From Nannocystis radixulma (GTDB taxonomy: Bacteria > Myxococcota_A > Polyangia > Nannocystales > Nannocystaceae): a stretch of DNA of 64,000 nucleotides. The notes under the pieces were generated by a model, which was given only the letters and a program-made list of their open reading frames with translations, was not told where the DNA came from and did not search any database. A program made the translations under genes and the position numbers. Below, in pieces: positions 1 to 64,000 of this stretch; positions within the stretch are counted from its first letter, which is position 1; each line of letters opens with the position of its first letter. The stretch covers positions 757,253-821,252 of the forward strand of contig NZ_JAQNDN010000024.1 in assembly GCF_028369095.1 (NCBI RefSeq). Reading direction: 5' to 3'.

Positions 1-302
1 TAGTTCGGGGTGACCTCGAGCGCCTTGCGGGCCTGGAGGGCCTGGAACAGCAGGTTGATCGAGTTGGCGCTGATCTCACGGCCGGGGCACAGCGAGCCGC
101 CCCACTTGTAGTCGCGCTTCTGGCCCGTCTTCTCCTTGATCGTGACGGAGCCGTTGAACATGCCGTAGTTGTCGCTGCCGGGCTCGTGGAGGGTGACGGC
201 TTCGACGTTGCCGACGGTCCCGGCCGAGTCGGCGTAGGAGATGGCGGGGACGGCCACGGCGGTCAGCGCGGCGAACAGAGCGAGACGAATACGGTGCGAC
301 AT
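1..302 (-). CDS. Secreted protein, 5' portion; the gene continues beyond the window start
   Basis: Minus-strand ATG at 300-302. Translation begins MSHRIRLALFAALTAVAVPAISYADSAG…, a typical signal peptide, then a Gly/Ser-rich mature region. It is not in the ORF track because it is truncated by the window edge. Confidence 0.55.
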   Translation of the reverse strand, partial: MSHRIRLALFAALTAVAVPAISYADSAGTVGNVEAVTLHEPGSDNYGMFNGSVTIKEKTGQKRDYKWGGSLCPGREISANSINLLFQALQARKALEVTPN

Positions 303-400
303 GTTGCGGTTCTCCTGGGTCCGGCCCGGGGGGTGGGCACTCGGACTGCGGCCGGTAGAGTCCTATTTGCCAGTCCGACCTGCAACACCCAGTGAGCTAT

Positions 401-416
401 CGATCGCGCGCGATCG
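401..416. promoter_or_regulatory. Perfect 16-bp palindrome CGATCGCGCGCGATCG upstream of the secreted-protein gene; candidate operator
   Basis: Read directly from the sequence. It lies about 100 bp upstream of the minus-strand start at 302. Confidence 0.3.
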
Positions 417-515
417 CGTGCCCGCGGCGCGTGTGCGCCCGTCGGCGCGCGGTCGGCCTGGAGACACAGATGTCTCTCGGGATATGTCCGTAGAGACAGT
501 GTCCCGAAGGACAGG

Positions 516-1436
516 TCAACCGCGCTCGCGCAGGGCGCCGTGGATCTTGTCGAGCGTGTCGGCGAGGCGCGAGGCCGGGACGCTGACGCGGGTCGGCATG
601 CCGCCGCCGAGGCCGAGCAGGGCCACGAAATCGAGGCCGCTGTCGAAGCCGGCGGCGATGTTGACGGTCTGGCCGTCGACGACCACGGCCACGCGGGCGC
701 GCTCCTGGCCGAGCAGCAGCAGCTCGGTCTTGTCGAACGGGCGCTGGTTGGCGGGGACGCGCACGAGGGCGACGTCGTCCTCGACGACGTAGGCGCGGGC
801 CAGCGCCGCGGCCTCGGCCGCCATGGCGTCGAAGTCGGCCGCGGCGGCGGCGATCGCCTCCTGCTCGGGGCCGCGCGGCATGCCGGCGACCAGCCAGCGG
901 ACGATCTTGATCAGGAGGACGGTGTCCTCGTAGTGGGCGCGCAGGGCCCGGTCGACGAGCGCGCCGATCGGGCCGGGCTCGCCGATCCGGGTGTCGACGG
1001 CGCGGGCGTCGGCGTCGGCGCCGGGGTAGGGCTCGACGCCGCCGAGCAGCCACTTGGCGGCCGAGTAGAGGCCGTCGGTGTCGAAGTGGGCGACGATGGT
1101 GTCGATCGGACCTGTCTCTTCGACCATCTCGGGCGTGATGATCTCGGGGCAGGCGCCGTGCTCGGCCTTGGTGTGGAGGACGAACCGTCGATCGCCGCGG
1201 AACTGGGCGTGGCGCTCGTGATCGTGGTGGTCGACCCACCGCGCCAGGCGAGCGCCGAGGCCGGTGAGGAACTTGCCGGTGATCTTTTCGAAGCCGCTGC
1301 CGATGCCCTCGGCCGCGAAGGCGACGTCGAGCACGACCACGCGGCCGCGCAGGTTCGCCGGCTTGGGCAGGCGCCGCGGGCTGGCGAACACCAGGTCGAT
1401 CGCGGCGGCGTGAGCGGGGCCGGGCGTGGCGATCAA
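516..1436 (-). CDS. Hypothetical protein with a WVDHHDHERH metal-binding-like motif; possible phosphoesterase; start uncertain (TTG in the ORF track)
   Basis: 306-aa ORF with varied, non-repetitive composition. The opposite-strand ORF 540..1583 is low-complexity G/A/R-rich and was rejected. The start overlaps the stop of the TPR gene. Confidence 0.5.
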   Translation of the reverse strand: MIATPGPAHAAAIDLVFASPRRLPKPANLRGRVVVLDVAFAAEGIGSGFEKITGKFLTGLGARLARWVDHHDHERHAQFRGDRRFVLHTKAEHGACPEIITPEMVEETGPIDTIVAHFDTDGLYSAAKWLLGGVEPYPGADADARAVDTRIGEPGPIGALVDRALRAHYEDTVLLIKIVRWLVAGMPRGPEQEAIAAAAADFDAMAAEAAALARAYVVEDDVALVRVPANQRPFDKTELLLLGQERARVAVVVDGQTVNIAAGFDSGLDFVALLGLGGGMPTRVSVPASRLADTLDKIHGALRERG

Positions 1437-1729
1437 CCTTCCAGCGCGGCGCGGGCGGATTCGAGCTCGCCGAGCGCGTGCGCGTCACCGGCCGCGCGCG
1501 CGGCCTGCTCGCCCTGGTGGAGCACCTGCAGGGCGCCGTCGCGGTCGCCCGCCTCGACCAGGGTGTTGCCGGCCATCAGGTAGGCGGGCACGTACTCGGG
1601 GCTGCGGGCGATCAGTTCGCGGAATTCGCCGATCGCCTCGGCGAGCTGCCCGCGCCGTTTGAGCTCCATCGCCAGGCCGTAGCGCGGGAACGCCTCACCT
1701 GGCTTTTGGGCCACGAACTGTCGGAGCAT
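1433..1729 (-). CDS. Small TPR-repeat protein (98 aa)
   Basis: Internal ATG at 1727-1729 of ORF 1433..1990. MLRQFVAQKPGEAFPRYGLAMELKRRGQLAEAIGEFRELIARSPEYVPAYLMAGNTLVEAGD… reads as a TPR helix-turn-helix pattern. The upstream 87 aa of the ORF are Ser/Arg-rich junk. Confidence 0.6.
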   Translation of the reverse strand: MLRQFVAQKPGEAFPRYGLAMELKRRGQLAEAIGEFRELIARSPEYVPAYLMAGNTLVEAGDRDGALQVLHQGEQAARAAGDAHALGELESARAALEG

Positions 1730-1751
1730 CGCCAGGCGATCCACACGGACC

Positions 1752-2309
1752 TCAGGAGGCGGCCTGCTGGCGCATGCGCGGCTTGTAGGTCTGCTTGTGC
1801 TTCTCGATGTACTCGCCGGCGGGGCCGTCCTCGATCCCGAGCGCCTTGAGGACCTCGGGGGTCTGGTCGAACACCGGGGTGTCCTGCAGGTGGCCGACCA
1901 GCAGCAGGTAGCTGGCCACGTGCGCGGGCGGGTACTTCTTGAGCAGCTCGGCGACGCCCTCGCGCAGCTTCTCGGGCGTGTTGGTGACACAGAAGTCCTC
2001 GTCGGTCTCGCCCATGGTGTGCTTGACGCCGAGGAAATCGAGGTAGTCGATCAGCATCTGGCGGTTGTGGCGCATCAGCCACTCGAGCAGGAGCGCGAGC
2101 GCGAGGTTGTCGTTGCCGCGGCCCAGCTCCGCGTCGAAGCGCGTGCGCCAGGCGCGACGGCGGGCGGCCTGGGTGTACGCGGTGGAGGGGACGTTGGCGC
2201 TGCAGCCGCCGGCCTTGAGCACCTCGCGGACTTCCTTGCCCGAGAGCTTGTCGTAGTACGCGTCGATGTGGCCTTGGCCCAGGTGTTGACAGATCTCGAT
2301 CGGCTTCAC
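1752..2309 (-). CDS. Hypothetical protein (185 aa), probable GTG start
   Basis: C-terminal 185 aa of the long minus ORF 1752..5321 (VKPIEICQHLGQGHIDAYYDKLSGKEV…KHKQTYKPRMRQQAAS) have normal composition. The rest of that ORF is R/Q-rich antisense to the vWA gene. It diverges from the plus-strand gene that starts at 2424. Confidence 0.5.
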   Translation of the reverse strand: MKPIEICQHLGQGHIDAYYDKLSGKEVREVLKAGGCSANVPSTAYTQAARRRAWRTRFDAELGRGNDNLALALLLEWLMRHNRQMLIDYLDFLGVKHTMGETDEDFCVTNTPEKLREGVAELLKKYPPAHVASYLLLVGHLQDTPVFDQTPEVLKALGIEDGPAGEYIEKHKQTYKPRMRQQAAS

Positions 2310-2423
2310 AGCGCTTCCTTCGGTGGGCGGCACCCTAACCGCCCTGCCGCTTCCGCGCAACCCGGACGCGCCGGGAACGCCGTCTCGCAGCGGGCCGGCT
2401 TTTGCCGGGCGGCCCGGGGCGCT

Positions 2424-5306
2424 ATGGTTGCGGACCTCGCCGATGCGATCTTCCCCCGGCCCGCGCGCCCCGGTGCGCCCTTGACCCGCGCTGCACCCTC
2501 CGGGGCTCGCCCCTGGGCCCTGCTGTGGCTGGCCCTCGGCCTCGGCGCCGCGGCGGCGCTGCATCGCTTCGGTCCCGACGTTCCTGTCCTTTTGTTCACC
2601 CTGCCCGAGTGGCTGGAGGCCAGGCTGTCGGAGGCCGGCGACCGCACGCTGGTGCTGGCGCGCCCGAGCGTGCTGTGGCTCATGCCGGTCGCGCTGCTGC
2701 CGTTCCTCGTCGCGGTCGCGCGCCGCTCGCTGGTCGACCTGCCGGCCTGGCAGGTGGCGCTGCAGCTCGGCGCGCGCGTGCTGCTGCTGCTGGCGCTGGC
2801 GCTGGCGCTGGCCGCCCCGAGCCTGCAGGCGCCGCGGCGCGGCAAGACGGTGGTGGTGGCCGTCGACGTGTCGGCCAGCGTCGACGACGGTCAGCTGGCG
2901 GCGTTCACGGCGGTCGCCCGCGAGGTCGTCCGCCTGGTCCGCGGCGAGACGGGCGACCGCGACGACCGCACGCGCCTGCGCCTCGTGACCTACGCGAGCC
3001 GGGCGGCGGCGCTGCCTCTGTCCGAAGGGACAGATGAGGTGCAGCTGTCCCGAGAGCCAGGCGGTGGGCTGGCCAGCGATCACGCCGGGGCGCTGCGGCT
3101 GGCCGAGGCGCTGCTCGACCCCGACACCGAGGGCCGGGTGGTGCTGGTCAGCGACGGGGCCGCCAGCGTGGCCGAGCGCACCGACCTGATCGCGGCGGCC
3201 GAGGGCCTGCGCCGGCGCGGGATCACGCTGCACACCCGCACGGCCGCGCCGGCGGCCCGCGGCGACGTGCTGGTCGCCGGGGTCCACCTGCCGGGCGAGC
3301 TGCGGGTCGGGCAGACGTTCGACGCGGCGATCGACGTGTGGGCCTCCGAGCCGCGCACGCTCAAGCTGTTCGTCGACAAGGACGGGCAGCCGAACGCGCT
3401 GTCGCCGAGCGTCGAGGTGGCGCTGCGCGGCGGGCCGCAGCAGATCAAGGTGCCGGTCCGCGCCAACGCGCCGGGGCCGATCGTGATCGCGGCCCGCCTG
3501 GACGCGGCCGAGCTGGCGGCCGCCGACAACCGCAGCCTCGACAACGACCGCGCGGCGGCCGTCGGCGAGGTCCGCGGGCGGCCGCGCGTGCTCTTGGTCG
3601 GCGAGGGCGATCCGTCGGGCGCGCTGGCGCGGGCGCTGCGGGCCGACCACCTGCAGGTCGACGCCGAGGCGGCGTCGGCGATCCCGGGCGCGGCCGAGGG
3701 GCTGGCGTCGTACGACCTCGTGATCCTGTCGGACGTGCCGTCGCGCCACGTGTCGGGGGCGCAGCAGCAGGCGATCGCGAAGTGGGTCCAGGACGGCGGC
3801 GGCTTCGTGATGATCGGGGGCGAGAGCGCGTTCGGGGTCGGCGGCTGGGGCGGCAGCGTGATCGAGGACGTGCTGCCGGTCCGCTTCGAGGGCGAGCGCC
3901 AGCGCGAGCAGCCGACGCTGGCGCTGGTGCTGGTGATCGACAAGAGCGGGTCGATGTCGAGCGAGGACCGCCTCGACCTGGTCAAAGAGGCAGCTCGCTC
4001 GACGGCCTCGACGCTCGATCCCGGCGACGAGATCGGGGTGATCGCGTTCGACTCGCGCCCGGTCACGCTGGTGCGCCTGCAGCCGGCCGCCAACCGCATT
4101 CGGATCGCCGGCGACATCCGTCGGCTCAGCGCCGGCGGCGGGACGAATGCGCTGCCGGCCCTGCGCGAGGCGTACATGCAGCTCGCGGGCAGCAAGGCGC
4201 TGGTCAAGCACGTGATCCTGCTGTCCGACGGGCAGTCGCCGGAGACCGGGGTGTCGGCGCTCATCACCGACATGCGCGACGCCGACATCACGGTGTCGGC
4301 CGTCGGCGTCGGCGCGGGCGCGGGCAAGGACTTCCTGGCCCGCGTCGCCGAGCGCGGGCGCGGCCGCTACTACTTCAGCCAGGACGGGACCGATGTGCCG
4401 CGGATCTTCTCCCGCGAGACGCGCGAGGTGACCCGCAACGCGGTGGTCGAACGCGACCTGTTCGCGCGCGTGGCCAAGAGCGCCCAGGTGCTGCGCGGGA
4501 TCGATTTCGATCGCGCGCCCGGGCTCGGCGGGGTGATCCCGCTGAAGACCAAGCCGCTGGCGGAATTGCTGCTGCGCACGCACGTCGGCGATCCGCTGCT
4601 GGTCCGCGGCCGCCGCGGGCTCGGCCGCACGGTCGCGTTCGCGTCCGACGCCAAGCCGCGCTGGGCCCACCGCTGGATCGCCTGGGAGGGCTTCCCCAAG
4701 TTCTGGTCGCAGGTGGCCCGCGATGTGATGCGCCAGGGCGCCGCATCGCTCGGCGGGGCGTCGCTGCGGATCACGCCCGGCGCCGACGAGGGCAGCTTCC
4801 GCGCGGTCGTCGACCTCGACGCCAGCACCGGCTTCGTCAGCGACCTGCGCGGCGAGCTGCAGGTGATCGACCCGTCCCTTCCTGCTGGTACCGAAGGACA
4901 TACGACGAAGCTGACGACCCAGCTGACGGCGCCGGGCCGCTACGAGGCGACGGTGATCGGGGTGCGCGCGGGCCAGCGGCTGATCAAGGCGCAGATGTTC
5001 GACGACGGCCAGACACCGCCGCGGCTGGTGGCCGAGGCGACCGGCCAGGCGAGCGTGCCGTACCCGGCCGAGCTGGCGCCCGACCAACTCGGCGCCGACC
5101 CGGCCTGGCTGGCGACGCTGGCGCCCGAGGGCACGCACGCGGGGCCGATCGACGCGGTGGTGACGAGCCCCGGCGCGCCGCAAGGGACGCGCCAGCGCCC
5201 GGTCTGGCCCGAGGTGCTGTGGGCGCTGGCGCTGCCGCTGTTGATCCTCGACCTGCTGCTGCGCCGGGTGGCGTTCGGCCGGGCGCGCCGCGGCGAGATC
5301 GGGTGA
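2424..5306 (+). CDS. Large membrane protein with two von Willebrand factor A domains and a glutamine-amidotransferase-like domain (BatA-like N-terminus)
   Basis: Internal ATG at 2424 (MVADLADAIF…). Hydrophobic N-terminal helices; MIDAS motifs VVVAVDVSASV and LVLVIDKSGSM; the segment LVILSDVPSRHVSGAQQQAIAKWVQDGGGFVMIGGESAFG; a C-terminal transmembrane helix. Confidence 0.85.
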   Translation: MVADLADAIFPRPARPGAPLTRAAPSGARPWALLWLALGLGAAAALHRFGPDVPVLLFTLPEWLEARLSEAGDRTLVLARPSVLWLMPVALLPFLVAVARRSLVDLPAWQVALQLGARVLLLLALALALAAPSLQAPRRGKTVVVAVDVSASVDDGQLAAFTAVAREVVRLVRGETGDRDDRTRLRLVTYASRAAALPLSEGTDEVQLSREPGGGLASDHAGALRLAEALLDPDTEGRVVLVSDGAASVAERTDLIAAAEGLRRRGITLHTRTAAPAARGDVLVAGVHLPGELRVGQTFDAAIDVWASEPRTLKLFVDKDGQPNALSPSVEVALRGGPQQIKVPVRANAPGPIVIAARLDAAELAAADNRSLDNDRAAAVGEVRGRPRVLLVGEGDPSGALARALRADHLQVDAEAASAIPGAAEGLASYDLVILSDVPSRHVSGAQQQAIAKWVQDGGGFVMIGGESAFGVGGWGGSVIEDVLPVRFEGERQREQPTLALVLVIDKSGSMSSEDRLDLVKEAARSTASTLDPGDEIGVIAFDSRPVTLVRLQPAANRIRIAGDIRRLSAGGGTNALPALREAYMQLAGSKALVKHVILLSDGQSPETGVSALITDMRDADITVSAVGVGAGAGKDFLARVAERGRGRYYFSQDGTDVPRIFSRETREVTRNAVVERDLFARVAKSAQVLRGIDFDRAPGLGGVIPLKTKPLAELLLRTHVGDPLLVRGRRGLGRTVAFASDAKPRWAHRWIAWEGFPKFWSQVARDVMRQGAASLGGASLRITPGADEGSFRAVVDLDASTGFVSDLRGELQVIDPSLPAGTEGHTTKLTTQLTAPGRYEATVIGVRAGQRLIKAQMFDDGQTPPRLVAEATGQASVPYPAELAPDQLGADPAWLATLAPEGTHAGPIDAVVTSPGAPQGTRQRPVWPEVLWALALPLLILDLLLRRVAFGRARRGEIG

Positions 5307-5700
5307 GGCGGCGGCCGGCATCGGGCCGGTGAGTCATGGTCGATTGGGCATGTCGCAAGGGACAGGTAGTCTGGCGTTCGGCCGCGGCGAGATGTCGGGT
5401 GAGGCGCGGGCCGGCATCGGGCCGGTGAGCCATGCGTGAGGGAGCATGTCGAAAGGGACATGTCGTCGTGGCGTTTGAAGGGCCGGCGAGATGTCGGGTG
5501 AGGCGCGGGCTGGCAGGGGCCGGAGCTGGGCGAGGTGGAATGTGTGGCGTTCGGCCGGCGCGCCGCTGGAGACAGGGTGAGGCGGGGCCGGCAGGTGGCC
5601 GGGCTGAGGTCGAAGGAGAATGTCGCCATGGACATGCCGTAACAGTCATGTCTTTGTGGGCATGTGCTTGAGGGCATGTTTCAAGGGTCATGGTGAAAGC
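5288..5700. repeat. Tandem array of about four degenerate ~95-bp repeats that starts inside the last codons of the vWA gene; its AT-richer units also carry 14-bp-phased CATGTC motifs
   Basis: cgcggcgagatcgggtgaggcggcggccggcatcgggccggtgag spans the vWA stop. It recurs as cgcggcgagatgtcgggtgaggcgcgggccggcatcgggccggtgag at ~5381, again at ~5481 and again at ~5553. Each unit ends in a GGACATGTC-type segment. Confidence 0.7.
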
Positions 5701-5836
5701 CGGGCGTCGCGCCGCCCCGCGTGCGGGCGCGCTTCGGCGCTGGAGGGGTGGTCGCCAGCGACAGACCGACGTGACGGGCAGCACGGGGGAGGTTGCACCG
5801 CGGACGACGCCGCGCATCCCTGGAGGAGGGGGTACG

Positions 5837-6685
5837 ATGCAGCGGGCCGGCTCTCACTTCCGACACGATCGCGCCGCGGCGGCGCTGGCGGTGCTGCTCG
5901 GCTGCCACGCGGCCGAGTACGAGGGGATCGACGGGATGGCGCCGGAGCGAGCTTCGGAGTGCGTGGAGCCAGGCGCACGGTGGTTCAGCTTCACGGGCAC
6001 GCCGCAGGCGTTCGTGGTGCCGGAGTGCGTGACGACGCTGACGGTCGAGCTGTGGGGCGCGCAGGGCGGGCCGAGCCGCTGCGGCACCGACGACGAGCAC
6101 GGCCTGCCCGACGTGCAGGAGGACGGCGGACACGGAGGCCGATTGCGAGCTGTCCTTTCGGTCAGCCCCGGCGACATGGTGCTGGTGTACGTCGGCGGCC
6201 GCGGAGGCCTCGACGGCGCGCCCGGCTGGAACGGCGGCGGCAGCGGCGGGAGGTGGGGCGGCGGCGGCGGCGGAGCGTCGGACGTGCGCCTGAACGGCGC
6301 GAGCCTGGTCGACCGCGCGCTGGTGGTCGGGGGCGGCGGCGGCGGCGTGTGCGGCTATCCGGATCACGGAGCGGGCGGCCACGGCGGCGGGCTGGTCGGG
6401 GAGGACGGGGTAGTGGGCGACGTGAACTGGCGCGCAGGTGGCGGCGGACAGCCGCACGCGGGTGGCACGGGCGGAGCGGCGCCGGGTCAGCCCGGCGTGT
6501 TCGGGCTCGGCGGCGGAGCGGCCGGCTATCACGTGGCCGGAGGCGGCGGCGGCTGGTACGGCGGTGGCGGAGCCTTCGGGGCCGGCGGAGGCGGCGGTTC
6601 GTCGTACGTGGGCCCGGCCGGCAGCGAGGCGGAGCTCGAGATCGGGGCGCGCGACGGCGATGGTGTGGTGGTGATCAGCTGGTGA
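5837..6685 (+). CDS. Glycine-rich domain protein (PF12810-like), probable lipoprotein
   Basis: Internal ATG at 5837 (MQRAGSHFRHDRAAAALAVLLGCHAA…). Motif FSFTGTPQAFVVPECVTTLTVELWGAQGG followed by long GGGG runs, ending VVISW. Confidence 0.8.
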   Translation: MQRAGSHFRHDRAAAALAVLLGCHAAEYEGIDGMAPERASECVEPGARWFSFTGTPQAFVVPECVTTLTVELWGAQGGPSRCGTDDEHGLPDVQEDGGHGGRLRAVLSVSPGDMVLVYVGGRGGLDGAPGWNGGGSGGRWGGGGGGASDVRLNGASLVDRALVVGGGGGGVCGYPDHGAGGHGGGLVGEDGVVGDVNWRAGGGGQPHAGGTGGAAPGQPGVFGLGGGAAGYHVAGGGGGWYGGGGAFGAGGGGGSSYVGPAGSEAELEIGARDGDGVVVISW

Positions 6686-7200
6686 GCGCGCCGAACCGCG
6701 AGCGGACGATCGCGAGGCGAGCTCGAGAGCGAGACGCGCGGACGGTGTGGATGCAGAGCCGCGGAGCGGCGCGTCGCGAGGCACGGCTCTGAGACGCGGA
6801 TGGAGGCAGGCGACGGCGTCGGGGCGGTGCAGATCTGCCAGTGCGCGCGGCGTGATCCAGGTTCCCAGGTGAGCGGGTCGAATTGCGAGCGGGCGGTAGC
6901 GAGACGCGGAGCAGGCGAGGTCGCAGATCTGCTGGCAGTGAGCGCGATGGGATCGAGGCGCACAGGTGCGCGTGCCGAGATGCGAGCGGACGATAGGACG
7001 TCGTCGGGGCGGTGCAGAGCCAGGTTCCCAGGGAGTGCATCGCGACGCGGATGGAGATCTGCTGGCAGTGAGCGCGGTGTGATCGAGGTTCACAGGTGCG
7101 TGTACCGAGATGCGAGCGGACGGCAGCGGGACGCGGATGGAGATAGGTGACGTGGTCGATGGGGTGCAGATCTGCCAGTGAGCGCGGAGTCATCCAGGTC
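6665..7200. repeat. Degenerate ~100-130-bp tandem repeats, about four copies, seeded from the 3' end of glycine-rich gene 1
   Basis: The gene ends gtgatcagctggtgagcgcg. Copies of gcagatctgc(tgg)cagtg(a/c)gcgcgg…gatccaggt.cacaggtg.g occur at ~6829, 6923, 7052 and 7166. gagacgcggatggag recurs at 6791, 7044 and 7128. Confidence 0.65.
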
Positions 7201-7513
7201 CACAGGTGAGTGTGTCGTGGCCGGGCGGACGGCGGCGAGGTGCGAGGCGAAGGTCGGACTCGAGGTCGGTGCCGTGGACCGGCGAGGTGCAGCTTCGTGG
7301 TGGACCGCGACGACGTGCGGCCCCGTGGCGGCGGGGCCAAAAGCGGTGGCGAACGTCGTGCGGCGGCGAGTGGTGCCGTCTTGCGAGGATGTCTTTCGGA
7401 CATGTGCGAAGGGACATCCTCATGGAGAGCGGCGCGGCGCTGGTGATGCGGGACACAACGGGGTTTGCGTGCCTGCCTGCTGCGCATCATCCCTACAGGT
7501 CGCAGGGGGAACG

Positions 7514-8569
7514 ATGCCGATGGGACGCGAGGGCCGGTGGTGCACGTTGTCGGTGGTGTTGATGATCACCGCCGGCGGCTGCGACGAGGTCTCGGACACG
7601 TATCCCCCGCGGCCGGTGCCGGGCGCGCTCGCGGTCGCCGAGACGGGCGACGACGCCGAGGCAGACAAGGCGTCGGTGCGCGCGTGCGAGGCGGCCGCGC
7701 TCGACCTGTGCGGTTTGGAATGCGTCGACATCACGCTCGACGCGCGCCACTGCGGCGGCTGCGGCCGCGTCTGCGCCGGCACGTGCGCGGCGGGCTACTG
7801 CGAGGCGCCGTGCGAGCGCGGCCAGATCCGCTGCGACGGTCAATGTGTCGAGCGCACGCGCGTGACGCCCAGCGGCCGCGCCCGCGAGTTCGCGTTCACC
7901 GGCGCGCCGCAGACGTTCGTGGTGCCCGACTGCGTGTCGCGGATCACCATCGAGGCGTGGGGCGCCCAGGGCGGCGGCTCGCGCTGCTGCGACGGACCGG
8001 ATCAGGACGACGGCGGCCGCGGTGCTTACGTGCGCACCGAGCTCGAGGTCGAGCCGGGTGAGGCGCTTCAGATCGTGGTCGGCGGCCGCGGCGGGCTCGA
8101 GGGCGCGGCTGGTTCCAACGGCGGCGGCGTCGGAGGCGAGTTCGCGGGCGGCGGCGGCGGAGCCAGCGACGTGCGCCGCGGCGGGACGGAGCTCGACGAT
8201 CGGATCGTGGTCGCGGCGGGTGGCGGCGGCGGACAGTGCGGCTGCCCCGATCACGGCGAGGGCGGTCCGGGCGGTGTGTTCATCGGCGGCGCCGGCGTGG
8301 CGCTGTTGCCCGAGTGGCAGGCGGCGGGCGGCGGCACGCAGAGCGACGGCGGAACCGTGGGCTCCGAGCCGGGCGAGCCGGGCCTGTTCGGCAGCGGCGG
8401 CGGGGTCGGCCTGTACCACGTGGCAGGCGGGGGCGGCGGCTGGTTCGGCGGCGGCTCGGCCTACGCGGCAGGCGGAGGCGGCGGTTCGTCGTACCTCGGC
8501 GACGAGCCCGACAGCAGCGGGCTGCCCGGCGTGCGCGCGGGCGACGGAATGGTGACGATCCGCTGGTGA
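7514..8569 (+). CDS. Glycine-rich domain protein, paralogue of the 5837 gene, with a Cys-rich N-terminal region; lipoprotein
   Basis: Internal ATG at 7514 (MPMGREGRWCTLSVVLMITAGGCDE…). Motif FAFTGAPQTFVVPDCVSRITIEAWGAQGG followed by Gly runs, ending MVTIRW. Confidence 0.8.
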   Translation: MPMGREGRWCTLSVVLMITAGGCDEVSDTYPPRPVPGALAVAETGDDAEADKASVRACEAAALDLCGLECVDITLDARHCGGCGRVCAGTCAAGYCEAPCERGQIRCDGQCVERTRVTPSGRAREFAFTGAPQTFVVPDCVSRITIEAWGAQGGGSRCCDGPDQDDGGRGAYVRTELEVEPGEALQIVVGGRGGLEGAAGSNGGGVGGEFAGGGGGASDVRRGGTELDDRIVVAAGGGGGQCGCPDHGEGGPGGVFIGGAGVALLPEWQAAGGGTQSDGGTVGSEPGEPGLFGSGGGVGLYHVAGGGGGWFGGGSAYAAGGGGGSSYLGDEPDSSGLPGVRAGDGMVTIRW

Positions 8570-8624
8570 TCACGGCGCGTGGTCGTGTGTTTGTTCGCAC
8601 ATGACCGAAAAGACATCCACTCGA

Positions 8625-8675
8625 CCCGCCGGCCCGGCCTTCCCCCTCTGTCGCGGCCGGCGGGTTCCCTTTTCG
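8625..8675 (+). terminator. Candidate intrinsic terminator downstream of glycine-rich gene 2
   Basis: Stem cccgccggcc (8625-8634) pairs with ggccggcggg (8655-8664), followed by ttcccttttcg. Confidence 0.4.
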
Positions 8676-8703
8676 CGCGATCGTGGCATCCTCGGCGGTG
8701 CCC

Positions 8704-9585
8704 ATGCCCGCCCGCGAACGCACGATCGTCGCCGCCGACGGCACCCGCGTGTTCTACCGCCGCGAGGGCGAGGGGCCGGCGCTGCTGCTGTGCAACGGCA
8801 TCACGACGTCGCGGTTCTTCTGGACCCACCTGGCGCCGCGCTGGGCCCGGCGCTTCACGGTGATCACGTGGGACCTCAAGGGGCACGGCCGCAGCGAGCC
8901 GGCGCGCACGCGCGAGGGCGTCGAGATCCCGGCGCTGGCCGGCGACGCGCTGCAGATCCTCCACGCCGAGGGCCTGACCGACGCGGCGGTGATCGGCTTC
9001 TCGATGGGCTGCCAGGTCGCGCTCGAGGTCTATCGCGCGGCGCCGTCGCGGGTGCGCGGGCTGGTGCTGCTGCTCGGCCCCGCCGGCCGCGTGTTCGACA
9101 CGGCGCTCGGGCCGGTCGGGCCGATCCTGCACGGGCTCATCGCTCGCTTGCCGGTGTCCGGGTTCCGCCTGGCGTTCCGCGGGGCCCGCGGCGTGGTCGG
9201 GCTGCCGGGGAGTCGCCGCCTGGGACAGTTGCTGGGGCTCATCGGACCCGCGGCCACGCCGGCCGACGTGAAGCTGTACATCGAGCACTTCGTGCGCGAG
9301 CTCGATCCGGGCACGCTCGCGGCGATGGCGCTGGCGGCCCAGAGCCACGACGCCGCCGACCTGCTGCCGACGATCGCGGCGCCGACGCTGATCGTGGCCG
9401 GCGACCGCGACGTGTTCGCGCCGGCGCCCCGGGTCGGCCTGCCGCTGCACCGCGCGATCCCGGGCAGCCGCCTGCTTCGGCTGGAGGACGGGACGCACAC
9501 CAGCCTGTTCGAGCACCATGCGGCGATCGGTGCGGCGGTCGAGCGCTTCTGCGAGGGCCTCACCGCGCGCCGCGAGGTCGGGTAA
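8704..9585 (+). CDS. Alpha/beta-fold hydrolase
   Basis: Internal ATG at 8704. Translation has HGRSE, the nucleophile elbow GFSMGC and a C-terminal GDRD…H pattern. Confidence 0.8.
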   Translation: MPARERTIVAADGTRVFYRREGEGPALLLCNGITTSRFFWTHLAPRWARRFTVITWDLKGHGRSEPARTREGVEIPALAGDALQILHAEGLTDAAVIGFSMGCQVALEVYRAAPSRVRGLVLLLGPAGRVFDTALGPVGPILHGLIARLPVSGFRLAFRGARGVVGLPGSRRLGQLLGLIGPAATPADVKLYIEHFVRELDPGTLAAMALAAQSHDAADLLPTIAAPTLIVAGDRDVFAPAPRVGLPLHRAIPGSRLLRLEDGTHTSLFEHHAAIGAAVERFCEGLTARREVG

Positions 9586-9594
9586 AACGGCGGC

Positions 9595-10887
9595 ATGCGC
9601 CGCTTCGCCTCGCTTAGTCTCCTCCTCGCCGCCTGTAGTACCGCCGCCGCCGACTCCGACGCGACCTTGAGCGCCGGCCCCGGCACCGGCACGACCGAGA
9701 GCGGGACGACGACACCCCCCGACGAGCCGCCGCCCGGGACCAGCGAGGCGGCGCCGACGACCAGCGGCATCACGGGGGGCAGCACGAGTGCCGACAGCCT
9801 GGAGCCGACCGGGACGGGCACGGGCATGGGCGCGGAGCAGGACTACGACGTGCCCGGAGCGGCGCCGGTCGGCAACGCGACGTTCTCGGTGGTCGCGGGC
9901 GACCGCACGCTGCTGGTCGAGGCGTGGTACCCGGCGGACGCGTCGGCCGAGGCCGCGGCCGAGCAGGGCCACCCGATCGAGATGTTCGTGCCCGAGGGCG
10001 AACACCGCGAGGCGATGGTCGAGCTGCTGGCCAACCTGTCGGAGCAGGGCGAGGTCGGGGTGCGGCTGCAGACCCGCTCGGCGCGCGACGCCGCGTCGGC
10101 GGGCACCGGCCCGTACCCGCTGGTGATGTTCTCGCACTGCCACAACTGCGCCCGCTACTCGATGTTCACGATCGCCGAGCACCTCGCCAGCCACGGCTTC
10201 GTGGTCGTCGCGCCCGACCACGTCGGCAACACGCTGTTCGAGCCCGGCCCGGCCAACATGATCAGCGAGGACTTCCTGCAGGTCCGCGTGGCCGACCAGA
10301 TGGCGGTGCTCGACGCGGTGCTCGACGCCGGCAACTCGGCTGTCCCCGAGGCCATCCGCGGCTCGATCGACGCGACCCGCATCGGCGCGATGGGCCACAG
10401 CTTCGGCGCCGCCACGGCGGGTCGCCTGGCGCAGGAGGACGAGCGGATCCTCGCCGCCCTGCCGATCGCCGCGCCGGTCGAGAACCCGATCTTCTATGGC
10501 ACCAAGCTGGCGAACATCGTCGAGCCGCAGCTGTTCGTGCTGGCGGTCGAGGACAACAGCATCCAGAAGATCGGCAACAACCTCATCGAGTCGAACTTCA
10601 AGGCCGCGGCGACGCCGGCCTACCTGGTGCGCATGACGGACACCGGCCACTGGGGGCCGAGCGACATCTGCGGCCTGCGCGAGGAGTTCAACCCCGGCTG
10701 CGGGCCGGGCGTGCGCCAGTCCGACGGCAGCGAGTTCGTCTACCTCGAGCCGGTGCAGGCGCGGGCGATCGTGGCGGCCTACGCGGTCGCGTTCTTCGAC
10801 CACCACCTGCGCGGCAACGCCTCGGCGCTCGAGTTCCTGCAGACGGCGACGCCGCCCGAGGTGGTCGAGGTCGAGTCGCGGCTGTGA
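9595..10887 (+). CDS. Lipoprotein serine hydrolase of the platelet-activating-factor acetylhydrolase / lipase type
   Basis: Lipobox LLAACST, a Thr/Pro-rich linker, and the GHSFG nucleophile motif. Confidence 0.75.
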   Translation: MRRFASLSLLLAACSTAAADSDATLSAGPGTGTTESGTTTPPDEPPPGTSEAAPTTSGITGGSTSADSLEPTGTGTGMGAEQDYDVPGAAPVGNATFSVVAGDRTLLVEAWYPADASAEAAAEQGHPIEMFVPEGEHREAMVELLANLSEQGEVGVRLQTRSARDAASAGTGPYPLVMFSHCHNCARYSMFTIAEHLASHGFVVVAPDHVGNTLFEPGPANMISEDFLQVRVADQMAVLDAVLDAGNSAVPEAIRGSIDATRIGAMGHSFGAATAGRLAQEDERILAALPIAAPVENPIFYGTKLANIVEPQLFVLAVEDNSIQKIGNNLIESNFKAAATPAYLVRMTDTGHWGPSDICGLREEFNPGCGPGVRQSDGSEFVYLEPVQARAIVAAYAVAFFDHHLRGNASALEFLQTATPPEVVEVESRL

Positions 10888-10976
10888 GCGCCGCGCAGAA
10901 TTAACACCTGACTGGGTGTTGCCGGCCGCGCGGACGCAGGCTTGTCGGCCGGGCGGGCGCGGGCGACACTGGCGGC

Positions 10977-12035
10977 ATGGAGTTCGCGCGGCTGGCGGAG
11001 GCCCTCGGCGGCGAGACGATGGCGGTCGAGGCGGGCGGGCGCAGCGACCTGGCGCCGTTCGTGCTGCGCTTCGGGACAGGTCCCGAAGTACAGGTGTATC
11101 CCGAGCTGCTGGAGGGCGCCTGCGTCGGCGCGGTCTTCGTGGTCGCGCGGGCCGACGCGGCCGAGACGCCGCGGATCGTGCTGCGGGCCGAGGACGCGAT
11201 CGACCGCGGCGGCAAGGCGCTCGGGATCAACCGCGAGCTGCAGCTCGGCGACGCGGCGTTCGACGCGGCGGTCTACGTCGAGTCGGAGGCCCCCGACGCG
11301 CTCGTGGCCCAGGTGCTGGCGGCCCCGGCGGCCCGCTCGGCCGCGCAGGCGCTGGTGCGCGGGCCGGCAGGCGAGGTCCAGCTCGGCGAGGGCCGGGTGA
11401 CGGCGAAGCTGACGGCGGACCAGCTCGAGGCGCCCGCGGCCGCGACCGAGCTGCTGGCGTCGCTGCGGGCGCTGGCGGGGGCGATGGCTGTCCCGAAGGA
11501 CATGCCGACCCGCGCCGAGCTGGTGCGCCGGCGCCCCGTCGGCCACATCTTCGCCATCGCGTTCGCGTGGCTGGTCACGCTCGCGCTGGCAGTGGTGCTG
11601 CGCCCGCCGCAGGTGCTGGCGTGGCAGCCGGTGTTCGCGGGGATCGGGATCGGGGGACTGCTGTGGATGATCGTGTGCGGCGGGCTGGCCCTGGTCCTGC
11701 GCGGCGCGCCCGACTCGCTGCGCTGGCTGTCGATCTGCGCGGCGGCGTTCCTGCTGACGACGCCGTTCGCCGGGATGAAGCTGGCGCTGTACGCCAACGC
11801 TGCCCTCGACGCCGGGCCGGAGGAGGCGCTCCGCCTGCCGGTGCGGGTGGTCGACCGCGGGGAGACCCGGGTGGTCATCGAGGTCGAGGGGCTGGTGCTC
11901 GGGCAGTCACCGACGCGGCTGCATGTCCCGATGGACAGGGTCGTCGGGACATTGCCGGAAGAGCCGGTGATTCTGACGCTCACGACTCGCCCGGGCGCGC
12001 TCGGCTGGGCGTGGCTCGTCGATGTGCGGCGGTGA
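10977..12035 (+). CDS. Hypothetical integral membrane protein
   Basis: 352-aa ORF with several hydrophobic helices in its C-terminal half. Its antisense alternatives are R/G-rich. Confidence 0.5.
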   Translation: MEFARLAEALGGETMAVEAGGRSDLAPFVLRFGTGPEVQVYPELLEGACVGAVFVVARADAAETPRIVLRAEDAIDRGGKALGINRELQLGDAAFDAAVYVESEAPDALVAQVLAAPAARSAAQALVRGPAGEVQLGEGRVTAKLTADQLEAPAAATELLASLRALAGAMAVPKDMPTRAELVRRRPVGHIFAIAFAWLVTLALAVVLRPPQVLAWQPVFAGIGIGGLLWMIVCGGLALVLRGAPDSLRWLSICAAAFLLTTPFAGMKLALYANAALDAGPEEALRLPVRVVDRGETRVVIEVEGLVLGQSPTRLHVPMDRVVGTLPEEPVILTLTTRPGALGWAWLVDVRR

Positions 12036-12131
12036 GGAGATGCGCTCCCGGCGAGCGCGTCGAGCCATGAGGCACAGACCAGCCACCCACGCCGCGACGG
12101 CCTATTGCGTGTCCGGGCTCGGCTGCCTGGA

Positions 12132-13478
12132 TCACGCGGTTTCTTGCGCAGGCTCTTGGCCGGCTTCGCCGTCGATCGGCCGGCCCGGGCCGAACGGTTC
12201 GACGGCTCGCGAGACTCGCGGCTCGTCGACGTGGACCGGGCCGTGCACGCGGCGCAGCTCGGGGTCGATGTGCTCGCGCACGACGCGGAACAGCCCGTTG
12301 TCGAACGACTTGCCGCTGGCCGGCGCGACGTGCTCGATGCGCTCGCGCAGACCTCGAGCCTGCATGACCTCGGCGCGGTGGGCACAGAACGGGTTGTTGC
12401 CGGGGCGCCCGAGCAGCGGCTCGCTGGCGGCGGTGCAGCCGGCCATGCAGGTCTCGGCGTAGTAGCACTCGCGACAGTAGCCCCACAGATCGTCGAGGGT
12501 GCGCCGGCGGATGTAGCCGAGCTGGTAGCTGTCGTCCCAGATCTCGCGGATCGATCGCTCGCGCCAGTTACCGCCGACGTTGAGCGGGCCGCCGAGGCTG
12601 GGGCAGTTCTTGATCCCGCCGTCGCTGTCGATGCCGAGGGTGTTGACGCCCGCGCCGCAGCCGCGCCAGTGCGTGCGCAGGGCGGCGCGCAGGCGGGTCT
12701 CGAGCGGGCCGAAGTAGCCGAGGCTGTTGGCCGGCCAGAAGCGGATGCCGAGCGCGTTGCAGCGGTCGATCACCCGCTCGAGCGTGACGAACAGCTCGGG
12801 CACCATGTACGGCTGCAGGATGAGCTCGGGGTGATCGGCGGCGTTGCCGTGGGCGACGGTGAGCTGCAATTGCCAGGCGCGGATGCCCTCGGCGGCCAGC
12901 AGCTCGAGCAGGTCGAGGAGCTCGTGGCGGGTGCGCTGGTTGATCTGACAGTTGCTGGCGATCGGCAGGCCGGCTGCGCGGGCCCGCCGGAGGGTCGAGA
13001 AGGCGGCGCGCCAGCTGCCGGGGACGCCGCGCAGGCCGTCGTGGGTGGCCTCGAGGCCGTCGATCGAGACGGCGAGGCTGGACATGCCGGCGTCGATCAT
13101 CGCCGCGAGTCGATCGTCGTCGAGGTTGAGGCCGCCGGTGGTGATCATGCACTTCATGCCGGCCTCGCGGATGGCCCGCACGACGAGGATGAAGTCGTTG
13201 CGCAGGTAGGCCTCGCCGCCGATCAGCACGACCTCGCCGCAGCCGAGGTCCTTGAGCTCGGCGACGACGCGCAGGCACTCGTCGGTGTCGAGCTCGTGCG
13301 GCCGGCGCTGGCCGGCTCGCGGCCCGCAGTGGACGCACTTCTGATCGCAGGCGAGGGTGAGCTCCCAGATCGCCCAGGTGGGGTTGCCCCGCGGGGCGCC
13401 GGGGCGGCCGTAGCGGTCGGCGGCCTGCGGCAATCCGGCGACGACGGGCAGGCGACGGCGGGCGTCGGCGAGCTTCAT
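12132..13478 (-). CDS. Radical SAM / SPASM-domain peptide-modifying enzyme, paralogue 1
   Basis: CDQKCVHCG is a CxxxCxxC cluster. The C-terminal Cys-rich SPASM region reads GYCRECYYAETCMAGC…NPFC. It is about 70% identical to the 33450..34769 protein. Confidence 0.9.
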   Translation of the reverse strand: MKLADARRRLPVVAGLPQAADRYGRPGAPRGNPTWAIWELTLACDQKCVHCGPRAGQRRPHELDTDECLRVVAELKDLGCGEVVLIGGEAYLRNDFILVVRAIREAGMKCMITTGGLNLDDDRLAAMIDAGMSSLAVSIDGLEATHDGLRGVPGSWRAAFSTLRRARAAGLPIASNCQINQRTRHELLDLLELLAAEGIRAWQLQLTVAHGNAADHPELILQPYMVPELFVTLERVIDRCNALGIRFWPANSLGYFGPLETRLRAALRTHWRGCGAGVNTLGIDSDGGIKNCPSLGGPLNVGGNWRERSIREIWDDSYQLGYIRRRTLDDLWGYCRECYYAETCMAGCTAASEPLLGRPGNNPFCAHRAEVMQARGLRERIEHVAPASGKSFDNGLFRVVREHIDPELRRVHGPVHVDEPRVSRAVEPFGPGRPIDGEAGQEPAQETA

Positions 13479-13484
13479 GCGCGG

Positions 13485-13952
13485 TTACAGGGTCTCGCCG
13501 GTGGTGGTGGCCTCGGTGTCGCCCTCGGTCGCGGCCGGTGGCGCGCCGGCGGACTCGGTCTCGAGCGCGGCGGCGTAGGCGGTGGTGACGTTGAACGAGT
13601 CCATCGAGTCGCTGGCGGAGGCGCTGCCGTCGGTGGTGCTCGAGGACGTGGTGGTCGAGGTCGTGCTGGTCGTCGTCGACGTCGTGGTCGAGGTCGGCTG
13701 GTCGGTGACGGCGGTGGTGTTCTGCGTCGTCTGCCCGTCGGTGGTCTGCGCGGTCGAGGTCGGGACGGTGGTCGACTCGGTGTCGTCCGGCTTCTCGCTG
13801 CAGCTCGCGCTCATCAGGCCGAGCACCACGCCGAGGAAACGCAGGCTGCCGGGACCCTCGACGCGCCGCTGCTCGGCGCCGCAGAACGGACAGGCGGACT
13901 CGTCGCGCCGGATGGCGCGGGCACACGCGGGACAGTCGATGAGGAGCGGCAT
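13485..13952 (-). CDS. Small protein with an N-terminal CxxC-X15-CxxC module (zinc-ribbon-like), one transmembrane / lipobox helix and a Thr/Ser-rich low-complexity tail; partner of rSAM 1
   Basis: Internal ATG at 13950-13952 (MPLLIDCPACARAIRRDESACPFCGA…FLGVVLGLMSASCSEK… then TSTTTSTTTS…). It ends 7 bp before the rSAM start on the same strand. Confidence 0.7.
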   Translation of the reverse strand: MPLLIDCPACARAIRRDESACPFCGAEQRRVEGPGSLRFLGVVLGLMSASCSEKPDDTESTTVPTSTAQTTDGQTTQNTTAVTDQPTSTTTSTTTSTTSTTTSSSTTDGSASASDSMDSFNVTTAYAAALETESAGAPPAATEGDTEATTTGETL

Positions 13953-14044
13953 GCCAGAGCACCGTATCAGAACTCGCCGGCGCCGGCGCCGGGCAGATCC
14001 GCACCCGGCCCGGCGGTCGGGGCGAGGTGGGGTCGGCGAGCCGC

Positions 14045-14112
14045 GCGGGTGCGCCAAGGGACATGTCGAATCAGGCATGTCGTGAAAGACATGCTGGCGA
14101 GGGCATGTCTGT
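14045..14112. repeat. Array of 14-bp-phased CATGTC repeats upstream of the peptide-rSAM operon
   Basis: gggacatgtcgaatca ggcatgtcgtgaaa gacatgctggcgag ggcatgtctgttc gaccatgtcagcg. The region is AT-richer than its surroundings. Confidence 0.6.
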
Positions 14113-14121
14113 TCGACCATG

Positions 14122-15459
14122 TCAGCGCGAGCCCAGCAGGGCGCGGCGCAGCACGCTGGGGTGGAACAGGGCGCTGCTCGGGCGCAGCAGGTGCAGCACC
14201 TCCATCATGCGCAGCTGGACGTCGGGCGAGCGGGTGGCGGCGCTGAAGATCCGGTCGACCAGGCGGTGCATGACCTTGAGGCCAGGTGACGGTTTGCCGG
14301 TGGTCCCGGGCCAGCGCAGATCGTCGCCGACGGCGGTCATGAAGGCGGCCTGGTTGCCGGCGGCGAGGCGCTTCTGAAAGCGCAGGCCGGGCGGCTGGCC
14401 GGGGCGGGCGCGCAGCTCGGCGTCGAGGTGGGTCGAGGCGACGGCGGCGACGCTCATGCCCTGGCCGTAGACGGGGTTGAGGGCGCAGGCGGCGTCGCCG
14501 AGCACGACGAAGCCGTGCGGCCAGCGGCGCAGGCGCTCGTAGTGGCGCAGGCGGTTCTCGGTCCGGCGATAGCCGTGGATGCTGCTGCACGGGGTGGCGC
14601 CGGCCAGCGCGTCGCGCAGCGCCGGGGTCCGCAGGCCGCCCGCGAATTCGAGGAAGCCGGCCTCGTCGGTCGGCGGGAAGGCGCCGCCGTAGCCGACCAG
14701 CGTGACGATGTGACGCCCGCCCTCGACCGCGTACACGACCCCGCCGCGCGGGTTCTGGCCCGGCTTGCCCATGATGTAGAGGACCTTCCAGTCGGGCCGC
14801 GCGCGCAGCTCGTAGAGGCGGGTGACGTAGCCGAGCTGGGCGTCGATGACGGTCTCGGCGGGCTCGGGGTAGCCGAGCGCGGCCAACCAGGTCGGGGCCT
14901 TCGAGGCGCGGCCGCTGGCGTCGACGACCAGGTCGGCGCGCAGGTCGTCGGCCGCGAGCTCGGGCGCGCCGGCGCGGCGGTGGACCTGCACGCCGACGAT
15001 CCGGTCGCCCGTGGCCTGCAGACCGGTAACCTCGTAACCGGCGTGGATGCGCACGCGATCGTCGGCGACGAGGCGCGCGCGCACGTTCCACTCGAGCAAG
15101 CCACGGGTGCAGGCGCGCGAGCGCAACGGCGAGGGCCCGCGCGGCATGAGGCCGAACGGGGTGTGCCACTCGACGTCGGCCAGCCAGTCGTACTCGTGCG
15201 CCCCCGCGGCCGCGAGCGCGTCGCCGAGGCCGGGGAACTGCTCGCTCAGGATCTGCCAGCCGCGCGTCAGCAGGACGTGGACGTGGTGGCTCTGCGGGGC
15301 ACCGGCGCGCGGCTCCGGTCCGCCCGGCAAGAGGTCGCGGTCGAGGACGGTGACGCGCTCGTAGTGACGCGTGAGCACGCGAGCGGCGAGGAGGCCGGCG
15401 ATCCCGCCGCCGATCACGAGCGCGCGCCGATTCGCCGGCGCGGAGCCTGATGTGGGCAT
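14122..15459 (-). CDS. FAD-dependent monooxygenase / oxidoreductase
   Basis: Internal ATG at 15457-15459. VIGGGIAGLLAARVL is a GxGxxG dinucleotide-binding fold, and the family-typical GDAAH-like motif LGDAACALNPVYGQG is present. Confidence 0.8.
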   Translation of the reverse strand: MPTSGSAPANRRALVIGGGIAGLLAARVLTRHYERVTVLDRDLLPGGPEPRAGAPQSHHVHVLLTRGWQILSEQFPGLGDALAAAGAHEYDWLADVEWHTPFGLMPRGPSPLRSRACTRGLLEWNVRARLVADDRVRIHAGYEVTGLQATGDRIVGVQVHRRAGAPELAADDLRADLVVDASGRASKAPTWLAALGYPEPAETVIDAQLGYVTRLYELRARPDWKVLYIMGKPGQNPRGGVVYAVEGGRHIVTLVGYGGAFPPTDEAGFLEFAGGLRTPALRDALAGATPCSSIHGYRRTENRLRHYERLRRWPHGFVVLGDAACALNPVYGQGMSVAAVASTHLDAELRARPGQPPGLRFQKRLAAGNQAAFMTAVGDDLRWPGTTGKPSPGLKVMHRLVDRIFSAATRSPDVQLRMMEVLHLLRPSSALFHPSVLRRALLGSR

Positions 15460-15928
15460 GGCGCAGTGATACGACAGCGCGGCCACGGCCGGAAGCGGGC
15501 GTCCCCGAGTACGGGCGCGCGATCGCCCGCGCGGGCGGTGAAGGCTCCGTCTGTCTGAAGAGACAGGTGTGTGGTTCGCCGCCGGCGGCCGCGGCGGAGC
15601 GAGCGGCCGACGTCACAATCACGGCAGGCCCCGCCTGAGCGGGGTGACAGGATTGGCGATCGGGAAATGCCCACACCGGCGTATACGAGCTTCCGCACGG
15701 GCATTCGCCTTGACCGATCGAAGGGTGGCGTGTATCCCCGAATTCGATGCTCCGGCGCGCCACCACCGCGACCACCACTACCACCCATCCGGGTGGGGTC
15801 GGTCGCGTGCGCGTGCGCTGAGAGAGTCGTCCACGCCCTGCGAAACCCCGCCCGAGCCGGCGGAGTTTCGCGCGTCTCGGTGGCGTCGCTCCGTCCGGTC
15901 GGCCCTTTGCCCCCAGGAGTCCGCCGCC

Positions 15929-17149
15929 ATGAGTCACGACATCAGCCCCCATTCCGTCCTCGACGCCCACGACCACCGCGCCCTCGGGCCGCGCCTCGGC
16001 CTGTTCCACCTGCAGGAAGAGGCCCCGGCGATGGTGTTCTGGCACCCGAAAGGCCTGGTCCTCGTCCGCGCGCTCGAGGACGCGGCCCGCCGCCGCGCCG
16101 TCGCCGACGGCTACCACGAGGTGCGCACGCCGCAATTGTTGAGACAGCCGATCTGGGAGAAGAGCGGCCACTGGGAGCACTTCCGCCACGGAATGTTCGC
16201 ACTCGCCGACGAGGGCTGCGGCGCGGCGCTGAAGCCGGTCTCGTGCCCCGGCCACATCCAGATCGCCCAGCGCAGCGCGCTGTCGTACCGCGACCTGCCG
16301 CTGCGCGTGTGCGAGTTCGGCCTGTGCCACCGCGACGAGCCGAGCGGGACGCTGCACGGGCTGTTCCGCCTGCGACAGTTCACGCAGGACGACGGCCACG
16401 TGTTCTGCGCCGAGGACCAGATCGGGCCCGAGATCGTGCGATTTTGCCGCGGCGCCCGCCAGTTCTACGCGGCGTTCGGCTTCGCCGAGTTCGCGGTGGG
16501 CCTGTCGACGCGCCCGCCCGAGCGGGTCGGCGACGACGCGACGTGGGACCGCGCCGAGGCGCTGCTCGCCGCGGCGGCCCGCGACGCCGGCCTCGATTGC
16601 GCGGTGCAGCCGGGCGAGGGCGCGTTCTACGGGCCCAAGCTCGAGTTCTCGCTGCGCGACCGCCTCGGCCGCTCGTGGCAATGCGGGACGATCCAACTCG
16701 ACTTCAACCTGCCTTCGCGGTTCGACCTGCATTACATCGACGAGGCCGGCCAGCGCCGGCGCCCGGCGATGCTGCACCGCGCGATCTACGGCAGCGTCGA
16801 GCGCTTCCTGGCGATCGTGCTCGAGCACCACGCAGGGGCGCTGCCGGCCTGGCTGGCTCCGGTGCAGGTGGTGGTGGCGCCGGTGGCCCCGGCGCAGAAC
16901 GAGGCGGCGGCGGCGGCGGTCGCCGAATTGCGGGCGGCCGGGGTGCGCGTCGAGCTCGACGACCGCCGCGAGACGCTGGCCCGCCGGGTCGCCGAGGCCC
17001 ACGCGAACGGGGTGCCGATGTTCGCGGTGATCGGCGCCCGCGAGGCCGCCGGCGAGGCGCTGGCGCTGCGGATCCGCGAACAGCAGCAGGTGCTGCCGCG
17101 GGCCGAGGCGGTGGCGCAGATCGCCCGCGACTGCGCGCCGCCGGTGTGA
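15929..17149 (+). CDS. Threonyl-tRNA-synthetase-like protein with only the class II catalytic and anticodon-binding domains; it lacks the N-terminal TGS/editing domains
   Basis: Internal ATG at 15929 preceded by caggagt. Long collinear similarity to the ThrRS catalytic core: HRALGPRLGLFHLQEEAPAMVFWHPKG…KPVSCPGHIQIAQ…FTQDDGHVFC…LGEGAFYGPKLEF…WQCGTIQLDFNLP. Confidence 0.8.
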   Translation: MSHDISPHSVLDAHDHRALGPRLGLFHLQEEAPAMVFWHPKGLVLVRALEDAARRRAVADGYHEVRTPQLLRQPIWEKSGHWEHFRHGMFALADEGCGAALKPVSCPGHIQIAQRSALSYRDLPLRVCEFGLCHRDEPSGTLHGLFRLRQFTQDDGHVFCAEDQIGPEIVRFCRGARQFYAAFGFAEFAVGLSTRPPERVGDDATWDRAEALLAAAARDAGLDCAVQPGEGAFYGPKLEFSLRDRLGRSWQCGTIQLDFNLPSRFDLHYIDEAGQRRRPAMLHRAIYGSVERFLAIVLEHHAGALPAWLAPVQVVVAPVAPAQNEAAAAAVAELRAAGVRVELDDRRETLARRVAEAHANGVPMFAVIGAREAAGEALALRIREQQQVLPRAEAVAQIARDCAPPV

Positions 17150-17554
17150 CGAATGGCCGGCGGCTCGCGCGTGCGAGCCGCCGGCGATAATGCCACGAGA
17201 GTCCATGAGGACATGGCGATATCGACATGTTCTCATGGACATATTGAGCAATGCTCGCGCCGCGAGCATGGCTGCGTCGATGGAGAATGTCGCGAGCACG
17301 CAAGATCGTGCGCGGCGGCCCGCGGACACAGGAACTTCGCGACCGTGGTCGTTGCGAGGGAGATCGCCCGCCTTCTGCAAGCCGAGGCGGGGCGGCCGGC
17401 CCGCCCGCGGTCGACCGGGACGGGCGCGCGGGCGCCTGCTGGGGGGCCGTAGCCGCGGCAGTGGCTCCCGGCGATGCGCGAAAACGCTCTCTGCCGAGTA
17501 GGGGCTGTGCCACTCGTCGGCGGGACCACGGTGAGCGAAAGTCGGGCCTCCGGC

Positions 17555-18625
17555 ATGACCGCTCAAGCCCCCAAGCCCATCAGCGCGCTCGAAGCGCTGG
17601 AGCGCGCGCAGTGGATCGCGTTCGCTCCGTTCGTGTTCCAGGCGGCCCGCGTGCTGCGCGACCGCGGGATCCTCCTCGCCATCGAGCAGAGCAAGGACGG
17701 GCTGACGCTCGAGGAGGTGGCGGCCACGGCCGGGCTGCCGATCTACGGCACGCGGGTGGTGCTCGAGGCGGGGCTCGGGATCGGGCTGGTCGCCGAGGTC
17801 GAGGGCCGCTATCGCATCACCAAGACCGGCGTGTACGTGCAACACGACGCGATGACGCGCGCCAACTTCGACTTCACGCGCGACGTGAACTACCACGGGA
17901 TCGCGGCGCTCGACGCGGCGGTGGCCTCGGGCAAGCCCGAGGGGCTCAAGGTGTTCGGCGAGTGGGCCACGGTGTACGAGGGGCTCGCGCAATTGCCGGA
18001 GTCGGTGCGAAAGTCGTGGTTCGGCTTCGACCACTATTATTCGGACGGCGCATTCGGGGCCGCGCTGCCGCTGGTGTTCGCCGGCAAGCCGCGGCGCCTG
18101 CTCGACATCGGCGGCAACACCGGCAAGTGGGCGATCGCCTGCATGAAGCACGACCCGGACGTCGAGGTGACGCTGATGGACCTGCCGGGCCAGCTGCGCA
18201 ACGCGGAGCAGAACCTGCGCGAGGCGGGGCTGCTGGCGCGGGCCCGCTTCCTCGAGGCCGATCTGCTCGACGAGCGCACGGTGATCCCGGCCGAATTCGA
18301 CGCGATCTGGATGAGCCAGTTCCTCGACTGCTTCTCCGAGGCGGAGATCGTATCGATCCTGCGCCGCTGCGTGGCGGCCACCGGGCCCAATTGCAGGATC
18401 TACATCCTCGAGGCGTTCTGGGACCGCCAGCGCTTCGCGGCCGCCAGCTTCTGCCTGCAGATGACGTCGCTCTACTTCACGGCGGTCGCCAACGGCACCA
18501 GCCAGATGTACCGCTCGACGACGTTCCTCGCGTGCCTGCACGCGGCCGGTCTCGAGGTCGAGCGCGAGTACGACGACCTCGGGGTCAGCCACACGCTGCT
18601 GGTCTGCCGCCCGCGGCCGATGTGA
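17555..18625 (+). CDS. Class I SAM-dependent O-methyltransferase with an N-terminal dimerisation domain
   Basis: Internal ATG at 17555. LLDIGGNTGKW is methyltransferase motif I, within an overall plant/bacterial OMT-like architecture. Confidence 0.8.
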   Translation: MTAQAPKPISALEALERAQWIAFAPFVFQAARVLRDRGILLAIEQSKDGLTLEEVAATAGLPIYGTRVVLEAGLGIGLVAEVEGRYRITKTGVYVQHDAMTRANFDFTRDVNYHGIAALDAAVASGKPEGLKVFGEWATVYEGLAQLPESVRKSWFGFDHYYSDGAFGAALPLVFAGKPRRLLDIGGNTGKWAIACMKHDPDVEVTLMDLPGQLRNAEQNLREAGLLARARFLEADLLDERTVIPAEFDAIWMSQFLDCFSEAEIVSILRRCVAATGPNCRIYILEAFWDRQRFAAASFCLQMTSLYFTAVANGTSQMYRSTTFLACLHAAGLEVEREYDDLGVSHTLLVCRPRPM

Positions 18626-18720
18626 GCCGTGACGCGGCCCGCGGGTGCGGACGGGCAGGGGGAGTCGGAACGGCAACCACCGCGCCCGCGCGAGCAGCCA
18701 TCTCGTGGATCGGCGAGCGC

Positions 18721-20007
18721 CTACGATCCGCGCTTCGCCGCGGTCTTCTTCGCGGCCCCGACCTTCGCCGGCGAAGCCACTGCCTTCGCCGCGGTCTTCT
18801 TCCTGGCCGCAATCCGCGAAGCCACTGCCTTCGCCGCGGTCTTCTTCCCGACCGCAACCTTCGAGGCCGCCTTCTTCGCGGCCCCGACCTTCGCCGCCGA
18901 ACCAGCCGCCTTCTTCGCGGCACTGACCTTCGCAGCAGCCGTCTTCTTCGCCGTTGTCTTCACGCCGGCAACGACCTTCGCCTCGCCACCTCCGCCGGCC
19001 TGCGGCACGCGAACCAGCTGGAGCGCCGTGCCGCCGACCTGCGCCAGCACGCAGACCTCGCCCGCGACCAGCCCGTCGCGCAGCTCGAGCCCATCGTTCG
19101 TCGGCAGCTCGGCGCGCCGCGTCCCGTCCGCCAGATCGAACACCGCCAGCGCAGGGAAGTCGCCGCCGGCCGTGCCGGTCGACAGCGCCACGACGGCGTC
19201 GGCGGTGAGCAGCGGCGGCGCTTGCTGCGACACGACCCGCTTCGTGCGCCATCGCTGCGCCCCGGTCGCCAGCTCGAGCAGCGCCAGTTCGCCGAGCGTC
19301 GGCTCGAGCACCGCCACCACCTCCGCGTTCGCGCCGACGCAGATCAAGTGGTCCTTCCGCGCCCCCTTCATCGTGAAGCTCCACATCGGCTCACCGCTCG
19401 ACGGATCGAGCCGCGCCAGCTTGCCCCCGGTCCCGACCGCCAGCATCGCGTGACCCGTCACGACCACCAGTTGGTCGGTCTTCCACTTCAGCTTCCCTTC
19501 GCGCCCGAGCGCCACGAACACCCAGTCGACCAAGCACAGGAACCCCCCCGCGATCGCCCGCAGATCGCCGACCTGCTGGCGCTTGATCGGCGTCGTCTTG
19601 CGCTCCGTCGCCGCGTCGACGAGGACCAGCGACGTCGCGGGACCGAACCGCTCCGACGCCACCAGGAACGCGAACGTGCCCTCGCCGTAGGCCACCTCGC
19701 ACGTGTTCGCGGGGGCCGGCACGCGCCGCACCACTGCGCCGCTCGCCAGGTCGAGGAACACCAGCTCCTGCACGAACGGCGGATCGAGCGGGCTCCGCAA
19801 CACCACGGGCATGCCGTCGAAGACACCGACCAGCTTCGCCCCGTCCGCGACCTCGACCTCCCACAGCCGCTCCCCCGCCAGCGACGCCGCGGCGAACCTC
19901 TCGTGGTCGGTCTTCCAGTAGACCGCCTGCGCGTCGACGCAGCGCGCCTCGTGGAGGTCACAGGAGAACGTGGCGACCGTCTGCAGACCCGCGGCGCGCT
20001 TCGGCAT
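18721..20007 (-). CDS. Beta-propeller-like protein with a C-terminal histone H1-like AKKAA repeat tail
   Basis: Internal ATG at 20005-20007. The C-terminus is AKKTAAAKVSAAKKAAGSAAKVGAAKKAASKVAVGKKTAAKAVA…, encoded by DNA-level tandem repeats at ~18730-18960. Confidence 0.6.
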   Translation of the reverse strand: MPKRAAGLQTVATFSCDLHEARCVDAQAVYWKTDHERFAAASLAGERLWEVEVADGAKLVGVFDGMPVVLRSPLDPPFVQELVFLDLASGAVVRRVPAPANTCEVAYGEGTFAFLVASERFGPATSLVLVDAATERKTTPIKRQQVGDLRAIAGGFLCLVDWVFVALGREGKLKWKTDQLVVVTGHAMLAVGTGGKLARLDPSSGEPMWSFTMKGARKDHLICVGANAEVVAVLEPTLGELALLELATGAQRWRTKRVVSQQAPPLLTADAVVALSTGTAGGDFPALAVFDLADGTRRAELPTNDGLELRDGLVAGEVCVLAQVGGTALQLVRVPQAGGGGEAKVVAGVKTTAKKTAAAKVSAAKKAAGSAAKVGAAKKAASKVAVGKKTAAKAVASRIAARKKTAAKAVASPAKVGAAKKTAAKRGS

Positions 20008-20297
20008 GCGGCCGGACACTACCACGCACGCATCGCCGGCGAGGCGCTCACCCGGTCACCGCGCGCGGTAGCTCGCACTGCAGCAGGCGCTCGTCGGCCG
20101 CCTCACCACCTACATGCCAGGTCCCGGCACCGAGCTGCTTGGCCCCCCGTGGCCCATCCTCTGTACTGCGCAGCCGCGCGAGGCGGACGACATCGGCCTT
20201 GATCGCCGCGACGCAGCGCTTCGCGGTAGACGGCCCGGCAGGCAGTTCCGATCGCGGGCCGCGGTCCGAGGGGGCGGCCTCCGATAGGTTGTAGGCG

Positions 20298-21590
20298 ATG
20301 ATCGCCGCCTTGCTCGCGCTGCTTGCCGCGCCGACCGTGACGCCGGGCGAGGACGCGCACTATCACCTCGACAACGGGCTCGAGGTGATCCTCCTCCACG
20401 ATCGCCGGGCCCCGCTGGTCGCGGTGCGCCTGCGGATCCACGCCGGCAGCGTCGACGATCCGCGCGGGCGCAGCGGGCTGGCCCACGTGGTCGAACACAT
20501 GGCCCATGAAGGGTCGACCCACGTGCCCCGCGAGCAGCGCGAGATGCTCGAATACCTGCTGTCGGCCCACGCGAACAACGCGGAGACCGGGTTCTATGCG
20601 ACCGAGTATTACTACACGGCGCCGGCGCAGGCGACCGAGCACGTGCTGTGGATCGAGGCCGATCGCCTCGGCTTCGTGCGCAGCCAGCACGGGGCGGCGA
20701 CGCTCGACGCGGTGCGCCGGATCGTGATCAACGAGCGGCGCGAACGGGCCGAGCAGGACCCGTTCGCGCGGCTCGAGATCCAGGCGTTGTCGGCGTTGTT
20801 CCCGGCGGGCCACCCGTATCACGGGGCGGTGATCGGCAGCGCCGACGATCTCGCGGCCGCGAGGATCGCCGACGTCGACGCGTTCCTCGGCCGCTGGGTG
20901 CAGCCGGGCAACGCGACGCTGGTGCTGGTCGGCGACCTGCCGGCCGAGACGACGACGTGGATCGAGCGCCAATTCGGCGGATTGCCGGGCACGCCGCGAC
21001 CGCCCGCGCGCAAGGTGCCGCTCGTGAGGTCGACGCAGGAGCGGCGCGTGGCCGCCGAGCAGCCGATCGGCGCGGCCCCTGCCGTGCTCATGGCCTGGCC
21101 GTCGCCCGCGCTCGACGGCGACGGCGACGCGGCGGCCGACGTGCTCGCCGAGGCGCTCGAGCGCGGCGGCTTCGTCCGCCTGGCCCGCGCCGAGGCGCCG
21201 GCGCAGGTGGCCGAATTCTCGGCGACGCAGCGCAGCCTGCCGAACCAGTCGATCTTCTTCGTGCGGGTGATCGGCCGCGTGGACGCGACGCCGGAGGGGC
21301 TCGTCGCGGAGGTCGATCGCGTGCTGGCCCGCGTGGCCGCGGGGGGGCTCGACGAGCCTGCCCTGCGACCCGCTCGCCTGCGGATCGCGCGAGCGCACCG
21401 CAGCGCGAGCCAGGACCTGCAGGACCGCGCCGATCTGCTGGCGAGCGAGGCGGCGGCCGGCAAGCCGCTCGGGGGGTCGACCGATCGCGATGAATGGTCG
21501 GCAGTGACGCCGGAGGCGGTCGCCCGCCTCGTGCGCGAGGTGCTGCGACCCGAGGCGCGCGTGGCCGTGCTGGCGGAGGGCGAGCGATGA
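20298..21590 (+). CDS. M16-family zinc peptidase, active subunit
   Basis: HVVEHMAHEG is the inverted HxxEH zinc-binding motif. Confidence 0.85.
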   Translation: MIAALLALLAAPTVTPGEDAHYHLDNGLEVILLHDRRAPLVAVRLRIHAGSVDDPRGRSGLAHVVEHMAHEGSTHVPREQREMLEYLLSAHANNAETGFYATEYYYTAPAQATEHVLWIEADRLGFVRSQHGAATLDAVRRIVINERRERAEQDPFARLEIQALSALFPAGHPYHGAVIGSADDLAAARIADVDAFLGRWVQPGNATLVLVGDLPAETTTWIERQFGGLPGTPRPPARKVPLVRSTQERRVAAEQPIGAAPAVLMAWPSPALDGDGDAAADVLAEALERGGFVRLARAEAPAQVAEFSATQRSLPNQSIFFVRVIGRVDATPEGLVAEVDRVLARVAAGGLDEPALRPARLRIARAHRSASQDLQDRADLLASEAAAGKPLGGSTDRDEWSAVTPEAVARLVREVLRPEARVAVLAEGER

Positions 21591-21760
21591 GCGGGGCGCG
21601 GCCGACGATGAGCACGGTACTTGCCGCGAGTGACGACGTGCCCCGCGTCGAACTCGGCATGTCCTTCGGGACAGACAGGGCTGCATTTGCCGCGCCGGTG
21701 CGAGCGGCCTCGTGGTGCTCCGGCGAGAGCGCAGGGCCGTGGCAGCGGGCGCGTCGCATC

Positions 21761-23125
21761 GTGCCGCCGGCGGCGAGGGCCAAGATCGTGGGCGTCCTCG
21801 CGTGGCTCACGGCAATGGCCCTCGTCGTCGCGTGCGCCAGCAATCAGTCGTGGCGCTACACGCCGCCGGAGTTGCCCACGGAGGCGCCGCCGGTGGTCGC
21901 GCCGCGGGTCGAGCGGATCGGCGCAGGGCTGCTGCACGTGCGTCGCGCAGGCCCGACGGTGGCGATCGGGCTGGCCTTGCGGACATCTGGGGCGGTAAGC
22001 CCTTCGCTGGCGAGCTTCACCCTCGATCTGGTGGCCCGCGGGCCCGATCGCGCGGTCGAGGACGCGCTCGGCGAGTACGGCGGGGCGCTCACTGCCACGT
22101 GGCTCGGCGACGGGGCGCTGCTGCTGGCCGAGGTCGATGCGGCCGCGTGGGCGCCCGCGCTGGCGACGATCGCGTCGGCGGTGCGCCAGCCGGAATTCAC
22201 GCCGGCCGACGTCGAGGTGCTGCGGGACGAGCGACTGGCGGCGATCCAGCGCCGCGACGGCGATCCAGCGCGGCGTGGCCTGCACACGCTGGTGCGCCGC
22301 GTCGCGCCGAACCTCGACGCGCTCGGCGAGGCGCGCCCGACGGCGCGCTGGTCGATCGAACATGTCCGAATGTCGCATGCCCAATTGCTGCGCGAGGGCG
22401 AACCGACGCTGGTGATCGTCGGCGATCTGCCGCGAGCCGAGCTCGAGCGGGCCGTCGCCGGCCTCGGCGGATGGGGCGTCGCCGCGGCGGAATCGATGTC
22501 TCCGGCCGCGCCAGCGCAGGCCCGGAGCGAGGTGTTGGTGGTACCGCGGCCCGGGCTGGCGCAGACGGCCATCGCCGTCGGTCGCGCGGTCGAGGGCGCC
22601 GACGACCTCGCGCTCGAGCTGGCCGCGGCGGTGGTCGGCTCGGCGCTGCGCGAGGTGCTGCGGCGCGATCGCGGCGATACGTACGGAGTGTCGGTGACGC
22701 ACACGCCGGCGCGCGGTGGCGGCCTGCTGGCGATCGAGACCCAGGTCGAAGCGGCCGCCACCGGGGCGTCGCTGCGGGCGATGATCTCGCAGCTGAAGAC
22801 GGTGCAGGGCCGCTTCCTGACCGGCGACGTGCTGCGGCTGCTCGGCCGCGCGTTTCAGATCGAGCGCATGCTGAGCCACCAGCGCGTGGCCGACGTCGCC
22901 GCCGCGGTGGCGCAGCTCCACGTGTCGGGCCGGCCCGACGACGCTCTGGCGGCCGAGCTGCGCCGGCTCGGGGCGGTGCGCGACGACGACATCGAGCGCG
23001 CGCTGACGATGTGGTTCGAGCCCGCCGCGCTGCAGATCGTGCTGGTCGGCGATCCGGCGACGATCCGCGCCCAGGTCGAGCCGCTCGGCCTCGGTCCGCT
23101 GAAGATCGTGGATGACGGGTCCTGA
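21761..23125 (+). CDS. M16-family peptidase second subunit (probably non-catalytic), lipoprotein; start uncertain
   Basis: Same ORF as 21494..23125. A GTG at ~21761 gives an N-terminal lipoprotein signal, KIVGVLAWLTAMALVVACAS. The alternative ATG at 21587 overlaps the upstream stop (ATGA) but would place the signal peptide 60 aa into the protein. Confidence 0.6.
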   Translation: MPPAARAKIVGVLAWLTAMALVVACASNQSWRYTPPELPTEAPPVVAPRVERIGAGLLHVRRAGPTVAIGLALRTSGAVSPSLASFTLDLVARGPDRAVEDALGEYGGALTATWLGDGALLLAEVDAAAWAPALATIASAVRQPEFTPADVEVLRDERLAAIQRRDGDPARRGLHTLVRRVAPNLDALGEARPTARWSIEHVRMSHAQLLREGEPTLVIVGDLPRAELERAVAGLGGWGVAAAESMSPAAPAQARSEVLVVPRPGLAQTAIAVGRAVEGADDLALELAAAVVGSALREVLRRDRGDTYGVSVTHTPARGGGLLAIETQVEAAATGASLRAMISQLKTVQGRFLTGDVLRLLGRAFQIERMLSHQRVADVAAAVAQLHVSGRPDDALAAELRRLGAVRDDDIERALTMWFEPAALQIVLVGDPATIRAQVEPLGLGPLKIVDDGS

Positions 23126-23201
23126 AGGACATGTCCGGATGGACATCTGAGAACGCGGCCGGGCGGGAACAGGCGGCCCGACCGGCGCGTAGAGCCCGGC
23201 G

Positions 23202-24665
23202 ATGTGGATCGAAGTCGTCACGACGTACGGCCGCACGACGCTCGACGTGGTCCACCTGCGGCCTGCCCCGCGTCGCCGCGGTGGGCTGGCGCTGGGCCTC
23301 GGCGCGCTGGTGTGCGCGGGGGGGCTCGGGCTGTTCGTCAGCGAGGTGCGCCAGGACTGGTCCGGTCATGCCGTCGCGGTGGCGGCGGCGCAGCTGCGCG
23401 GCGAGGTGCGACCGCCCGCGCCCGGGCTCGGCACCGGGGGCCTCGGCGGGGCGCTGGCGCTGCTCGGTCTGGTGCCGCTGGTGGTCGGACTGTCGCGCCT
23501 GCGCGAACGCCCGTCGCAGCGGCTGCCCGGCCTGCCGCGCGCCGCGACGCCGCGCTTCGTCGCCGGCGCGACCGGTCCGTGGATGTTCACCGCGGCCGGC
23601 TGTCGGCGAGTGCCCACGAGCGGCTGCACGCTGGCGCACGGCCCGCTGACGCTGGCGATCCGCGCGGTCCCGGCGGAGACGACCACGTTCGCGCGCGGCG
23701 GCCTCGATCTGCCGCTGCGCTCGCTCGCGACCGCGGCGCTCGGGTTGGTCGGTTTCGCTGCTGTACTTTTGCACATGTCGCAAGAGGCATTGTCGATACG
23801 ACAGGTCGATCTGGAGCCCGACGAGGAGCGCTACGTCGGTCGGGTGGTGCGGGCGACGCTGCCGGCGCGCGAGCAGGTGGCGAGCTCCGGCGACGACGCG
23901 GATGTAGGCGGGATGTCCGGAGAGACAGGCGTGTCGGCGGGCCGGGCGGTGCGTCGGCCGCGGCTCGGCGGGCTGGCGCGAGGTCCGGCGAGCACGGTGC
24001 CGGCGCTGGGCCGCGGGCACGATCCGGCGCAGGCGGCCCGCAGCGCCGGGGTGCTCGGGCTGATGCAGGCGAGCGGGTTCGTCGGCGCCGGCGAGGCGTA
24101 CGCCGGGGCCGACGGCGACGCCGACGTGTGGGGCGGAGCAGGCGGCTCGCAGGTCGGCGAGATCGGCCTCGGCGGCCTCGGACTGGTCGGCACCGGGCGC
24201 GGCGGACCGCTGTCGGGCGAGGGGGTCGGCCTCGACGTGGTCGGCCTGATCGGCAAGGGCTGCGGCGGGTGTCGGGTCGAGCCGAATTCGTGGCAGTCGC
24301 GGTCGGGCGTGGCGTTCGGCGGCCGCGGCACGCGGGTGCCGACGGTGCGACCGGGCAGCGGCGAGGCCCAGGGCGCCCTCGACCGCGACATCATTCGCCG
24401 GATCGTCCGCGCGCACCTGGCCGAGGTCCGCCATTGCTACAACCAGACGCTGGCCCGCGATCCGGAGGCGAAGGGCCGGGTGGCCGTGCAGTTCGTGATC
24501 GGCGGCGCGGGCCAGGTGACCAGCGCCGCGGCGATCGACAGCGATGTCCGCGAACAGGCGCTGTCGGCCTGCGTCGCCCAGGCGGTGCGGCGGTGGAAGT
24601 TCCCGCGGGCCGAGGGGGCAGGCTCGACGGTGGTGACGTATCCGTTCGTGTTCACGCAGGCGTGA
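23202..24665 (+). CDS. Membrane protein with an AgmX/PglI-type (TonB-like) C-terminal domain
   Basis: The C-terminal block IIRRIVRAHLAEVRHCYNQTLARDPEAKGRVAVQFVIGGAGQVTSAAAIDSDV…WKFPRAEG matches the myxobacterial AgmX/PglI C-terminal pattern. The N-terminal half is hydrophobic and Gly-rich. Confidence 0.55.
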   Translation: MWIEVVTTYGRTTLDVVHLRPAPRRRGGLALGLGALVCAGGLGLFVSEVRQDWSGHAVAVAAAQLRGEVRPPAPGLGTGGLGGALALLGLVPLVVGLSRLRERPSQRLPGLPRAATPRFVAGATGPWMFTAAGCRRVPTSGCTLAHGPLTLAIRAVPAETTTFARGGLDLPLRSLATAALGLVGFAAVLLHMSQEALSIRQVDLEPDEERYVGRVVRATLPAREQVASSGDDADVGGMSGETGVSAGRAVRRPRLGGLARGPASTVPALGRGHDPAQAARSAGVLGLMQASGFVGAGEAYAGADGDADVWGGAGGSQVGEIGLGGLGLVGTGRGGPLSGEGVGLDVVGLIGKGCGGCRVEPNSWQSRSGVAFGGRGTRVPTVRPGSGEAQGALDRDIIRRIVRAHLAEVRHCYNQTLARDPEAKGRVAVQFVIGGAGQVTSAAAIDSDVREQALSACVAQAVRRWKFPRAEGAGSTVVTYPFVFTQA

Positions 24666-24742
24666 CGCGGGCGATCACGACCGTCGGGCGCCGGGATTTC
24701 GCGGCGCCCGGGCGAGCGCGTGAAGGATCCGTCGACGGCCGC

Positions 24743-26080
24743 TCACGACTTCGGCGGGAGCACGCGCAGGGCGATTCGGCGGTTCTGCGCGCGACCCTCC
24801 TCGGTGGTGTTGGCGGCGACCGGGTGCTGTTCGCCGTAGCCCTCGGTCTCGACGCGATCGCCGGCGATCCCGCGCGACACCAGCTCCTTCTTCACGTTGT
24901 CGGCGCGCTCCTGCGACAGCTTGAGGTTGGCGTTGGGGTCGCCGGTGTTGTCGGTGTAGCCGCCGATCTTGATGTGCACGTTCGGGTAGGCCTTGAGGAT
25001 CGCGGCCAGGTTCTCGAGCTGCTCGTGCGAGCCGGGGGCCAGCGTCTGCGCGTTGGTGTCGAACACCAGGCGGTCGAACTCGAACCACTCCTTGTCGTCG
25101 TACCTGGCGCTCTTGTTGCGCAAGAACCCCAGCAGCTTGGCCTCGACGCCGTTCTCGCGGAAGCGCAGCTCGCGGTTGACCTCGGCGACGTGGACCGCCT
25201 TGACCTCCGGCTCGGCCTTCGGCATCGGCTTGCTCACGGGCGCGGGAGCGGGCGTGGTGGTCGGGGTCGGCGTGGTGGCGGGGGCGGGTTTGTTGACCGG
25301 CGGGGGAGTGGCCGGAGGCGTGCGGGTGTTGACCGCCGCGGGCGTCTCGTAGCGCGTCACCGCGGTATCGACGGGCTTCTCGGCGCCGCGGCGGTTGTCG
25401 ATGAACCACCAGGCGAGCAGCGCCAGCGGCAGCAGGGCGAGGGGGATGGCCCACCAGGCCGGTCGCTTGGGCTCGACGACGGCGGGGTGCGAGAGGTGCG
25501 GCAGCGACGGGGTCGCCTCGCGGGCGACGTCGTAGATCTGCGCCCGGCCGATGAGGTTGGCCATCGTCGCCGGCACGGCGTTCATGATCTCGCTCTGGTT
25601 GCCGAGCAGCGCCTGGCCGAGCGAGCCGACCGTCAATCCGCCGCCGCGCACGAGGCCGCCGATCGCTCGCAGCATCAGCGGCGCGGCCAGACCCATCAGC
25701 GCCGCCGCGGCGGTGTTGCCGATGCCGGCGTGACGCGCGAGGCTGCCGACCACGTCGTCCGTCCGACCGCCGAACAGGCTCGACATCACGCGGCTGCCGA
25801 GGTCGCGCGCGCGGGTGGCCTCGGCCGCGCCGCTGAGCAGCCGGGCGGGGTCGTCGAGCGTCGAACTGCTCAGCGCGGGGTCCTGGACCATGTTGAAGAA
25901 CTCGCCGAGCGCCAGCGGATCCCTGGCCTTGTTGGCCAGACCGGCGAGCATGGCCGTACCCGCGGCCGCCAGACCCTTCGACGCCGCCGCGCTCGAGATC
26001 CCGAGGGCGGACGCGGCGCCGTTGACGATGCCGCCGGAGGTCAGCGCGTCGCGAACTGTGTCTGTCAGTGAGAACGTCAT
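24743..26080 (-). CDS. OmpA-family protein with an N-terminal DUF937-like domain
   Basis: Internal ATG at 26078-26080 (MTFSLTDTVRDAL…). A Pro/Thr linker is followed by a C-terminal OmpA peptidoglycan-binding domain (…IGGYTDNTGDPNANLKLSQERADNV…NRRIALRV). Confidence 0.75.
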   Translation of the reverse strand: MTFSLTDTVRDALTSGGIVNGAASALGISSAAASKGLAAAGTAMLAGLANKARDPLALGEFFNMVQDPALSSSTLDDPARLLSGAAEATRARDLGSRVMSSLFGGRTDDVVGSLARHAGIGNTAAAALMGLAAPLMLRAIGGLVRGGGLTVGSLGQALLGNQSEIMNAVPATMANLIGRAQIYDVAREATPSLPHLSHPAVVEPKRPAWWAIPLALLPLALLAWWFIDNRRGAEKPVDTAVTRYETPAAVNTRTPPATPPPVNKPAPATTPTPTTTPAPAPVSKPMPKAEPEVKAVHVAEVNRELRFRENGVEAKLLGFLRNKSARYDDKEWFEFDRLVFDTNAQTLAPGSHEQLENLAAILKAYPNVHIKIGGYTDNTGDPNANLKLSQERADNVKKELVSRGIAGDRVETEGYGEQHPVAANTTEEGRAQNRRIALRVLPPKS

Positions 26081-26321
26081 GATGGTTCCTTTCGAGTCGC
26101 GCAGAAGAGTAATCAGGTCGCGCGACGCGACAACCACGCCCCGCCGCCGTGCGCGGCGCCGCTGGATGCGCCGCGATCGCCGTGCGCCGGCGACGGCGAG
26201 GCGGTGGCGGCCTGCACCGGTCCGCCCGCGGCGCCTCGGCCCAATGGCCCGAAGGACATGTCTCAAAAGACTGATGGCTGGCGCTCGAGCCCGCTGCGCC
26301 CCCGTGTGACCCGGGCCGCGC

Positions 26322-28637
26322 TCACGAGGCCGCCGGCTCGCCGTCGAGGATCCGGCGGACCAGGCCGACGAGCGCCTCGCCGGTGAACGGCTTGGCGAGG
26401 AAGCTGGCGGTCGCGTCGAGCTCGGCGGCGGCCTGCATGGCGCGCTCGGGCGAGCCGCTCATGAACAGCACGCGCACGCCGGGGCAGCGCGAGGACACGC
26501 GGTGGGCCAGGCTGGCGCCGGTGGTCCACGGCATCACGAGGTCGGTGACGAGCAGGTCGATCGCGCCACCGTTGCGGTCGCACAGCAGCAGCGCCTCGGC
26601 CGCGTCGGCGGCCGTCAGCACGTGATAGCCGGCCGCCGCGAGCACGCGCAGCACGAGCCGCCGCACCTGCTCGCTGTCCTCGACCAGCAGGACGGTCTCG
26701 CCGCCCGGCGGCCGCAGCTGCGGCGCGGGCGCGACCGAGGGCCGCCGCGGCGCGACCTCCTCCTCGCGCGGGAAGTAGATCCGGAAGGTGGTACCGGCCC
26801 CGAGGTGACTGTCGACGACGATGGCGCCGCCGGCCTGGCGGACGATGCCGTACACGATCGACAGGCCCATGCCGGTGCCGAGCCCGGGCGGCTTGGTGGT
26901 GAAGAACGGCTCGAAGATCCGGGCCCGCGTGACCTCGTCCATGCCGCTGCCGTCGTCGCGCACGGTGAGCACGACGCGCGGACCGGGCGGCAGGTCGATG
27001 TGCACGCCGTCGTCGTCGCCGGCCTCGAGTCGGGCGGTGGCGATCACGACGCGACCGCCGGCGCGGGTGGCGTCGCGGGCGTTGATCACGAGGTTGACGA
27101 GGATCTGATCGAGCTGCCCGGGGCCCATCCGCACCGGACACGGCGCGCCGGCCAGCGAGCAGGTGAGGAGCCGATCCTCGCCGAGCAGGCGGACGAGCAT
27201 GCCGCGGAGCTCGCGGGTCTTGGCGCTGATGTCCATGATCTCGGGCGCGACGACGTCGCGGCGGCTGAAGCTCAGGAGCTGCTGCGTGAGCGCGGCGGCC
27301 CGCTCGCTGGCCTTGCGGATCTCCTCGAGGTCGGCGACCTCGCTGCCGCTCGCCCGGCTGGCGGCGACGCTCTGCTCGAGCATGCCGGTGTAACTGAGGA
27401 TCACGGTGAGGAGGTTGTTGAAGTCGTGGGCCACCCCGGCGGCCATGCGCCCGAGGACCTCCATCTTCTGCGCCTCTTGAAAGCGCCGCTCGAGGTGCCG
27501 CTCGCGGGTGACGTCGAGGACGTGGGCGAGCACGAGGTCGGGCGGGACGAAGCCGAGCGAGACGACGTAGATCGAGGGCAGGCCGCCGATGCCGGCGAGC
27601 TCGATCTCGCGGCGACTGGGGGCCTCGCTGCCGGCGCAGGTGCGCAACGCCTCGGCGAGGTCGGGGCGGTCGGGCAGCAGCTGGTCGAGGCTGCGACCGA
27701 TCCACCCCGGCACGCGGCCGTCGCTGAGCGTGAAGGCGGCGCGGTTGTGATCGACGAGCACGAAGCTGTCGCCGCGCTGTTGCCACACCACGGTGGCGAT
27801 CGGCAGGCGCTCGTAGAGATCGCGGGCGTGACGCTCGCTGGCCCGCAGCGCGTCGACGATGCGGGCCCGCTCGGCGAGCGCGCCGACCCGGCCGGCGACG
27901 ACGTGCAGCATCTCCTGCTCCTCGCGCAGGAAGTAGCGCTCGCGCGGGACGTCGCTGTCGACGATCCGGCACACCTCGACGACGCCGACGGCCCGGCCCT
28001 CGACGTTGATCGGCGCCGACTGGCTGCACGGGTCGGAGGCGAAGCGGGGCGAGGTGTAGAGGCGGTTGCCGAGCTGGATCCGCGCCGCGACCTCGGGCGG
28101 GTAGCTGTAGCCGCGCGGGATCCGGTCGGCGATCTGCCACAGCGCCTCGTCGAGCGTGGACTCGTCGCCGGCGATCGAGGAGACCTCGTAGAGCAGCTCG
28201 AGCTCCTTGAGCCGCTCGCGCACGTCGTGCTCGGCGCGGCGCAGCGGCGAGATGTCGGTGATGAAGCCCTCGAGCACGGCGCTCTTGCCCTCGCCGCGGA
28301 TGAGGCGGCCGCGCTCCCACACCTGCTTGGTGCGCCCGGCGCGGTCGCGGATCCGGTACTCGAGCGTGAACGACTGGCCGGCCGCGACCGCCGACTCGAC
28401 CGCGGCCTCGACCGCGCGGCGGTCCATCGGCACGATCAGCTCGGCGTAGGCCCGCCGTTCGCTCGCCAGCAATTCATCGGGGCGAAAGCCGGTGAGCTCG
28501 AGCGCGCCGGCGCTGACGTAGTCGAGCGTCCAGGCGCGGTCGGCCCGGCAGCGATAGACCATGCCTGGCAGGCTGTCGAGCAGCGCGGCGAAATCGTGCG
28601 CCGTGCATGCCTCTCCCTCGGACTCGGGCATATGCAC
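26322..28637 (-). CDS. Hybrid sensor histidine kinase with PAS/GAF sensors and a C-terminal receiver
   Basis: H-box HDFNNLL, an HATPase_c segment (DDGSGMD…GLGTGMGLSIV), and a receiver with LLVEDSE…DLLVTDLVMP. Confidence 0.9.
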   Translation of the reverse strand: MHMPESEGEACTAHDFAALLDSLPGMVYRCRADRAWTLDYVSAGALELTGFRPDELLASERRAYAELIVPMDRRAVEAAVESAVAAGQSFTLEYRIRDRAGRTKQVWERGRLIRGEGKSAVLEGFITDISPLRRAEHDVRERLKELELLYEVSSIAGDESTLDEALWQIADRIPRGYSYPPEVAARIQLGNRLYTSPRFASDPCSQSAPINVEGRAVGVVEVCRIVDSDVPRERYFLREEQEMLHVVAGRVGALAERARIVDALRASERHARDLYERLPIATVVWQQRGDSFVLVDHNRAAFTLSDGRVPGWIGRSLDQLLPDRPDLAEALRTCAGSEAPSRREIELAGIGGLPSIYVVSLGFVPPDLVLAHVLDVTRERHLERRFQEAQKMEVLGRMAAGVAHDFNNLLTVILSYTGMLEQSVAASRASGSEVADLEEIRKASERAAALTQQLLSFSRRDVVAPEIMDISAKTRELRGMLVRLLGEDRLLTCSLAGAPCPVRMGPGQLDQILVNLVINARDATRAGGRVVIATARLEAGDDDGVHIDLPPGPRVVLTVRDDGSGMDEVTRARIFEPFFTTKPPGLGTGMGLSIVYGIVRQAGGAIVVDSHLGAGTTFRIYFPREEEVAPRRPSVAPAPQLRPPGGETVLLVEDSEQVRRLVLRVLAAAGYHVLTAADAAEALLLCDRNGGAIDLLVTDLVMPWTTGASLAHRVSSRCPGVRVLFMSGSPERAMQAAAELDATASFLAKPFTGEALVGLVRRILDGEPAAS

Positions 28638-28937
28638 GTCAGCATAGCGGACGGGCCGCGTGCATTCCCATCTCGCGGCCAGTGACGAGGCTCGCGACGC
28701 GAGGGACGCCGTTTACGGCGCGGCGGGCGCGACACCGCGTCGAGGCGATGGACCCTTGGAACAGGCTGAGGCCGTCGATCCGCGCCCGCCGCCGGGCGCG
28801 GCGTCGGCAGCAGCAGACGAGCAAAGGACCGGGGTCGGGATCGATGCGCGGGGTCGTCCGACCCCGCTGGAGCGAGGCGTGGGGGTCAATGTCTCAAGGA
28901 ACATGTTCTCTTGAGCATGTCCTCGAAGACAGCACGT

Positions 28938-29960
<1,023 letters not shown>

Positions 29961-30014
29961 GGCCCGACTCTACCCCGCTTGCGTCGGCGCGAGCGACGGC
30001 CTACCGTCGCTGGC

Positions 30015-30644
30015 ATGGGCACCTGGGGCGACGGCCTGTACGACAACGACAGTGCGCTCGACCTGATCGGCGATCTCGTGGCGCTGCCGGGGACCGACGT
30101 CGATCCCGTCGAGCTGGTGGTGGGCATCGGCCTGGTGGCGTGGCTGGACCCGGTGCGGTTGAAGCTCGACAAGGACGGTCACGTGGCGGCGGCGCTCGAG
30201 CTCGGCGAGGCGCTGCCGGCCGACGCGCGCGAAGTGCTGGCCGCGCTGGCCGGCGATGTCAAGACGGCGCTCGGCAGGAGCTCGCGCAGCGAGGCCGCGT
30301 ACGCCGCGATCGGCGGCTACAACGACGGCCCGCGGTTCGACGCGCTGCTGCGCCTGCCGGGCGGCCAGAGGTTCATCGACGCGCTCGGCGAACAGGCCGC
30401 GGAGGTCCTCGACGGCATCGCCGGCGACGACCTCGATCTGTACGAGCTCGCGGGCGGCCTCGGGGCGCTCGGCATCGTCGTCGAGCTGGTCGACGCGGGT
30501 CTGTGGCGGCCCGCGCCCGCGCGCGTCGCCGCGTGGCGCGGGGCCTTCGCCCGCGCCGACGCGGCCACGAGCGAGGAGCGGGGCTTCTGGGACGACTACG
30601 TCGCGCGCGTGCGCCTCGGCTTCGAGCTCGTGGCGCGCGCGTGA
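30015..30644 (+). CDS. DUF4259 family protein
   Basis: Internal ATG at 30015. The N-terminus MGTWGDGLYDNDSALD matches the characteristic DUF4259 opening. Confidence 0.6.
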   Translation: MGTWGDGLYDNDSALDLIGDLVALPGTDVDPVELVVGIGLVAWLDPVRLKLDKDGHVAAALELGEALPADAREVLAALAGDVKTALGRSSRSEAAYAAIGGYNDGPRFDALLRLPGGQRFIDALGEQAAEVLDGIAGDDLDLYELAGGLGALGIVVELVDAGLWRPAPARVAAWRGAFARADAATSEERGFWDDYVARVRLGFELVARA

Positions 30645-30746
30645 GCGCGCCTGCGCGATAGCGACGCGCGGCCCCGGGGCTGCCTTCGCGGCGCGTCGGC
30701 TCGTATGCTCGGGGCCCGCGACGTCAGCCGTCGCGACAGGAGCCCC

Positions 30747-33254
30747 ATGAACGACCGAGGCCGTGAACGAGACCTTGTCCTCGCACCGAACGAGTTCGCC
30801 TTCATCCTGGACGAGACGAAGGGCAACATCAACGTCTACGTCGGGCCGCACAAGACGAGCCTCGCCAACACCGACGCGCCGGTGGTGTTCGACGCCGGCA
30901 GCAAGCGGTTCGAACGGCGCCAGCTCGACGGCGCGATCCAGGCGCTGTCGATCGCGCCCGAGGGCTGGTACCTGGTGCTGAAGAACCCGGCGACCGACAA
31001 GAGCCACCCGCGGACCGGCGCGCTCAACAACTTGCCGTCGCTCGACACCGGCCGCAAGGTCAACATCCCCGGGCCGGCCTCGTTCGCGCTGTGGCCCGGC
31101 CAGATGGTCAGGGTCATCCAGGGCCACCACCTGCGCTCCAATCAATACCTGCTGGTCCGCGTCTACGACGAGGAGGGCGCCAAGGCCAACTGGAAGAACG
31201 CGGTGCTGCGCATGCGGCCCGAGGCGGCGCCCGACGAGGCCGAGGCCGCGGCCAGGGTGGTGCGGCCGCCCGATCTGACGATGGGCACGCTGCTGATCAC
31301 CCGCGGCACCGAGGTCGCGTTCTACATCCCGCCGACGGGCGTCGAGGTGGTGCCCGACGTCGACGGCAACTACGTGCGCGAGGCGATCACGCTCGAGCGA
31401 CTCGAGTACTGCATCCTGCTCGACGAGAACGGCAACAAGCGCTACATCCAGGGCCCCGACGTGGTGTTTCCGCAGCCGACGGAGACCTTCGTGGCGATCC
31501 GCGGCGCCCGCAAGTTCCGCGCGCTCGAGCTCAACGAGAACACCGGCCTCTACATCAAGGTCATCGCGCCGTACGAGGAGAACGGGGTCCGCTACAAGGT
31601 CGGCGACGAGCTGTTCATCACCGGCAAGGACACGATGATCTACCTGCCGCGGCCGGAGCACGCGATCATCAAGTACGGCGATCAGGAGCGTCACTACGCG
31701 GTGGCGATCCCGGCCGGCGAGGCGCGCTACGTGCTCGACCGCAACAAGGGCACGATCACGCTCAAGCGCGGGCCGGCGATCTATCTCCCCGATCCGCGCA
31801 CGGAGCTGATCATCCGCCGCGTCCTCGATCCGAAGACCGTGTCGCTGTGGTTCCCCGGCAACCGCGAGGCGTACGACTACAACCGCCGCATGGCCCAGCA
31901 GAACGCGCCGCAGATCGCGGCGGAGTTCGCGGCGGTGGCGTCGGTGCCGGTGCAGTCGGCCCGGGCCTCGGCGGCGCCCAAGGCGGCCCCCGCGGCGGCT
32001 CCCGGCGGTCCGCCGCCGCCTCCGCCGCCGCCGCCGTCGGAGTTCGCCGGCGACGACTTCACGCGCAGCCAGACCTTCACTGGCCCGCGCACGATCGTGC
32101 TCGACACCCGCTACGAGGGCGCGGTCGCCATCGACGTGTGGACCGGCTACGCGGTGCTGGTGGTGTCGAAGACCGGCGAGCGCAAGGTCGTCGCCGGGCC
32201 GCACACGCACCTGCTCGAGTACGACGAGACGTTGCAGGTGCTCGAGCTGTCGACCGGCACGCCGAAGAGCGAGCAGAACCTGTACAAGACGGTGTACCTG
32301 CGGGTGCTCAACAACAAGGTGTCCGACCAGGTCGAGGTCGAGACCCGCGACCTGGTGCGCGTGCAGCTGCAGCTCAGCTACCGCGTCAACTTCGAGGGCG
32401 ACCCGAACAAGTGGTTCGAGGTCGAGAATTACGTCAAGTTCCTGACCGACCACCTGCGCTCGCTGATCCGCGCGGCGGTCAAGCGCCACGGCATCGAGCA
32501 GTTCTACGCCGACTCGGTGGCGATCCTGCGCGACGTGATCCTCGGGACGACGGGCGAGGACGGCAAGCGCCCCGGTCGTCGCTTCGAGGAGAACGGCATG
32601 CGCGTGTACGACGTCGAGGTCCTCGAGGTCACGATCGGCGACGAGGCGATCGCCGAGCTGCTGGTCCAGGCGCAGCACGCCGCGGTCCAGCAGACGCTGT
32701 CGCTGGCGGCCGAGCAGCGCCGGCTCGAGATGGTGCGCCAGACCGAGGGCGTGACGCAGCAGGTCGCCGAGGCCAAGTCGGCGACGCTGCAGCAGGCGAT
32801 CGCGCTGCGTACCCGCGAGGGCGAGCAGCAGCAGCGCTATCAGCTGGCCGAGCTGGCGGCCAAGCTCGACCTGCACGAGCGGCAACAGCAGGCGCTGCTG
32901 GCCGAGCAGGAGCGGGTGGGGGCGATCCACGGGGCCGACCTCGGCCGCCGTCAGGCCACGGCCCAGCTCGATCTGTCGATCCAGCAGCAGCAGCTCGACC
33001 AGCGCCTGCGCGAGCTGCAGGCCGAGGTCATGGCGGTGGTCGAGAAGGCGCGGGCGGTCTCGCCCGACCTCATCGCCGCGCTGCAGGCGTTCGGCGACCG
33101 GGCCCTGGCCGAGAAGATGGCGGAGTCGATGGCGCCGCTGGCGATCCTCGGCGGAGAGAGCGTGGCCGAGGTGCTCGGCCGCCTGCTCCGCGGCTCTCCG
33201 CTGGCGCGCCTGCTGCCGGCCGGCGAGGCGAAGACCGAGACACCGAAGTCGTGA
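30747..33254 (+). CDS. Major vault protein (MVP) homologue
   Basis: Internal ATG at 30747 preceded by gacaggagcc. The N-terminal MVP repeat units resemble FAFILDETKGNINVYVGPHKT, YLVLKN…, YIKVIAPYEENGVRYKVGDELFI and so on. These are followed by a shoulder-like region and a long coiled-coil-like tail (QQQLDQRLRELQAEV…). Confidence 0.8.
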   Translation: MNDRGRERDLVLAPNEFAFILDETKGNINVYVGPHKTSLANTDAPVVFDAGSKRFERRQLDGAIQALSIAPEGWYLVLKNPATDKSHPRTGALNNLPSLDTGRKVNIPGPASFALWPGQMVRVIQGHHLRSNQYLLVRVYDEEGAKANWKNAVLRMRPEAAPDEAEAAARVVRPPDLTMGTLLITRGTEVAFYIPPTGVEVVPDVDGNYVREAITLERLEYCILLDENGNKRYIQGPDVVFPQPTETFVAIRGARKFRALELNENTGLYIKVIAPYEENGVRYKVGDELFITGKDTMIYLPRPEHAIIKYGDQERHYAVAIPAGEARYVLDRNKGTITLKRGPAIYLPDPRTELIIRRVLDPKTVSLWFPGNREAYDYNRRMAQQNAPQIAAEFAAVASVPVQSARASAAPKAAPAAAPGGPPPPPPPPPSEFAGDDFTRSQTFTGPRTIVLDTRYEGAVAIDVWTGYAVLVVSKTGERKVVAGPHTHLLEYDETLQVLELSTGTPKSEQNLYKTVYLRVLNNKVSDQVEVETRDLVRVQLQLSYRVNFEGDPNKWFEVENYVKFLTDHLRSLIRAAVKRHGIEQFYADSVAILRDVILGTTGEDGKRPGRRFEENGMRVYDVEVLEVTIGDEAIAELLVQAQHAAVQQTLSLAAEQRRLEMVRQTEGVTQQVAEAKSATLQQAIALRTREGEQQQRYQLAELAAKLDLHERQQQALLAEQERVGAIHGADLGRRQATAQLDLSIQQQQLDQRLRELQAEVMAVVEKARAVSPDLIAALQAFGDRALAEKMAESMAPLAILGGESVAEVLGRLLRGSPLARLLPAGEAKTETPKS

Positions 33255-33420
33255 GGCCTGGGCCGCGCGTCCGCGCGACGGCGCGGGCGGGCTGGCCATC
33301 GTGACAGTGCGAGCCCGGCGGCGATGTGGGGGCTCGCCGCCACCGATGGCGCGACCGGGACAGCGAAGTCGTGAGGCTTCATCCTCGCGTCCGCGCGCCC
33401 TGGGATCGGCGTGCGGGCGC
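33241..33420. repeat. The 3' end of the MVP gene, including its stop codon, is duplicated ~122 bp downstream
   Basis: accgaagtcgtgaggcctgggccgcgcgtccgcgcg at the MVP stop matches gcgaagtcgtgaggcttcatcctcgcgtccgcgcg at ~33364. Confidence 0.6.
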
Positions 33421-33449
33421 CGGCCGCATCGGCGTGTTAGGCTGCGCGC

Positions 33450-34769
33450 ATGAGCTTAAGTGATGTGCGTCGTCGTCTGCCCGTGGTGGCCTCGCTGCCC
33501 GCACCCGACAACCGGTGGATGACGAACCCGGCCCGACGCGAGGCCAAGGCGCCGCGCTGGGCGGTGTGGGAGCTGACCCTCGCGTGTGACCAGCACTGCG
33601 CCCATTGCGGCCCGCGAGCAGGCCAGCGGCGGCCCAACGAGCTCACGACCGAGGAGTGCCTGCAGGTGGTGCGCGAGCTGAAGGAGCTCGGCTGCGGCGA
33701 GGTGGTGCTGATCGGCGGCGAGGCCTATCTGCGCAACGACTTCATCCTGATCATCCGCGCCATCCGCGAGGCCGGGATGGCGTGCACGATGACGACCGGC
33801 GGCCTCAACCTCAACGAGGAGCGGGCCGCGGCGATGATCGAGGCCGGGATCGGCAGCGTGACGTTCTCGATCGACGGCCTGCAGGCCACGCACGATCGCC
33901 TGCGCGGGGTGCCGGGCAGCTGGGAGCGCGCGTTCGCGGCGATGCGGCGGATCCGCGATGCCGGCGGCCGGATCGCCAGCAACACCCAGATCAACGCGCT
34001 GACCCGCACCGAGCTGCTGCCGCTGTTCGAGCTGCTGGCCGACGAGGGCATCCATTCGTGGCAGCTGCAGATCACGGTGCCGCACGGCAACGCGGCCGAC
34101 CACCCGGAGATCCTGCTGCAGCCGCACATGTTCCTCGACATCTTCAAGACGCTCGAGCAAGTGCTCGACCGCTGCGAAGCCCGCGGAGTGCGGCTGTGGC
34201 CGGGCAACAACCTCGGCTACTTCGGCCCGCTCGAGCGGCGCATGCGGAACTCCCAGCGCAAGCACTGGCGCGGCTGCACGGCCGGGGTGTCGGTGATGGG
34301 CATCGAGAGCGACGGCTCGATCAAGAACTGCCCGAGCCTCGGCGGCGGCAACAACATCGGCGGCAACTGGCGCGTGCACGGGGTCAAGAAGGTGTGGGAA
34401 GAGTCGTATCAGCTCGGCTACATCCGCGCGCGCACGGTCGACGACCTGTGGGGCTATTGCCGCGAATGCTACTACGCCGAGACTTGCATGGCCGGCTGCA
34501 CGGCCGCGGCCGAGCCGCTGCTCGGGCGCCCGGGCAACAATCCCTTCTGCCACCACCGGGCACTGATGATGGATCGGGCAGGACTGCGCGAGCGCATCGA
34601 GCAGATCCGCGGGGCGGGCGGGCAGCCGTTCGACAACGGGCTGTTCCGGGTGATCCGCGAACACGCCGATCCGGCGCTGCGGGAGCTGCACGGGCCGGTC
34701 GCGGTCGAGGAGCCGCGGGTGTCGCGGGCCGAGGAGCCTTTCGGGGCGGGGCGGACGCTCGTGCTCTGA
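33450..34769 (+). CDS. Radical SAM / SPASM-domain peptide-modifying enzyme, paralogue 2
   Basis: CDQHCAHCG cluster and a SPASM C-terminus. It is collinear with the 12132..13478 protein along its whole length. Confidence 0.9.
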   Translation: MSLSDVRRRLPVVASLPAPDNRWMTNPARREAKAPRWAVWELTLACDQHCAHCGPRAGQRRPNELTTEECLQVVRELKELGCGEVVLIGGEAYLRNDFILIIRAIREAGMACTMTTGGLNLNEERAAAMIEAGIGSVTFSIDGLQATHDRLRGVPGSWERAFAAMRRIRDAGGRIASNTQINALTRTELLPLFELLADEGIHSWQLQITVPHGNAADHPEILLQPHMFLDIFKTLEQVLDRCEARGVRLWPGNNLGYFGPLERRMRNSQRKHWRGCTAGVSVMGIESDGSIKNCPSLGGGNNIGGNWRVHGVKKVWEESYQLGYIRARTVDDLWGYCRECYYAETCMAGCTAAAEPLLGRPGNNPFCHHRALMMDRAGLRERIEQIRGAGGQPFDNGLFRVIREHADPALRELHGPVAVEEPRVSRAEEPFGAGRTLVL

Positions 34770-34794
34770 TTGGTTCGGCGCGGGGCCGGGTGTG

Positions 34795-35070
34795 GCGCTT
34801 CGCGAATTGCCGACTGCGCCTCGCGGGGGGTCCGGGGAAGGGTCGGCGACGAGTTCAGCGTCTGGATGGACGCTCGTTCCTCGCGCCCATCCTGCCTCGT
34901 ATTCGTCGCCGACCCTTCCCCGGACCCCTGGCACGGCTGCAGCCGTGAGAGGCCGACGCGGCGTCGTCGGCTTCGATGGAGGATGTCCTGAGGGACAGGT
35001 CATGAGCGCCTGTTCGACGGCCAGGGCTGGCCGCCGAACAGACGCATTCTCGGGTCATTCACGCCGCGTC
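34795..35070. repeat. Copy A of a ~200-bp repeat (inverted copy B at 41065-41246); it carries an extra ~97-bp palindromic insertion
   Basis: 34795-34838 aligns with the reverse complement of 41202-41246, and 34935-35070 aligns with the reverse complement of 41065-41200. Identity is about 85%. Confidence 0.75.
34828..34927. other. Perfect 24-bp inverted repeat forming a hairpin with a ~52-nt loop, between the convergent rSAM 2 and partner genes; candidate bidirectional terminator or MITE-like insertion
   Basis: gggtccggggaagggtcggcgacg at 34828-34851 pairs exactly with cgtcgccgacccttccccggaccc at 34904-34927. Copy B contains only one arm. Confidence 0.6.
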
Positions 35071-35229
35071 ATTCCCAGGCGGGGACGCTCGCGCGGGGAG
35101 CCGCATCGACGCAGGTCGACGGGCATGCCGAGACGGGCATTATAGACAATAATATGATGTGTCCGTCAGGACAGGTCCGGACAGACATGCGGGCCGCGAG
35201 GGCGTTCGCGGCGGATCAGGGGCGCGAGC

Positions 35230-35823
35230 TCAACCGCCGGTGGTGCCGGTGCTGGTGGTCTCACCGGTGGTGCCGGTGCTCGTGCTGGTGCTCTCGGGGC
35301 CGCCGGTGCCGGTGGTCGTCCAGCCCTCGTCGGGGCCGGCGTAGGTCGAGGCGTCCGTGGTACTCCAGTTCGTCGTGGTCGTGGTGGTGGAGGGGCCGGC
35401 CGTGGTGGTCGTGGTGGTGTCCCAGTCGGTGGTCCACCCCTCGTCGGGACCGGCGTAGGTGGAGCCGTCGCCCGAGGGATTCGGCGGATCGACGGTCGTG
35501 TCGCCGACGGTGTTCTCGCCGCCAGAGGTGGTGGTGAGGGGGCCGTTGGAGGTCGAGGTGTCGCCGGAGGTCGAGGTGTCGCCGGCGGTCTCGGAGTCGG
35601 CCGCGGCCTCGGTGCCGGACTCGCTCGGATCGGTGGTCGCCGTGTCGCCGGGTTCCTTGTCGAGCTGGCAGGCGGCACCCATCACACCGAGGCTCGCGCT
35701 CAGGGCGATTGCCGTCCACGAGGGGCTGAACGTGTGACGCTGAGTGTGACCGCAGAACGGGCAACTGGCGTCGGACGCTCGGAATAGACAGGCGCACTCA
35801 GGGCAATCGATAAGAGAAGACAT
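35230..35823 (-). CDS. Paralogue of the 13485..13952 protein: an N-terminal CxxC…CxxC module, a transmembrane/lipobox helix, and a Thr/Ser/Gly-rich tail with DEGWTT repeats
   Basis: Internal ATG at 35821-35823 (MSSLIDCPECACLFRASDASCPFCGH…TAIALSASLGVMGAACQLDK… then TSTSGDTSTS… and STYAGPDEGWTT twice). Confidence 0.7.
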   Translation of the reverse strand: MSSLIDCPECACLFRASDASCPFCGHTQRHTFSPSWTAIALSASLGVMGAACQLDKEPGDTATTDPSESGTEAAADSETAGDTSTSGDTSTSNGPLTTTSGGENTVGDTTVDPPNPSGDGSTYAGPDEGWTTDWDTTTTTTAGPSTTTTTTNWSTTDASTYAGPDEGWTTTGTGGPESTSTSTGTTGETTSTGTTGG

Positions 35824-35895
35824 GGGCGGACCATAGCAGACACGGCCCGCCGGTGACCAGAAAAACAGCCGGTCCGCGGGCGGACCCGCCGTGCG

Positions 35896-38340
35896 GTGGG
35901 ATACACTCGCGCGGTGTCTTTCGCGCTCGCGCTGGCGCTCGTGCTGTTGTCGGCGAGCCTTGTCGGGCTGGTGGCGCTGCACCGTGAAGCGCTGCGGCGG
36001 GCGCTGCTGCGTGCGGTCGACCCGAGACCGCTGGCGCTGTTCCGGATCGCGTTCGGTTGTTGTCTGCTGGCGACAACGGTCGAGATCGCGCCGCTGCTCG
36101 ACTATCTATTCTCCGACGAGGGCCTGCTGCCGCGTGCCGTGGTGCCGGAGCTCATGGGGCGCGGGGCGACGGTCGGCTTCGGCGACGGCGTGCGCGAGCC
36201 CGCGGGCCCGCGCGACCTGGCGGCGCTGGTCGAGTTCGTGATCAGCGGGCGCTGGTCGCCGCTTTACTTCGGGGACAGCCCGACGGCGGTGCGGCTGCAT
36301 TTCGCGGGGCTGGTGGTCGCGGCACTCGGGCTGACGCTGGGCTGGCGCACCCGCGTCAGCACGATCCTCTGCTGGCTGCTGTACGCCGGGCTGCTGCGCC
36401 GCGGCGACGCCCACTGGGGCGGCGAGCAGGTGTTCTGCGCGTTCCTGTTCCTGCTGATGTGGTCGCGCTGCGGGGCGGCGTTCAGCGTCGACAACTGGCG
36501 GCGCTGCCGGGCTCTGCGACGACGTGGCTTTTTGAGCATGTCCTCGGGACCAGGCGCCGGGGCGGGCCTGGCTCCGTCGCCGGCGGCGCCGCGGGGGCTG
36601 GCAGCGATCTACCGCCGGATCCCCGCGTGGCCGCAGGCGCTGATCGCCGCCCAGCTGGCGCTGTGCTACGCCGTCAACGGCTGGGCCAAGTCGGGCCCGA
36701 CGTGGCGCTCGGGCGACGCGCTGCTGCTGGTGTTGTCGCGCGACACATATGTCCGTTGGGACATGTCCGCGGCGATCGCCGCGGTCGGGCCGTGGCCGCT
36801 GCGCCTGGCCAGCTGGGGCGTGGAATGGTGGGAGCGGCTGTTCCCGCTGGTGCTGGTCGGGCTGGCGCTGCGGGCCGTGGCGCGCAGCGGAGCGCCGGCG
36901 CTGCAGGGGGCCGCGAGCGCGGGGGCGCGGCTGTGTTGGGCCGGGATCGCGGTGGCGGCGGGGCTGGCCGTGGCTGTCCCTCAGGACCTGGTGGAAAAGT
37001 CAGGTGATCCCGGCGGCTTCGAGCGCGCGGCGACGCTGGCGGTGCTGGCGGCGATCACCGCGGCGGTGGCGATCGCGGGGCCGCGGGCGGCGGCGGTGGG
37101 TCGGCGCCTGGCCGCGGGACCGCTGGCGCCGCGCTGGTGGCTGGGGTTCGGGGCGCTGTTCCACCTCGCCAACCACGCGCTGCTGGCCGTGGGAGCGTTC
37201 GCGCCGGCGACGCTGGCGGCTTATCTGGTGTGCGGGGCGGGTCCGTGGGCGATTGCGATGTTGCAGCGAGCGCTGGGCGGGCTGGCACGCCTGGGCTTAC
37301 CTGTCCCCGAGCACCTGCGCCGAGAGACAGCCATCGCGGCGGAGGATCCGTCGCTGCCGCACCTGCACCGCGACGCGGCGGCGCTGCCGGGGTGGGCGAT
37401 CGCGGCCGCCGGCGGGGTGGTGCTGGCGGGCGGACTGGTGGGGCTGGCCGCGGGCGCCGGGCCGCGGGCGTGGCACGCGGCCTGGCTGGCCGCAGGGACA
37501 GGTCTGACGATCGTCGGCTGGAGGGTCGCGCGGCGCCGTCGCAGCGAGACGACGGCGCTGGTCGAGCCGTGGGCGCACGGTCCGGCGGGTCGCCTGGCGG
37601 CCGGGGGGCTCGTGGCGTACCACGTGGTCGCGCTGCTGGTGTGGCAGCTGCCGGCGTGGTCGAGCCTGCCGTGGCGCGGGCCCGTGCGGGCGCTGGTCGG
37701 GCCGTGGATCGAGCTCAGCTACACCAGCCAGGTGTGGTCGATGTTCGCGCCCAATCCCCCGCGCGATCAGATGCTGGTGCGGACGACGGTGGTCGACGCG
37801 GCCGGGGTCCGCCACCGCTTCGGTGAGGGGCCGCAGCGCGCGGACGATCTGCCGCTGCCGCATCCGTGGCACGATCGCTGGCGCAAGATCGGCGACAATC
37901 TGCTCGGGCAGCGCGAGCGCATGTCGCTGTGGCACGTGCGCTACCTGTGCCGCCGCTGGGCGCTCGAGCACGCGGGCGAGCCGGCCCGCGAGGCGCGGCT
38001 CGAGGGGCTGCGCGCGCCGTTCGCTCCGCCCGGCAGCGAGCGCCAGGAGCACTTCGCGGCGCACGTCGAGACGCGGGTGCTGGCGCAGCTGAACTGCGCG
38101 GAGGAGCCGTTCGCCCAGCTGGCCCCCGAGGTGCGCGCGCGCCACGGGCTGCCGCCCGCGCCGCCCGGATCGCTGCGCTTCGCGTGGGCGCCGGAGCGGG
38201 CGGCGACGTGGGCCGAACGACGCACGCGTCGCGATCCGTTGGCGCCCTTGTGGCCGCTGGCGGCGCTGGGGCTGCTGGCGGCGCTGGCGAGGTGGGCGCG
38301 CGAGGATCGGCGGGGACGTGCACCGGCGGGTGATTCGTAG
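35896..38340 (+). CDS. HTTM (vitamin-K-dependent gamma-carboxylase-like) domain polytopic membrane protein with a C-terminal DUF5819/SdpB-like region
   Basis: N-terminal HTTM pattern (LALFRIAFGCCLL…), many transmembrane helices, and the C-terminal block VWSMFAPNPPRDQMLVRTTVVDAAG…WRKIGDNL. Confidence 0.65.
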   Translation: MGYTRAVSFALALALVLLSASLVGLVALHREALRRALLRAVDPRPLALFRIAFGCCLLATTVEIAPLLDYLFSDEGLLPRAVVPELMGRGATVGFGDGVREPAGPRDLAALVEFVISGRWSPLYFGDSPTAVRLHFAGLVVAALGLTLGWRTRVSTILCWLLYAGLLRRGDAHWGGEQVFCAFLFLLMWSRCGAAFSVDNWRRCRALRRRGFLSMSSGPGAGAGLAPSPAAPRGLAAIYRRIPAWPQALIAAQLALCYAVNGWAKSGPTWRSGDALLLVLSRDTYVRWDMSAAIAAVGPWPLRLASWGVEWWERLFPLVLVGLALRAVARSGAPALQGAASAGARLCWAGIAVAAGLAVAVPQDLVEKSGDPGGFERAATLAVLAAITAAVAIAGPRAAAVGRRLAAGPLAPRWWLGFGALFHLANHALLAVGAFAPATLAAYLVCGAGPWAIAMLQRALGGLARLGLPVPEHLRRETAIAAEDPSLPHLHRDAAALPGWAIAAAGGVVLAGGLVGLAAGAGPRAWHAAWLAAGTGLTIVGWRVARRRRSETTALVEPWAHGPAGRLAAGGLVAYHVVALLVWQLPAWSSLPWRGPVRALVGPWIELSYTSQVWSMFAPNPPRDQMLVRTTVVDAAGVRHRFGEGPQRADDLPLPHPWHDRWRKIGDNLLGQRERMSLWHVRYLCRRWALEHAGEPAREARLEGLRAPFAPPGSERQEHFAAHVETRVLAQLNCAEEPFAQLAPEVRARHGLPPAPPGSLRFAWAPERAATWAERRTRRDPLAPLWPLAALGLLAALARWAREDRRGRAPAGDS

Positions 38341-38480
38341 GACATGTCGCTACGGACAGGAGTCGCAGCGCGGCCGGGCGCGGAGGGCGCAGAATATGTG
38401 CCTGAATGGACATGTTCATATATTCATGGCTTGTGGCAATCTGGATAAGACATGACCCAATGGACATGTGAATATGTTCA
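38340..38480. repeat. AT-rich array of 14-bp-phased GGACATGT repeats upstream of the ParA-like/TPR gene
   Basis: gacatgtcgctacggacagg … ctgaatggacatgttcatat attcatggcttgtg … gacatgacccaat ggacatgtgaatat gttcatgtccgaat ggacactcccgaag. Confidence 0.6.
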
Positions 38481-38623
38481 TGTCCGAATGGACACTCCCG
38501 AAGAGACGGTCGGACTCGTTGCAGCCAGGCAGACCCGCGGGGCGCGACGGGTGAAACCGCACGCCGACGGGGGCACGGGCGGCGTGCGGCGCGGGGCGCA
38601 CGCGGGTAGAAGGGGTCGCAGGC

Positions 38624-40360
38624 ATGCAGGCGGCGCCGTTCATCACGTTCTGGTCGGCTCACGGCGGCGTGGGTCGGACGCTGGCAGTGCTGGGCGTCGG
38701 GCGCGTGCTGGCGGCGCGTGGGCTGCGGGTGTTGCTCGTCGACGCCGATCTCGAGGCGCCGGGACTGTCGCGGCTGGTCGGCGGCGACGGCGACGGCCTC
38801 GTGGAGCTGATGACGGCGGGGGTGCCGGAAGCCGCGGCGATGGCAGGGTGCTGTGCGACGATCGCGGGGACGCTGCGGGTGCTGCGGGCGGGCCGGCTCG
38901 ACGCAGCGTACTGGGATCGCCTGGACGCGTGGCCGCAGGGCGAACGCGCGGCGGCGTTGCACGAGCTGCGGCGCCGGATCGACACTGCCGAGATCGCTGA
39001 CGTGGTGCTGGTCGACGGCCCGCCGGGGCTGTCGCGGGCGACGGAGCGGGTGGTGCGGGCGCTCGCCGATCGCGTGGTGGTGTTGACGGCGATCAATCAG
39101 CAGCAGGTCGCGGGCACGGCCGAGCTGCTGCGCCGCTGCCGCGCGGCGGAGCTGCCGGCGCGGGTGGTGTACGGCCCGCTGCCGCTCGGCGAGGACGAGC
39201 TGACGGCGGCGCGCGAGGAGGCGGCGCGCGTGGCGTTCGCGGACGAGGCGCTCGCGCTGTCGGGGCCGATCCCGCAGCACCCGCGGCTGGCGCTTCACGA
39301 ACAGGCGAGCGAGCGCGGGCCGGTGCACGCGGCCCACGTGGCGCTGGCGCGCGAGCTGCTGGTCGACGCGGGGTTCGAGGTGCGGGCGCTCCTCCGCGGC
39401 GTCGAGGCGGCGATCGAGGCACAGGCGTGGGCCCGCGCGCTGGCGCTATTGCGGGTGGCGATCGTCATCGAGCCGACGGGGGCGTCGCTGGGGTCGTTGT
39501 TCCCGCGGTTGCGCGAACACATGACGCCGGCTGCCGCGAGCGACCCGTTGTTCGCGTTGCTCGCGGAGGCGCTGCCGGTCGACTCACCGCGGCTGGCCAG
39601 CTTCGCCACCGCGCTGCATTCGGCCGGCAACCCGCTGGCGCGCCGTTTTTATGAGAAGTTCCTGGCCGACGCGCCGGACCACGCGGACATGCTCGGCAAC
39701 TTCGCGGCGTTCCTGAGCGACGTGTGCGGCGAGCACGACCTCGCCGAGGCGTACTACGAGCAGGCGCTGGCGGCCGCACCGGACGACGCCGATCACCTCG
39801 GCAACTTCGCCAACTTCCAGGCGCTGGTCCGCGGCGATCGGGCGCGGGCCGATGCCTGCTACCAGGCGACGATCGCGGCCGCGCCGGACGATGCGCATCA
39901 CCTCGGCAACTACGCCAACTTCCGCGTTGCGACGTTCGCCGACGTCGCCGGCGCCGAGGCGCTGTACCGCCGCGCGCTGGCGGCCGATCCGGAGGACGCC
40001 AACTTGCTCGGCAACTTCGCCAGGTTGCTGTTCGCGGAGGGACGCGGCGCGGAGGGGCGCGAGCTGCTGGCGCGGGCGCTGGAATTGTCGGAGGCCGGGT
40101 CGCCGCTGCGCTGCGAGCTGTGCTTCTACGCGTACGCGCACGCGCCCGAGGTCGTGCCCGACGCGCTGGCGCAGCTGCGCGAGATGCTGGCGAGCGGGGT
40201 GCGCTCTCCCGGCTGGGAGCTGGTAGCGAACGTGGCCCGGGTCCGCCTGGACGGCCACGCGGAGCCGGAGTTGCTGGCAACACTGGCCCGCGTGATCGCG
40301 GACGAGGCTCCGCTGGCGGCGCTCGACGCCTTCGTGGCGTGGGTGCGGTCGAGCGAGTGA
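38624..40360 (+). CDS. Fusion of a degenerate ParA/MinD-like P-loop domain to TPR repeats
   Basis: FWSAHGGVGRTLAVLGVGRVLAARGLRVLLVDADLEAPGL resembles a deviant Walker A in which Arg replaces the usual Lys. The C-terminal half has repeated DADHLGNFANF…Y…AL units, read as TPR repeats. Confidence 0.6.
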   Translation: MQAAPFITFWSAHGGVGRTLAVLGVGRVLAARGLRVLLVDADLEAPGLSRLVGGDGDGLVELMTAGVPEAAAMAGCCATIAGTLRVLRAGRLDAAYWDRLDAWPQGERAAALHELRRRIDTAEIADVVLVDGPPGLSRATERVVRALADRVVVLTAINQQQVAGTAELLRRCRAAELPARVVYGPLPLGEDELTAAREEAARVAFADEALALSGPIPQHPRLALHEQASERGPVHAAHVALARELLVDAGFEVRALLRGVEAAIEAQAWARALALLRVAIVIEPTGASLGSLFPRLREHMTPAAASDPLFALLAEALPVDSPRLASFATALHSAGNPLARRFYEKFLADAPDHADMLGNFAAFLSDVCGEHDLAEAYYEQALAAAPDDADHLGNFANFQALVRGDRARADACYQATIAAAPDDAHHLGNYANFRVATFADVAGAEALYRRALAADPEDANLLGNFARLLFAEGRGAEGRELLARALELSEAGSPLRCELCFYAYAHAPEVVPDALAQLREMLASGVRSPGWELVANVARVRLDGHAEPELLATLARVIADEAPLAALDAFVAWVRSSE

Positions 40361-40497
40361 CGTCGCGGAGGGGGCGGCGGGACGAGCCGCGGTGAGATGT
40401 CCGATGCGACAGGTCGCCGGGCAGCCGCTTCTGCGGGGTGCCCAAGGCATTTTCCGCCGAGGTGCCGTCGTGTCCGTGGGCCTCGTTCGCCCGTGAG

Positions 40498-40920
40498 TCA
40501 CAAGTAGGCGGTGATGGCGGGCGGCTGGTCCTGGCGGTCGCGCTTGCCGTCCTCGTAGATGACCGGGGCCGCCGCGAGTTCCTCTTCCGTGATGTCGTCG
40601 AGGCAGGCGACGTTGACGGCCCAGAAGTGGCCGCCCATCTCCTTCTCGAGGTAGCCGCGCGAGAACACGTGCGCGCCGCACGAGCCGCAGAAGTAGTGGT
40701 TGATGTCGCCGGGCGGCCAGTGCAGGGGGGTCGGCTGGTAGTCCTTCATCGCCTCGGCGCCTGCGGTCGTGCGCACGGCGTCGTAGGGGACGAGCGCCTT
40801 GCGATAGCCGAGCTTCCAGCAGAAGCTGCAGTTGCACTTGCGAATGCCGGCGGCCAGATCGATGTCGGCCTCGAAGCGGATCGTGCCGCAGTGACAGCTG
40901 CCGCGGTAAGTGTGTGGCAT
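40498..40920 (-). CDS. GFA (glutathione-dependent formaldehyde-activating) / CENP-V family protein
   Basis: Internal ATG at 40918-40920. Cys pattern GSCHCG…CNCSFCWK…CGSCGAHVF. Confidence 0.8.
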   Translation of the reverse strand: MPHTYRGSCHCGTIRFEADIDLAAGIRKCNCSFCWKLGYRKALVPYDAVRTTAGAEAMKDYQPTPLHWPPGDINHYFCGSCGAHVFSRGYLEKEMGGHFWAVNVACLDDITEEELAAAPVIYEDGKRDRQDQPPAITAYL

Positions 40921-41064
40921 GGGTCCGGGTCTCCGGACGCGAGCATGGGCGAGGACACGCCCCCGCGCCAGCGCGAACCCGTGAATGGTCATGGCCTGTT
41001 TGAAAAGGCATGTCTTGAAGTTCATGTCGATGAATGCGCCTGGCAAGCGGCCGCCGCCGGAGAT

Positions 41065-41246
41065 GACACGCCGTCATGACCTGAGAAAGCGTCTGGTCGG
41101 CGGCCAGCCCTGGCCGTCGACCAGGCGCTGGCAACCTGCTCCAAAGGACATCCTCCATCGGAGTCGAGGACGGCGTGTCGGCCTCTCACGGCTGCAGCCT
41201 TCCCCGGACCCCCCGCGAGGCGCAGTCGGCAATTCGCGAAGCGAGC
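41065..41246. repeat. Copy B (inverted) of the ~200-bp repeat
   Basis: Reverse-complement alignment to 34795-35070; see copy A. Confidence 0.75.
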
Positions 41247-41300
41247 CGCTCCCAGCACTCGCGCTGGAAGCGGCCCGCGTAAGATTCGCGCCAAGCGAAA

Positions 41301-42719
41301 TCAGGCCAGGAGCTCGGCGTACTCGCCCGGCTCGAGTCCAGCCCGCCCGAACTGCGTGATCGGCCCGCCGTTGTCGGTGCAGCCGACCGCGTTGAGCAGC
41401 GTGATGAGCAGCCGATTGTGCGGGTGCGACTGGACCCAGGGGTCCTGCCCGTTGATGAGGTCGATGTAGTGCCCCTGCTTGAGGTACCCGCCCGCGCCGC
41501 CGGCGATGATGATCGGAAGATCGAGGTACGAGTGGGCCTTGCCGTCGGACAGCTCGTTGAACCACACCACCGCCGAGTTATCGAGCACCGTCCCGTCGCC
41601 CTCGCTGTAGCCCGAGAGGCGGTCGAGCAGGTGCTTGAACTGCTCCGCGTGCCAGCGATCGATCTGGGCGATCATGTCGAGGTATCCGGCCACCTCCTCG
41701 CCCGAGTCGTCGTCCTTGGTGTTGCCGTGCGACAGCTTGTGGTGGTTGAACTCGTGGTTCATCCCGTCCCACTTGTAGATCGGTCCGCCCGAGCCGGAGG
41801 CGAACTGGATCGAGCCGGCGCTGGTGGCTCCGCAGGCGATCGCCATGGCGAGGATGTCGAGCTGCATCTGGCCGATCGTCTTGAACTGCCAGTCCTCGAG
41901 CACGCTGTTGGGGTCGATGGCCTCGATCTCGCCCGCCCGCGCGGGGTCGAGGGCGCACTCGATGAGGCCGTTGCCGATCATGTCGACCTCGAGGTCGCGG
42001 ATCGAGTCGGCGTGCATCTCGAGCTTGGTGAGGTCGGCCTGGCTGAGGTTCTTGGCCTTGAGCGCCTTGAACTCCTCCTCGACGAGGTCGAGCACGCTCT
42101 GGCGGCGCGCGGCGATCTGCATCTTCACGGCCTCGTCGAGGCCGCCCAGGCCCATGAGGTCCTGGTAGGTCAGCCACGGGTTGCCCTCGGGCGTGACCGG
42201 CGTGTTGGCGCCGGCGTACGAGATGTGGCCGAGCCAGTTGGTGTGACGCCAGCCGACCGAGAGGGTCATCGCCGGGGCGCCGTCCTTGTTGAGCTGGCCG
42301 GCGGCGAATTGGTCGATCGAGATCCCGCGCGAATAGAGCGTGTCGGGGTGCAGCGCCTCGGCGGTGAGCTTGTGGCCCATGCCCTTGGCGTGGTCGTCAC
42401 CCGGGGTATCGGCGTCCTGGCCCCAGCCCTTGGGCACCATGTGCATGCCGCGAGGGATCAGCAGCTTGCCGGCGTAGTCGGCCACCGGCTCGAGACCGGT
42501 GCCCATCAGCGAGGCCGCCGACAGCGGGCCGGGCGCGGCCGGGAAGAAGGTCTCCATGTTGACGCCGTTGCACATGAAGAACACGACGAGCCGCTTGCCG
42601 CCCGGCTCGGCGGCGCGGGCCGTCTTGATGAAGCGGCGCCAGTTCAGCGACTCGAGGAAGGGCAGCGCGACCGCGACTCCGCACGCGCCTCGCAGGAAGT
42701 TCCGCCGTCTCATGGTCAT
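41301..42719 (-). CDS. DUF1552 family protein with a twin-arginine signal
   Basis: Internal ATG at 42717-42719 (MTMRRRNFLRGACGVAVALP…). The stop/start overlaps the upstream DUF1592 gene as ATGA. Confidence 0.8.
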   Translation of the reverse strand: MTMRRRNFLRGACGVAVALPFLESLNWRRFIKTARAAEPGGKRLVVFFMCNGVNMETFFPAAPGPLSAASLMGTGLEPVADYAGKLLIPRGMHMVPKGWGQDADTPGDDHAKGMGHKLTAEALHPDTLYSRGISIDQFAAGQLNKDGAPAMTLSVGWRHTNWLGHISYAGANTPVTPEGNPWLTYQDLMGLGGLDEAVKMQIAARRQSVLDLVEEEFKALKAKNLSQADLTKLEMHADSIRDLEVDMIGNGLIECALDPARAGEIEAIDPNSVLEDWQFKTIGQMQLDILAMAIACGATSAGSIQFASGSGGPIYKWDGMNHEFNHHKLSHGNTKDDDSGEEVAGYLDMIAQIDRWHAEQFKHLLDRLSGYSEGDGTVLDNSAVVWFNELSDGKAHSYLDLPIIIAGGAGGYLKQGHYIDLINGQDPWVQSHPHNRLLITLLNAVGCTDNGGPITQFGRAGLEPGEYAELLA

Positions 42720-44488
42720 CACTCCTCCACCGCGCGGAAGCGGAAGGTACGGGTCAGCGTGAGGGACACCAGCAGCTCCTTGATGTTGTAGCCCGAGGCG
42801 GCCAGCTCGGCGTCGAGGGCGTCGATCGTGCAGCGATCGATGGGCGCGACGTCGCGGCCGTAGCCGTAGCGGAACCAGTTGGTGAGGTAGCAGCGGGTGC
42901 CGTTCTCCGACTCGGCGATCTGATTGACCATGTCGACGGCGTCGGTGAACGAGAACACCCAGGCGCCCGACACGGCCTCGCCGCTGGCGTCGACGGGGGC
43001 GCCGTTGTCGAGGTCGCGCCACTTGCCGAGCGCGTCGTAGTGCTCGAAGGCGAAGCCGGGCGGGTTGATGATGCTCTTGTGGCAGCCGGCGCAGTACGGG
43101 TCGAGCTGGGTGTGGGCCTCGACCTGATCGCGGGTGGTGACGATGTCGTCGCCCGGCGGCGGCAGGTTGGGATCGATGCCGCCGGGCGGCGGCGGTGGCG
43201 GAGTGCAGAGGATCTGCTTCTGCACGAAGGCGCCGCGGAAGATCGGCGAGGACGAGCTCTGGTAGGCGTGGGTGGCGAGGAAGCTCGGCTGGGTGAGCAG
43301 GCCGGCGCGCTTCTGCGGGTCGAGGGCGGCCTCGGTGAACTCGGCGCCGAACTGGCCCTGCACGCCGTAGAGCGCCGCGAGCTCGGCGTTGACGAAGGTG
43401 ACGGGCGCGGTGAGCAGCGCGGCGTAGTCGCCCTCGAGCTCGAACACGACGTGGCGCACGAACTGCTGCGTCTCCTCGCGCATGGCGTCGGCGAGGGCGC
43501 CGTTGAACTCGGGGTAGAGGTCGCTGTTCTTCTGCAGGTTGTCGACCTTGTCGAGCTCGAGCCACTGGCGGTGGAAGTCGGCCACCGGCGCCTCGGCCTT
43601 GGGACTGTCGAGCAGGCGCCGCGCCTGGGCCTCGAGGCCGGCGGGTGTGTCGAGCTCGCCGGCCTCGGCGGCGGCGAGCAGGACGTCGTCGGGCATGCTG
43701 CCCCACAGCAGGTAGGACAGGCGCGAGGCGACCTCGTAGCCGCTCAGCGCGATGACCTCGCCGCTCGGGGCGTCGCTGAGCTCGACGCGGTAGAGGAAGT
43801 GACCCGACTGCAGCATGGCCTCGATGATGAAGCGGATGCCCTGCTCGAACGGGGTGCCCTCGGGATAGAGGCCCTGACCCTGGGTGAAGAGGCCGGCGTA
43901 GGTGGTCTGCTCGGCAGCGGTGAGCGGGCGCCGGAAGGCGCGGCGGCCGAACTCGGCGACGAACTGGGCGGCGCACTGCGAGCCGTCGCCCTCGGGCTGA
44001 CAGGGCAAGAGCCCGGCGAGGACGTCGGGCGCGACAGCCTCGCCGGCGAGGCGCTCGGCGGCGCGGCGATAGTCGCGGCCGAGTCGATCCTTGACGACCA
44101 TCTGCACGGCGTTGTTGTCGAAGCCGGCGACGGCAGGATCGGCGAGGAACTCGGCCGAGGGCTTGGGGTCGAAGCTCTTCTTGAAAAGGTCGGCGACGGT
44201 GAGGTCGTACTGCTGGTGCGTGAGCCGCACGAGCCGCGGCATCGGCCCCGGCTGCGGGCCGTCGTCGCACGAGACCGGGGCCGGACCCTCGGTCGGATCG
44301 GCGCTGGTGTCGGTGCCGCCACCCTCGGTCGGAGTGGTGCCCGCGGTGCCCTCGGTCGCGCCGGACCCATCGGTGTCGCCCGCGGTCGCGCCGGCCTCGT
44401 CGTTCCCGCCGCCGCCTCCGCCGCAGCCGATGATCGGCGCGGCCAGGACCAGCGCGGCCAGGGTTGTCGGTAGTGATCGTGACACCAC
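42719..44488 (-). CDS. DUF1592/DUF1588/DUF1585-type lipoprotein with a CxxCH haem-binding-like motif (planctomycete-cytochrome-like)
   Basis: Lipobox LAAPIIGCGG, a Gly/Thr linker, and YCAGCHKSI. It sits directly upstream of the DUF1552 gene. Confidence 0.8.
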   Translation of the reverse strand: MVSRSLPTTLAALVLAAPIIGCGGGGGGNDEAGATAGDTDGSGATEGTAGTTPTEGGGTDTSADPTEGPAPVSCDDGPQPGPMPRLVRLTHQQYDLTVADLFKKSFDPKPSAEFLADPAVAGFDNNAVQMVVKDRLGRDYRRAAERLAGEAVAPDVLAGLLPCQPEGDGSQCAAQFVAEFGRRAFRRPLTAAEQTTYAGLFTQGQGLYPEGTPFEQGIRFIIEAMLQSGHFLYRVELSDAPSGEVIALSGYEVASRLSYLLWGSMPDDVLLAAAEAGELDTPAGLEAQARRLLDSPKAEAPVADFHRQWLELDKVDNLQKNSDLYPEFNGALADAMREETQQFVRHVVFELEGDYAALLTAPVTFVNAELAALYGVQGQFGAEFTEAALDPQKRAGLLTQPSFLATHAYQSSSSPIFRGAFVQKQILCTPPPPPPGGIDPNLPPPGDDIVTTRDQVEAHTQLDPYCAGCHKSIINPPGFAFEHYDALGKWRDLDNGAPVDASGEAVSGAWVFSFTDAVDMVNQIAESENGTRCYLTNWFRYGYGRDVAPIDRCTIDALDAELAASGYNIKELLVSLTLTRTFRFRAVEE

Positions 44489-44618
44489 GTCGCCTCCTCG
44501 GAAGCCACGGTAGAGGCCGGCCCGAGGGCCTGCAACGCGGAATCGGCGGGGGCGAGGAACCCCGCGTGGGCGAGCGCCCGAGAGCGGCTCGCGGCTCCGA
44601 ACGCGCTATGGTGCGCGC

Positions 44619-45029
44619 ATGGCCGAACGAGAGGTGACGAAGACGGACGCCGAGTGGCGAGCGACGCTGACCCCGGAGCAGTACCGCGTGCTGCGACAGG
44701 CCGGGACCGAGCGGGCCTTCACCGGCGCGTACTGGGATCAGAAGGCGCCCGGCCGCTACCTGTGTGCCGGCTGCGGGGCGCTGCTGTTCGACGCGGGGAC
44801 GAAGTTCGACTCCGGCTGCGGCTGGCCGAGCTTCTTCGACGCGGTCGATCGCTCGGCGATCGAGGAGCGCGTCGACACCAGCCACGGGATGCGCAGGATC
44901 GAGGTCCTGTGTCGCCGCTGCGGCGGACACCTGGGGCACGTGTTCCCCGATGGTCCGCAGCCGACACGTCTGCGTTACTGCATCAACTCCGCGAGCCTCG
45001 ACTTCGCGCAGGAAGGCGAGACGAAGTAG
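44619..45029 (+). CDS. msrB: Peptide-methionine (R)-S-oxide reductase
   Basis: [25 protein letters not shown] and [17 protein letters not shown] match the MsrB zinc and catalytic motifs. Confidence 0.9.
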
Positions 45030-45130
45030 GCGATCCCGAATCGCAAGCCGAGCTCGTTCGGCTCGACGGTGTTCTCGTCATGCATGAGTGATCACGGCCT
45101 CATCGCCGGGCCTCGCCGTCGAGGCACGCC

Positions 45131-45673
45131 TCACTCGCGGCGGACGTCGGCGAGTCGGACCCTGAGGGCGTCCCAGCTCGGGGGCTCGGTGGCGGTGGAC
45201 TCGGTCCAGTGGGTGGTCTCCCATCCGCTGGTGTACTTCAGGCCGTTCTTGATCGCGGCGCTATGGACCTCGCCGAACACGAACTTCTTCCGCGCGGCCT
45301 CGTCGCGCCAGAGGGTCACGGTCCGCGCGCTTCTGCAGGCCTCGGAGTAGGCGAAGCTGGCCCCGAGAAGGCCGTCGTGGGTGAAGACATCCATCATCGG
45401 CGGGGCGTTGTGACTGACGACGGCGTCCCGGTTTTCGGGAGTGTGCCAGCCCGCAGTGGTGGCGACGATGTGTGGCACGGGCAGGGGGGCGAGGAGAGCG
45501 CCGTTGTCGTCGAAGGCGGGGCCCATGAAGGGGAGCAACTCGAGGTCGTGCTCGTCGCAGGCCGCGAGTTCGGCGACGCTCGGCTCCTCGGCGTTGGTGG
45601 TCGTGCTGTCGCTGTCCTGGGACCCGCAGGCGACGAGGAGCGAGAGCGTGGAGAGGATGGCTCGGTGGGGCAT
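45131..45673 (-). CDS. Hypothetical lipoprotein
   Basis: Internal ATG at 45671-45673. Signal MPHRAILSTLSLLVACGS. Confidence 0.55.
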   Translation of the reverse strand: MPHRAILSTLSLLVACGSQDSDSTTTNAEEPSVAELAACDEHDLELLPFMGPAFDDNGALLAPLPVPHIVATTAGWHTPENRDAVVSHNAPPMMDVFTHDGLLGASFAYSEACRSARTVTLWRDEAARKKFVFGEVHSAAIKNGLKYTSGWETTHWTESTATEPPSWDALRVRLADVRRE

Positions 45674-45757
45674 CGCGGATCCAACACCGCGAGGGTCGCC
45701 AAGTGTCACCCGGTGAATGCCGCGACCGGGTCATTTCGACCCTTCCCGATCGCGGCA

Positions 45758-46357
45758 CTAGTCCGACAGCCAGTGGCTGCGGAAGCGGGAGCCGTCCCAG
45801 TAGACGAGGGCGCTCGAGGACTCGAGCTTCATCATGACGATGCCGTCGCCCTTGAGCGCCGGGGCCTTGCCGCCGGGGCCGGCGGGGACCGAGGTGCCGC
45901 GGTCGTGGACGTACCAGGCGTCGCGCGCGGGCAGGGTGAGGCCCGCCTTGGGATCGTCGTCGAGCCAGACCGCCGGGCGATTGCCGCCGCGCAGGACCAC
46001 GAGCCGCGGCAGCGCGCCGCCGCCGAGCTTGGGCACGACGCTGACGAGGTAGTCGGGCGCGGCGTCGCCGTCGAAATCGCCGCGCAGGTAGAAGGGGTTG
46101 ATGCCGCGATCGATGGCGTGGTCGCCCCAGATCTTGGCAGCGGCGCCCCGCTCGAGCAGCTCGGGCGGGGTGTTGGCCTCGGCCAGGCGATCGGCCAGCG
46201 TGGCGTCCTCGGCGGCGGGCGGCGGCGGTGGCGGGGTCGGCGTCGACGCCGGCTCGGCCTTCGCCGGCGCTGGCGCAGGCGGGGGCGTCGCCGCGGGCGC
46301 GGTGCAGGCGAGGAGGCCGAGGCCGAGGGTGACGAGGAGGTCGATGCGGGCGCTCAT
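45758..46357 (-). CDS. Hypothetical lipoprotein with a Pro-rich linker
   Basis: Internal ATG at 46355-46357. MSARIDLLVTLGLGLLACTAP followed by a PPPAPAPA linker. Confidence 0.55.
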   Translation of the reverse strand: MSARIDLLVTLGLGLLACTAPAATPPPAPAPAKAEPASTPTPPPPPPAAEDATLADRLAEANTPPELLERGAAAKIWGDHAIDRGINPFYLRGDFDGDAAPDYLVSVVPKLGGGALPRLVVLRGGNRPAVWLDDDPKAGLTLPARDAWYVHDRGTSVPAGPGGKAPALKGDGIVMMKLESSSALVYWDGSRFRSHWLSD

Positions 46358-46559
46358 GACGACGGGACGAGGAAATCGCGACAACGGCTTGGGCCGGCTG
46401 CCCATTCCCTCGCGCGCTCGGGATAGCACGCAGCTGCCTCACGCGCGGTCGCGCGGGCCGTCGCCCGCGCATACGCGGGTCCGCGCCGGCGTCCGGGCCG
46501 ACCGCGCGGACCGCGGCGGGCGGGCTCGGCCGTGCAGGTCGCGGCGGGCGCTGCGCGTG

Positions 46560-46870
46560 GCGCGAAGGACATGTCCGGAGGGACATGGCGCGAGCGAGGG
46601 GAGGTGATGTCCGGAAGGATGGAGGGGATCCGTGTGTGCGAGCGAAAGGTGATGTGCGGAGGGGCAGAGGGGTCGCGTGCGTCGGGAGGCCGGCCGAAGG
46701 GCGGTGCGCGCGAAGAATGCGCATTTGGATGTGGCGTCAAGGGAATGTCTGATACGACATGCTCTCCGAGACATGCCCGATCCGGGATGTCTCGACGAGA
46801 TGGGCATCTGGACATGTCGCCGAGGGAATGTCCGCCACGACATGCTCTCTGTGACATGCCCGATCCGGCA
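46560..46870. repeat. Two blocks of 14/15-bp-phased CATGTC repeats; the second block is itself a duplicated ~60-bp unit
   Basis: gcgaaggacatgtccggagggacatggcg at ~46563. gggaatgtctgatacgacatgctctccgagacatgcccgatccgggatgtctcgacgag at ~46740 is repeated as gggaatgtccgccacgacatgctctctgtgacatgcccgatccggcatgtctcgaggg at ~46810. Confidence 0.65.
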
Positions 46871-46881
46871 TGTCTCGAGGG

Positions 46882-47895
46882 TCATGGTGCGGGCGAGAAG
46901 ACGGGGCCGGGAGCGGGGCCGAGCGGCGTGGCCATCGACGGCGTCGCGGGCTCCTGCGGCGGCGGATCGAGCGGCAGCGGCTTCTCGGCGGAGGTGCCGA
47001 GCTCGGACTCGGCGGTCACGTCCTCGAGCGCGATGGGGGCGTCGTAGGGGCGGAAGCGGGTCTTGCCGGCGCGGCGGGCGTTGAGGCGGTCGAGCTCGGC
47101 CTCGGTGTAGGCCTGCGGCGAGCCGTACGGGGCGACCTGGCGGACGAAGGCCTCGATCTTGGCGCGAGCGGTGCGGGCGACCTCGAGGCGCATGGCGTCG
47201 ATCTCGGTGCGACGGGCGGTGGTGGCGTCCTCGCACTCCTCCCAGCGCTCGAAGATCCGGCGCTTGCGCTCGGCCAGCGGCAACTTGGTGTCGCGCCACA
47301 CCTCGAGCAGCTGGCCACCGAGGTCGGCGAGCTCGCTGTGGAGGCGCTGCTTGTACCAGGCGTTGGCGAGGCGGAACCGCAGCTGCTCGGTGGCCAGCAG
47401 GAAGGCCTGCTTGGCGCTCTTGTGGCGGTCCTTGCGACGGCCGTCGGCGAGCCCGCCGAAGCGGCCGCCGATGCCGGCGAGGATCGGCGCCGGGCCGAAG
47501 CCGCGCACCGGCCACAGGCGATCGTGGATGACGCCCATCCAGATCGGCGCGTGACGCTCGGGCTCGGGCTCCCGGAAACGCTGGCGCCACAGATCGAGGC
47601 CGAAGAAATTGATGTCCGCGGTGCCGCCGTGATCGCGGAACTCGACCGAACCGTCGGGGTAGATGATCGCGGTGAAGCCGTGGCCGCGGTGCTTCAGCCG
47701 ACCACCGCCGTCGGGCTCGAGGTCGACCGAAGGACGCACCGTCGCCGCGGCGGCTGCGGGGGCTTTGCCCGCTGCCGGCACAGCGCGCGGCGCCGGTGCG
47801 GCTGCAGCGTCGGGCGCGACCGCGAGGCCCAGCGCGATCGCCCAGGCCACGCGAGCGCGGGCGAGGCGAGGCGAGGGCGAGGGACGCAGGCGCAT
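46882..47895 (-). CDS. Hypothetical secreted protein
   Basis: 337-aa ORF with an N-terminal signal peptide and varied composition. The antisense ORF is Gly/Arg-rich. Confidence 0.5.
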   Translation of the reverse strand: MRLRPSPSPRLARARVAWAIALGLAVAPDAAAAPAPRAVPAAGKAPAAAAATVRPSVDLEPDGGGRLKHRGHGFTAIIYPDGSVEFRDHGGTADINFFGLDLWRQRFREPEPERHAPIWMGVIHDRLWPVRGFGPAPILAGIGGRFGGLADGRRKDRHKSAKQAFLLATEQLRFRLANAWYKQRLHSELADLGGQLLEVWRDTKLPLAERKRRIFERWEECEDATTARRTEIDAMRLEVARTARAKIEAFVRQVAPYGSPQAYTEAELDRLNARRAGKTRFRPYDAPIALEDVTAESELGTSAEKPLPLDPPPQEPATPSMATPLGPAPGPVFSPAP

Positions 47896-48201
47896 GGATG
47901 GTCTCGGGACAACACGGCGGGCAGGGCCGGCATTTCCGCGGTCGCCGCCGCCTGGCTGATGGCTCCCAGTTCAACGCCGATGCTGACGGCTGTAAAGCGG
48001 CGCGGGTGTCGCGGCCCGAGCGGGCGGCGAGCGGGGGGCGGGGTCGGGCTGGGCGCTCGCGCAGGACCGGCCACGTCTTTCGTCAGGACGGTGCGCTCGC
48101 CGACCTCCGACCTGGAGCCCCATGGGGGGCGGCTTCCGGGGTCGGCGCGGTGTTTTTCGCGCTCCGCAATTTTCGCGGCCGGACCGGCGACTCCGGGATC
48201 G

Positions 48202-48654
48202 ATGCCGAAGGACGCGAGCGTGGGTGTCGGACGCGTCGGAACCCGCGGGGCGGTGACCTGGGCTCTCGCGCTCGCGTGCGCCTCGCCACCGAGACCTGCG
48301 CAGGCGCAGCCGCCAGCGCCCGGGGTGGTCACGCCGGCCGGAGAGCTTCAGGCCTGGCGGGCCAAGCGGCGCAGCTTGCAGCTCGTGACGGGACTCTCGG
48401 GAGGGTTCATGGCGGCGAGCTTCGTCACCGGCGCGAGCATGCTCGCCTGGCTGTTCTGGCCGCGAGCCACCGACTGCCTCGACTGCGACAACGACGGGTT
48501 CGGGGAGGCCTGGACGGCGATCGTGATGCTGCCGACCGCGGCGCTGCTGGCGATCCCGACCGGGATCTTCGGCGCGCGGCTGCGGCGTCACGAGCGGGCG
48601 CGCCCGAGCGCCCGCATCCGGCCGGCACCCGGAGGGTTGAAGATCCAATTTTGA
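48202..48654 (+). CDS. Hypothetical small membrane protein
   Basis: Internal ATG at ~48202. A signal-like N-terminus followed by two hydrophobic helices. Confidence 0.35.
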   Translation: MPKDASVGVGRVGTRGAVTWALALACASPPRPAQAQPPAPGVVTPAGELQAWRAKRRSLQLVTGLSGGFMAASFVTGASMLAWLFWPRATDCLDCDNDGFGEAWTAIVMLPTAALLAIPTGIFGARLRRHERARPSARIRPAPGGLKIQF

Positions 48655-48757
48655 GACATGTTCTCGTAGACATGGTCAAATGGCCATGTCCATGAGAACA
48701 TGTCTATCGATACAGCTGCGGCTCGGCCCGCGGTACGACTCGCGCGCCGCGCCTCGC

Positions 48758-49858
48758 TCACGCTGCGCGCGACCACAGCGCCGCGTCGAGCTCGGCGCAT
48801 AGCCGCGTGGCCACCGCGGCCGAGGGCACGCCGAGCCGCTGCAGCGCCGGCACCTCGAGTCGCTGCAGCGACGCGTCCAGCTCCGCGATCGCCGCCTGTC
48901 GCGCGGCTGCGACCTCGGCTCTGCCGGCGACATCGAGCTGTCCCATGAGCCAGGCGTCGATCGCCCACGCCAGTTCGGCGTGACGCGCCTCGTCGGCGGC
49001 GATCTCGGCGTACATGCTGCGCATCGCAGGCTCGGCGGCGAAGCGGGCCTGATGGGCCGCCGACAGCGCCGCCCAGGTCTCGCGCACGCAGCCCTCGACC
49101 GCGTTCTCGACGGCGATCGCCAGCAGATCGCGCTCGGCCACCGCGACGTAGGCCGGCGGCGTGACCTCGGCGCCGCGAGCCCGCGCGGCGTCGGCGACGA
49201 CCTGGGCGTGGCGGACCTCGTCCGCGGCGGCGGCATCGATGCGCGCCAGCAGCTCGGCCGGCGCGCCAAGGTCTGCCAGCTCCTGCGCGAGCGCCTGGAA
49301 CGCGTGAACCGAGGCCGCCTCGTCGTGAGCCGCGCGCGCCAGCCAGGCCGCGGCCGCTTCGGCGTCGCCCCCGTGCCCCCGCGACGCCACGCTCGCGTGC
49401 CGCCGGCCCTCGCAGTAGGCCAGGTAGACGCACGTGACCGTCACCTTGTTGGCGACCTTGACGACATCGCACGATTTCAGAGATTCGTGCTGTTCGCCCG
49501 CAGGCTGGCAGACGACCTCGCAGGTCTCCTCGTCGGAGAGCACGACGCCGCCCGTCGTGCTCGCGTCCGTCGTGCTCGCGTCCGTCGTGCTCGCGTCCGT
49601 CGTGCTCGCGCCCGTCGTGCTCGCGTCCGTCGTCCCCTCGGAGGTGGTCGGCCCGGCGGTCGTGTCACCGCCGAGGACCGGCATGCCGCCATGCTGAAAC
49701 TCCGCGTATTCCTCGGGTGTCATCTCGATCTTGTCCTCGTAGGTCGTCGGGCATTCACCGCGCGGGGGATAGCAGCCGGACAGCAAGACCGAGAACAGCG
49801 CCGCCAGTGACACATCGAGTCTATTGAAAGAAGAAGAGATAAGCGGATTCGAACTCAT
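48758..49858 (-). CDS. Lipoprotein with a ferritin-like (di-iron-type EARHAE) C-terminal domain and an (ASTTD)n repeat linker
   Basis: Internal ATG at 49856-49858 (MSSNPLISSSFNRLDVSLAALFSVLLSGCYPP). Five 15-bp tandem repeats at ~49550-49630 encode TDAST units. The C-terminal domain has paired E…H helices. Confidence 0.6.
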   Translation of the reverse strand: MSSNPLISSSFNRLDVSLAALFSVLLSGCYPPRGECPTTYEDKIEMTPEEYAEFQHGGMPVLGGDTTAGPTTSEGTTDASTTGASTTDASTTDASTTDASTTGGVVLSDEETCEVVCQPAGEQHESLKSCDVVKVANKVTVTCVYLAYCEGRRHASVASRGHGGDAEAAAAWLARAAHDEAASVHAFQALAQELADLGAPAELLARIDAAAADEVRHAQVVADAARARGAEVTPPAYVAVAERDLLAIAVENAVEGCVRETWAALSAAHQARFAAEPAMRSMYAEIAADEARHAELAWAIDAWLMGQLDVAGRAEVAAARQAAIAELDASLQRLEVPALQRLGVPSAAVATRLCAELDAALWSRAA

Positions 49859-50178
49859 GCCGCCGAGGCTAGCAGGCCGCTCCCTGCACGCCAAGCCGCC
49901 CCTGCACGCCGCGCTCAGTCGCCGCGGTGCCGCGCTGAATTTGCCGCTGAGCATTGCTGCGCGCCGGTCGAGACACGGCACAGCCGCAGGCGGTAGGTCT
50001 CATGCACGTCGAGGGCGCTCCGGAAATCGGTCGGCCTGACCTCGGGGACAGGTTGATTTCTCGTGGTGCTGGGGACGCAGCGGGAGGACTGGACCTGGCG
50101 CGCAGGCGGCGGGCCGATCCGACCCTCGTCCGCCCGCTCGACAATCGCCACAGGCCCCGCGCCCGCGAGTGCACGATG

Positions 50179-51288
50179 TCAGTCGCGCTGCCCGCGGGTG
50201 CGTGGATCTTTGTAATAGGCCCGCAGCGACCGGTGGTCGGCCCTGCGCGCGCGGTTGCGGGCCGCGGTCTCGCGGTCGCGGGTCAGCGACGCGAGCTCGG
50301 CGACCAGCTTGCGGTAGCTGTCGAGGCGCTCCAGCTCGATCACCCCGGACGCCGCGGCAGCCTGGACCGCGCAGCCGGGCTCGTGCGCGTGGGTGCAGTC
50401 GCGGAAGCGGCAGCCCTCGGCGACCGCGGCGATGTCGGCGAACGCCTCCGGCACGCTCTCGTCGGCGTTCCACAGCCCGAGCTCGCGCATGCCCGGCGTA
50501 TCGATGACGAGGCCGCCGCGCGGCAGCACCAGCAGCTCGCGGTGGGTCGTCGTGTGGCGGCCCTTGCCGTCGTCGCGCAGGCTGCCGGTGCTGAGCCGCT
50601 CCTCGCCGAGCCAGCGGTTGATGAGCGTGCTCTTGCCGACGCCCGACGCGCCGATCAGCGCGGTCGTCTGCGGGCGGGCGACATAGGCGTCGAGCTCGTC
50701 GAGGCCCTGGCCGCTGACGCTCGACAGCACGTGGACCGGGACGGCGCGGCCGCCGGCGACCTTGTCGAGCAGCGGACGGATGGCCGAAAGGACAGGTTCT
50801 GCACTTTCGACCAGGTCGGCCTTGGTCAGCGCCAGCACCGGCGCGGCGCCGCTGGCCAGGGTGATCGCCAGGTAGCGCTCGAGCCGGCGCAGGTTGGGCG
50901 GCTGGTCGAGCGGGTGGACGATGAAGACGGCGTCGACGTCGGCGGCGACGATCTGCGGGGCGGCGGCGCGGCCGGCGGCGCGGCGGGTCAGGACGGTCTT
51001 GCGCGGCAGCACGGCGTGGATCGTCGCGGTGCCGGCGGCGGCGTGGACGTCGAGCGCGACCCAGTCGCCGACGGCGGGCTTGAGCATCGCGTCCTTCGCG
51101 GCGGCCTTGCGCAGCTTGCCGGCCAGATCGCCGCGCAGCTCGCCGGCGGCGGCGAGGACGATGTAGCCGCCGCGGTGCTCGGCGGCGACGCGGCCGGGCA
51201 GGTTGCCGTCGCCGCGGTGGGCCGCCCAGGCGCTCGCCGCGTGTTCGTCCCAGCCGAGGCGCGCCAGCGGATCTGGCGCTTCGGTCAT
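50179..51288 (-). CDS. rsgA: Ribosome small-subunit-dependent GTPase A
   Basis: Internal ATG at 51286-51288. GASGVGKSTLIN is the P-loop, and the C-terminal zinc motif reads CRFRDCTHAHEPGC. The gene order is circularly permuted, as is typical of RsgA. Confidence 0.85.
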   Translation of the reverse strand: MTEAPDPLARLGWDEHAASAWAAHRGDGNLPGRVAAEHRGGYIVLAAAGELRGDLAGKLRKAAAKDAMLKPAVGDWVALDVHAAAGTATIHAVLPRKTVLTRRAAGRAAAPQIVAADVDAVFIVHPLDQPPNLRRLERYLAITLASGAAPVLALTKADLVESAEPVLSAIRPLLDKVAGGRAVPVHVLSSVSGQGLDELDAYVARPQTTALIGASGVGKSTLINRWLGEERLSTGSLRDDGKGRHTTTHRELLVLPRGGLVIDTPGMRELGLWNADESVPEAFADIAAVAEGCRFRDCTHAHEPGCAVQAAAASGVIELERLDSYRKLVAELASLTRDRETAARNRARRADHRSLRAYYKDPRTRGQRD

Positions 51289-52772
51289 GTCTTTTTGCCC
51301 ATGTTGATGATGACCTTCTTCGACCCGGTATGGATCACCGGGCGCGGATCGGCGAACTTGCGCACGCAGGCGACGCCGTCGCCGAACGGGCCCGCGCCCT
51401 CGTAGATCGGCTCGATGACGACGCGGCCGGCGCGATCGATGTAGCCCCACTTGTGGTCGATGCGGACGGCGGCGAGGCCCTCGCTGAAGCTCTGGGCCAG
51501 GTCGAAGCGCGGCTCGATGACGATGCGGCCCTCGCGGTCGATGAAGCCGGTCTTGGCGCCGACGCCGACCGGGGCCAGACCCTCGGCGAAGTTGCCGGCG
51601 CGGAGGAAGCGGAAGTCGACCGCGGCGGTGCCGCTGGTGTCGCAGTAGCCGTACTGGCCGCTGTCGCCGACGGCGGCGAGGCCGTCGTGGAAGTCGCCGG
51701 CGTCGGTGAAGCGCGGCTCGATGGCCCACGCGCCGGTGACGTCGATGAAGCCGAACAGGTCGTCCTGCTGCACGCAGGCGAGGCCCTCGCAGAACTCGCC
51801 GGCGTAGTCGAAGCCGGCGGGGACGACGACTTGGCCGGTGCGGTCGATGTAGCCCCAGGCGGGCACGCCGATCCGCGACAGCGCGCGGAACGGGGCCCGG
51901 CCGGCGGTGAAGCGGCCGAGCTGCGAGGCCTGCGGCGGGGCCGGCACGAACGTACCGTTGCGATCGCAGTAGCCGGTCTGGTCGCCGAGCTGCACGCACG
52001 CGAGGCCGTCGGAGAAGCTGGCGGCGGCGGCGTAGGCGGCGGGGATGGCGAGCGCGCCGTGGACGTCGATGAAGCCCCAGCCGCCCTCGAGCCGCACGGC
52101 GGCGAGGCCCTCGCTGAAGCCGAGCGTGAGCGCGTAGGTCGGGGCGATGACGACCTCGCCGGTGGCGCGGACGAAGCCGAAGCGGTCGCCGTCGCGGAAC
52201 GGCAGCAGGCCGCTCGCGTGCGGCAGGGCGAACCGCAGGGCCGAGGCCGCGAGCACGGCGCCGCGCGGGTCGATCAGCTGGAAGGTGCCGGGCTCGCCGT
52301 GCGGGTTGACGTAGGGGAAGTCGATGTTGCGCAGCAGGGCGCCCATCAGCGCGTCTGGCGATTCGGACAGGTCGGCGCCCGACTCGACGCGGCTGGCGAC
52401 GCGGTCGAGCAGGGCCACGACCTCCTTCATGCCGGTCGGCGCGTCGCCGAGGTAGGTGCCGAACTCGTGGCCGAGGCGCAGGGTGCAGCGCGACTTCTTC
52501 TTCGGGCCCTCGAGCACCTCGATCTCGTGCTGGTAGTCGGCCATCGCGTCGCCGTGCAGGCCGGTCGCCGCCTTGAAGCCGTACTGCGCCAGGCGGCCGA
52601 GGATGTCGCCGTACACCTCGGGCGGCAGCTGCACCTCGCACTGCCGACCTTGCGAGCTCCACGTCGCGCGCCCGTCGGGGTCGAGCGTCAGCGTGTCGAC
52701 CTCGCTCGAGTGGCGGGAGCCGACGCGATAGACGATCTGGGTCGCACGGCTGAGGGTGCCGGTGGCGTTCAT
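51285..52772 (-). CDS. WG-repeat (KWG/PF14903-like) beta-propeller-like protein
   Basis: About ten repeats of the form F.EGLA.V…G.WGYIDR.G..VI.P. Confidence 0.75.
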   Translation of the reverse strand: MNATGTLSRATQIVYRVGSRHSSEVDTLTLDPDGRATWSSQGRQCEVQLPPEVYGDILGRLAQYGFKAATGLHGDAMADYQHEIEVLEGPKKKSRCTLRLGHEFGTYLGDAPTGMKEVVALLDRVASRVESGADLSESPDALMGALLRNIDFPYVNPHGEPGTFQLIDPRGAVLAASALRFALPHASGLLPFRDGDRFGFVRATGEVVIAPTYALTLGFSEGLAAVRLEGGWGFIDVHGALAIPAAYAAAASFSDGLACVQLGDQTGYCDRNGTFVPAPPQASQLGRFTAGRAPFRALSRIGVPAWGYIDRTGQVVVPAGFDYAGEFCEGLACVQQDDLFGFIDVTGAWAIEPRFTDAGDFHDGLAAVGDSGQYGYCDTSGTAAVDFRFLRAGNFAEGLAPVGVGAKTGFIDREGRIVIEPRFDLAQSFSEGLAAVRIDHKWGYIDRAGRVVIEPIYEGAGPFGDGVACVRKFADPRPVIHTGSKKVIINMGKKT

Positions 52773-52865
52773 TCGGGGGGACCTCGGGGGGCCCGACTAT
52801 AGCGCGCCGCTATTGTCGCGGGAGGCGGGGCGACGCCCGCCGCGACCCGCCGCCGCCGCGCGCGC

Positions 52866-53525
52866 TCACGAACCGGTCGCGGCCGGGCCGGCGTCGCCGT
52901 CGTCGCGGTCGAGGGCGCGACGGATGCTGGCGGCCCAGCCTTCGAGGTCGGTGAGCGTGGCCTGAAGCTCGGCCGGCGAACGGGCCAACTCGGCGAGGCG
53001 GGCCCGCAGCTGCTCTTTGCCGAGGCGCAGCCGGCCGCGCACGGTGCCCTCGGGGACGCTCAGCAGCTCGCTGATCTCGCGCCCCGACAGGCCCTCGAAG
53101 ATGTTGAGCTCGAGCACGATTTGCTGGTCGAGCGGGATCTCTCGCAGCGCCAGCACCAGCAATTGGGCCTCGCGCCGGCGCATCACGATCGAGCTCATCG
53201 ACGACGGCGACAGGTCCTTGGCGCACAGCGCCCCGAAGTCGAGCGCCTCGCCCTGGCGCTTGTGCTTGGTGCGGATGTAGAGCCGCAGCACGTTGAGCGC
53301 GATGGCGAAGACGAACCGCTTGAAGCTGGTCTCGCCGCGGAAGCCGTCCTTCGCCTTGGTGCACTCGAGGAAGGTCTGACTGACGAGGTCGGCCGCGTCG
53401 TGCTCGCTCGAGACCTTGTTGCGGAAGAAGCGGGCGATGGCGCCGAAGTGTCGCTTCACCAGCCGCTCTCCTGCGCCGCGATCGCCGCGACGCCAGGCCG
53501 AGAGCAGTTCCCAATCGGGGTCCAT
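52866..53525 (-). CDS. ECF-type RNA polymerase sigma-70 family factor
   Basis: A region-2-like segment and a region-4 helix-turn-helix (GLSGREISELLSVPEGTVRGRL). Confidence 0.8.
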   Translation of the reverse strand: MDPDWELLSAWRRGDRGAGERLVKRHFGAIARFFRNKVSSEHDAADLVSQTFLECTKAKDGFRGETSFKRFVFAIALNVLRLYIRTKHKRQGEALDFGALCAKDLSPSSMSSIVMRRREAQLLVLALREIPLDQQIVLELNIFEGLSGREISELLSVPEGTVRGRLRLGKEQLRARLAELARSPAELQATLTDLEGWAASIRRALDRDDGDAGPAATGS

Positions 53526-53598
53526 GGCGTCCTCGATCTTACATCGATCGCGGCGCCCGCGGGGCCGCGTCGCCTGTTATCTTCAGCGCGATCCGACG

Positions 53599-56500
53599 AT
53601 GTCGACGCCGCCCCACACGCCGCCCGACACACCGTCCGCCCGCGGCGCAGGTGCGGGCACGTGGGCCGACGTCGACGTCCATCGTCTCCACGCACGCGTC
53701 ATGGGCCGACTGTTCGGCGAGCCGGCGGCGCCGACCACCATCGGTCGTTTTCGCGTCGAGCGGCGGCTCGGGGCGGGGGCCATGGGCGTCGTGTATGCGG
53801 CCGTCGACGCCCAACTCGGCCGCCGCGTGGCGATCAAGTTGCTGCACCCGCACCTCCAGGGCGACGAGCAGGGTCGCGCCCGTCTGTTGCGTGAGGCCCG
53901 GGCGATGGCCCGCCTCGAGCACGAGCACGTGGCGCGGATCTACGAGGTCGGCGCGTGGGGCGACCAGGTCTACATCGCCATGGAATTGATCGAGGGCGTG
54001 ACCCTCGAGGCCTGGCTGCGCGAGCGCCCGCGGCCGTGGCACACGGTGCTCATGGTGTACCTGCAGGCCGGACGGGCGCTGGCCGCGGCTCACCACGCGG
54101 GCCTGCTCCACCGCGACTTCAAGCCCGAGAACGTGCTCGTCGACAACCGCGGCCGCGCCCGCGTCCTCGACTTCGGCCTCACCTGCGCCCTCGATGCCGG
54201 CGAGAGCCTCGACGACGAGCTCGAGCCGCTGACGCGCACCGGCAGCATCCTCGGCACGCCCGCCTACATGGCGCCCGAGCAGCAGCGTTACGGCGCCGCC
54301 GAGCCGCGCTCCGATCAGTTCAGCTTTTGCGTGGCGCTGTTCGAGGGGCTGTTCGGACTGCGCCCGTTCGGCTCGGTTCCGCGCTTCGGGCAGGTCGAGA
54401 TCGCACCCATTCCGCGCGAAAGTCGCGTGCCTCCGCGCATCCGCCGCGCGATCGCCCGCGGCCTGTCCGAAAAGCCCGACGCCCGCTGGCCGACGATGGA
54501 CGACCTGTTGGCTGCTCTCCAGCCGCCGCGGCGGTTCGCCCGCGAGCCCGGAGCGGGTCGCGCGCGGACGGTCCTGATCGCCGGCGGAGCGGCCGCGGCC
54601 GCGGCCGGGCTGGTCGCGCTCGGGGTGAGCCTGGCCCAGCCCGAGGCAGGCCCGGTCACTTCGGGCGAGGCGCCGCCGGCGAGCGTGGGCGAGGTCGTCC
54701 CGTTCGCCGCCGACGAGCTCGCGGCCGAGCGCGCGGCGGCCGAACGCCACGCCCAGGCGCTGCGGGTCCGCGACGCCGCGTTCTCGTTGTTGCCGCGCGA
54801 CCCGACGACCGCAGCGCTGCTGCTGCGCGAGCTCGACGACCCCGGAGCGCTGGCGCAGCGGGTGCTGGCCGAGCCGATCAGCGCGGCGATCCTGCGCGGT
54901 CACGAGGGGCCGGTGCTGACGGTGCGCTGGGTCGAGGCGCCAGCCGCGGGCGGAGCTGTCCCCGGGGACAGGCAGGGTCCGGACGGCGGCGCGACCGCCG
55001 ATGCCGGCGCGGCTGTCCCTTCAGACAGGTCCGCGGGGGGCGAAGGCGCACCTGTCCCTTCGGACAGCTCCGGGTCGGGCGGCGCCGCGCCTGTCCCTCT
55101 GGACAGCTATGCGATCGAGACCATCGACGCCGCCGGCGGGCTGCGCCGGTTCGCCACCAGCGGCGGTCCGGCGAGCACGTCCGCCCGCGCCCCCGCGTTC
55201 GACCCGCGGCGCGGCCCCGCCGGCGAGCAGCTGCGGACCGACGCGCGCGGGCAGGTCTCGCTCGAGGCGGGCGGGCGCGTCGTCGCCATGCGCGGCGTCA
55301 GCGGCCCGCTCGCCGCCGTCGCCTGGAGCCCGGACGGAGCCCAGGTGGCGGCAGCCGGGCCGCGCGGCGAGGTGTGGCTGGTGGCCGACGGCCGCGCGCT
55401 GGCGATCGGCAACCGCGGCGCGGCCGTCAGCGCGCTCGCGTGGGACCGCTCCGGCCGCCAGCTGGCAATCGGCCGCGACGACGGCGGCGTCGACGTCTGG
55501 CGCGTCGACGGCCGCGCGCGCCGGGTGTTCTCGGTGGTCGGCGACGGCGGCGTGACGAGTCTGGCTTTCGGGACAGGTTGGCTCGCCAGCGGCAGCGACG
55601 ACGGCAGCGCGCGGGTGTGGCGGCTCGGCGGCGCGGCACGGCCGTACGTGCTGCGCGGGCACACCGGCCCGGTGCGGGCGCTGGCGTTCGCGCCGACCGG
55701 CGTCCGCCTGGTCAGCGGCAGCGACGACGGCAGCGCGCGGGTCTGGCGGCTCACGCCGGCGGCCCTGCGCGAGCACGACGTCGGCGCGGCGGTGCACGCG
55801 GTCGCGTGGAGCCCCGACGGCACCAGGCTGGCGGCGGCAGGGACCCGCAGCGTGTGGTTGCTGCCGGTCGACGGCGGGCCGGTGCGCCGCCGCGACCACG
55901 CCGGCACCGCGCTCGCGCTGGCCTGGCGCCCCGACGGCCAGGAGCTGGCGATCACCGACGATTCCGGCGCGATCACCTGGCTGCCCGTCGGCGAGGGCGC
56001 CACCCGGCGCGCGGCCGTCGATCGCCGGTCCGTGCCCGCGCTCGCGTGGGACCCTCGCACCAGCCGCCTGGCCGCCGGCGGCAGCGACGGCAGCTTTTTC
56101 ATCTGGCCTCCAGGACATGTCTCGGAGAACATGCCCGAGCCGACCCGCGCCGCCCAGGGCCGGGGGCCGATCACCGCGCTGGCGTGGTCGCCGGTCGACG
56201 AGCGCCTGGCGGCCGTGACCGCGACCGGCTTCGTGCTGGTGCGCGTCGAGCAGACCGTGTTCATCGAGCTGGGCCAGCCGCTGCGCGCGCTGGCCTGGAG
56301 CCCCGCCGGCGACGCGCTCGCGGTCGCGGGCGAGGGCAGGGCGCTGGTGCGGATCGCCGCGGCCACCGGGGTGCGCAGCGAGGTCGGACGCGCCGGCGCG
56401 CCGCTCGACAGCGTCGCCTGGGATCCGCAGGGCACGTGGATCGCCGCCGGTGCGGCCGACGGCGAGCTCCACTTCTGGTCGCTGCAGGGCGACGACGGCC

Positions 56501-56760
56501 CCGAGGTGCTCGCGGGTCACGGCGCCGGCGTGCACGCGCTCGCCTTCGACGCGCGCGGCGACCGCCTGGCCTCGGCCGGCGCCGACGGCCGCGTCGTCGT
56601 CTGGCCGCGCCTGAACGCCGATCTGCGCGCGCGCCTCGTCGCGGCCACGCAGGCCTGTCTGCAGCCCGCGGAGCGCCGGCGCCACCTCGGCGAATCGCAG
56701 GAGACCGCCGACGCGCGGGCCGCCGCGTGCGAACGATCGTTTGGTAATGCGAATTACTAA
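53599..56760 (+). CDS. Ser/Thr protein kinase fused to WD40 beta-propeller repeats
   Basis: Internal ATG at 53599. Kinase motifs LGAGAMGVVY, AIK, HRDFKPENVL, DFG and APE. At least ten WD-like repeats follow (…GSDDGSARVWRL…). Confidence 0.9.
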   Translation: MSTPPHTPPDTPSARGAGAGTWADVDVHRLHARVMGRLFGEPAAPTTIGRFRVERRLGAGAMGVVYAAVDAQLGRRVAIKLLHPHLQGDEQGRARLLREARAMARLEHEHVARIYEVGAWGDQVYIAMELIEGVTLEAWLRERPRPWHTVLMVYLQAGRALAAAHHAGLLHRDFKPENVLVDNRGRARVLDFGLTCALDAGESLDDELEPLTRTGSILGTPAYMAPEQQRYGAAEPRSDQFSFCVALFEGLFGLRPFGSVPRFGQVEIAPIPRESRVPPRIRRAIARGLSEKPDARWPTMDDLLAALQPPRRFAREPGAGRARTVLIAGGAAAAAAGLVALGVSLAQPEAGPVTSGEAPPASVGEVVPFAADELAAERAAAERHAQALRVRDAAFSLLPRDPTTAALLLRELDDPGALAQRVLAEPISAAILRGHEGPVLTVRWVEAPAAGGAVPGDRQGPDGGATADAGAAVPSDRSAGGEGAPVPSDSSGSGGAAPVPLDSYAIETIDAAGGLRRFATSGGPASTSARAPAFDPRRGPAGEQLRTDARGQVSLEAGGRVVAMRGVSGPLAAVAWSPDGAQVAAAGPRGEVWLVADGRALAIGNRGAAVSALAWDRSGRQLAIGRDDGGVDVWRVDGRARRVFSVVGDGGVTSLAFGTGWLASGSDDGSARVWRLGGAARPYVLRGHTGPVRALAFAPTGVRLVSGSDDGSARVWRLTPAALREHDVGAAVHAVAWSPDGTRLAAAGTRSVWLLPVDGGPVRRRDHAGTALALAWRPDGQELAITDDSGAITWLPVGEGATRRAAVDRRSVPALAWDPRTSRLAAGGSDGSFFIWPPGHVSENMPEPTRAAQGRGPITALAWSPVDERLAAVTATGFVLVRVEQTVFIELGQPLRALAWSPAGDALAVAGEGRALVRIAAATGVRSEVGRAGAPLDSVAWDPQGTWIAAGAADGELHFWSLQGDDGPEVLAGHGAGVHALAFDARGDRLASAGADGRVVVWPRLNADLRARLVAATQACLQPAERRRHLGESQETADARAAACERSFGNANY

Positions 56761-57061
56761 ATGATCGAATGCGCCGTCACGGAACGGTGAATGTGCACAC
56801 TCGATCGCGGCGCGGGCGCCGGCCCCCAGCGCTCGCGACCGACCGGCGCAGCCCCGCTCCCCGGTCGTGAACAGGCCGCCATACCCTCGTGACACGGGAT
56901 TCGCGAATTTTCGGCGAACCGTAGTGATCGATCGGGCGAGCCCCGTTACTCGAGATGCGGGTCGGGGTTCCACGGTTCGCCGCGGTGTTCCCGCCCATGC
57001 GCCACGGAGGGTGCTCTGCCAGGGAGGCTGTCTTTTAGGCCAGGATGGCCAATCCTATTTC

Positions 57062-57122
57062 TCGCGGTCCGACACGGCCGTCGCCAGCCTTGCATGTGCA
57101 TGCAAGGCCGGCCTGTCGGACA
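57062..57122. promoter_or_regulatory. Composite ~60-bp palindrome upstream of the 57170 gene
   Basis: Core CCTTGCATG-TG-CATGCAAGG is flanked by gtccgacacggcc … ggcctgtcggac. Confidence 0.4.
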
Positions 57123-57169
57123 GCATTCGTCGCCGCCGGGCGGGTGCCCGCGGCCTTCAAGGAGAGCGC

Positions 57170-58168
57170 ATGTCGACAGTACGATCGCAGGGGCGCCGTT
57201 CGCTCCTGGTGGTGGGGATCGCATTGTCCCTGGCTGTTCCGGCCCCCGCATGGGCCGCGCAGCCAGGGGAGTCCACGACTGAATGGAAGACCGATTCGGC
57301 CAAGCCGGCCGCCGACGACGACATCGTCCTCGACGACTCGCCCGAGCCGAGCAACAACAACAAGAAGAAGAGCGGCAAGAAGAAGGCCGCTCCCAAGCCG
57401 CAGCCGCGCGAGGCCGTGATCAGCGCCCAGGTCGAGAAGGCCGAGGCCGAGCGCGCGCCGCTGCAGGACCAGGCGCAGAAGCTGTCCGACGCCGGTAACC
57501 TCGAGGGTGCCGTCGGCCTGCTCGCCGGTGGGGCCGAGGCCCTGCGCGACCCGGTGCTGCACCTCGCGGCCGCCGACGCGCGGCAGAAGCTCGCGCGCAA
57601 GCGCAGCGCCGACCAGGCCAAGGCCGAGTGGGAGGCCAGCCTGCGCCACATCGACCGCGCCGACGCCCTGCTGGCGGCCAGCAGCGGCGGCGCCCTCGAC
57701 GGCATCCGCGTCAGCCCCGACGACGTCGAGACGATGCACGCCTGGAGCACCGAGCTGCGCGCCGCGGCCGACGGGGCCTTGCCCGACCTCGTGCGCCGCA
57801 CCAATCCGGTGCGCCGCAACGCCCGCGGCGAGCTGATCGCCGGCTCGATCTTCCTCGCTGGCGGCCTCGCGGGCCTCGGCGTCATGGCCGGCGGCATCTA
57901 TCTCAGCCGCTCCGCCGACCGCGAGCTGCCCAAGGCGGGCGACAACCCCATGTACCTCGAGCCGCTCGAGGCGCAGAAGAAGAAGGGCGACACCATGACC
58001 GCCGCCGGCGCGGTCGCGGGTGTCCTCGGCGTCGCGCTCGGCGTCACCCTGGTCGCTCTCGGCGCGACCGACTTCAAGAAGGCGAAAATGGAGCAGCTGT
58101 CGCGCGTCTCCGTCGCCCCGACCTTCGCCCCGACGTACGGGGGCCTGTCCCTGTCTGCACGCTTCTGA
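57170..58168 (+). CDS. Hypothetical secreted / membrane-anchored protein
   Basis: Internal ATG at 57170 after aaggagag. Signal peptide RRSLLVVGIALSLAVPAPAWA and a C-terminal hydrophobic segment. Confidence 0.6.
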   Translation: MSTVRSQGRRSLLVVGIALSLAVPAPAWAAQPGESTTEWKTDSAKPAADDDIVLDDSPEPSNNNKKKSGKKKAAPKPQPREAVISAQVEKAEAERAPLQDQAQKLSDAGNLEGAVGLLAGGAEALRDPVLHLAAADARQKLARKRSADQAKAEWEASLRHIDRADALLAASSGGALDGIRVSPDDVETMHAWSTELRAAADGALPDLVRRTNPVRRNARGELIAGSIFLAGGLAGLGVMAGGIYLSRSADRELPKAGDNPMYLEPLEAQKKKGDTMTAAGAVAGVLGVALGVTLVALGATDFKKAKMEQLSRVSVAPTFAPTYGGLSLSARF

Positions 58169-58259
58169 CCTGGCCCGAGGGCCGCGATCGTCGCCCCGGC
58201 CCGGGCCCCGCGATCCCCACCTGTCCTACGGGCCATCTCTTCCAGGAGCACCTTCGACC

Positions 58260-60110
58260 ATGTCTCAACGTTCATCCTACTCCACGATCCCGCTCGTCAC
58301 TGCCGCTGCGCTGGCTCTGCTGGCCGGCGGCGCCTGCAAGACCGTCGTCCTTCCGGGTGACAGCGGCGGCGGCGGCGAGACCGAGAGCACCGACGGGCCC
58401 GGGCCGGGCACCGACGGCGTCGGCACCACCGACAGCGCCACCGGCGGCGAGCAGCCGGGCGACGCCAACTGTGGCGAGCTGTCGGCCAAGACGCTCGACA
58501 TCCTCGACGTCAACTGCTCGAAGTGTCACGGGCCCGACAGCGCCGCGCTCGGCAGCATCAACTACATCACCAACCTCGACGCGCTGATCTCGAACGGCAA
58601 GGTCGTCCCCGGCGAGCCCAACAACTCGGCGCTCTACCGCCGCATGAGCGCCGAGATGGCCCCGATGCCGCCCGAGAGCGAGACCCAGCGCCCGAGCGAG
58701 GACGACATCCGCGCGGTCGAGCAGTGGATCGGCGAGTGCGCCGGCGTCACCGGCTGCGCCGAGAACCCGTGGATGACGCGCACGCAGGTCATCGACCTGA
58801 TCCGCAACGACCTCCTGAACACCCAGGAGATCTCGGCCGACGCGCGGCCCTTCATCCGCTACTTCAGCCTGGTGCACCTCTACAACTACGGCTGGTGTAA
58901 GGAGGAGATCGACATCTACCGCCACGCGCTGTCGAAGCTGGCCAACAGCCTGTCGAACGAGATCAAGGTCGTGGCGCCGGTGCCGATCGATGCGGACCAG
59001 CTGATCTTCCGCATCGACATCCGCGACTACGACTGGGATGCCCCCGGCCAGGTGCTCGACACCGAGACGGGCACGTTCAGCGAGCAGTTCAAGGACACCT
59101 GGGAGCTCATCGCGGCCAAGGACCCGTACGCGATCGAGTTCATCGGCGACAGCGCCGAGGACGTGAAGCAGGCCACGGGCACCAAGTTCTTCCTGCTGCA
59201 AGCCGACGCGTTCGTCGAGGTCGCCGCCCAGCCGCCGCTCTACCACGACGTCCTGCGGATCCCGCTGACCCGCCAGGAGCTCGAGGCCAGCTTCGGCATC
59301 GACGTCGACTTCAACATCCAGGAGGAGATCGACACCAACCCGAACCGGGTCGCGCGCGCCGCGTTCCACGAGTCGGGCGTGTCCGAGAACCACCGCGTGA
59401 TCGAGCGCCACGACTTCCCCAACGCCAGCAACCGCGTCTACTGGATCAGCTACGACTTCATCAGCAACGCCGGCGAAGCCAACGTGTTCGTCGACCCGTT
59501 CGACTTCCTCGAGGCCGGCAGCGAGATCATCTACAGCCTGCCGAACGGCCTCCAGGGCTACATGATCGTCGACAACAGCGGCCGCCGCATCGACGACGCG
59601 CCGATCCAGATCGTGCAGGACAAGAACGCGCCTGACGGCGTGGTCCGCAACGGCAAGTCGTGCATGGGCTGCCACAACGTCGGCATGATCAACAAGGAAG
59701 ACGACCTGCGCTGGGAGGTCGACCAGAACCTCGGCGAGGGCGACTTCGACGACGTCGAGCTCGACGCCATCCGCGCCCTCTACCCGCAGCGCGACGACTA
59801 CAACATCCTGCTCCAGCTCGACGCCGACCGCTTCAACCTCGCCGTCAAGGCCGCCGGCGTGCCGCTCGGCGGCAACAAGGAGCCGATCGTCACGGTGTTC
59901 AACGCCTTCGACGAGGACGTCGAGATCCGCCGCGCCGCCGCCGAGCTGTGGACCACCGAGTCGACGCTCCGCGAGAAGCTCGGTCAGCTCAGCCCCGACC
60001 TCGACGACCTCGGCAAGAGCCAGACCGGCGTCCGCCGCGACGTGTTCACGGCCGCCTACGCCGACGCGATCTGCCAGCTCAAGGTCGGCAAGACCAAGGC
60101 CTGCGAGTAA
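58260..60110 (+). CDS. Lipoprotein with two CxxCH motifs (putative dihaem c-type cytochrome)
   Basis: Internal ATG at 58260 after aggagca. Lipobox LLAGGACK, plus CSKCHG and CMGCHN. Confidence 0.7.
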   Translation: MSQRSSYSTIPLVTAAALALLAGGACKTVVLPGDSGGGGETESTDGPGPGTDGVGTTDSATGGEQPGDANCGELSAKTLDILDVNCSKCHGPDSAALGSINYITNLDALISNGKVVPGEPNNSALYRRMSAEMAPMPPESETQRPSEDDIRAVEQWIGECAGVTGCAENPWMTRTQVIDLIRNDLLNTQEISADARPFIRYFSLVHLYNYGWCKEEIDIYRHALSKLANSLSNEIKVVAPVPIDADQLIFRIDIRDYDWDAPGQVLDTETGTFSEQFKDTWELIAAKDPYAIEFIGDSAEDVKQATGTKFFLLQADAFVEVAAQPPLYHDVLRIPLTRQELEASFGIDVDFNIQEEIDTNPNRVARAAFHESGVSENHRVIERHDFPNASNRVYWISYDFISNAGEANVFVDPFDFLEAGSEIIYSLPNGLQGYMIVDNSGRRIDDAPIQIVQDKNAPDGVVRNGKSCMGCHNVGMINKEDDLRWEVDQNLGEGDFDDVELDAIRALYPQRDDYNILLQLDADRFNLAVKAAGVPLGGNKEPIVTVFNAFDEDVEIRRAAAELWTTESTLREKLGQLSPDLDDLGKSQTGVRRDVFTAAYADAICQLKVGKTKACE

Positions 60111-60328
60111 GATCCTCACCCACCACGAAGACCGCCCGGGCAGATCTGGCGACCTGCCCGGGCGGTTGCCTGTCTGCTCCTCGACATGTCCGAAAGGACA
60201 GCTGAGGGCGCCGCCGCGAGGCGGGCCGGCGGGCCGTCGTTCGCGCCGGCGCGCCGGCAGGGGCGAGGGCGCTCGCGCGCGAGGTCGCGCTCGCCGGGCG
60301 AGACGGAGGTCGTGTACCGTGCTCAGCG

Positions 60329-63214
60329 GTGGGTGCCCCCTCGCCCGACGACACGCGCACCGGGCCCTCCGGTGTGGACCTGCTCGCGACCACCGACGGG
60401 CGCTCCCCGGCGCTCGACGTGACCGCCCGGGCCCGCCCGAGCGCGATCGAGGAGACGGCTCTGGCCCCGCCTGACCGCAAGGACAGCGTCACGGCCCAGC
60501 AGACCTCGGGCATCAGTGTGCGCGGCGCCGCGGCTGCGCTCGACGACTCGCTGGCGATCCGTCAGTCGCGCCGGATCGGCCGCTACGCGATCCTCAGCGA
60601 ACTCGGGGAGGGCGGCATGGGCGTCGTGCTGTCCGGCTACGACGAGGTGCTCGAGCGGCGCGTGGCGATCAAGCTCGTGCGCTCGCACCACCGCAACGAC
60701 GAGCGCCTGCAGGCGCGATTGTTGCGCGAGGCGCAGGCGCTGGCCCGCCTGTCGCACCCCAACGTGGTCCAGGTCTACGAGGCCGGCACGATCGGCGACG
60801 AGCTTTTCATCGCCATGGAGTTCGTCCGCGGCGTCACGCTGTCGGCCTGGCTCGACGACCGCGAGCGCAGCCCGCAGGACATCCTCACCGTGTTCGCCGA
60901 GGCCGGTCGCGGTCTGGCAGCGGCCCACCGCGTCGGCCTCACCCACCGCGACTTCAAGCCCGGCAACGTCCTCGTCGACCTCGAGGGCCGCGTCCGCGTG
61001 GTCGACTTCGGCCTGGCCGCGCTCGCCGAGCAGGCCGAGCGGTCCGAGGACGGCGAACTCGGCGGCGCGGCGCTCGAGCGCACCGCCTTCGTCGCCGGCA
61101 CGCCGGCGTACATGGCCCCGGAGCAATGGCTCGGAGGACAGGTCGACGCCCGCACCGATCAGTTCAGCTTCTGCGTCGCGCTGTGGGAGGCGCTGTGGGG
61201 CGTGCGGCCGTTCGCCGGCGAGACCGTCGACGAGCTGCGCGAACAGGTCCTGGTCGCCGATCTGCCCGAGCGCGGGCAGGTCGGCCCGCGCGTACCGCCG
61301 CGGCTGTACCGGGCGCTGTCCCGCGGCCTCGCGCGCGCCCCCGATGCGCGCTACTCGAGCATGGACGCGCTGCTGGCCGACCTCGCCGGGCCGCAGGTGC
61401 GAGCCCGCCACGCCGTGGTCGGCCTCGGCCTCGCCGTCGTGGTCGGCCTCGCCGCGGCCGCCTACAGCCTGCACGAGCCCGATCGCTGTGGCGGCGGCGA
61501 GGCCCGGCTGATCGGCGTGTGGGACCCGGCCCGCCGCGACGCCGCCGCCGACGCCTTCGAGGCCGCCGACGTCGACTTCGCCGACGAGGCGTGGACGCAG
61601 GTGGCCGCGCGCCTCGACGCTCGCGCCGACGCGATCGCGACCATGCACCGCGAGGCCTGCGAGGCCCACGCCCGCGGCGAGCAGTCGGAGCGCCTGCTCG
61701 ACCGCCGCATGGCCTGTCTTTCAAGACATGTCCATGAGGTCAAGGCGGTCACCGACCTGCTGGTCGCCGCCGACGCCGGCGTGGTCGAGCGGGCGGTCGA
61801 CGCCGTCACCGCGCTGCCGCCGGTCGAGCGCTGCGCCGACCTCCCGGTCCTGCAGGCCGAGCTGCCGCCGCCCGACGATCCCAACACCGCGCTCGCCGTC
61901 GACGCGGTGCGCCGCCAGCTCGCCAACGTCGCCGCGCTCGAGCACACCGGCCGCTACGAGGCCGGCCTGCTCGCCGCCGAGGCGGCCGTCGCCGCCGCCG
62001 AGGCCGCCGCCTACAGCCCGGTGGTCGCCGAGGCCCTGCTCGCGCGCGGGCGCCTGCTCGCGCTGGTGCACCGCGACGGCGAGGCCCACGTCAGCCTGAT
62101 GTCGGCCTTCACCACCGCCACCGCGAGCCACGAGGATGCGGTCGCCCGCGACGCCGCGGCCGCCCTGGTCGAGGCCCTCAACAGCCTCGGTCGCCTCGAT
62201 CACGCCGAGGTCTGGCTGCAGATCGCCACCGCCGCCCAGAGCCGCGCGCCCGACGACATCTCCGCCGCTTTCCTCGACTTCGCCCGCAGCAAGCTGCTGT
62301 GGTCGCTCGGGCGCTACGCCGAGTCCGAGGTCGCCATCGAGCGCAGCGTCGCCGCCTACGACGCCCTCCACGGCGCCGACAACCCCGACACCGCGCGCGC
62401 CCGCCAGTGGTTCGGCACCGCGCTGTGGGCCCGCCAGGAGTTCGCCCGCTCGCAAGCTGTCCTTCCGGACAGCCGCACCCGCCTCGAGCGGCTCTACGGC
62501 CCCGACCACCCCGAGGTCGCCGCCGCCCTGCGCTACGAGGGCAGCCTCTACTTCGTCCTCACCGACTTCGACGCCGCCCTGGCGACCTGGCGCCGCGGCC
62601 TCGACATCATCCGCCGCGCTCACGGCGAGGACGATCCGCTGGTGGTCGTGTTCCAGGGCAACATCGCCGCCGCGCTGGCCCGCAGCGGCCGCCCGGTCGA
62701 CGCCGTCGCCGCGTTCGAGGCGGTGGTGCGCTCGCTCGAGCGCCGCCTCGGCCCCGACCACATCGAGCTGTGCTCCCAGCTCGACAACCTCGGCGAGTCG
62801 TACCTCGGCGCCGGCCAGCTCGACCGCGCGCGCGAGGTGATCGACCGCTCGCTGGCGATCCGCCGCCGCGTGCTGGGCGAGAGCCACGCCGAGGTCGCGC
62901 GCTCGCTGCTCGGCCTCGGCGAGTGGGGCATCCGCGCCGGCGACCTCGCCACCGCGATCCCGGCGTTCGAGCGGGCCCTGGCGATCCGCGCCGGCACCGA
63001 CGTCCACGCCCTCCTGCGCGGCCGCGCCGAGTACGGCCTGGCCCGCGCGCTGTGGCTGTCCGACCGCGACCGCCCGCGCGCTCGCGTCGTCCTCGACCAG
63101 GCCGTCGCCACCTTCACGGCCCTGGGCCTCGCCGGCTCGATCGACCTCGCCGAGGCCGTCGCCTGGCGCGCCGCGCACGTGGAGGGCGCCGACGCCGTGG
63201 CGTCGCAGAAGTGA
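60329..63214 (+). CDS. Ser/Thr protein kinase with a long C-terminal TPR/helical repeat region
   Basis: [24 protein letters not shown] and APE. The C-terminal half has a periodic helical-repeat composition. The start at the 60329 GTG is uncertain. Confidence 0.85.
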
Positions 63215-63329
63215 GGCCCGCACATAAAACACCGACGAAGCGGCGCCAGAGATGCCTGAAAGGACATGTCGTGCGGCGCATGTCGGAGGCTGGCGGGCCC
63301 GAGGAGCTGCGCCCGCGGCGAGGCTCTCC

Positions 63330-63400
63330 GGGGCATGTCCGAATGGGAATGTCTCATCGAGCATGTCTCATTGGGCATGTCGTCACGGGCATGTCCTGAG
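63330..63400. repeat. Five perfect-phase 14-bp GGGCATGTC repeats upstream of the SDR gene
   Basis: gggcatgtccgaat gggaatgtctcatc gagcatgtctcatt gggcatgtcgtcac gggcatgtcctgag. Confidence 0.7.
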
Positions 63401-63478
63401 ATCCATCTCGCCGGCGTCCGGAGCGGACGGCCGAGGTCCCGCTGGCGCGCCGCCGCCGGCCGCGCTACCTTCGCCGCC

Positions 63479-64000
63479 ATGCGTCACGTCATCGTCTTCG
63501 GGGCCACCTCCGCGATCGCCGCCGAGGTGTGCGTGCGCTGGGCCGCCCGCGGCGATCGGCTCCACCTGGTCGGCCGCGATCCCGACAAGCTCGCGGCCGT
63601 GGCCGCCCGCTGCCGCGGCGCCGAGGTCACCACGGCCAGCGGCGAATTCACCGACCTCGCCCGCGCCGAGGCGCTCGCGCGCGAGGGCATCGCGGCGCTC
63701 GAGGGCCGCGTCGACCTCGTGTTCGTGGCCCACGGCGACCTCGGCGACCAGCAACGGAGCGAGCACGACGTCGCCGAGGCCGCGCGGATCGTGCAAGCCA
63801 ACTTCGTCTCGGTGCTGGCGCTGCTGATCCCGCTGGCCGACGCGCTCGAGCGCCAGCGCAGCGGCACGATCGCCGTCATCACCTCGGTCGCCGGCGAGCG
63901 CGGCCGCCCGCGCAACTACACCTACGGGGCCGCCAAGGGCGCGCTCCACGTGTACCTGCAGGGCCTGCGCAGCCGGCTGTGGCCGGCCGGCGTCACCGTC
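63479..64000 (+). CDS. Short-chain dehydrogenase/reductase, 5' portion; the gene continues beyond the window end
   Basis: ATG at 63479. VIVFGATSAIAAEV is a TGxxxGxG-like cofactor site, and Y…K lies in the …NYTYGAAKGAL region. Confidence 0.7.
   Translation, partial: MRHVIVFGATSAIAAEVCVRWAARGDRLHLVGRDPDKLAAVAARCRGAEVTTASGEFTDLARAEALAREGIAALEGRVDLVFVAHGDLGDQQRSEHDVAEAARIVQANFVSVLALLIPLADALERQRSGTIAVITSVAGERGRPRNYTYGAAKGALHVYLQGLRSRLWPAGVTV

Follow-up and report, generated by a model that had tools for sequence, protein, structure and literature searches.

A truncated threonyl-tRNA synthetase gene behind a predicted threonine-codon attenuator in Nannocystis radixulma and other Myxococcota

The window, i.e., the whole 64-kb stretch (64,000 nucleotides) of Nannocystis radixulma DNA analysed here, contains a truncated threonyl-tRNA synthetase (ThrRS) gene between an oxidoreductase gene and a methyltransferase gene, the latter starting 325 bp downstream of thrS:

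14122-15486, reverse strand: FAD-dependent oxidoreductase, divergent from thrS
15929..17149, forward strand: truncated thrS, encoding a 406-aa ThrRS catalytic core (class II motifs, zinc site) and anticodon-binding domain
17474-18625, forward strand: O-methyltransferase, FlxJ-family-like (485 bits, below the cut-off of 560)

An earlier note on this DNA had described a stand-alone ThrRS core that starts at the equivalent of residue ~240, lacks the TGS and editing domains, and is flanked by a divergent FAD monooxygenase and an O-methyltransferase. Our analysis agrees with this description of the gene and of its two flanks, an FAD-dependent oxidoreductase and a FlxJ-like methyltransferase.

Domain content and family of the truncated synthetase

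The thrS ORF extends from an ATG at 15929 to a stop codon at 17147-17149, and the only Pfam domains in its product are tRNA-synt_2b (PF00587, E 7.6e-45) and HGTP_anticodon (PF03129, E 7.6e-15). The protein matched the NCBIfam thrS profile TIGR00418 with 450 bits (cut-off 383.65), covering profile positions 170-560 of 565. Its PDB matches were collinear and gap-free with E. coli ThrRS over residues 242-613 (1qf6) and with engineered delta-N ThrRS constructs of 401-411 aa; weaker matches were obtained to 3a31 (crenarchaeal) and 3ugq (yeast mitochondrial). The start lies 14 residues ahead of the DHR motif (D242-H243-R244 in E. coli).

The N-terminal TGS (N1) and editing (N2, tRNA_SAD) domains were not found in the window ThrRS. 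Fourteen ThrRS N-terminal domains used as tblastn queries detected no counterpart in the 64-kb window or within 10 kb at 11 related loci, and no free-standing ThrRS editing-domain gene, a possibility raised by the earlier note, was identified in the window or up to 10 kb from those loci. A weak tblastn match of a ThrRS N-terminus at window positions 7754-8041 (E 0.08), considered as a hidden TGS domain, was rejected as it lies inside an ALK/LTK glycine-rich-domain protein. The search for N1 or N2 further upstream in the thrS frame was also negative: this frame is open for only 120 codons (a stop precedes position 15569), has GC3 and GC2 values of 0.75 and 0.69 compared with 0.95 and 0.49 in thrS, lacks a coding signature, and differs from Nannocystis exedens by a 4-nt indel. 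The absence of both domains is borne out by profile coverage, tblastn searches and an upstream frame that lacks coding character. Because serine cannot be kept out at the zinc site, bacteria are generally held to need editing by ThrRS.

The zinc ligands C334, H385 and H511 (E. coli numbering) are all present in the window ThrRS, as are R363, E365, D383, Y462, K465 and R520, and the zinc, threonine, ATP and motif 2/3 residues are invariant, or nearly so, in 117/117 family members. The anticodon-binding domain retains E600 and R609, and the motif around residues 575-589 is remodelled. Changes specific to the truncated clade comprise M332V, an invariant active-site change that adjoins the zinc ligand C334, and K577T/S, Y580R, R583A, H585A, S586H and K589G in the anticodon-binding motif; the clade also carries M374F, V376L and L493F relative to proteobacterial ThrRS. 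L493F, H585A and M374F were rejected as family-specific signatures because they are also found in full-length ThrRS of other phyla (where M374 is replaced by L or F in ordinary enzymes). After this wider comparison, the distinctive changes left are M332V and those at 577 and 583; K577 and R583 are invariant in the full-length comparison set and replaced throughout the truncated family. We conclude that the window gene is a real, intact ThrRS gene that naturally lacks the proofreading half. The enzyme probably charges tRNAThr, and the remodelled anticodon-binding motif may leave room for altered tRNA specificity.

Phylogenetic placement shows that the window protein is no isolated truncation but a member of a clade of 395-406-aa proteins found across Myxococcota (99% bootstrap), in which its closest relative is from N. 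exedens (90% identity). Among the best 120 protein clusters, almost all are 369-426 aa long and contain PF00587 and PF03129 only. Named truncated members come from Sorangium, Stigmatella, Pyxidicoccus, Melittangium, Archangium and Corallococcus, and genome loci with truncated thrS and short upstream open frames were found in Nannocystis, Byssovorax, Citreicoccus, Myxococcus and Kofleriaceae. The truncated family is also present in one alphaproteobacterial isolate and in one MAG binned as Steroidobacteraceae; another Steroidobacteraceae MAG (L047) carries a full-length thrS. The named high-GC representatives of full-length thrS that were examined are from Acidobacteriota, Planctomycetota or archaea. 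The truncated ThrRS family is old and monophyletic, with members all over Myxococcota and in a small number of lineages beyond it.

The window and N. exedens share the trio of FAD oxidoreductase, thrS and FlxJ-like methyltransferase. Outside Nannocystis, thrS neighbourhoods are not conserved and differ in every genus. A Pfam scan of ~30 window ORFs detected no PKS, NRPS or other core biosynthetic genes; the genes present encode hydrolases, M16 peptidases, a histidine kinase, OmpA, kinases and the like. At a distance of 2.4 kb there is a radical-SAM/SPASM maturase, which the syntenic region of N. exedens lacks, and the hypothesis of a biosynthetic cluster was rejected.

The leader upstream of thrS

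The earlier note had dismissed the sequence upstream of thrS as R/G-rich junk. We found there a conserved, putative regulatory leader with a Thr-codon ORF and competing hairpins, and this sequence is highly conserved between the window and N. exedens. The predicted elements are:

15710..15738, forward strand: promoter-like site, with -35 TTGACC (15710-15715), a 17-nt spacer and -10 TATCCC (15733-15738)
15747..15821, forward strand: leader peptide ORF of 24 codons, MLRRATTATTTTTHPGGVGRVRVR, followed by a stop codon
15766..15878, forward strand: attenuator core, match to covariance model R1 (87.9 bits)
15780-15786, forward strand: ACCACCC, with which the Thr run that forms attenuator region 1 ends
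15791-15807, forward strand: attenuator region 2, GGGTGGGGTCGGTCGCG, G-rich
15845-15853, forward strand: attenuator region 3, ACCCCGCCC
15859-15871, forward strand: attenuator region 4, GGCGGAG then TTTCGC
15879..15928, forward strand: hairpin sequestering the Shine-Dalgarno (SD) sequence in minimum-energy folds, 5' arm GGTGGCG and 3' arm CGCCGCC (15922-15928)
15888-15896, forward strand: anti-SD, GCTCCGTCC
15915-15919, forward strand: thrS SD, AGGAG, 9 nt before the ATG

The promoter-like site ends 8 nt ahead of the leader ATG, which suggests that the leader ORF is leaderless or nearly so. In most of 19 loci, a TTGAC(A/C/G) hexamer precedes the leader start codon at a constant distance (~31-38 nt); a stricter consensus promoter scan did not call the TTGACC/TATCCC site. 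The predicted leader ORF has seven Thr codons within an eight-codon run (ACC ACC GCG ACC ACC ACT ACC ACC, 15762-15785). The N. exedens leader peptide is identical to that of the window, with synonymous ACC/ACT swaps inside the Thr run. An alternative reading of the ACC-rich stretch as a His-rich peptide in the thrS frame was rejected since the substitutions are synonymous in the Thr frame only. Leader ORFs of 21-28 codons with 5-10 Thr codons are present in all truncated-thrS loci examined, and Thr accounts for 29% of 460 leader codons (72 ACC, 49 ACG, 12 ACT and one ACA). Short upstream ORFs with a Thr run were found at 12/12 genome loci and at all 10 metagenome loci with enough upstream sequence, compared with 3/114 full-length thrS loci with any such ORF. 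More distant truncated ThrRS genes (47-48% identity, 49-61% GC) also have Thr leaders, together with clear U-tract terminators.

The covariance model R1 matched 22/22 truncated-thrS loci with enough upstream sequence, including three loci outside its building set (L101, 52 bits; L118, 46 bits; L093, 35 bits); the match at L103 is partial and cut at its 5' end. Before ~135 full-length thrS loci, R1 gave no match at E < 0.005. A match at L002 (12221-12330) was rejected as it falls within coding sequence and lacks a Thr run, and two further matches in the window, at 27035 and 8494, were at chance level. No Rfam family reached its gathering score in the window and none relevant was found at E <= 10 in 15650-15960; the same searches, of the window and of 15650-15960, detected no T-box leader RNA. 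Literature searches returned nothing relevant on truncated ThrRS or leader-peptide attenuation in myxobacteria. The leader is a compact RNA element not listed in Rfam, which could join annotation pipelines.

In the window, the leader folds with a predicted energy of -102.3 kcal/mol (z = -3.68) and is predicted to form competing hairpins 1:2, 2:3 and 3:4. Across the leader alignment, which was fitted to the covariance model and so leans towards it in pair counts, 73% of terminator-state pairs are paired compared with 42-53% when the pairs are slid, and 77.5% of the antiterminator 2:3 pairs are paired compared with 42-55% when slid. Covariation was seen at column pair 26:104; it is modest because sequence conservation in the leader helices is high. 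With a plain MAFFT alignment, RNAalifold recovered the 2:3 helix alone, and a covariance model was needed for the register of the other helices. Mean duplex energies rank 1:2 > 2:3 > 3:4 (-24.2, -21.5 and -16.6 kcal/mol, respectively). Across the family, the 9 nt past region 4 have a T fraction of 0.34 compared with 0.12 elsewhere (~3-fold). Past helix 3:4, the window has a weak U-tract (UUUCGC) and several loci have none, with clear U-runs at loci L005, L018, L088 and L162; a consensus terminator scan found no terminator in the leader.

The SD-sequestering hairpin is predicted in minimum-energy folds of the window and other loci. Over 19 loci, the mean unpaired probability of the SD is 0.17 compared with 0.33 in shuffled controls (Wilcoxon p = 1.6e-4). 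Equilibrium folding with a stalled-ribosome mask raised this mean from 0.17 to only 0.25, with no consistent release of the SD, so that the output step could be either termination or translation. As equilibrium folding gives it no support, purely translational attenuation, in which stalling frees the SD, was rejected. The conserved leader ORF and the alternative leader pairings emerge clearly from these computational comparisons, the pairings as predicted structures.

Proposed regulation and alternative explanations

We consider it probable that the window gene encodes an auxiliary ThrRS without cis-editing that is controlled by an attenuator and induced when Thr-tRNAThr is scarce. According to this model, the promoter would fire just upstream of the 24-codon leader ORF. 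When Thr-tRNAThr is plentiful, the ribosome would run through the leader, region 1 would pair with the G-rich region 2, regions 3 and 4 would pair into a GC-rich hairpin with a T-rich tract behind it (the terminator), and the further hairpin would hide the thrS SD. When Thr-tRNAThr is scarce, the ribosome would stall on the Thr run and mask region 1, allowing region 2 to pair with region 3 (the antiterminator), and transcription would reach thrS; stalling would in this way control termination. The mini ThrRS would add capacity for charging tRNAThr while the cell is starved of threonine, or whenever the main ThrRS falls short or is inhibited, and would give no cis proofreading of Ser-tRNAThr. 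A full-length housekeeping ThrRS is presumably encoded elsewhere in the genome. Of two roles that the earlier note had suggested for such a gene, that of a stress-specific paralogue is favoured by the predicted Thr-codon attenuator before every family member, whereas antibiotic self-resistance is disfavoured by the gene context and by the known resistance residues.

A bolder reading, which we hold to be unlikely, treats the editing-free ThrRS and the attenuator that senses Thr-tRNAThr as one module, widespread in bacteria: at times of too little charged tRNAThr, the cell would deliberately change over to a synthetase that does not proofread and recognises anticodons differently, the outcome being regulated Ser-for-Thr mistranslation in starvation or an inducible bypass of natural ThrRS inhibitors. 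If true, the inhibitor-bypass version would be the first attenuator-controlled resistance synthetase.

The paralogue might instead guard against a natural product that targets ThrRS (borrelidin-like or obafluorin-like, the cell's own or that of competing soil bacteria), with the attenuator switched on when a sensitive housekeeping ThrRS is blocked. This explanation is compatible with the attenuator model, from which it differs in the selective reason alone. Divergent second copies of aminoacyl-tRNA synthetases are known for resistance (BorO, ObaO and mupirocin-resistance IleRS), a blocked main ThrRS would lower Thr-tRNAThr, which is the inducing signal, and the invariant M332V beside C334 as well as M374F, V376L and L493F could be taken as resistance changes. 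However, L493F, H585A and M374L/F occur also in ordinary full-length ThrRS of other phyla, there is no biosynthetic cluster around the window thrS, and the different neighbourhoods in every genus argue against linkage to one product. Residues reported for borrelidin resistance are H309 and L489, and the Streptomyces parvulus equivalents of N312, F461, S488 and L489. At most of these sites the truncated ThrRS has the residue of the sensitive state (it retains H309, F461 and L489), and Y462, which is modified by obafluorin, is also kept, so that the residue check suggested by the earlier note lends resistance no support. We regard protection against an inhibitor as distinctly improbable. For genome mining, the result cautions that this duplicated synthetase would be a regulated paralogue spread across the phylum and no marker of a nearby antibiotic cluster.

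We give little credence to the possibility that the truncated enzyme is the only ThrRS of these genomes, having taken the place of the full-length one in Myxococcota, with fidelity provided by active-site discrimination, pre-transfer editing or an unlinked trans-editor, and with the attenuator balancing its level as pheM does for E. coli PheRS. Wide distribution and strong conservation (59-65% identity across myxobacterial suborders) make the family resemble a housekeeping gene, its proteins are named threonine--tRNA ligase by NCBI, yeast mitochondria rely on an editing-free ThrRS as their sole enzyme (3ugq), and an attenuator would equally suit a sole, self-balancing ThrRS, as in E. coli pheST. 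No full-length myxobacterial ThrRS was present among the best 80 genome loci, although absence among the best 80 of 600 stretches says little. The tight off-state (terminator plus SD sequestration) would better suit a conditionally expressed gene, and the presence of the same family in the alphaproteobacterial isolate and the Steroidobacteraceae MAG, when the other Steroidobacteraceae MAG has a full-length gene, also counts against a sole ThrRS. So do the curated full-length ThrRS entries that, we presume, exist for Myxococcus, Anaeromyxobacter and Sorangium.

A non-canonical function outside bulk translation, either threonine activation for tRNA- or adenylate-dependent tailoring with the adjacent FAD oxidoreductase and methyltransferase or the charging of a different tRNA subset via the altered anticodon-binding motif, seems very improbable: truncated synthetase paralogues with new roles are known, the trio is kept in N. 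exedens, and the otherwise invariant K577 and R583 are replaced, but the trio breaks down outside Nannocystis, the methyltransferase is separated from thrS by 325 bp, the active site is complete with E600 and R609 kept, and the Thr-codon attenuator ties thrS to the supply of Thr-tRNAThr for ribosomes.

Comparison with known systems

The closest structural counterpart of the window protein is the E. coli delta-N ThrRS (residues 242-642; PDB 1evk, 1evl and others), which has the same domains, N-terminal boundary and catalytic residues. This construct charges tRNAThr normally and mischarges serine. It is engineered, whereas the window protein is natural and has its own putative promoter and attenuator, M332V and a remodelled anticodon-binding motif. 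Crenarchaeal ThrRS-cat and yeast mitochondrial MST1 are, like the window protein, natural ThrRS without a cis-editing domain, but they are of archaeal type and mitochondrial, respectively, and both belong to other lineages; ThrRS-cat also has a separate editing protein, in contrast to the window and the 10 kb around 11 related loci, where none was found. That free-living bacteria of large genome size have a conserved, natural ThrRS family without editing puts the necessity of editing directly to the test.

Second ThrRS copies are also found in other contexts. Anabaena ThrRS T2 is a zinc-starvation paralogue with impaired editing, for which subunits of the other ThrRS edit in trans (Rubio et al. 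2015, PMC4787780). It resembles the window ThrRS as a stress-induced duplicate deficient in editing (PMC4787780), although induction of the window gene is our proposal; T2 retains its N-terminal domains, of which N2 bears an insertion, and is under the control of zinc status, whereas in the window protein these domains are absent and the proposed signal is Thr-tRNAThr. BorO and ObaO are second ThrRS copies in soil bacteria, as the window ThrRS presumably is. Their genes are located inside the borrelidin and obafluorin clusters, and the contacts that E. coli ThrRS makes with tRNA, zinc and Thr-AMP are conserved in ObaO. In contrast, the window thrS is in no cluster and has none of the substitutions reported for S. 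parvulus at F461 or L489.

In regulatory logic, the proposed model is closest to Bacillus subtilis thrZ and to the leader-peptide attenuators of E. coli. The B. subtilis thrZ gene encodes a second ThrRS that is silent until thrS is limiting and is induced by uncharged tRNAThr. The proposed logic is the same in the window, with an extra ThrRS switched on by a shortage of charged tRNAThr via an attenuation leader, but thrZ is full length and has a T-box sensor of uncharged tRNA, whereas the window gene is truncated and has a Thr-codon leader without a T-box match. Leaders with regulatory codons control genes that supply the cognate charged tRNA, as in thrL, pheM-pheST and trpL, and pheM shows that an aminoacyl-tRNA synthetase operon can be controlled by leader-peptide attenuation. 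Likewise, E. coli pheST (pheM) and thrL (RF00506) combine a short leader ORF of cognate codons with alternative 1:2, 2:3 and 3:4 hairpins. The window leader differs from these in belonging to another sequence family, with no Rfam match even at E <= 10, in its high GC content and often weak U-tract, in its extra SD-sequestering hairpin, and in a leader ORF that is probably leaderless. We present it as a candidate for classical leader-peptide attenuation operating in Myxococcota. The attenuator would name the condition under which the enzyme is expected to be produced, namely low Thr-tRNAThr. Set against these known systems, the main new result in this editing-free ThrRS family of Myxococcota is the regulatory leader that, as its sequence indicates, would control it.

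Domain content and genomic setting of the truncated thrS

The gene of interest and its immediate surroundings are as follows.

14122-15486, minus strand: FAD-dependent oxidoreductase, flanking thrS
15747-15821, plus strand: threonine-codon leader ORF, MLRRATTATTTTTHPGGVGRVRVR followed by a stop codon
15929-17149, plus strand: truncated thrS, intact ORF of 406 codons
17474-18625, plus strand: FlxJ-family-like methyltransferase (485 bits, cut-off 560), flanking thrS

The thrS protein matches the Pfam class II core tRNA-synt_2b (E = 7.6e-45), the HGTP anticodon-binding domain (E = 7.6e-15) and nothing else. It scores 450 bits against the NCBIfam thrS equivalog TIGR00418 (cut-off 383.65 bits), with a match spanning only profile positions 170-560 of 565. 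Among solved structures, it aligns without gaps to E. coli ThrRS (1qf6) over residues 242-613, and engineered delta-N constructs (401-411 aa) likewise align to it; residue numbering was checked against 1qf6, to which the E. coli reference sequence is identical at 642 of 642 positions. The stand-alone core starting near residue 240 described in the earlier note is thus confirmed, as is its remark that no N1 or N2 domain lies upstream in frame. The in-frame open stretch 5' of thrS is just 120 codons long, has no coding signature (GC3 of 0.75 versus 0.95 in thrS, GC2 of 0.69 versus 0.49) and carries a 4-nt indel relative to the orthologous region of Nannocystis exedens. Searches using tblastn with 14 ThrRS N-terminal regions detected no TGS or editing domain in the whole window or in 11 related loci, and hence no free-standing editing-domain gene of the kind the earlier note had considered. 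We place very high confidence in the gene call, covering both domain content and truncation. Delta-N E. coli ThrRS has the same domains; it charges tRNAThr and is unable to clear Ser-tRNAThr.

The window has a G+C content of 73% and encodes myxobacterial markers, for example a GltG/AgmX-tail protein. The nearest genome locus among the matches listed is that of N. exedens DSM 71 (90% protein identity), with synteny across the FAD oxidoreductase, thrS, methyltransferase, M16 peptidases, OmpA and histidine kinase. Insertions in the window relative to N. exedens comprise a radical-SAM/SPASM maturase with a small ORF, a PQQ/BamB-like protein and a GltG-like protein. Pfam and NCBIfam agree with the first description of the flanking genes as a divergent FAD monooxygenase and an O-methyltransferase; both sit beside thrS in the two Nannocystis genomes and in no other genus, the neighbours elsewhere being unrelated genes.

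Several other features of these loci were recorded. The maturase (12132-13484, minus strand), whose nearest models are GDL-motif and nif11-class with scores under the cut-offs, adjoins a 168-aa ORF (13579-14085, plus strand), and the two may form a small strain-specific RiPP cassette. N. exedens has an insertion of ~530 bp between the FAD oxidoreductase gene and the threonine leader (9060-9640 of its locus, L001), with at least six copies of the motif CTGKCYGAAGRGACAKGT at irregular spacings of 59-265 nt; the window has one copy, GTCTGAAGAGACAGGT, at ~15553-15572. The window contains no tRNA genes and no Rfam families at gathering score. Further genes are:

7178-8569, plus strand: glycine-rich domain of the ALK/LTK type (PF12810, E = 5e-23), in an ORF that also gives a weak STIG1-like match
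30645-33254, plus strand: 869-aa bacterial homologue of the shell protein of eukaryotic vaults, with domains of the Major Vault Protein shoulder, Vault_3 repeat and Band_7/SPFH types
42719-44605, minus strand, and 57999-60110, plus strand: planctomycete-type PSD/PSCyt domain sets (DUF1585/1587/1588/1592/1595, PSCyt1), uncommon outside Planctomycetota

Phylogeny and residues of the truncated family

The best 120 protein clusters are nearly all 369-426 aa long (two outliers have 300 and 473), all with just the same two Pfam domains; those that carry a name are from Sorangium, Stigmatella, Pyxidicoccus, Melittangium, Archangium, Corallococcus and Myxococcaceae. Among the matches listed, loci at 59-65% identity belong to Byssovorax, Citreicoccus, Sorangium, Myxococcus, Polyangiaceae and Kofleriaceae, and the next best (46-55%) encode full-length alpha-, beta- and gammaproteobacterial ThrRS. 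At all of the 59-65% loci the upstream frames are too short to fit the missing 240 residues, as they are in a MAG binned as Steroidobacteraceae and in the alphaproteobacterial isolate Desertibaculum. Family proteins begin five or six residues ahead of the DHR motif (E. coli D242-H243-R244), or slightly earlier in Nannocystis. Phylogenetic placement, a check suggested by the earlier note, proved informative: neighbour-joining analysis of 83 sequences recovered a myxobacterial-type clade with 99% bootstrap support, as a deep branch outside proteobacterial ThrRS. Other ThrRS representatives of ~400 aa were weakly grouped with this clade or scattered among full-length enzymes. One 815-aa protein (P0191) has as its N-terminus a truncated-type core from the DHR motif, fused to a C-terminal extension of ~400 residues.

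The catalytic and zinc residues are conserved across the 117 family members (C334, H385, H511, R363, E365, Q381, D383, Y462, K465, T482, Q484 and R520). L493F, H585A and M374F, which differ from proteobacterial ThrRS, were rejected as clade markers since they also occur in full-length Acidobacteriota and Planctomycetota enzymes and are not diagnostic. The two features that set the clade apart in the sequence comparison are M332V, two residues N-terminal of the zinc ligand C334 (V in 117/117, M in all other sequences examined), and a rebuilt anticodon-binding motif.

Table. Anticodon-binding positions in the full-length set and the truncated family.
K577: full-length, 100% K; truncated, T/S
Y580: full-length, Y 82%, F 14%; truncated, R
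R583: full-length, 100% R; truncated, A/V/L
S586: full-length, S 79%, T 17%; truncated, H
K589: full-length, K 78%, R 18%; truncated, G/A
E600, R609: conserved in both

A threonine-codon leader upstream of thrS

The upstream sequence had been dismissed as "R/G-rich junk", a description that does not hold. The ~190 nt preceding the thrS ATG, which include the leader ORF, match N. exedens far more closely than the remaining intergenic region does, and the threonine run differs by ACC/ACT swaps only, which are silent in the leader frame but would change residues if read in frame with thrS. Wherever a truncated-thrS locus extends far enough upstream (12/12 genome and 10/10 metagenome loci), it carries an equivalent ORF, with 21-28 codons, a run of 5-8 threonines, 6-10 threonine codons in total, and a 3' end 85-119 nt from thrS. 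Threonine accounts for 29% of 460 leader codons, with freely varying synonyms (ACC 72, ACG 49, ACT 12, ACA 1). Most loci have a putative -35 hexamer, TTGAC, at a constant distance 5' of the leader, and the putative -10 region ends 7-12 nt before its start codon, so that little or no untranslated sequence probably precedes the ORF in the transcript.

The window leader is predicted to fold at -102.3 kcal/mol (z = -3.68) into three hairpins, which recur in individual folds of other loci:

H1: threonine run (region 1) with the G-rich segment encoding a conserved Gly-Gly (region 2)
H2: CCCCGCC (region 3) with GGCGG(G/A)G (region 4)
H3: anti-Shine-Dalgarno CUCCGUC with the thrS Shine-Dalgarno site

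RNAalifold on the plain alignment gave the alternative 2:3 pairing (GGCGGG with CCCGCC) as the most conserved complementarity. Terminator-state pairs (1:2 and 3:4) were paired at 73% (42-53% in the slid control), with a covariation score met by 1 of 500 shuffles, and the antiterminator 2:3 pairs at 77.5% (42-55%), with a CG/GC exchange at one pair. Mean duplex energies were -24.2 kcal/mol for 1:2, -21.5 for 2:3 (-15.8 with region 3 reversed) and -16.6 for 3:4, a modelled ranking consistent with what an attenuator requires. The T fraction is 34% in the 9 nt past region 4 and 12% in the remaining element; several loci have clear U-runs there, the window just UUUCGC. The Shine-Dalgarno site is unpaired with a probability of 0.17 (0.33 in shuffles, p = 1.6e-4). 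As masking by a stalled ribosome did not reliably open this site in equilibrium folding, we assign the switch to helix 3:4. We have high confidence that the leader represents a Thr-sensing attenuator, and moderate confidence that its output step would be transcription termination.

A covariance model of the leader (R1; 114 positions, 19 leaders) recovered all 22 leaders and the 5'-truncated L103, including three loci beyond its training set (L101, 52 bits; L118, 46 bits; L093, 35 bits), and found nothing better than E = 0.005 before full-length thrS in ~135 loci (1.7 Mb). The leader had no Rfam match even at E <= 10.

Two distant truncated ThrRS also have threonine-run leaders, followed by U-tract hairpins: P0188 (L162; 48% identity, locus 61% GC), ending in GAFSSTTTTTTMF, and P0137 (L163; 47%, locus 49% GC), ending in MVSDSTTTTAL. 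A third, P0122 (L164), has no such leader. Threonine-run uORFs also precede 3 of 114 full-length thrS genes, with 3' ends 95-126 nt ahead of the start codon:

L077 (Vogesella): MFKRTTTTRTSR
L065 (Sutterella): ending in LRTTTTR
L121 (metagenome contig): MTPRTTTTTFTGN

R1 does not match these three, which may therefore be independent threonine attenuators. Threonine-leader control thus appears, on this sequence survey, not to be confined to the truncated form, being universal there (P0122 aside) and rare elsewhere.

Proposed role and known analogues

A cognate-codon leader would signal how much charged tRNA reaches the ribosomes, so that thrS expression would rise when Thr-tRNAThr falls. Together with the delta-N-like domain content and the functional analogues below, this logic suggests an auxiliary, attenuator-controlled ThrRS. 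The stress-type paralogue proposed in the earlier note is supported by the threonine-codon leader; the self-resistance role proposed alongside it fared less well. Borrelidin-relevant residues of ThrRS include H309 and L489, with S. parvulus substitutions at the equivalents of N312, F461, S488 and L489, and the window enzyme retains H309, F461, L489 and Y462, giving no residue sign of borrelidin or obafluorin resistance. Nor does gene context lend support, as Pfam and NCBIfam searches of ~30 window ORFs found nothing of the core biosynthetic kind, whether for polyketides, non-ribosomal peptides or other products. We regard resistance as unlikely. That the truncated gene is the sole ThrRS seems slightly less probable still; full-length ThrRS is on record for Myxococcus, Anaeromyxobacter and Sorangium, and our confidence in an auxiliary enzyme is moderate.

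Family proteins already bear the NCBI name threonine--tRNA ligase and are thus annotated though, so far as found, unstudied: a literature search, with subscription journals largely outside its scope, turned up no account of truncated ThrRS as a bacterial family, of thrS preceded by a threonine leader or of myxobacterial attenuation by leader peptides. The conserved Thr-sensing leader, unlisted in Rfam, makes the gene more interesting than first described. By mechanism, the closest analogues are the E. coli pheM-pheST and thrL attenuators. By function, they include B. subtilis thrZ, a second ThrRS with induction via a T-box, and Anabaena T2, a stress-induced ThrRS that is poor at editing (PMC4787780). 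Each kind is already known; here a ThrRS that lacks editing would be paired with control by leader-peptide attenuation.

Follow-up and report, generated by a model that had tools for sequence, protein, structure and literature searches.

Much new post-translational chemistry comes from radical SAM (rSAM)/SPASM enzymes that are paired with target peptides. Many of these SPASM maturases act on Cys-rich peptides, and SkfB, which acts on SkfA, is a thioether-forming SPASM enzyme. PqqE, which acts on PqqA, joins Glu to Tyr, residue types that are conserved in the partner motif described below, and the anaerobic sulfatase-maturating enzyme (anSME) modifies a secreted protein before export. Other families are known mainly from gene context. 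Members of TIGR04133 ("rSAM_w_lipo") presumably pair with an adjacent lipoprotein gene, as we take from the family name. Members of TIGR03913 (GDL-motif-peptide-associated maturase) are peptide maturases inferred from genomes and encoded in small cassettes, and true members adjoin DUF1842/DUF1843 genes (PMC12114271). In the literature searched, we found nothing on TIGR03913, on TIGR04103 (Nif11-class peptide radical SAM maturase 3), or on radical SAM RiPPs of Nannocystis.

A second relevant group is formed by the vitamin-K-dependent carboxylase homologues. Enzymes of the GGCX type require a reduced naphthoquinone. To our knowledge, the bacterial homologues have had no established function ever since the HTTM domain received its name. 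SdpB of B. subtilis is an HTTM-type maturation factor, a parallel that we do not use as evidence. The bacterial HTTM enzyme MloH is described as carboxylating Asp (PMC12186529; bioRxiv 10.64898/2026.08.19.745780). In the literature searched, we found no report that associates an HTTM protein with both an rSAM/SPASM enzyme and a defined protein partner.

Two rSAM/SPASM cassettes in Nannocystis radixulma

We analyzed a stretch of 64,000 nucleotides from N. radixulma (contig NZ_JAQNDN010000024.1, positions 757,253 to 821,252), hereafter the window. It contains two cassettes, each encoding an rSAM/SPASM enzyme and a partner protein (Table 1). In cassette 1, rSAM1 lies on the same strand as the partner gene and starts 6 nt downstream of it. 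In cassette 2, the two genes are convergent and face each other across a spacer of 460 bp (34770-35229), at exactly the coordinates given in a preliminary description of this locus. The partner genes are apparently uncalled in the public annotation of the source genome. rSAM1 matches WP_272008973.1 of N. radixulma exactly, and a "radical SAM protein" of Nannocystis sp. SCPEA4 has the same sequence as rSAM2 (100% identity). Alignment of the cassettes bears out the proposal that they encode the same two protein families. The enzymes share 305 of 437 residues (70%) over their full length, and the partners share 27 of 64 (42%, E 2e-14) in the N-terminal domain only, the rest being low-complexity sequence. 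A weak tblastn match of the partner tail at ∼49556-49681 was discarded as Thr-rich low complexity in an unrelated lipoprotein.

Table 1. Coordinates of genes and structured elements in the window
Feature	Position	Strand	Remarks
rSAM/SPASM gene, cassette 1 (rSAM1)	12132..13478	-	448 aa
Partner gene, cassette 1	13485..13952	-	155 aa; same zinc ribbon (predicted) and lipobox-like signal
rSAM/SPASM gene, cassette 2 (rSAM2)	33450..34769	+	439 aa
Repeat copy A, long form	34797..35075		∼279 bp of the 460-bp spacer
Perfect 26-bp inverted repeat	34827-34852 / 34903-34928		50-nt loop
Two short stem-loops	35160..35212	-	just downstream of the partner stop codon
Partner gene, cassette 2	35230..35823	-	197 aa; N terminus MSSLIDCPEC
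HTTM/GGCX-like membrane protein gene	35896..38340	+	divergent from the cassette 2 partner
Repeat copy B, short form	41043..41243	-	inverted relative to copy A

Both enzymes belong to the Radical SAM superfamily and have a SPASM domain. Radical_SAM (PF04055) is matched with 89.4 bits by rSAM2 and 83.1 bits by rSAM1, and SPASM (PF13186) with 25.7 bits by rSAM1, above the cut-off of 21.5, and 17.4 bits by rSAM2. rSAM2 displays the CxxxCxxC motif (C46-x3-C50-x2-C53) and seven SPASM cysteines (C276, C294, C337-x2-C340-x5-C346-x3-C350, and C367). The two best family matches of the enzyme are peptide-maturase rSAM/SPASM families (E 1e-129 and 1e-123). The top match of rSAM2 is TIGR04103 over nearly its full length (430.8 bits, E 4e-129), a family in which the two enzymes score 430.8 and 386.6 bits, both below the cut-off of 725. 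It is followed by TIGR03913 (412.9 bits for rSAM2 and 408.6 bits for rSAM1, E ∼1e-123, below the curated cut-off of 591.75), the match reaching from the rSAM core through the SPASM domain into the C-terminal extension. TIGR04133 comes third with 155 bits, far below its cut-off of 425. The nearest solved structures by sequence are SkfB (E 2.5e-17) and PqqE (E 7e-10).

The gene context nonetheless departs from each of these systems. Like TIGR03913 maturases, rSAM2 sits in a small cassette, but its partner has no match of the DUF1842/DUF1843 type (GDL motif) and a completely different architecture. In contrast to TIGR04103, there is no Nif11-type leader gene nearby, the partners have no Nif11 Pfam match, and the partner is instead a predicted exported protein of 150-350 aa. 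The pairing of a SPASM enzyme with a lipoprotein-type partner resembles TIGR04133 by family name, the partners themselves being uncompared. Identity to PqqE and SkfB is low. Pfam finds neither a PqqD/RRE domain nor any other additional domain in the rSAM proteins, whose N-terminal extension is only ∼35 aa, and there is no small PqqD-like gene in their conserved neighborhood. Finally, the substrate proposed here is a long repeat-bearing lipoprotein precursor, not a short peptide or an enzyme as for PqqE/PqqA, SkfB/SkfA, and anSME.

Conservation of the rSAM-partner pair

Across 37 loci seen in all, the evaluable ones coming from a single family, Nannocystaceae, the partner gene adjoins the rSAM gene in 32 of the 34 evaluable genome loci. 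This is much stronger evidence for a functional link than the double retention on which the link had originally been proposed. The same adjacency is found in metagenome contigs. Two rSAM loci (L022 and L041) are without a partner, and orphan partners without a nearby rSAM gene also exist. The pairs fall into three ancient paralogous types with three gene orders, and each rSAM clade is paired with its own variant of the partner motif. In the co-directional types the two genes are tightly coupled, with the 6-nt gap of cassette 1 and, in one locus (L044), an overlap of 4 nt. Outside the genus Nannocystis, only the rSAM, partner, and HTTM genes stay together while flanking genes change, and the three are still adjacent in a locus with a reshuffled order (L015).

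Several candidates were set aside. L037, at a contig end of N. exedens, is a frame-shifted duplicate of L025 and was treated as an assembly artifact. For an FAD-dependent gene upstream of cassette 1 and a 352-aa gene downstream of it, conservation is limited to N. punicea, and for the vault-like and ParA/TPR genes around cassette 2 it is limited to the genus, so none of them was counted as part of the module.

The partner is a putative lipoprotein with a predicted zinc ribbon and a repeated Tyr motif

Partners of all groups lack a Pfam match (E <= 0.01) and an NCBIfam match. The cassette 2 protein begins with a predicted Cys4 zinc ribbon (C7, C10, C21, and C24) followed by R29. Next comes a hydrophobic segment closing in C52 within a lipobox-like GAAC, and then a disordered tail rich in Thr, Ser, and Asp. 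Invariant positions in the family are C7, C10, C21, P22, F23, C24, R29, and C52, and an N terminus of the MSSLIDCPEC type is common to the orthologues of this partner. In an AF2 model, residues 1-30 form two β-hairpins (pLDDT 80-88) with strands at 4-7 and 12-15, a helix spans 35-48, and the remainder is disordered. Sequence and model are thus consistent with a zinc ribbon of two CxxC knuckles on β-hairpins that would bind metal.

The position before the Cys closing the hydrophobic segment is A, S, or G in 130 of 136 family members, position -2 is A, V, L, or I, and G-D-K typically follows directly. This putative lipobox is pattern-based, and its Cys, at about residue 51 behind a 30-aa ribbon, lies later than in ordinary lipoproteins. 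Some family members carry a MYXO-CTERM-type tag at the C terminus, suggesting that the tail is outside the cytoplasm.

The sole conserved feature of the tail is a short motif centered on Tyr, with the consensus D-[GA]-[SV]-T-Y-[AG]-G-P-D-[ES]. It occurs 140 times in 72 of 73 partner proteins, with one to four copies of D-G-S-T-Y-A-G-P-D-E per tail, and the cassette 2 partner has two copies of D-[GA]-S-T-Y-A-G-P-D-E-G-W. The core common to all three pair types is Y-[AG]-[GA]-[PA]. Considering that cassette 1 partners in Nannocystis have a degenerate form (TTAYAAALETE) and group-3 partners have LPLPYGAPP, only the Tyr and small residues are shared.

A third gene of the HTTM/GGCX family

A third conserved gene, divergent from the cassette 2 partner gene, was missed in the preliminary description. 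Its product matches HTTM (PF05090) with 44.6 bits, against a Pfam cut-off of 27.7, and has no NCBIfam match. A PDB search with the single protein sequence gave no match, the family profile being needed. This profile matches human GGCX (E 8e-7) and aligns an invariant K265 with the catalytic K218. Both the GGCX fold and the catalytic Lys are recovered, which places the protein in the HTTM/vitamin-K-dependent carboxylase family. His160 of GGCX is apparently not conserved, in a stretch where the alignment is of low confidence. The protein differs from GGCX in that identity is 12-17% and the global TM-score only 0.33-0.38, and the partner contains no sequence resembling a propeptide or a Gla domain. 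The HTTM gene is the constant third neighbor of cassette-2-type pairs and accompanies only this one of the three pair types.

The spacer of cassette 2 contains a dispersed structured repeat

The spacer had been described as a repeat copy plus a perfect hairpin of 24 bp. Both elements are present; the hairpin has 26 bp, extends to 35 nt at 89%, and forms part of the repeat in its long form rather than a feature of its own. Copy A consists of the long hairpin module, a small hairpin, and a 3′ extended-stem module (∼34955-35072). Copy B, located between a DUF1552-type gene and a GFA-family gene, is 100% identical to copy A over a block of 46 nt and 82-85% over a block of 132-167 nt; the 85 bp with which copy A completes the hairpin (34842-34926) are missing from it. 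Shuffled sequences gave no match like that between copies A and B. Downstream of an ATP-synthase c-like ORF, a metagenome contig (L047) contains a third copy, which is full-length and 88-91% identical. Comparison of the three copies shows seven compensatory pair changes, and folding is far more stable than in shuffles (z -7.1 for the spacer; z -10.4 and -101 kcal/mol for the hairpin module). In five other Nannocystis species, the orthologous spacer does not contain the repeat, which is a dispersed structured element inserted in a lineage-specific manner.

This element resembles REP/BIME or MITE-like repeats in being short (190-280 bp), non-coding, highly structured, and intergenic, and in occurring at several places in long and short forms. 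It differs from them in that we identified neither terminal inverted repeats nor target-site duplications nor a transposase, and only three copies were seen. In the whole window, no Rfam family reached its gathering score, and sub-threshold miRNA-like matches over the hairpin were dismissed as look-alikes of any long hairpin. A scan for promoters and terminators found nothing in the spacer. Other Nannocystis species retain a palindrome at the place of the two short stem-loops, suggesting a possible terminator, a function that we infer. The spacer stands outside the modification mechanism, and insertion of the repeat adds, at most, a strong bidirectional hairpin between convergent genes.

A possible protein-modification module

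We give about an even chance to the reading that cassette 2 is one instance of a protein-modification module that is conserved in, and specific to, Nannocystaceae. The module would comprise a maturase and its exported-lipoprotein substrate, and in the cassette-2 type a carboxylase-like reaction would follow as a second step. The partner would be the substrate. The cytoplasmic rSAM/SPASM enzyme would recognize the precursor, and because the enzyme is without an RRE domain, the N-terminal zinc ribbon would probably be the docking or "leader" element. 5′-Deoxyadenosyl radical chemistry would then act on the repeated Tyr motifs, producing for example a cross-link to a nearby Asp/Glu or another Tyr-centered change. 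As the enzyme is cytoplasmic while the tail bearing the motifs is predicted to be exported, this modification would have to precede export. Cleavage and lipidation at the invariant Cys would follow, removing ribbon and signal. In the cassette-2 type, the periplasm-facing GGCX-like enzyme might modify the protein a second time in a quinone-dependent reaction, most plausibly by carboxylating the conserved Asp/Glu in the motif, a step for which MloH offers a precedent. Both where and how the partner would be modified are guesses. More speculative, and in our view rather doubtful, is the specific version in which the lipoprotein is doubly modified, on the Tyr motifs by the cytoplasmic rSAM/SPASM enzyme and then by menaquinol-dependent carboxylation (Gla-like or carboxy-Asp) by the GGCX-like enzyme, which would make the trio the first bacterial vitamin-K-carboxylase homologue with a genetically linked protein substrate.

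Alternatively, the partner might be an accessory protein whose cytoplasmic ribbon anchors the rSAM enzyme at the membrane, next to the HTTM enzyme. The true substrate would then be a small molecule (a quinone or lipid used by the HTTM enzyme) or another protein. The ribbon is indeed the best-conserved region of the partner and shares its side of the membrane with the rSAM enzyme. The missing RRE, the low-complexity, fast-evolving tail, and the naphthoquinone requirement of GGCX-type enzymes would also fit. We nevertheless consider such a role unlikely. An HTTM neighbor is absent from two of the three pair types, the enzymes are nearest to peptide-maturase SPASM families and not to quinone-pathway rSAM proteins, and cleavage at the lipobox-like Cys would be expected to remove the ribbon. 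Moreover, a 10-residue Tyr motif that is conserved and repeated amid freely drifting sequence needs a selective reason.

It is also improbable, although four invariant cysteines and one nearly invariant one lie within 25 residues, that the Cys-rich N-terminal 30 residues are themselves the modified core, carrying thioether bridges of the sactionine or ranthionine type, with the rest as carrier. This would agree with the nearest solved relative being SkfB and with the frequency of Cys-rich substrates among SPASM maturases. However, CPxC...CPFCG is a canonical zinc knuckle pair, AF2 folds the N terminus confidently as a ribbon, and the partner family profile also picks up unrelated proteins that have generic tandem zinc ribbons. 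Nor would this reading account for the conserved Tyr repeats.

The preliminary description regarded cassette 2 as rearranged and the locus as recombination-prone. The corresponding reading, that cassette 2 duplicates cassette 1 in a recently rearranged form and that the repeat and hairpin mark such a locus, might draw on the mutual inversion of the cassettes and on the repeat and its second inverted copy, 6 kb away, flanking the partner-HTTM-ParA/TPR-GFA block. We judge it very improbable and already contradicted by the comparisons between genomes. Identity between the cassettes is only 70% for the rSAM proteins and 42% for the partners. Each cassette has its own orthologues in other genera, and a neighbor-joining tree shows that the two are ancient paralogues. 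Convergence is the conserved state of cassette-2 paralogues in Nannocystis, Paraliomyxa, and many MAGs. In N. punicea, which is without the repeat, the cassettes lie ∼20 kb apart on opposite strands (L006 and L026), so that convergent order and 20-kb spacing are kept, and collinearity with this species between the two repeat copies indicates that there was no inversion. The occurrence of the repeat in an unrelated context elsewhere also speaks against this history. Most remote of all is the absence of any functional link, with adjacency as synteny inherited among close relatives: all loci come from one family, but the pair or trio persists while flanks differ between genera, adjacency survives three different gene orders, and three paralogous pairs have co-diversified.

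The enzyme clade and the partner family are both without a curated family or a description in the literature. As a target, the partner would be unusual, since it bears a signal, is probably lipidated, has a predicted zinc ribbon ahead of the signal, and carries short repeated Tyr motifs. As a GGCX-like enzyme with an intact catalytic lysine is always present in the cassette-2 type, this partner offers a concrete candidate for what a bacterial vitamin-K-carboxylase homologue acts on. If double modification were true, the product of the module would be a doubly modified, metal-binding surface protein.

Results

Cassette 2 pairs a radical SAM/SPASM enzyme (rSAM2) with a small adjacent gene, its partner. 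The start codon of partner 2 was fixed from its orthologues, which have the same N terminus. A tblastn search of the window with both cassette-2 proteins located cassette 1. The observation of two paralogous cassettes made in the preliminary description is confirmed with small corrections: the genes of cassette 2 do converge across a 460-bp spacer, and protein alignment shows that rSAM1 and rSAM2 are 70% identical over 437 residues and that the partners match at 42% across 64 N-terminal residues (E 2e-14), with low-complexity sequence beyond. The perfect inverted repeat claimed for the spacer is present, but it is 26 bp long (34827-34852/34903-34928), not 24. Between 28 and 46 kb, the window (G+C ∼72%) aligns collinearly to Nannocystis punicea with a nucleotide identity of 78-92%, two intergenic spacers excepted. 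As in the window, N. punicea carries both cassettes ∼20 kb apart on opposite strands (loci L006 and L026).

Features of the two cassettes and their surroundings
Feature	Position	Strand	Remarks
rSAM1	12132-13478	-	tblastn; 6 nt from partner 1
Partner 1	13485-13952	-	tblastn; precedes rSAM1
Major-vault-protein-like gene	30705-33254	+	849 aa; MVP shoulder 105 bits, vault repeats, SPFH/Band-7 match
rSAM2	33450-34769	+	ORF, 439-aa radical SAM/SPASM protein
Copy A, long form	∼34797-35075		dispersed structured repeat
Partner 2	35230-35823	-	ORF, 197 aa, N terminus MSSLIDCPEC
HTTM/GGCX-like gene	35896-38340	+	800 residues; adjoins partner 2
ParA/CbiA-type P-loop protein	38624-40360	+	C-terminal TPR repeats; after HTTM gene
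Copy B, short form	41043-41243	inverted relative to copy A	lacks 85 bp of the long form
Lipoprotein-like ORF	48758-49981	-	15-nt tandem repeat 49534-49664 encoding (TTDAS)n

Both rSAMs display a CxxxCxxC motif and the complete seven-Cys SPASM pattern. A protein of Nannocystis sp. SCPEA4 matches rSAM2 at 100% identity, and WP_272008973.1 of Nannocystis radixulma has exactly the sequence of rSAM1, which assigns the window to that myxobacterium or to a strain nearly identical to it. Their top NCBIfam matches, TIGR04103 (Nif11-class maturase 3) and TIGR03913 (GDL-motif-peptide-associated maturase), have E-values of ∼1e-116 to 1e-129 and miss the curated cut-offs by far (431 versus 725 and 413 versus 592, respectively), as does the next, TIGR04133 "rSAM_w_lipo" (155 versus 425). 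True TIGR03913 genes adjoin DUF1842/DUF1843 genes (PMC12114271); the genes of this window have no such neighbors. By sequence, the nearest solved structures are SkfB and PqqE, and no RRE/PqqD domain is detectable in the rSAMs. The clade is large, generically annotated throughout and limited to Nannocystaceae (Nannocystis, Plesiocystis, Enhygromyxa, Pseudenhygromyxa, and Paraliomyxa).

A genome scan with the rSAM alignment found 37 loci, all in Nannocystaceae, three of which were not evaluable: L030 and L038, cut by contig ends, and L037, a degraded duplicate. The partner adjoins the rSAM gene in 32 of the 34 evaluable loci, the exceptions being L022 and L041, which upholds the previously proposed functional link between the two families. 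Locus L037 (N. exedens NZ_NETK01000001.1) is a fragmented, frame-shifted copy of the whole cassette-2 neighborhood at the end of a contig that also bears an intact cassette-2 locus (L025), and is probably an assembly artefact of the overlapping contig end. In L022 (9458-14800), an rSAM of the cassette-1-related clade lacks a zinc-ribbon partner; the gene after it encodes instead a 1780-aa repeat protein rich in Cys.

In a neighbor-joining tree, the rSAMs form three old clades. Enzymes of the cassette-2 clade share 77% identity or more with rSAM2; of its 16 partner-bearing genome loci, 15 have a convergent partner and one, L015, has it downstream and co-directional. In the cassette-1 clade the partner usually lies directly upstream on the same strand, and the third clade has either a convergent partner with a CPAC...CCFC ribbon or a longer form upstream. 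Metagenome contigs agree with these arrangements. Considering this distribution, the convergent order is the ancestral state of the cassette-2 paralogue, and the split between the cassettes long predates the divergence of the sampled genera, which contradicts the rearrangement previously invoked.

In every partner-bearing cassette-2-type locus, an 800-residue gene beside the partner, usually divergent from it, completes the module (in L015, it is on the other side of the rSAM gene). Its product scores 44.6 bits for the HTTM domain (cut-off 27.7), and its family is narrow, comprising 67 database clusters from Nannocystaceae only. The family profile matches human vitamin-K-dependent γ-carboxylase in four collinear segments (E 8e-7), aligning invariant K265 to the catalytic K218 of the human enzyme. 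The AlphaFold2 model is confident (pLDDT 85.7, pTM 0.89), and Foldseek matched it to GGCX structures only (probability 1.0, ∼700 aligned columns). The vault-like gene directly upstream of rSAM2 is kept beside the trio only within the genus Nannocystis. In L045 (6001-8557), from a different Nannocystaceae genome, an orphan partner homologue (P0021) with no rSAM nearby is followed by a ParA/CbiA-TPR-type gene like the one in the window, which may reflect chance or an additional link.

Searches of Pfam and NCBIfam with the partners gave no match, and homologues occur only in Nannocystaceae-type genomes and metagenomes. Asp6, Cys7, Cys10, Cys21, Pro22, Phe23, Cys24, Arg29, and Cys52 are invariant, and Cys12, Leu13, and Gly25 nearly so. 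AlphaFold2 models residues 1-30 as two β-hairpins (pLDDT 80-88), 35-48 as a helix, and the rest as disordered, giving a predicted N-terminal Cys4 zinc ribbon followed by a positively charged residue and a short hydrophobic segment. This segment terminates at an invariant Cys, preceded in 130 of 136 members by Ala/Ser/Gly at −1, mostly by Ala/Val/Leu/Ile at −2, and typically followed by Gly-Asp-Lys, a pattern that marks a putative lipobox-like signal-peptidase-II site, unusually late at ∼residue 51. Some family members end in a MYXO-CTERM-type tag, which likewise points to a tail outside the cytoplasm. Rich in Thr/Ser/Asp/Gly, the tail drifts freely except for a repeated motif, D-[GA]-[SV]-T-Y-[AG]-G-P-D-[ES], with 140 instances in 72 of 73 proteins (1-4 copies each), including two in the cassette-2 partner (DGSTYAGPDEGW and DASTYAGPDEGW). 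The Nannocystis cassette-1 partner has a degenerate TTAYAAALETE and the third paralogue group LPLPYGAPP, hence a common core Y-[AG]-[GA]-[PA].

When 1.84 billion representatives were searched with a profile built on the first 56 residues, ∼50 strong matches shared the architecture and motif variants; generic tandem zinc ribbons in unrelated proteins matched as well. The exact sequences of both window partners are absent from a 15-billion-protein collection, and the best database match to partner 2 is only 54% identical, although this strain's neighboring rSAM and HTTM proteins are present. Gene calling for the public annotation of the source genome therefore appears to have missed the partner genes. 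Second partner-like genes lie near the module in L004 (5887-6447 and 8001-8561, one on each side of the rSAM gene), L012 (12551-13228), L016 (4460-4960), and L024 (5810-6382), and some extra copies have a MYXO-CTERM-type end. The lipoprotein-like ORF was rejected as a partner relative, its likeness to the tail being low complexity only.

The repeat reported in the spacer was borne out. Copies A and B share 46 nt at 100% and ∼160 nt at 82-85% identity, and shuffled sequence gave no such match. Structure in the spacer far exceeds that of shuffles, with z-scores of −7.1 (whole spacer) and −10.4 (hairpin module). The element is absent from the shorter orthologous spacers of N. punicea, N. exedens, N. 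pusilla, N. bainbridge, and strain RBIL2, which share with the window only a palindrome just past the partner stop codon. It is a dispersed family, since metagenome contig L047 has the full long form, including the hairpin (88-91% identity over ∼290 bp), downstream of an ATP-synthase c-subunit-like ORF. Of the predicted pairs, 96% are maintained among the three copies, and compensatory double changes affect seven (0-1 in slid-partner controls); with only three sequences, from which the structure was derived, this covariation is suggestive rather than conclusive. Rfam gave no match, and no terminal repeats or target duplications of the element were identified. Although the locus had been considered recombination-prone, gene order from copy A to copy B is collinear with N. 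punicea, so the copies have mediated no inversion. An AT-rich patch, CATTATAGACAATAATATGATGTG (35133-35160), lies between the repeat and the partner's 3' stem-loops in this 72% G+C genome, with no counterpart in other Nannocystis spacers.

Elsewhere in the window, two ∼640-bp segments 1.9 kb apart (5973-6613 and 7878-8500; 71-77% identical) suggest tandem paralogous genes, with 77-98-nt direct repeats (6783-7217; 81-87% identity) clustered in the interval. Six copies of a 102-nt-period repeat (51362-52181; 64-75% identity) on the coding strand of a large gene probably encode a repeat-domain protein.

Discussion

What the data show is that the genes remain linked, how the three proteins are built, and that the Tyr motif is conserved. 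Beyond this, we infer a pathway in which the partner would be a precursor protein. The cytoplasmic rSAM/SPASM enzyme would bind it, probably via the zinc ribbon since the rSAM has no RRE, and modify its Tyr motifs before export. Such modification ahead of export would parallel that of secreted sulfatases by the anaerobic sulfatase-maturating enzyme. The exported partner would then be cleaved and lipidated at Cys52, and the GGCX-like enzyme, facing the periplasm, may modify conserved Asp/Glu residues in modules of the cassette-2 type. That rSAM and partner are enzyme and substrate we consider fairly probable; the entire chain, through the GGCX-like step, is at best evenly balanced. Two rivals give the partner other roles: a membrane tether for the rSAM, or a protein whose Cys ribbon is a thioether core. 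A third, recent rearrangement of the cassettes, runs against the conserved convergent order, and a fourth takes the rSAM-partner adjacency as pure synteny; beyond the genus Nannocystis the flanks differ, and only the rSAM, partner, and HTTM genes persist.

A radical SAM/SPASM enzyme with a neighboring target is a known general kind. What is new is the rSAM clade, the zinc-ribbon/lipobox/Tyr-repeat partner family, and the constant tie to a GGCX-like enzyme. Our literature search yielded no paper that connects HTTM proteins to both a radical SAM enzyme and a partner protein. MloH, a bacterial HTTM enzyme, carboxylates an aspartyl residue (cited in PMC12186529 and bioRxiv 10.64898/2026.08.19.745780). 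The testable reading of higher value is that the trio may represent a bacterial carboxylase homologue having a defined protein substrate.

Follow-up and report, generated by a model that had tools for sequence, protein, structure and literature searches.

A Nannocystis membrane protein built like human vitamin-K-dependent carboxylase is linked to a radical SAM enzyme and a lipoprotein-like precursor

The product of the gene at 35896-38340 of the window, the 64,000-nucleotide stretch of Nannocystis radixulma DNA that was analysed, is a bacterial membrane enzyme whose build resembles that of human vitamin-K-dependent carboxylase (GGCX). Together with a radical SAM/SPASM (rSAM) gene and a small precursor-like gene, this HTTM gene probably forms a previously undescribed two-compartment protein-modification system, since it is found beside the other two in a single clade of the Nannocystaceae. 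The precursor and HTTM genes are divergent, with 72 bp between their starts, and the rSAM gene lies upstream, its end 1.13 kb from the HTTM start. The earlier note had placed the HTTM gene divergently beside a CxxC-TM gene and about 1 kb from the rSAM/SPASM gene, and both positions hold. The genes and the region between the divergent starts are as follows.

33450-34769, plus strand: radical SAM/SPASM maturase, 439 aa (Pfam Radical_SAM, 89.4 bits)
35230-35823, minus strand: precursor-like gene, 197 aa, start taken as MSSLIDCPEC
35824-35895, no strand: divergent intergenic region between the precursor and HTTM starts, 72 bp, with the block ACCAGAAAA conserved in four Nannocystis genomes
35896-38340, plus strand: HTTM / vitamin-K-carboxylase-like polytopic membrane protein, 814 aa; the ORF fits these coordinates exactly

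The intergenic region is presumed to be a control region common to the precursor and HTTM genes. A sigma-70-like promoter scan of 33000-39000 detected zero promoters.

The Pfam HTTM model (PF05090) matches aa 131-204 only of the membrane protein, with a score of 44.6 bits where the gathering cut-off is 27.7 (E 1.7e-11), in agreement with the HTTM-domain membrane protein that had been proposed. The earlier note had named the lack of such a hit as evidence against it. The same annotation is precomputed for most of its homologues. The top homologue in the database protein comparison, from Nannocystis sp. SCPEA4, is 97% identical. A near-identical database protein has 808 aa rather than 814, so translation may begin a few codons further on. 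The protein contains the following segments.

36286-36507, plus strand: segment matched by the Pfam HTTM model, aa 131-204, containing AHWGGEQ (aa 172-178)
36688-36705, plus strand: K265...W270 (WAKSGPTW), placed by HMM alignment on GGCX K218 and W223
37162-37200, plus strand: H423...F435, aligned to GGCX H287...F299
37573-38235, plus strand: soluble C-terminal domain at about aa 560-780, flanked by the last two hydrophobic helices (AF2 secondary structure)
37729-37758, plus strand: QxWSMFAPNP motif of the C-terminal domain, conserved among homologues

The C-terminal domain also carries two conserved Cys, C685 and C734. By analogy with the lumenal domain of GGCX it would be periplasmic; the topology is modelled on GGCX because a crude hydropathy and charge analysis is not decisive. 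Besides PF05090, Pfam detects neither DUF5819 nor VKGC-lumenal nor any other domain in the protein. The C-terminal 255 aa scanned alone give zero Pfam domains at E<=1, and the C-terminal domain has zero sequence matches in the PDB at E<=10. Zero NCBIfam families match the HTTM protein or the precursor.

GGCX is the only significant structural match of the HTTM protein in Foldseek. Both GGCX (PDB 9bum, 9wfc, 9l20) and the window protein combine an HTTM transmembrane core with a large extracytoplasmic C-terminal domain, and the alignments span about 700 columns, reaching into that domain. The protein has a GGCX-like three-dimensional fold by Foldseek, with low global TM-scores (0.27-0.39) and a sequence identity of 12-17%. 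Compared with GGCX it has one more helix at the N-terminus and, in this clade, one more at the C-terminus. In GGCX, K218 is the general base, W223 the stacking Trp and F299 the Phe that stacks with and traps CO2 (PMC12647623). Their equivalents K265, W270 and F435 are kept in at least 95% of 90 HTTM paralogues, and H423, the counterpart of H287, is conserved too. The mapping is a weak, sequence-based profile alignment (stretches of 2-9 bits each) and not a structural superposition. The substrate-carboxylate site is different: AHWGGEQ aligns to GGCX W157-S161, and of the GGCX residues that bind the Glu carboxylate, N159, H160 and Y395 (PMC12647623), the pair N159/H160 is not matched and is replaced by G176/E177 in the HMM alignment. 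A Glu or Asp substrate is therefore not supported by that site. E177, in place of H160, is invariant across a 54-sequence alignment, and clade-specific residues cluster there. By fold and active-site residues, the closest characterised relative is GGCX and not demonstrably SdpB.

The rSAM and precursor genes are the core pair, and HTTM is a clade-specific third partner. HTTM adjoins the precursor gene in 13/13 loci of its orthologous clade, with the rSAM gene also adjacent in 12/13. The earlier note had named in advance a neighbourhood not conserved elsewhere as evidence against it; the neighbourhood is conserved. Linkage of the three genes is retained while flanking genes and gene orientations vary among the clade loci, which matches the prediction for a functional protein-maturation locus and supports the one proposed here. 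At one further locus (L082), HTTM and rSAM are present and the precursor is absent within 6 kb. KGGVGR-ATPase/TPR, GFA and MVP-like neighbours were considered as module parts but discarded, since their conservation does not extend beyond the genus Nannocystis (L001-L003).

The adjacency could also reflect co-regulation or inherited synteny only, with the HTTM substrate elsewhere, such as a membrane lipid, a quinone or another envelope protein, as is presumably the case for its many paralogues. Nannocystaceae have a greatly enlarged HTTM family, with 339 confirmed relatives and several members per genome, most of them beside unrelated genes. About 80 paralogue loci there have neither rSAM nor precursor, as this account would expect. 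What surrounds them varies (EamA, AdoMet decarboxylase-like, CLC channel, P-type ATPase, kinases) with no theme in common, the recurrent neighbours being generic kinases, transporters or lineage-specific synteny. The same account is helped by rSAM+precursor pairs that lack HTTM, such as the one at 12132-13952 of the window; HTTM is accordingly dispensable for the core pathway. Other clades of the pair have no HTTM, or a PMT_2 membrane protein instead. However, the linkage persists where all other neighbours are lost, where the trio is internally inverted (L006) and where the rSAM gene is separated (L053 and L086). Among the roughly 80 paralogue loci, 3 further rSAM-adjacent HTTM genes sit on other tree branches, against a rough chance expectation of about 0.4 that assumes about 10 rSAM paralogues per 12-Mb genome. 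The precursor motif class also co-varies with the presence of the HTTM clade. We consider adjacency by synteny or co-regulation alone unlikely.

Conserved linkage of the trio fits equally well with an SdpB-like factor for processing, export or chaperoning, which would cleave, fold or release the precursor without adding a carboxyl group and without quinol-driven base chemistry. In Bacillus subtilis, maturation of SdpC requires both SdpA and SdpB, and SdpB is not known to have carboxylase activity. The loss of the GGCX Glu-binding residues in HTTM also suits such a factor. On the other hand, conservation of the base Lys, the stacking Trp and the CO2-stacking Phe across the 90 paralogues is hard to square with a non-catalytic role, and a GGCX-like C-terminal domain is fused to the HTTM protein. 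The SdpA/DUF5819-type partner and an SdpC-like gene are absent by Pfam from the HTTM protein and its neighbours, including any match to the DUF5819 HMM that had been put forward as a check. A factor of this kind therefore seems improbable to us. The analogy to SdpB drawn in the earlier note survives in part: an HTTM protein does lie beside an exported-protein gene, as in the SdpB/SdpA/SdpC system of B. subtilis and the HTTM-DUF5819 pairs, but the partner and the SdpC-like gene are missing. Its toxin-maturation aspect is not borne out, as nothing at the locus points to a toxin and the small protein is an acidic Thr/Ser-rich lipoprotein-like precursor. In DUF5819 systems the second domain is encoded as a protein of its own, which is predicted to mimic the lumenal part of GGCX (bioRxiv 10.64898/2026.08.19.745780), whereas in the 814-aa window protein it is fused at the C-terminus.

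The CxxC-TM gene product is best read from its sequence as the substrate, a lipoprotein-like precursor with repeated Tyr motifs. It consists of a zinc-ribbon-like leader, a hydrophobic helix ending in the lipobox-like GAAC, and a 146-aa acidic Thr/Ser-rich tail. Motif search locates three elements in the gene.

35752-35805, minus strand: CPECACLFRASDASCPFC, zinc-ribbon-like leader motif, with weak, sub-threshold Pfam zinc-ribbon matches
35428-35469, minus strand: DGSTYAGPDEGWTT, motif copy 1, in a 42-nt direct repeat of 88% identity
35314-35355, minus strand: DASTYAGPDEGWTT, motif copy 2, in the same 42-nt direct repeat of 88% identity

The mature part of the window precursor has only two Tyr, both within the repeat motifs. 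Clade precursors share the CxxC...CPFCG leader, the lipobox and a very acidic tail with 2-3 T-Y-[AG]-G-P-D-E motifs. The residue after the Tyr is Ala in the window, L001-L005, L032, L053 and L079, and Gly in L006, L007, L074, L080, L083-L085 and L087. In 16 of 16 precursors the residue at -1 is small and a single Cys follows the leader (for example GAAC, LVAC, TLSC and LAGC). With a signal-peptide-like helix and a lipobox with invariant Cys, they have the features of lipoproteins and are predicted to be lipidated. ECF sigma genes near two paralogous loci had suggested that the CxxC protein might be an anti-sigma factor. This idea was set aside, since the ECF sigma association does not hold consistently and conservation lies in the Tyr motif of the exported tail.

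The rSAM protein is by far nearest to NCBIfam TIGR04103, nif11-class peptide rSAM maturase 3 (430.8 bits over full length, below the cut-off of 725), and is also related to TIGR03913 (412.9 bits, below the cut-off of 591.75); the next family scores 155 bits. InterPro IPR026482 probably corresponds to TIGR04103. PlpX is assigned to IPR026482 (PMC11002830). The repeated X-Y-[G/A]-x-P sites of the precursors resemble the PlpA splice tag ...LYGLP... of spliceotide systems. Canonical splicease sites are XYG, with Gly after Tyr (PMC10533398), whereas the window precursor has Ala there. The locus departs from the PlpX/RhaX systems in other respects: their precursors have a Nif11/NHLP leader, unlike the zinc-ribbon-like leader and lipobox here, and the rSAM protein, at 431 against 725 bits, scores under the family cut-off. 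No PlpY/RRE gene is seen at the locus, and the literature searched contains no spliceotide system with an HTTM partner.

Whether HTTM is the third component of a conserved three-gene maturation module, in which rSAM action is followed by a quinol/O2-driven periplasmic modification, we judge to be evenly balanced. We infer its membrane topology, step order, cofactor, target residue and reaction type, and the domain, fold, conservation of the K218/W223/F299 equivalents, gene linkage and precursor sequence features are observed. In such a pathway, the small neighbour gene would produce a precursor in which the zinc-ribbon-like N-terminus, lying in the cytoplasm, acts with the hydrophobic helix as leader and lipoprotein signal peptide. 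Before export, the cytoplasmic rSAM/SPASM enzyme would then alter the conserved Tyr in the T-Y-[AG]-G-P motifs, perhaps by splicease-type tyramine excision, given that its nearest curated families are TIGR04103 and TIGR03913. Export and probable lipidation at the single Cys would follow. At the periplasmic face, the HTTM active site, placed as in GGCX, would use reduced menaquinone and O2 to generate a strong base that modifies the acidic tail. The likeliest reaction would be carboxylation of Asp/Glu after the motif (P-D-E), and its product a surface lipoprotein with Gla-like metal binding. Taken in full, with a splicease-like rSAM editing Tyr in the cytoplasm and a menaquinone-dependent GGCX-type enzyme then carboxylating Asp/Glu on the lipoprotein in the periplasm, this scheme is a tentative one with only a small share of our confidence. 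Among the window genes scanned with Pfam, which lie before 41 kb, there is no VKOR-like recycling gene.

Alternatively, HTTM could use its vitamin-K-type strong base on the rSAM-modified motif for chemistry that is not carboxylation. Splicease products are labile in configuration at the former alpha-carbon (PMC10533398), and the invariant E177 at the GGCX H160 position, with clade-specific residues clustered around it, would suit a changed reaction. Conservation of the Phe299 equivalent, however, argues for retained CO2 use, and the literature searched offers no precedent, so that we regard such a reaction as highly unlikely.

Like GGCX, the HTTM protein in the carboxylation scheme would work on secreted proteins at the non-cytoplasmic side of the membrane. 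The putative substrate here has neither propeptide nor Gla domain, unlike the GGCX system, and the radical-SAM linkage of the gene is likewise a feature of the HTTM locus and not of GGCX. We know of no bacterial vitamin-K-dependent carboxylase relative with a defined substrate besides MloH, which acts on a non-ribosomal intermediate. In PMC12186529 and PMC12647623, MloH is given as a bacterial VKDC orthologue of malonomycin biosynthesis (citing Law et al. 2018) that carboxylates an aspartyl residue, a GGCX-like enzyme with an HTTM region fused to a second domain and encoded in a biosynthetic cluster. By these descriptions it resembles the window protein. The literature searched contains no published description of an HTTM/rSAM/precursor system, and links HTTM to radical SAM or RiPPs in one unrelated co-mention only.

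If the scheme is true, it would to our knowledge be the first vitamin-K-type carboxylation on a bacterial ribosomally made protein, as well as the first case of an HTTM enzyme that acts in series with a radical-SAM maturase. Gla-type chemistry would then reach bacterial surface proteins and be joined to radical-SAM peptide editing, a link relevant to RiPP discovery and protein engineering. The HTTM clade is an unusually clean case for testing, with a candidate substrate 72 bp away and a short conserved motif. Paralogous rSAM+precursor cassettes without HTTM provide natural controls, one of them in the same genome region.

The HTTM-domain gene that an earlier note placed beside a radical SAM (rSAM) cassette is borne out as an exact reading frame, in a window with a G+C content of about 72–75%. 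The note also described it as divergent from a CxxC-TM gene and near an rSAM/SPASM gene, and the gene order agrees on both points.

33450–34769, + strand: radical SAM/SPASM gene, upstream of the HTTM gene (Pfam Radical_SAM, 89.4 bits)
35230–35823, − strand: precursor ("CxxC-TM") gene, product starting MSSLIDCPEC, lying between the other two genes with a 72-bp gap to the HTTM start
35896–38340, + strand: HTTM gene, 814 aa

The HTTM protein matches Pfam HTTM (PF05090) above the cut-off (44.6 bits, cut-off 27.7, E 1.7e-11), only at aa 131–204, and shares 97% identity with a hypothetical protein from Nannocystis sp. SCPEA4. It matches no NCBIfam model. The suggested DUF5819 domain did not materialize; neither it nor any other additional domain is detected in the protein, even in a separate scan of the C-terminal 255 aa (E ≤ 1).

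The HTTM domain family is already known. The AlphaFold2 model, made with an alignment of 54 homologues, is confident, with a mean pLDDT of 89.5 and a pTM of 0.92. Residues 1–590 form a mostly helical membrane core, residues about 590–780 a soluble domain of mixed alpha/beta structure, and residues 785–813 the last helix. Chains of human vitamin-K-dependent carboxylase (GGCX) are the sole matches of the HTTM-family profile among PDB sequences; four collinear stretches align, at E about 1e-4. In this weak profile alignment, which compares sequences and not superposed coordinates, K218, W223, H287 and F299 of GGCX correspond to K265, W270, H423 and F435. According to a 2025 cryo-EM study of GGCX (PMC12647623), K218 acts as general base and deprotonates vitamin K hydroquinone, with W223 stacked on K218 and F299 on CO2. 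Lys265, Trp270 and Phe435 are kept in at least 95% of 90 HTTM paralogues, and so are the QxWxMFxP motif (612–619) and two cysteines of the soluble domain, C685 and C734. In contrast, N159 and H160, which hold the substrate Glu carboxylate in GGCX, align to G176 and E177. Residues H173, G176 and Q178 are among the positions setting the rSAM-linked clade apart from the paralogues. The protein thus appears, from its aligned residues, to keep the quinol-activating and CO2-handling machinery with an altered substrate pocket. We have little doubt that it is a GGCX-fold HTTM enzyme.

One architecture is common to 16 precursor-family members from different loci. A leader of 45–53 aa carries CxxC(xC)...CP[FH]C[GH], with weak, sub-threshold zinc-ribbon matches. 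It is followed by a hydrophobic helix with a lipobox-like end, x-x-[AGS]-C, and by a tail of 61–146 aa, for which the lipobox Cys is the sole Cys. The tail contains 7–33 Asp and Glu versus 0–4 Lys and Arg, and about 22–48% Thr and Ser. Almost all tail tyrosines lie within a conserved Y-[AG]-[GA] motif. The window precursor, which matches no NCBIfam model, contains (D)[GA]STYAGPDEGWTT twice, and a 42-nt direct repeat encodes the two copies. With this leader, lipobox and acidic tail with Tyr motifs, the CxxC-TM product looks like a substrate rather than an enzyme partner.

The window rSAM has a 100% identical match in Nannocystis sp. SCPEA4. Among curated families it scores highest against TIGR04103 (nif11-class peptide rSAM maturase 3, 430.8 bits), to which the splicease PlpX probably belongs, and TIGR03913 (GDL-motif peptide maturase, 412.9 bits); the next family scores 155 bits. 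Both alignments are full-length, yet under the equivalog cut-offs, and the cut-off of no NCBIfam family is reached. A review places PlpX in InterPro IPR026482 (PMC11002830). The sites from which spliceases cut out tyramine have the form X-Y-G, for example ...RPLYGLPI (PMC10533398, PMC11626197). The X-Y-[G/A]-x-P sites of the precursor look similar, although the window precursor has Y-A instead of Y-G and its rSAM falls short of the family threshold.

A scan of GTDB species representatives gives 339 HTTM relatives, often several per genome. Searching the full library with the HTTM profile gives 170 clusters (50% identity) at E ≤ 1e-30 and 6174 at E ≤ 1e-3. All 78 kept HTTM loci belong to records labelled Nannocystaceae, Nannocystis, Enhygromyxa, Myxococcales/Myxococcota, Polyangia or unclassified (delta)proteobacterial MAGs. 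Neighbour-joining analysis of 90 full-length paralogues places the window protein in one well-separated clade with those of comparison loci L001–L007 and L032. Once L053, L085 and L087 are added, the orthologous clade comprises 13 loci with 45–81% identity. The precursor gene adjoins the HTTM gene in all 13, and the rSAM gene is also present in 12. The exception is MAG HK-STAS-MYXO-17, where precursor and HTTM remain side by side (L053; the HTTM frame is broken, possibly by assembly error) and an rSAM orthologue, 79% identical, lies alone on a different contig (L086). In L006 the HTTM gene is on one strand and the other two on the opposite strand; L004, L005 and L007 have additional precursor copies. 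The MVP-like, KGGVGR-ATPase/TPR, GFA and DUF1588-like neighbours are missing from clade loci outside the genus Nannocystis, and the identities of rSAM and HTTM drop together across the clade. Such linkage and co-variation are what functional coupling predicts. Judged by gene order, HTTM is most tightly tied to the precursor, and a functional tie to both precursor and rSAM is probable. The circumstantial support that the earlier note saw for a protein-maturation locus is upheld by this retention of the trio while other flanking genes are lost.

HTTM is not a universal partner of rSAM and precursor. Paralogues of the rSAM with 63–70% identity pair with the same precursor type, HTTM being absent, in L079, L080, L083, L084 and a second cassette of the window.

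12132–13478, − strand: second rSAM/SPASM gene, 70% identical to the first
13485–13952, − strand: second precursor gene, MPLLIDCPACARAIRRDESACPFCG..., lipobox SASC, one TTAYAAALETES site
14122–15486, − strand: FAD-dependent oxidoreductase/halogenase-like gene, directly upstream of the second cassette

The region 12132–15486 (−) contains no HTTM gene. In HTTM's stead, L079 (5970–9864) has a PMT_2 membrane protein and L080 (6476–10979) a thioredoxin-like (WCGPC) lipoprotein, suggestive of a modular family in which exported Thr/Ser-rich lipoproteins receive different kinds of periplasmic tailoring. The precursor motif is T-Y-[AG]-G-[PA]-[DAT]-[EDSA] in the HTTM clade, where position +4 or +5 is acidic in almost all copies, and [YDA]-Y-[AG]-G-[PA]-P where HTTM is absent; by these patterns the motif class goes with the partner. 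At L081 (rSAM 72%), both precursor and HTTM are missing within 6 kb. Conversely, rSAM and precursor are both absent from about 80 HTTM paralogue loci, whose neighbours share no common theme. Three HTTM genes on other tree branches are rSAM-adjacent (L074, L082, L009); about 0.4 would be expected by chance, a rough estimate and not a computed statistic, assuming about 10 rSAM paralogues per 12-Mb genome. In L074 a CxxC...CPHCG precursor with EPAYGVP and EPLYGALD lies between the two genes. Tandem HTTM paralogue pairs, each about 900–1000 aa, occur in many Nannocystaceae genomes (L008, L010–L016, L038, L057; e.g. L008, 2536–8217), and their conserved surroundings include an EamA transporter and an AdoMet-decarboxylase-like gene.

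The rSAM needs the cytoplasm, and in GGCX the active site is on the non-cytoplasmic side of the membrane. The precursor tail is predicted to end outside the cytoplasm, and C685 and C734 of HTTM fit a periplasmic location. Because of these locations, the simplest order would have rSAM acting first on precursor Tyr, followed by export and lipidation, with HTTM acting last on the exported tail. The rSAM step could be a splicease-type tyramine excision. HTTM might perform vitamin-K-type base generation, here from menaquinol, with CO2 capture, since the K218, W223 and F299 equivalents are kept; its obvious target would be Asp/Glu after the Tyr motif. MloH, a bacterial orthologue, carboxylates an aspartyl residue (cited in PMC12186529 and PMC12647623). 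Given MloH and the altered N159/H160 site, there is room for another acceptor or reaction, and carboxylation of the precursor is a tentative and rather doubtful assignment. The literature searched gave no description of the conserved trio, of the zinc-ribbon-leader lipoprotein-like precursor family or of an HTTM enzyme paired with a radical-SAM maturase.

Several other features of the window were observed. A non-coding element of roughly 170–260 nt forms an inverted pair (34796–35058 and 41076–41243; 46 nt at 100% and 132 nt at 85% complementarity) flanking the 6-kb block precursor-HTTM-KGGVGR/TPR-GFA. Copy A has an additional internal hairpin of about 60 nt. The window has no further copies, and 87 comparison loci have no exact one. 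The pair may represent a MITE/REP-like element or an inversion substrate. At 38405–38490, AT-rich repeats AATGGACATGT[TG][CG]A[TA]ATATTCATG (2–3 copies), unusual at about 73% genome G+C, sit within the 283 bp that precede the KGGVGR-motif AAA ATPase/TPR gene (38624–40360) and may be a regulator binding site. The gene at 30705–33254 (+) encodes a bacterial homologue of eukaryotic major vault protein (MVP_shoulder 105.5 bits, Vault_3, Band_7/SPFH), 93–94% identical in three other Nannocystis genomes, which exceeds the conservation of its neighbours. At 5690–8569 (+), the products of two adjacent genes score 76.7 and 82.8 bits against PF12810, the ALK/LTK glycine-rich domain family, which takes its name from animal receptor kinases.
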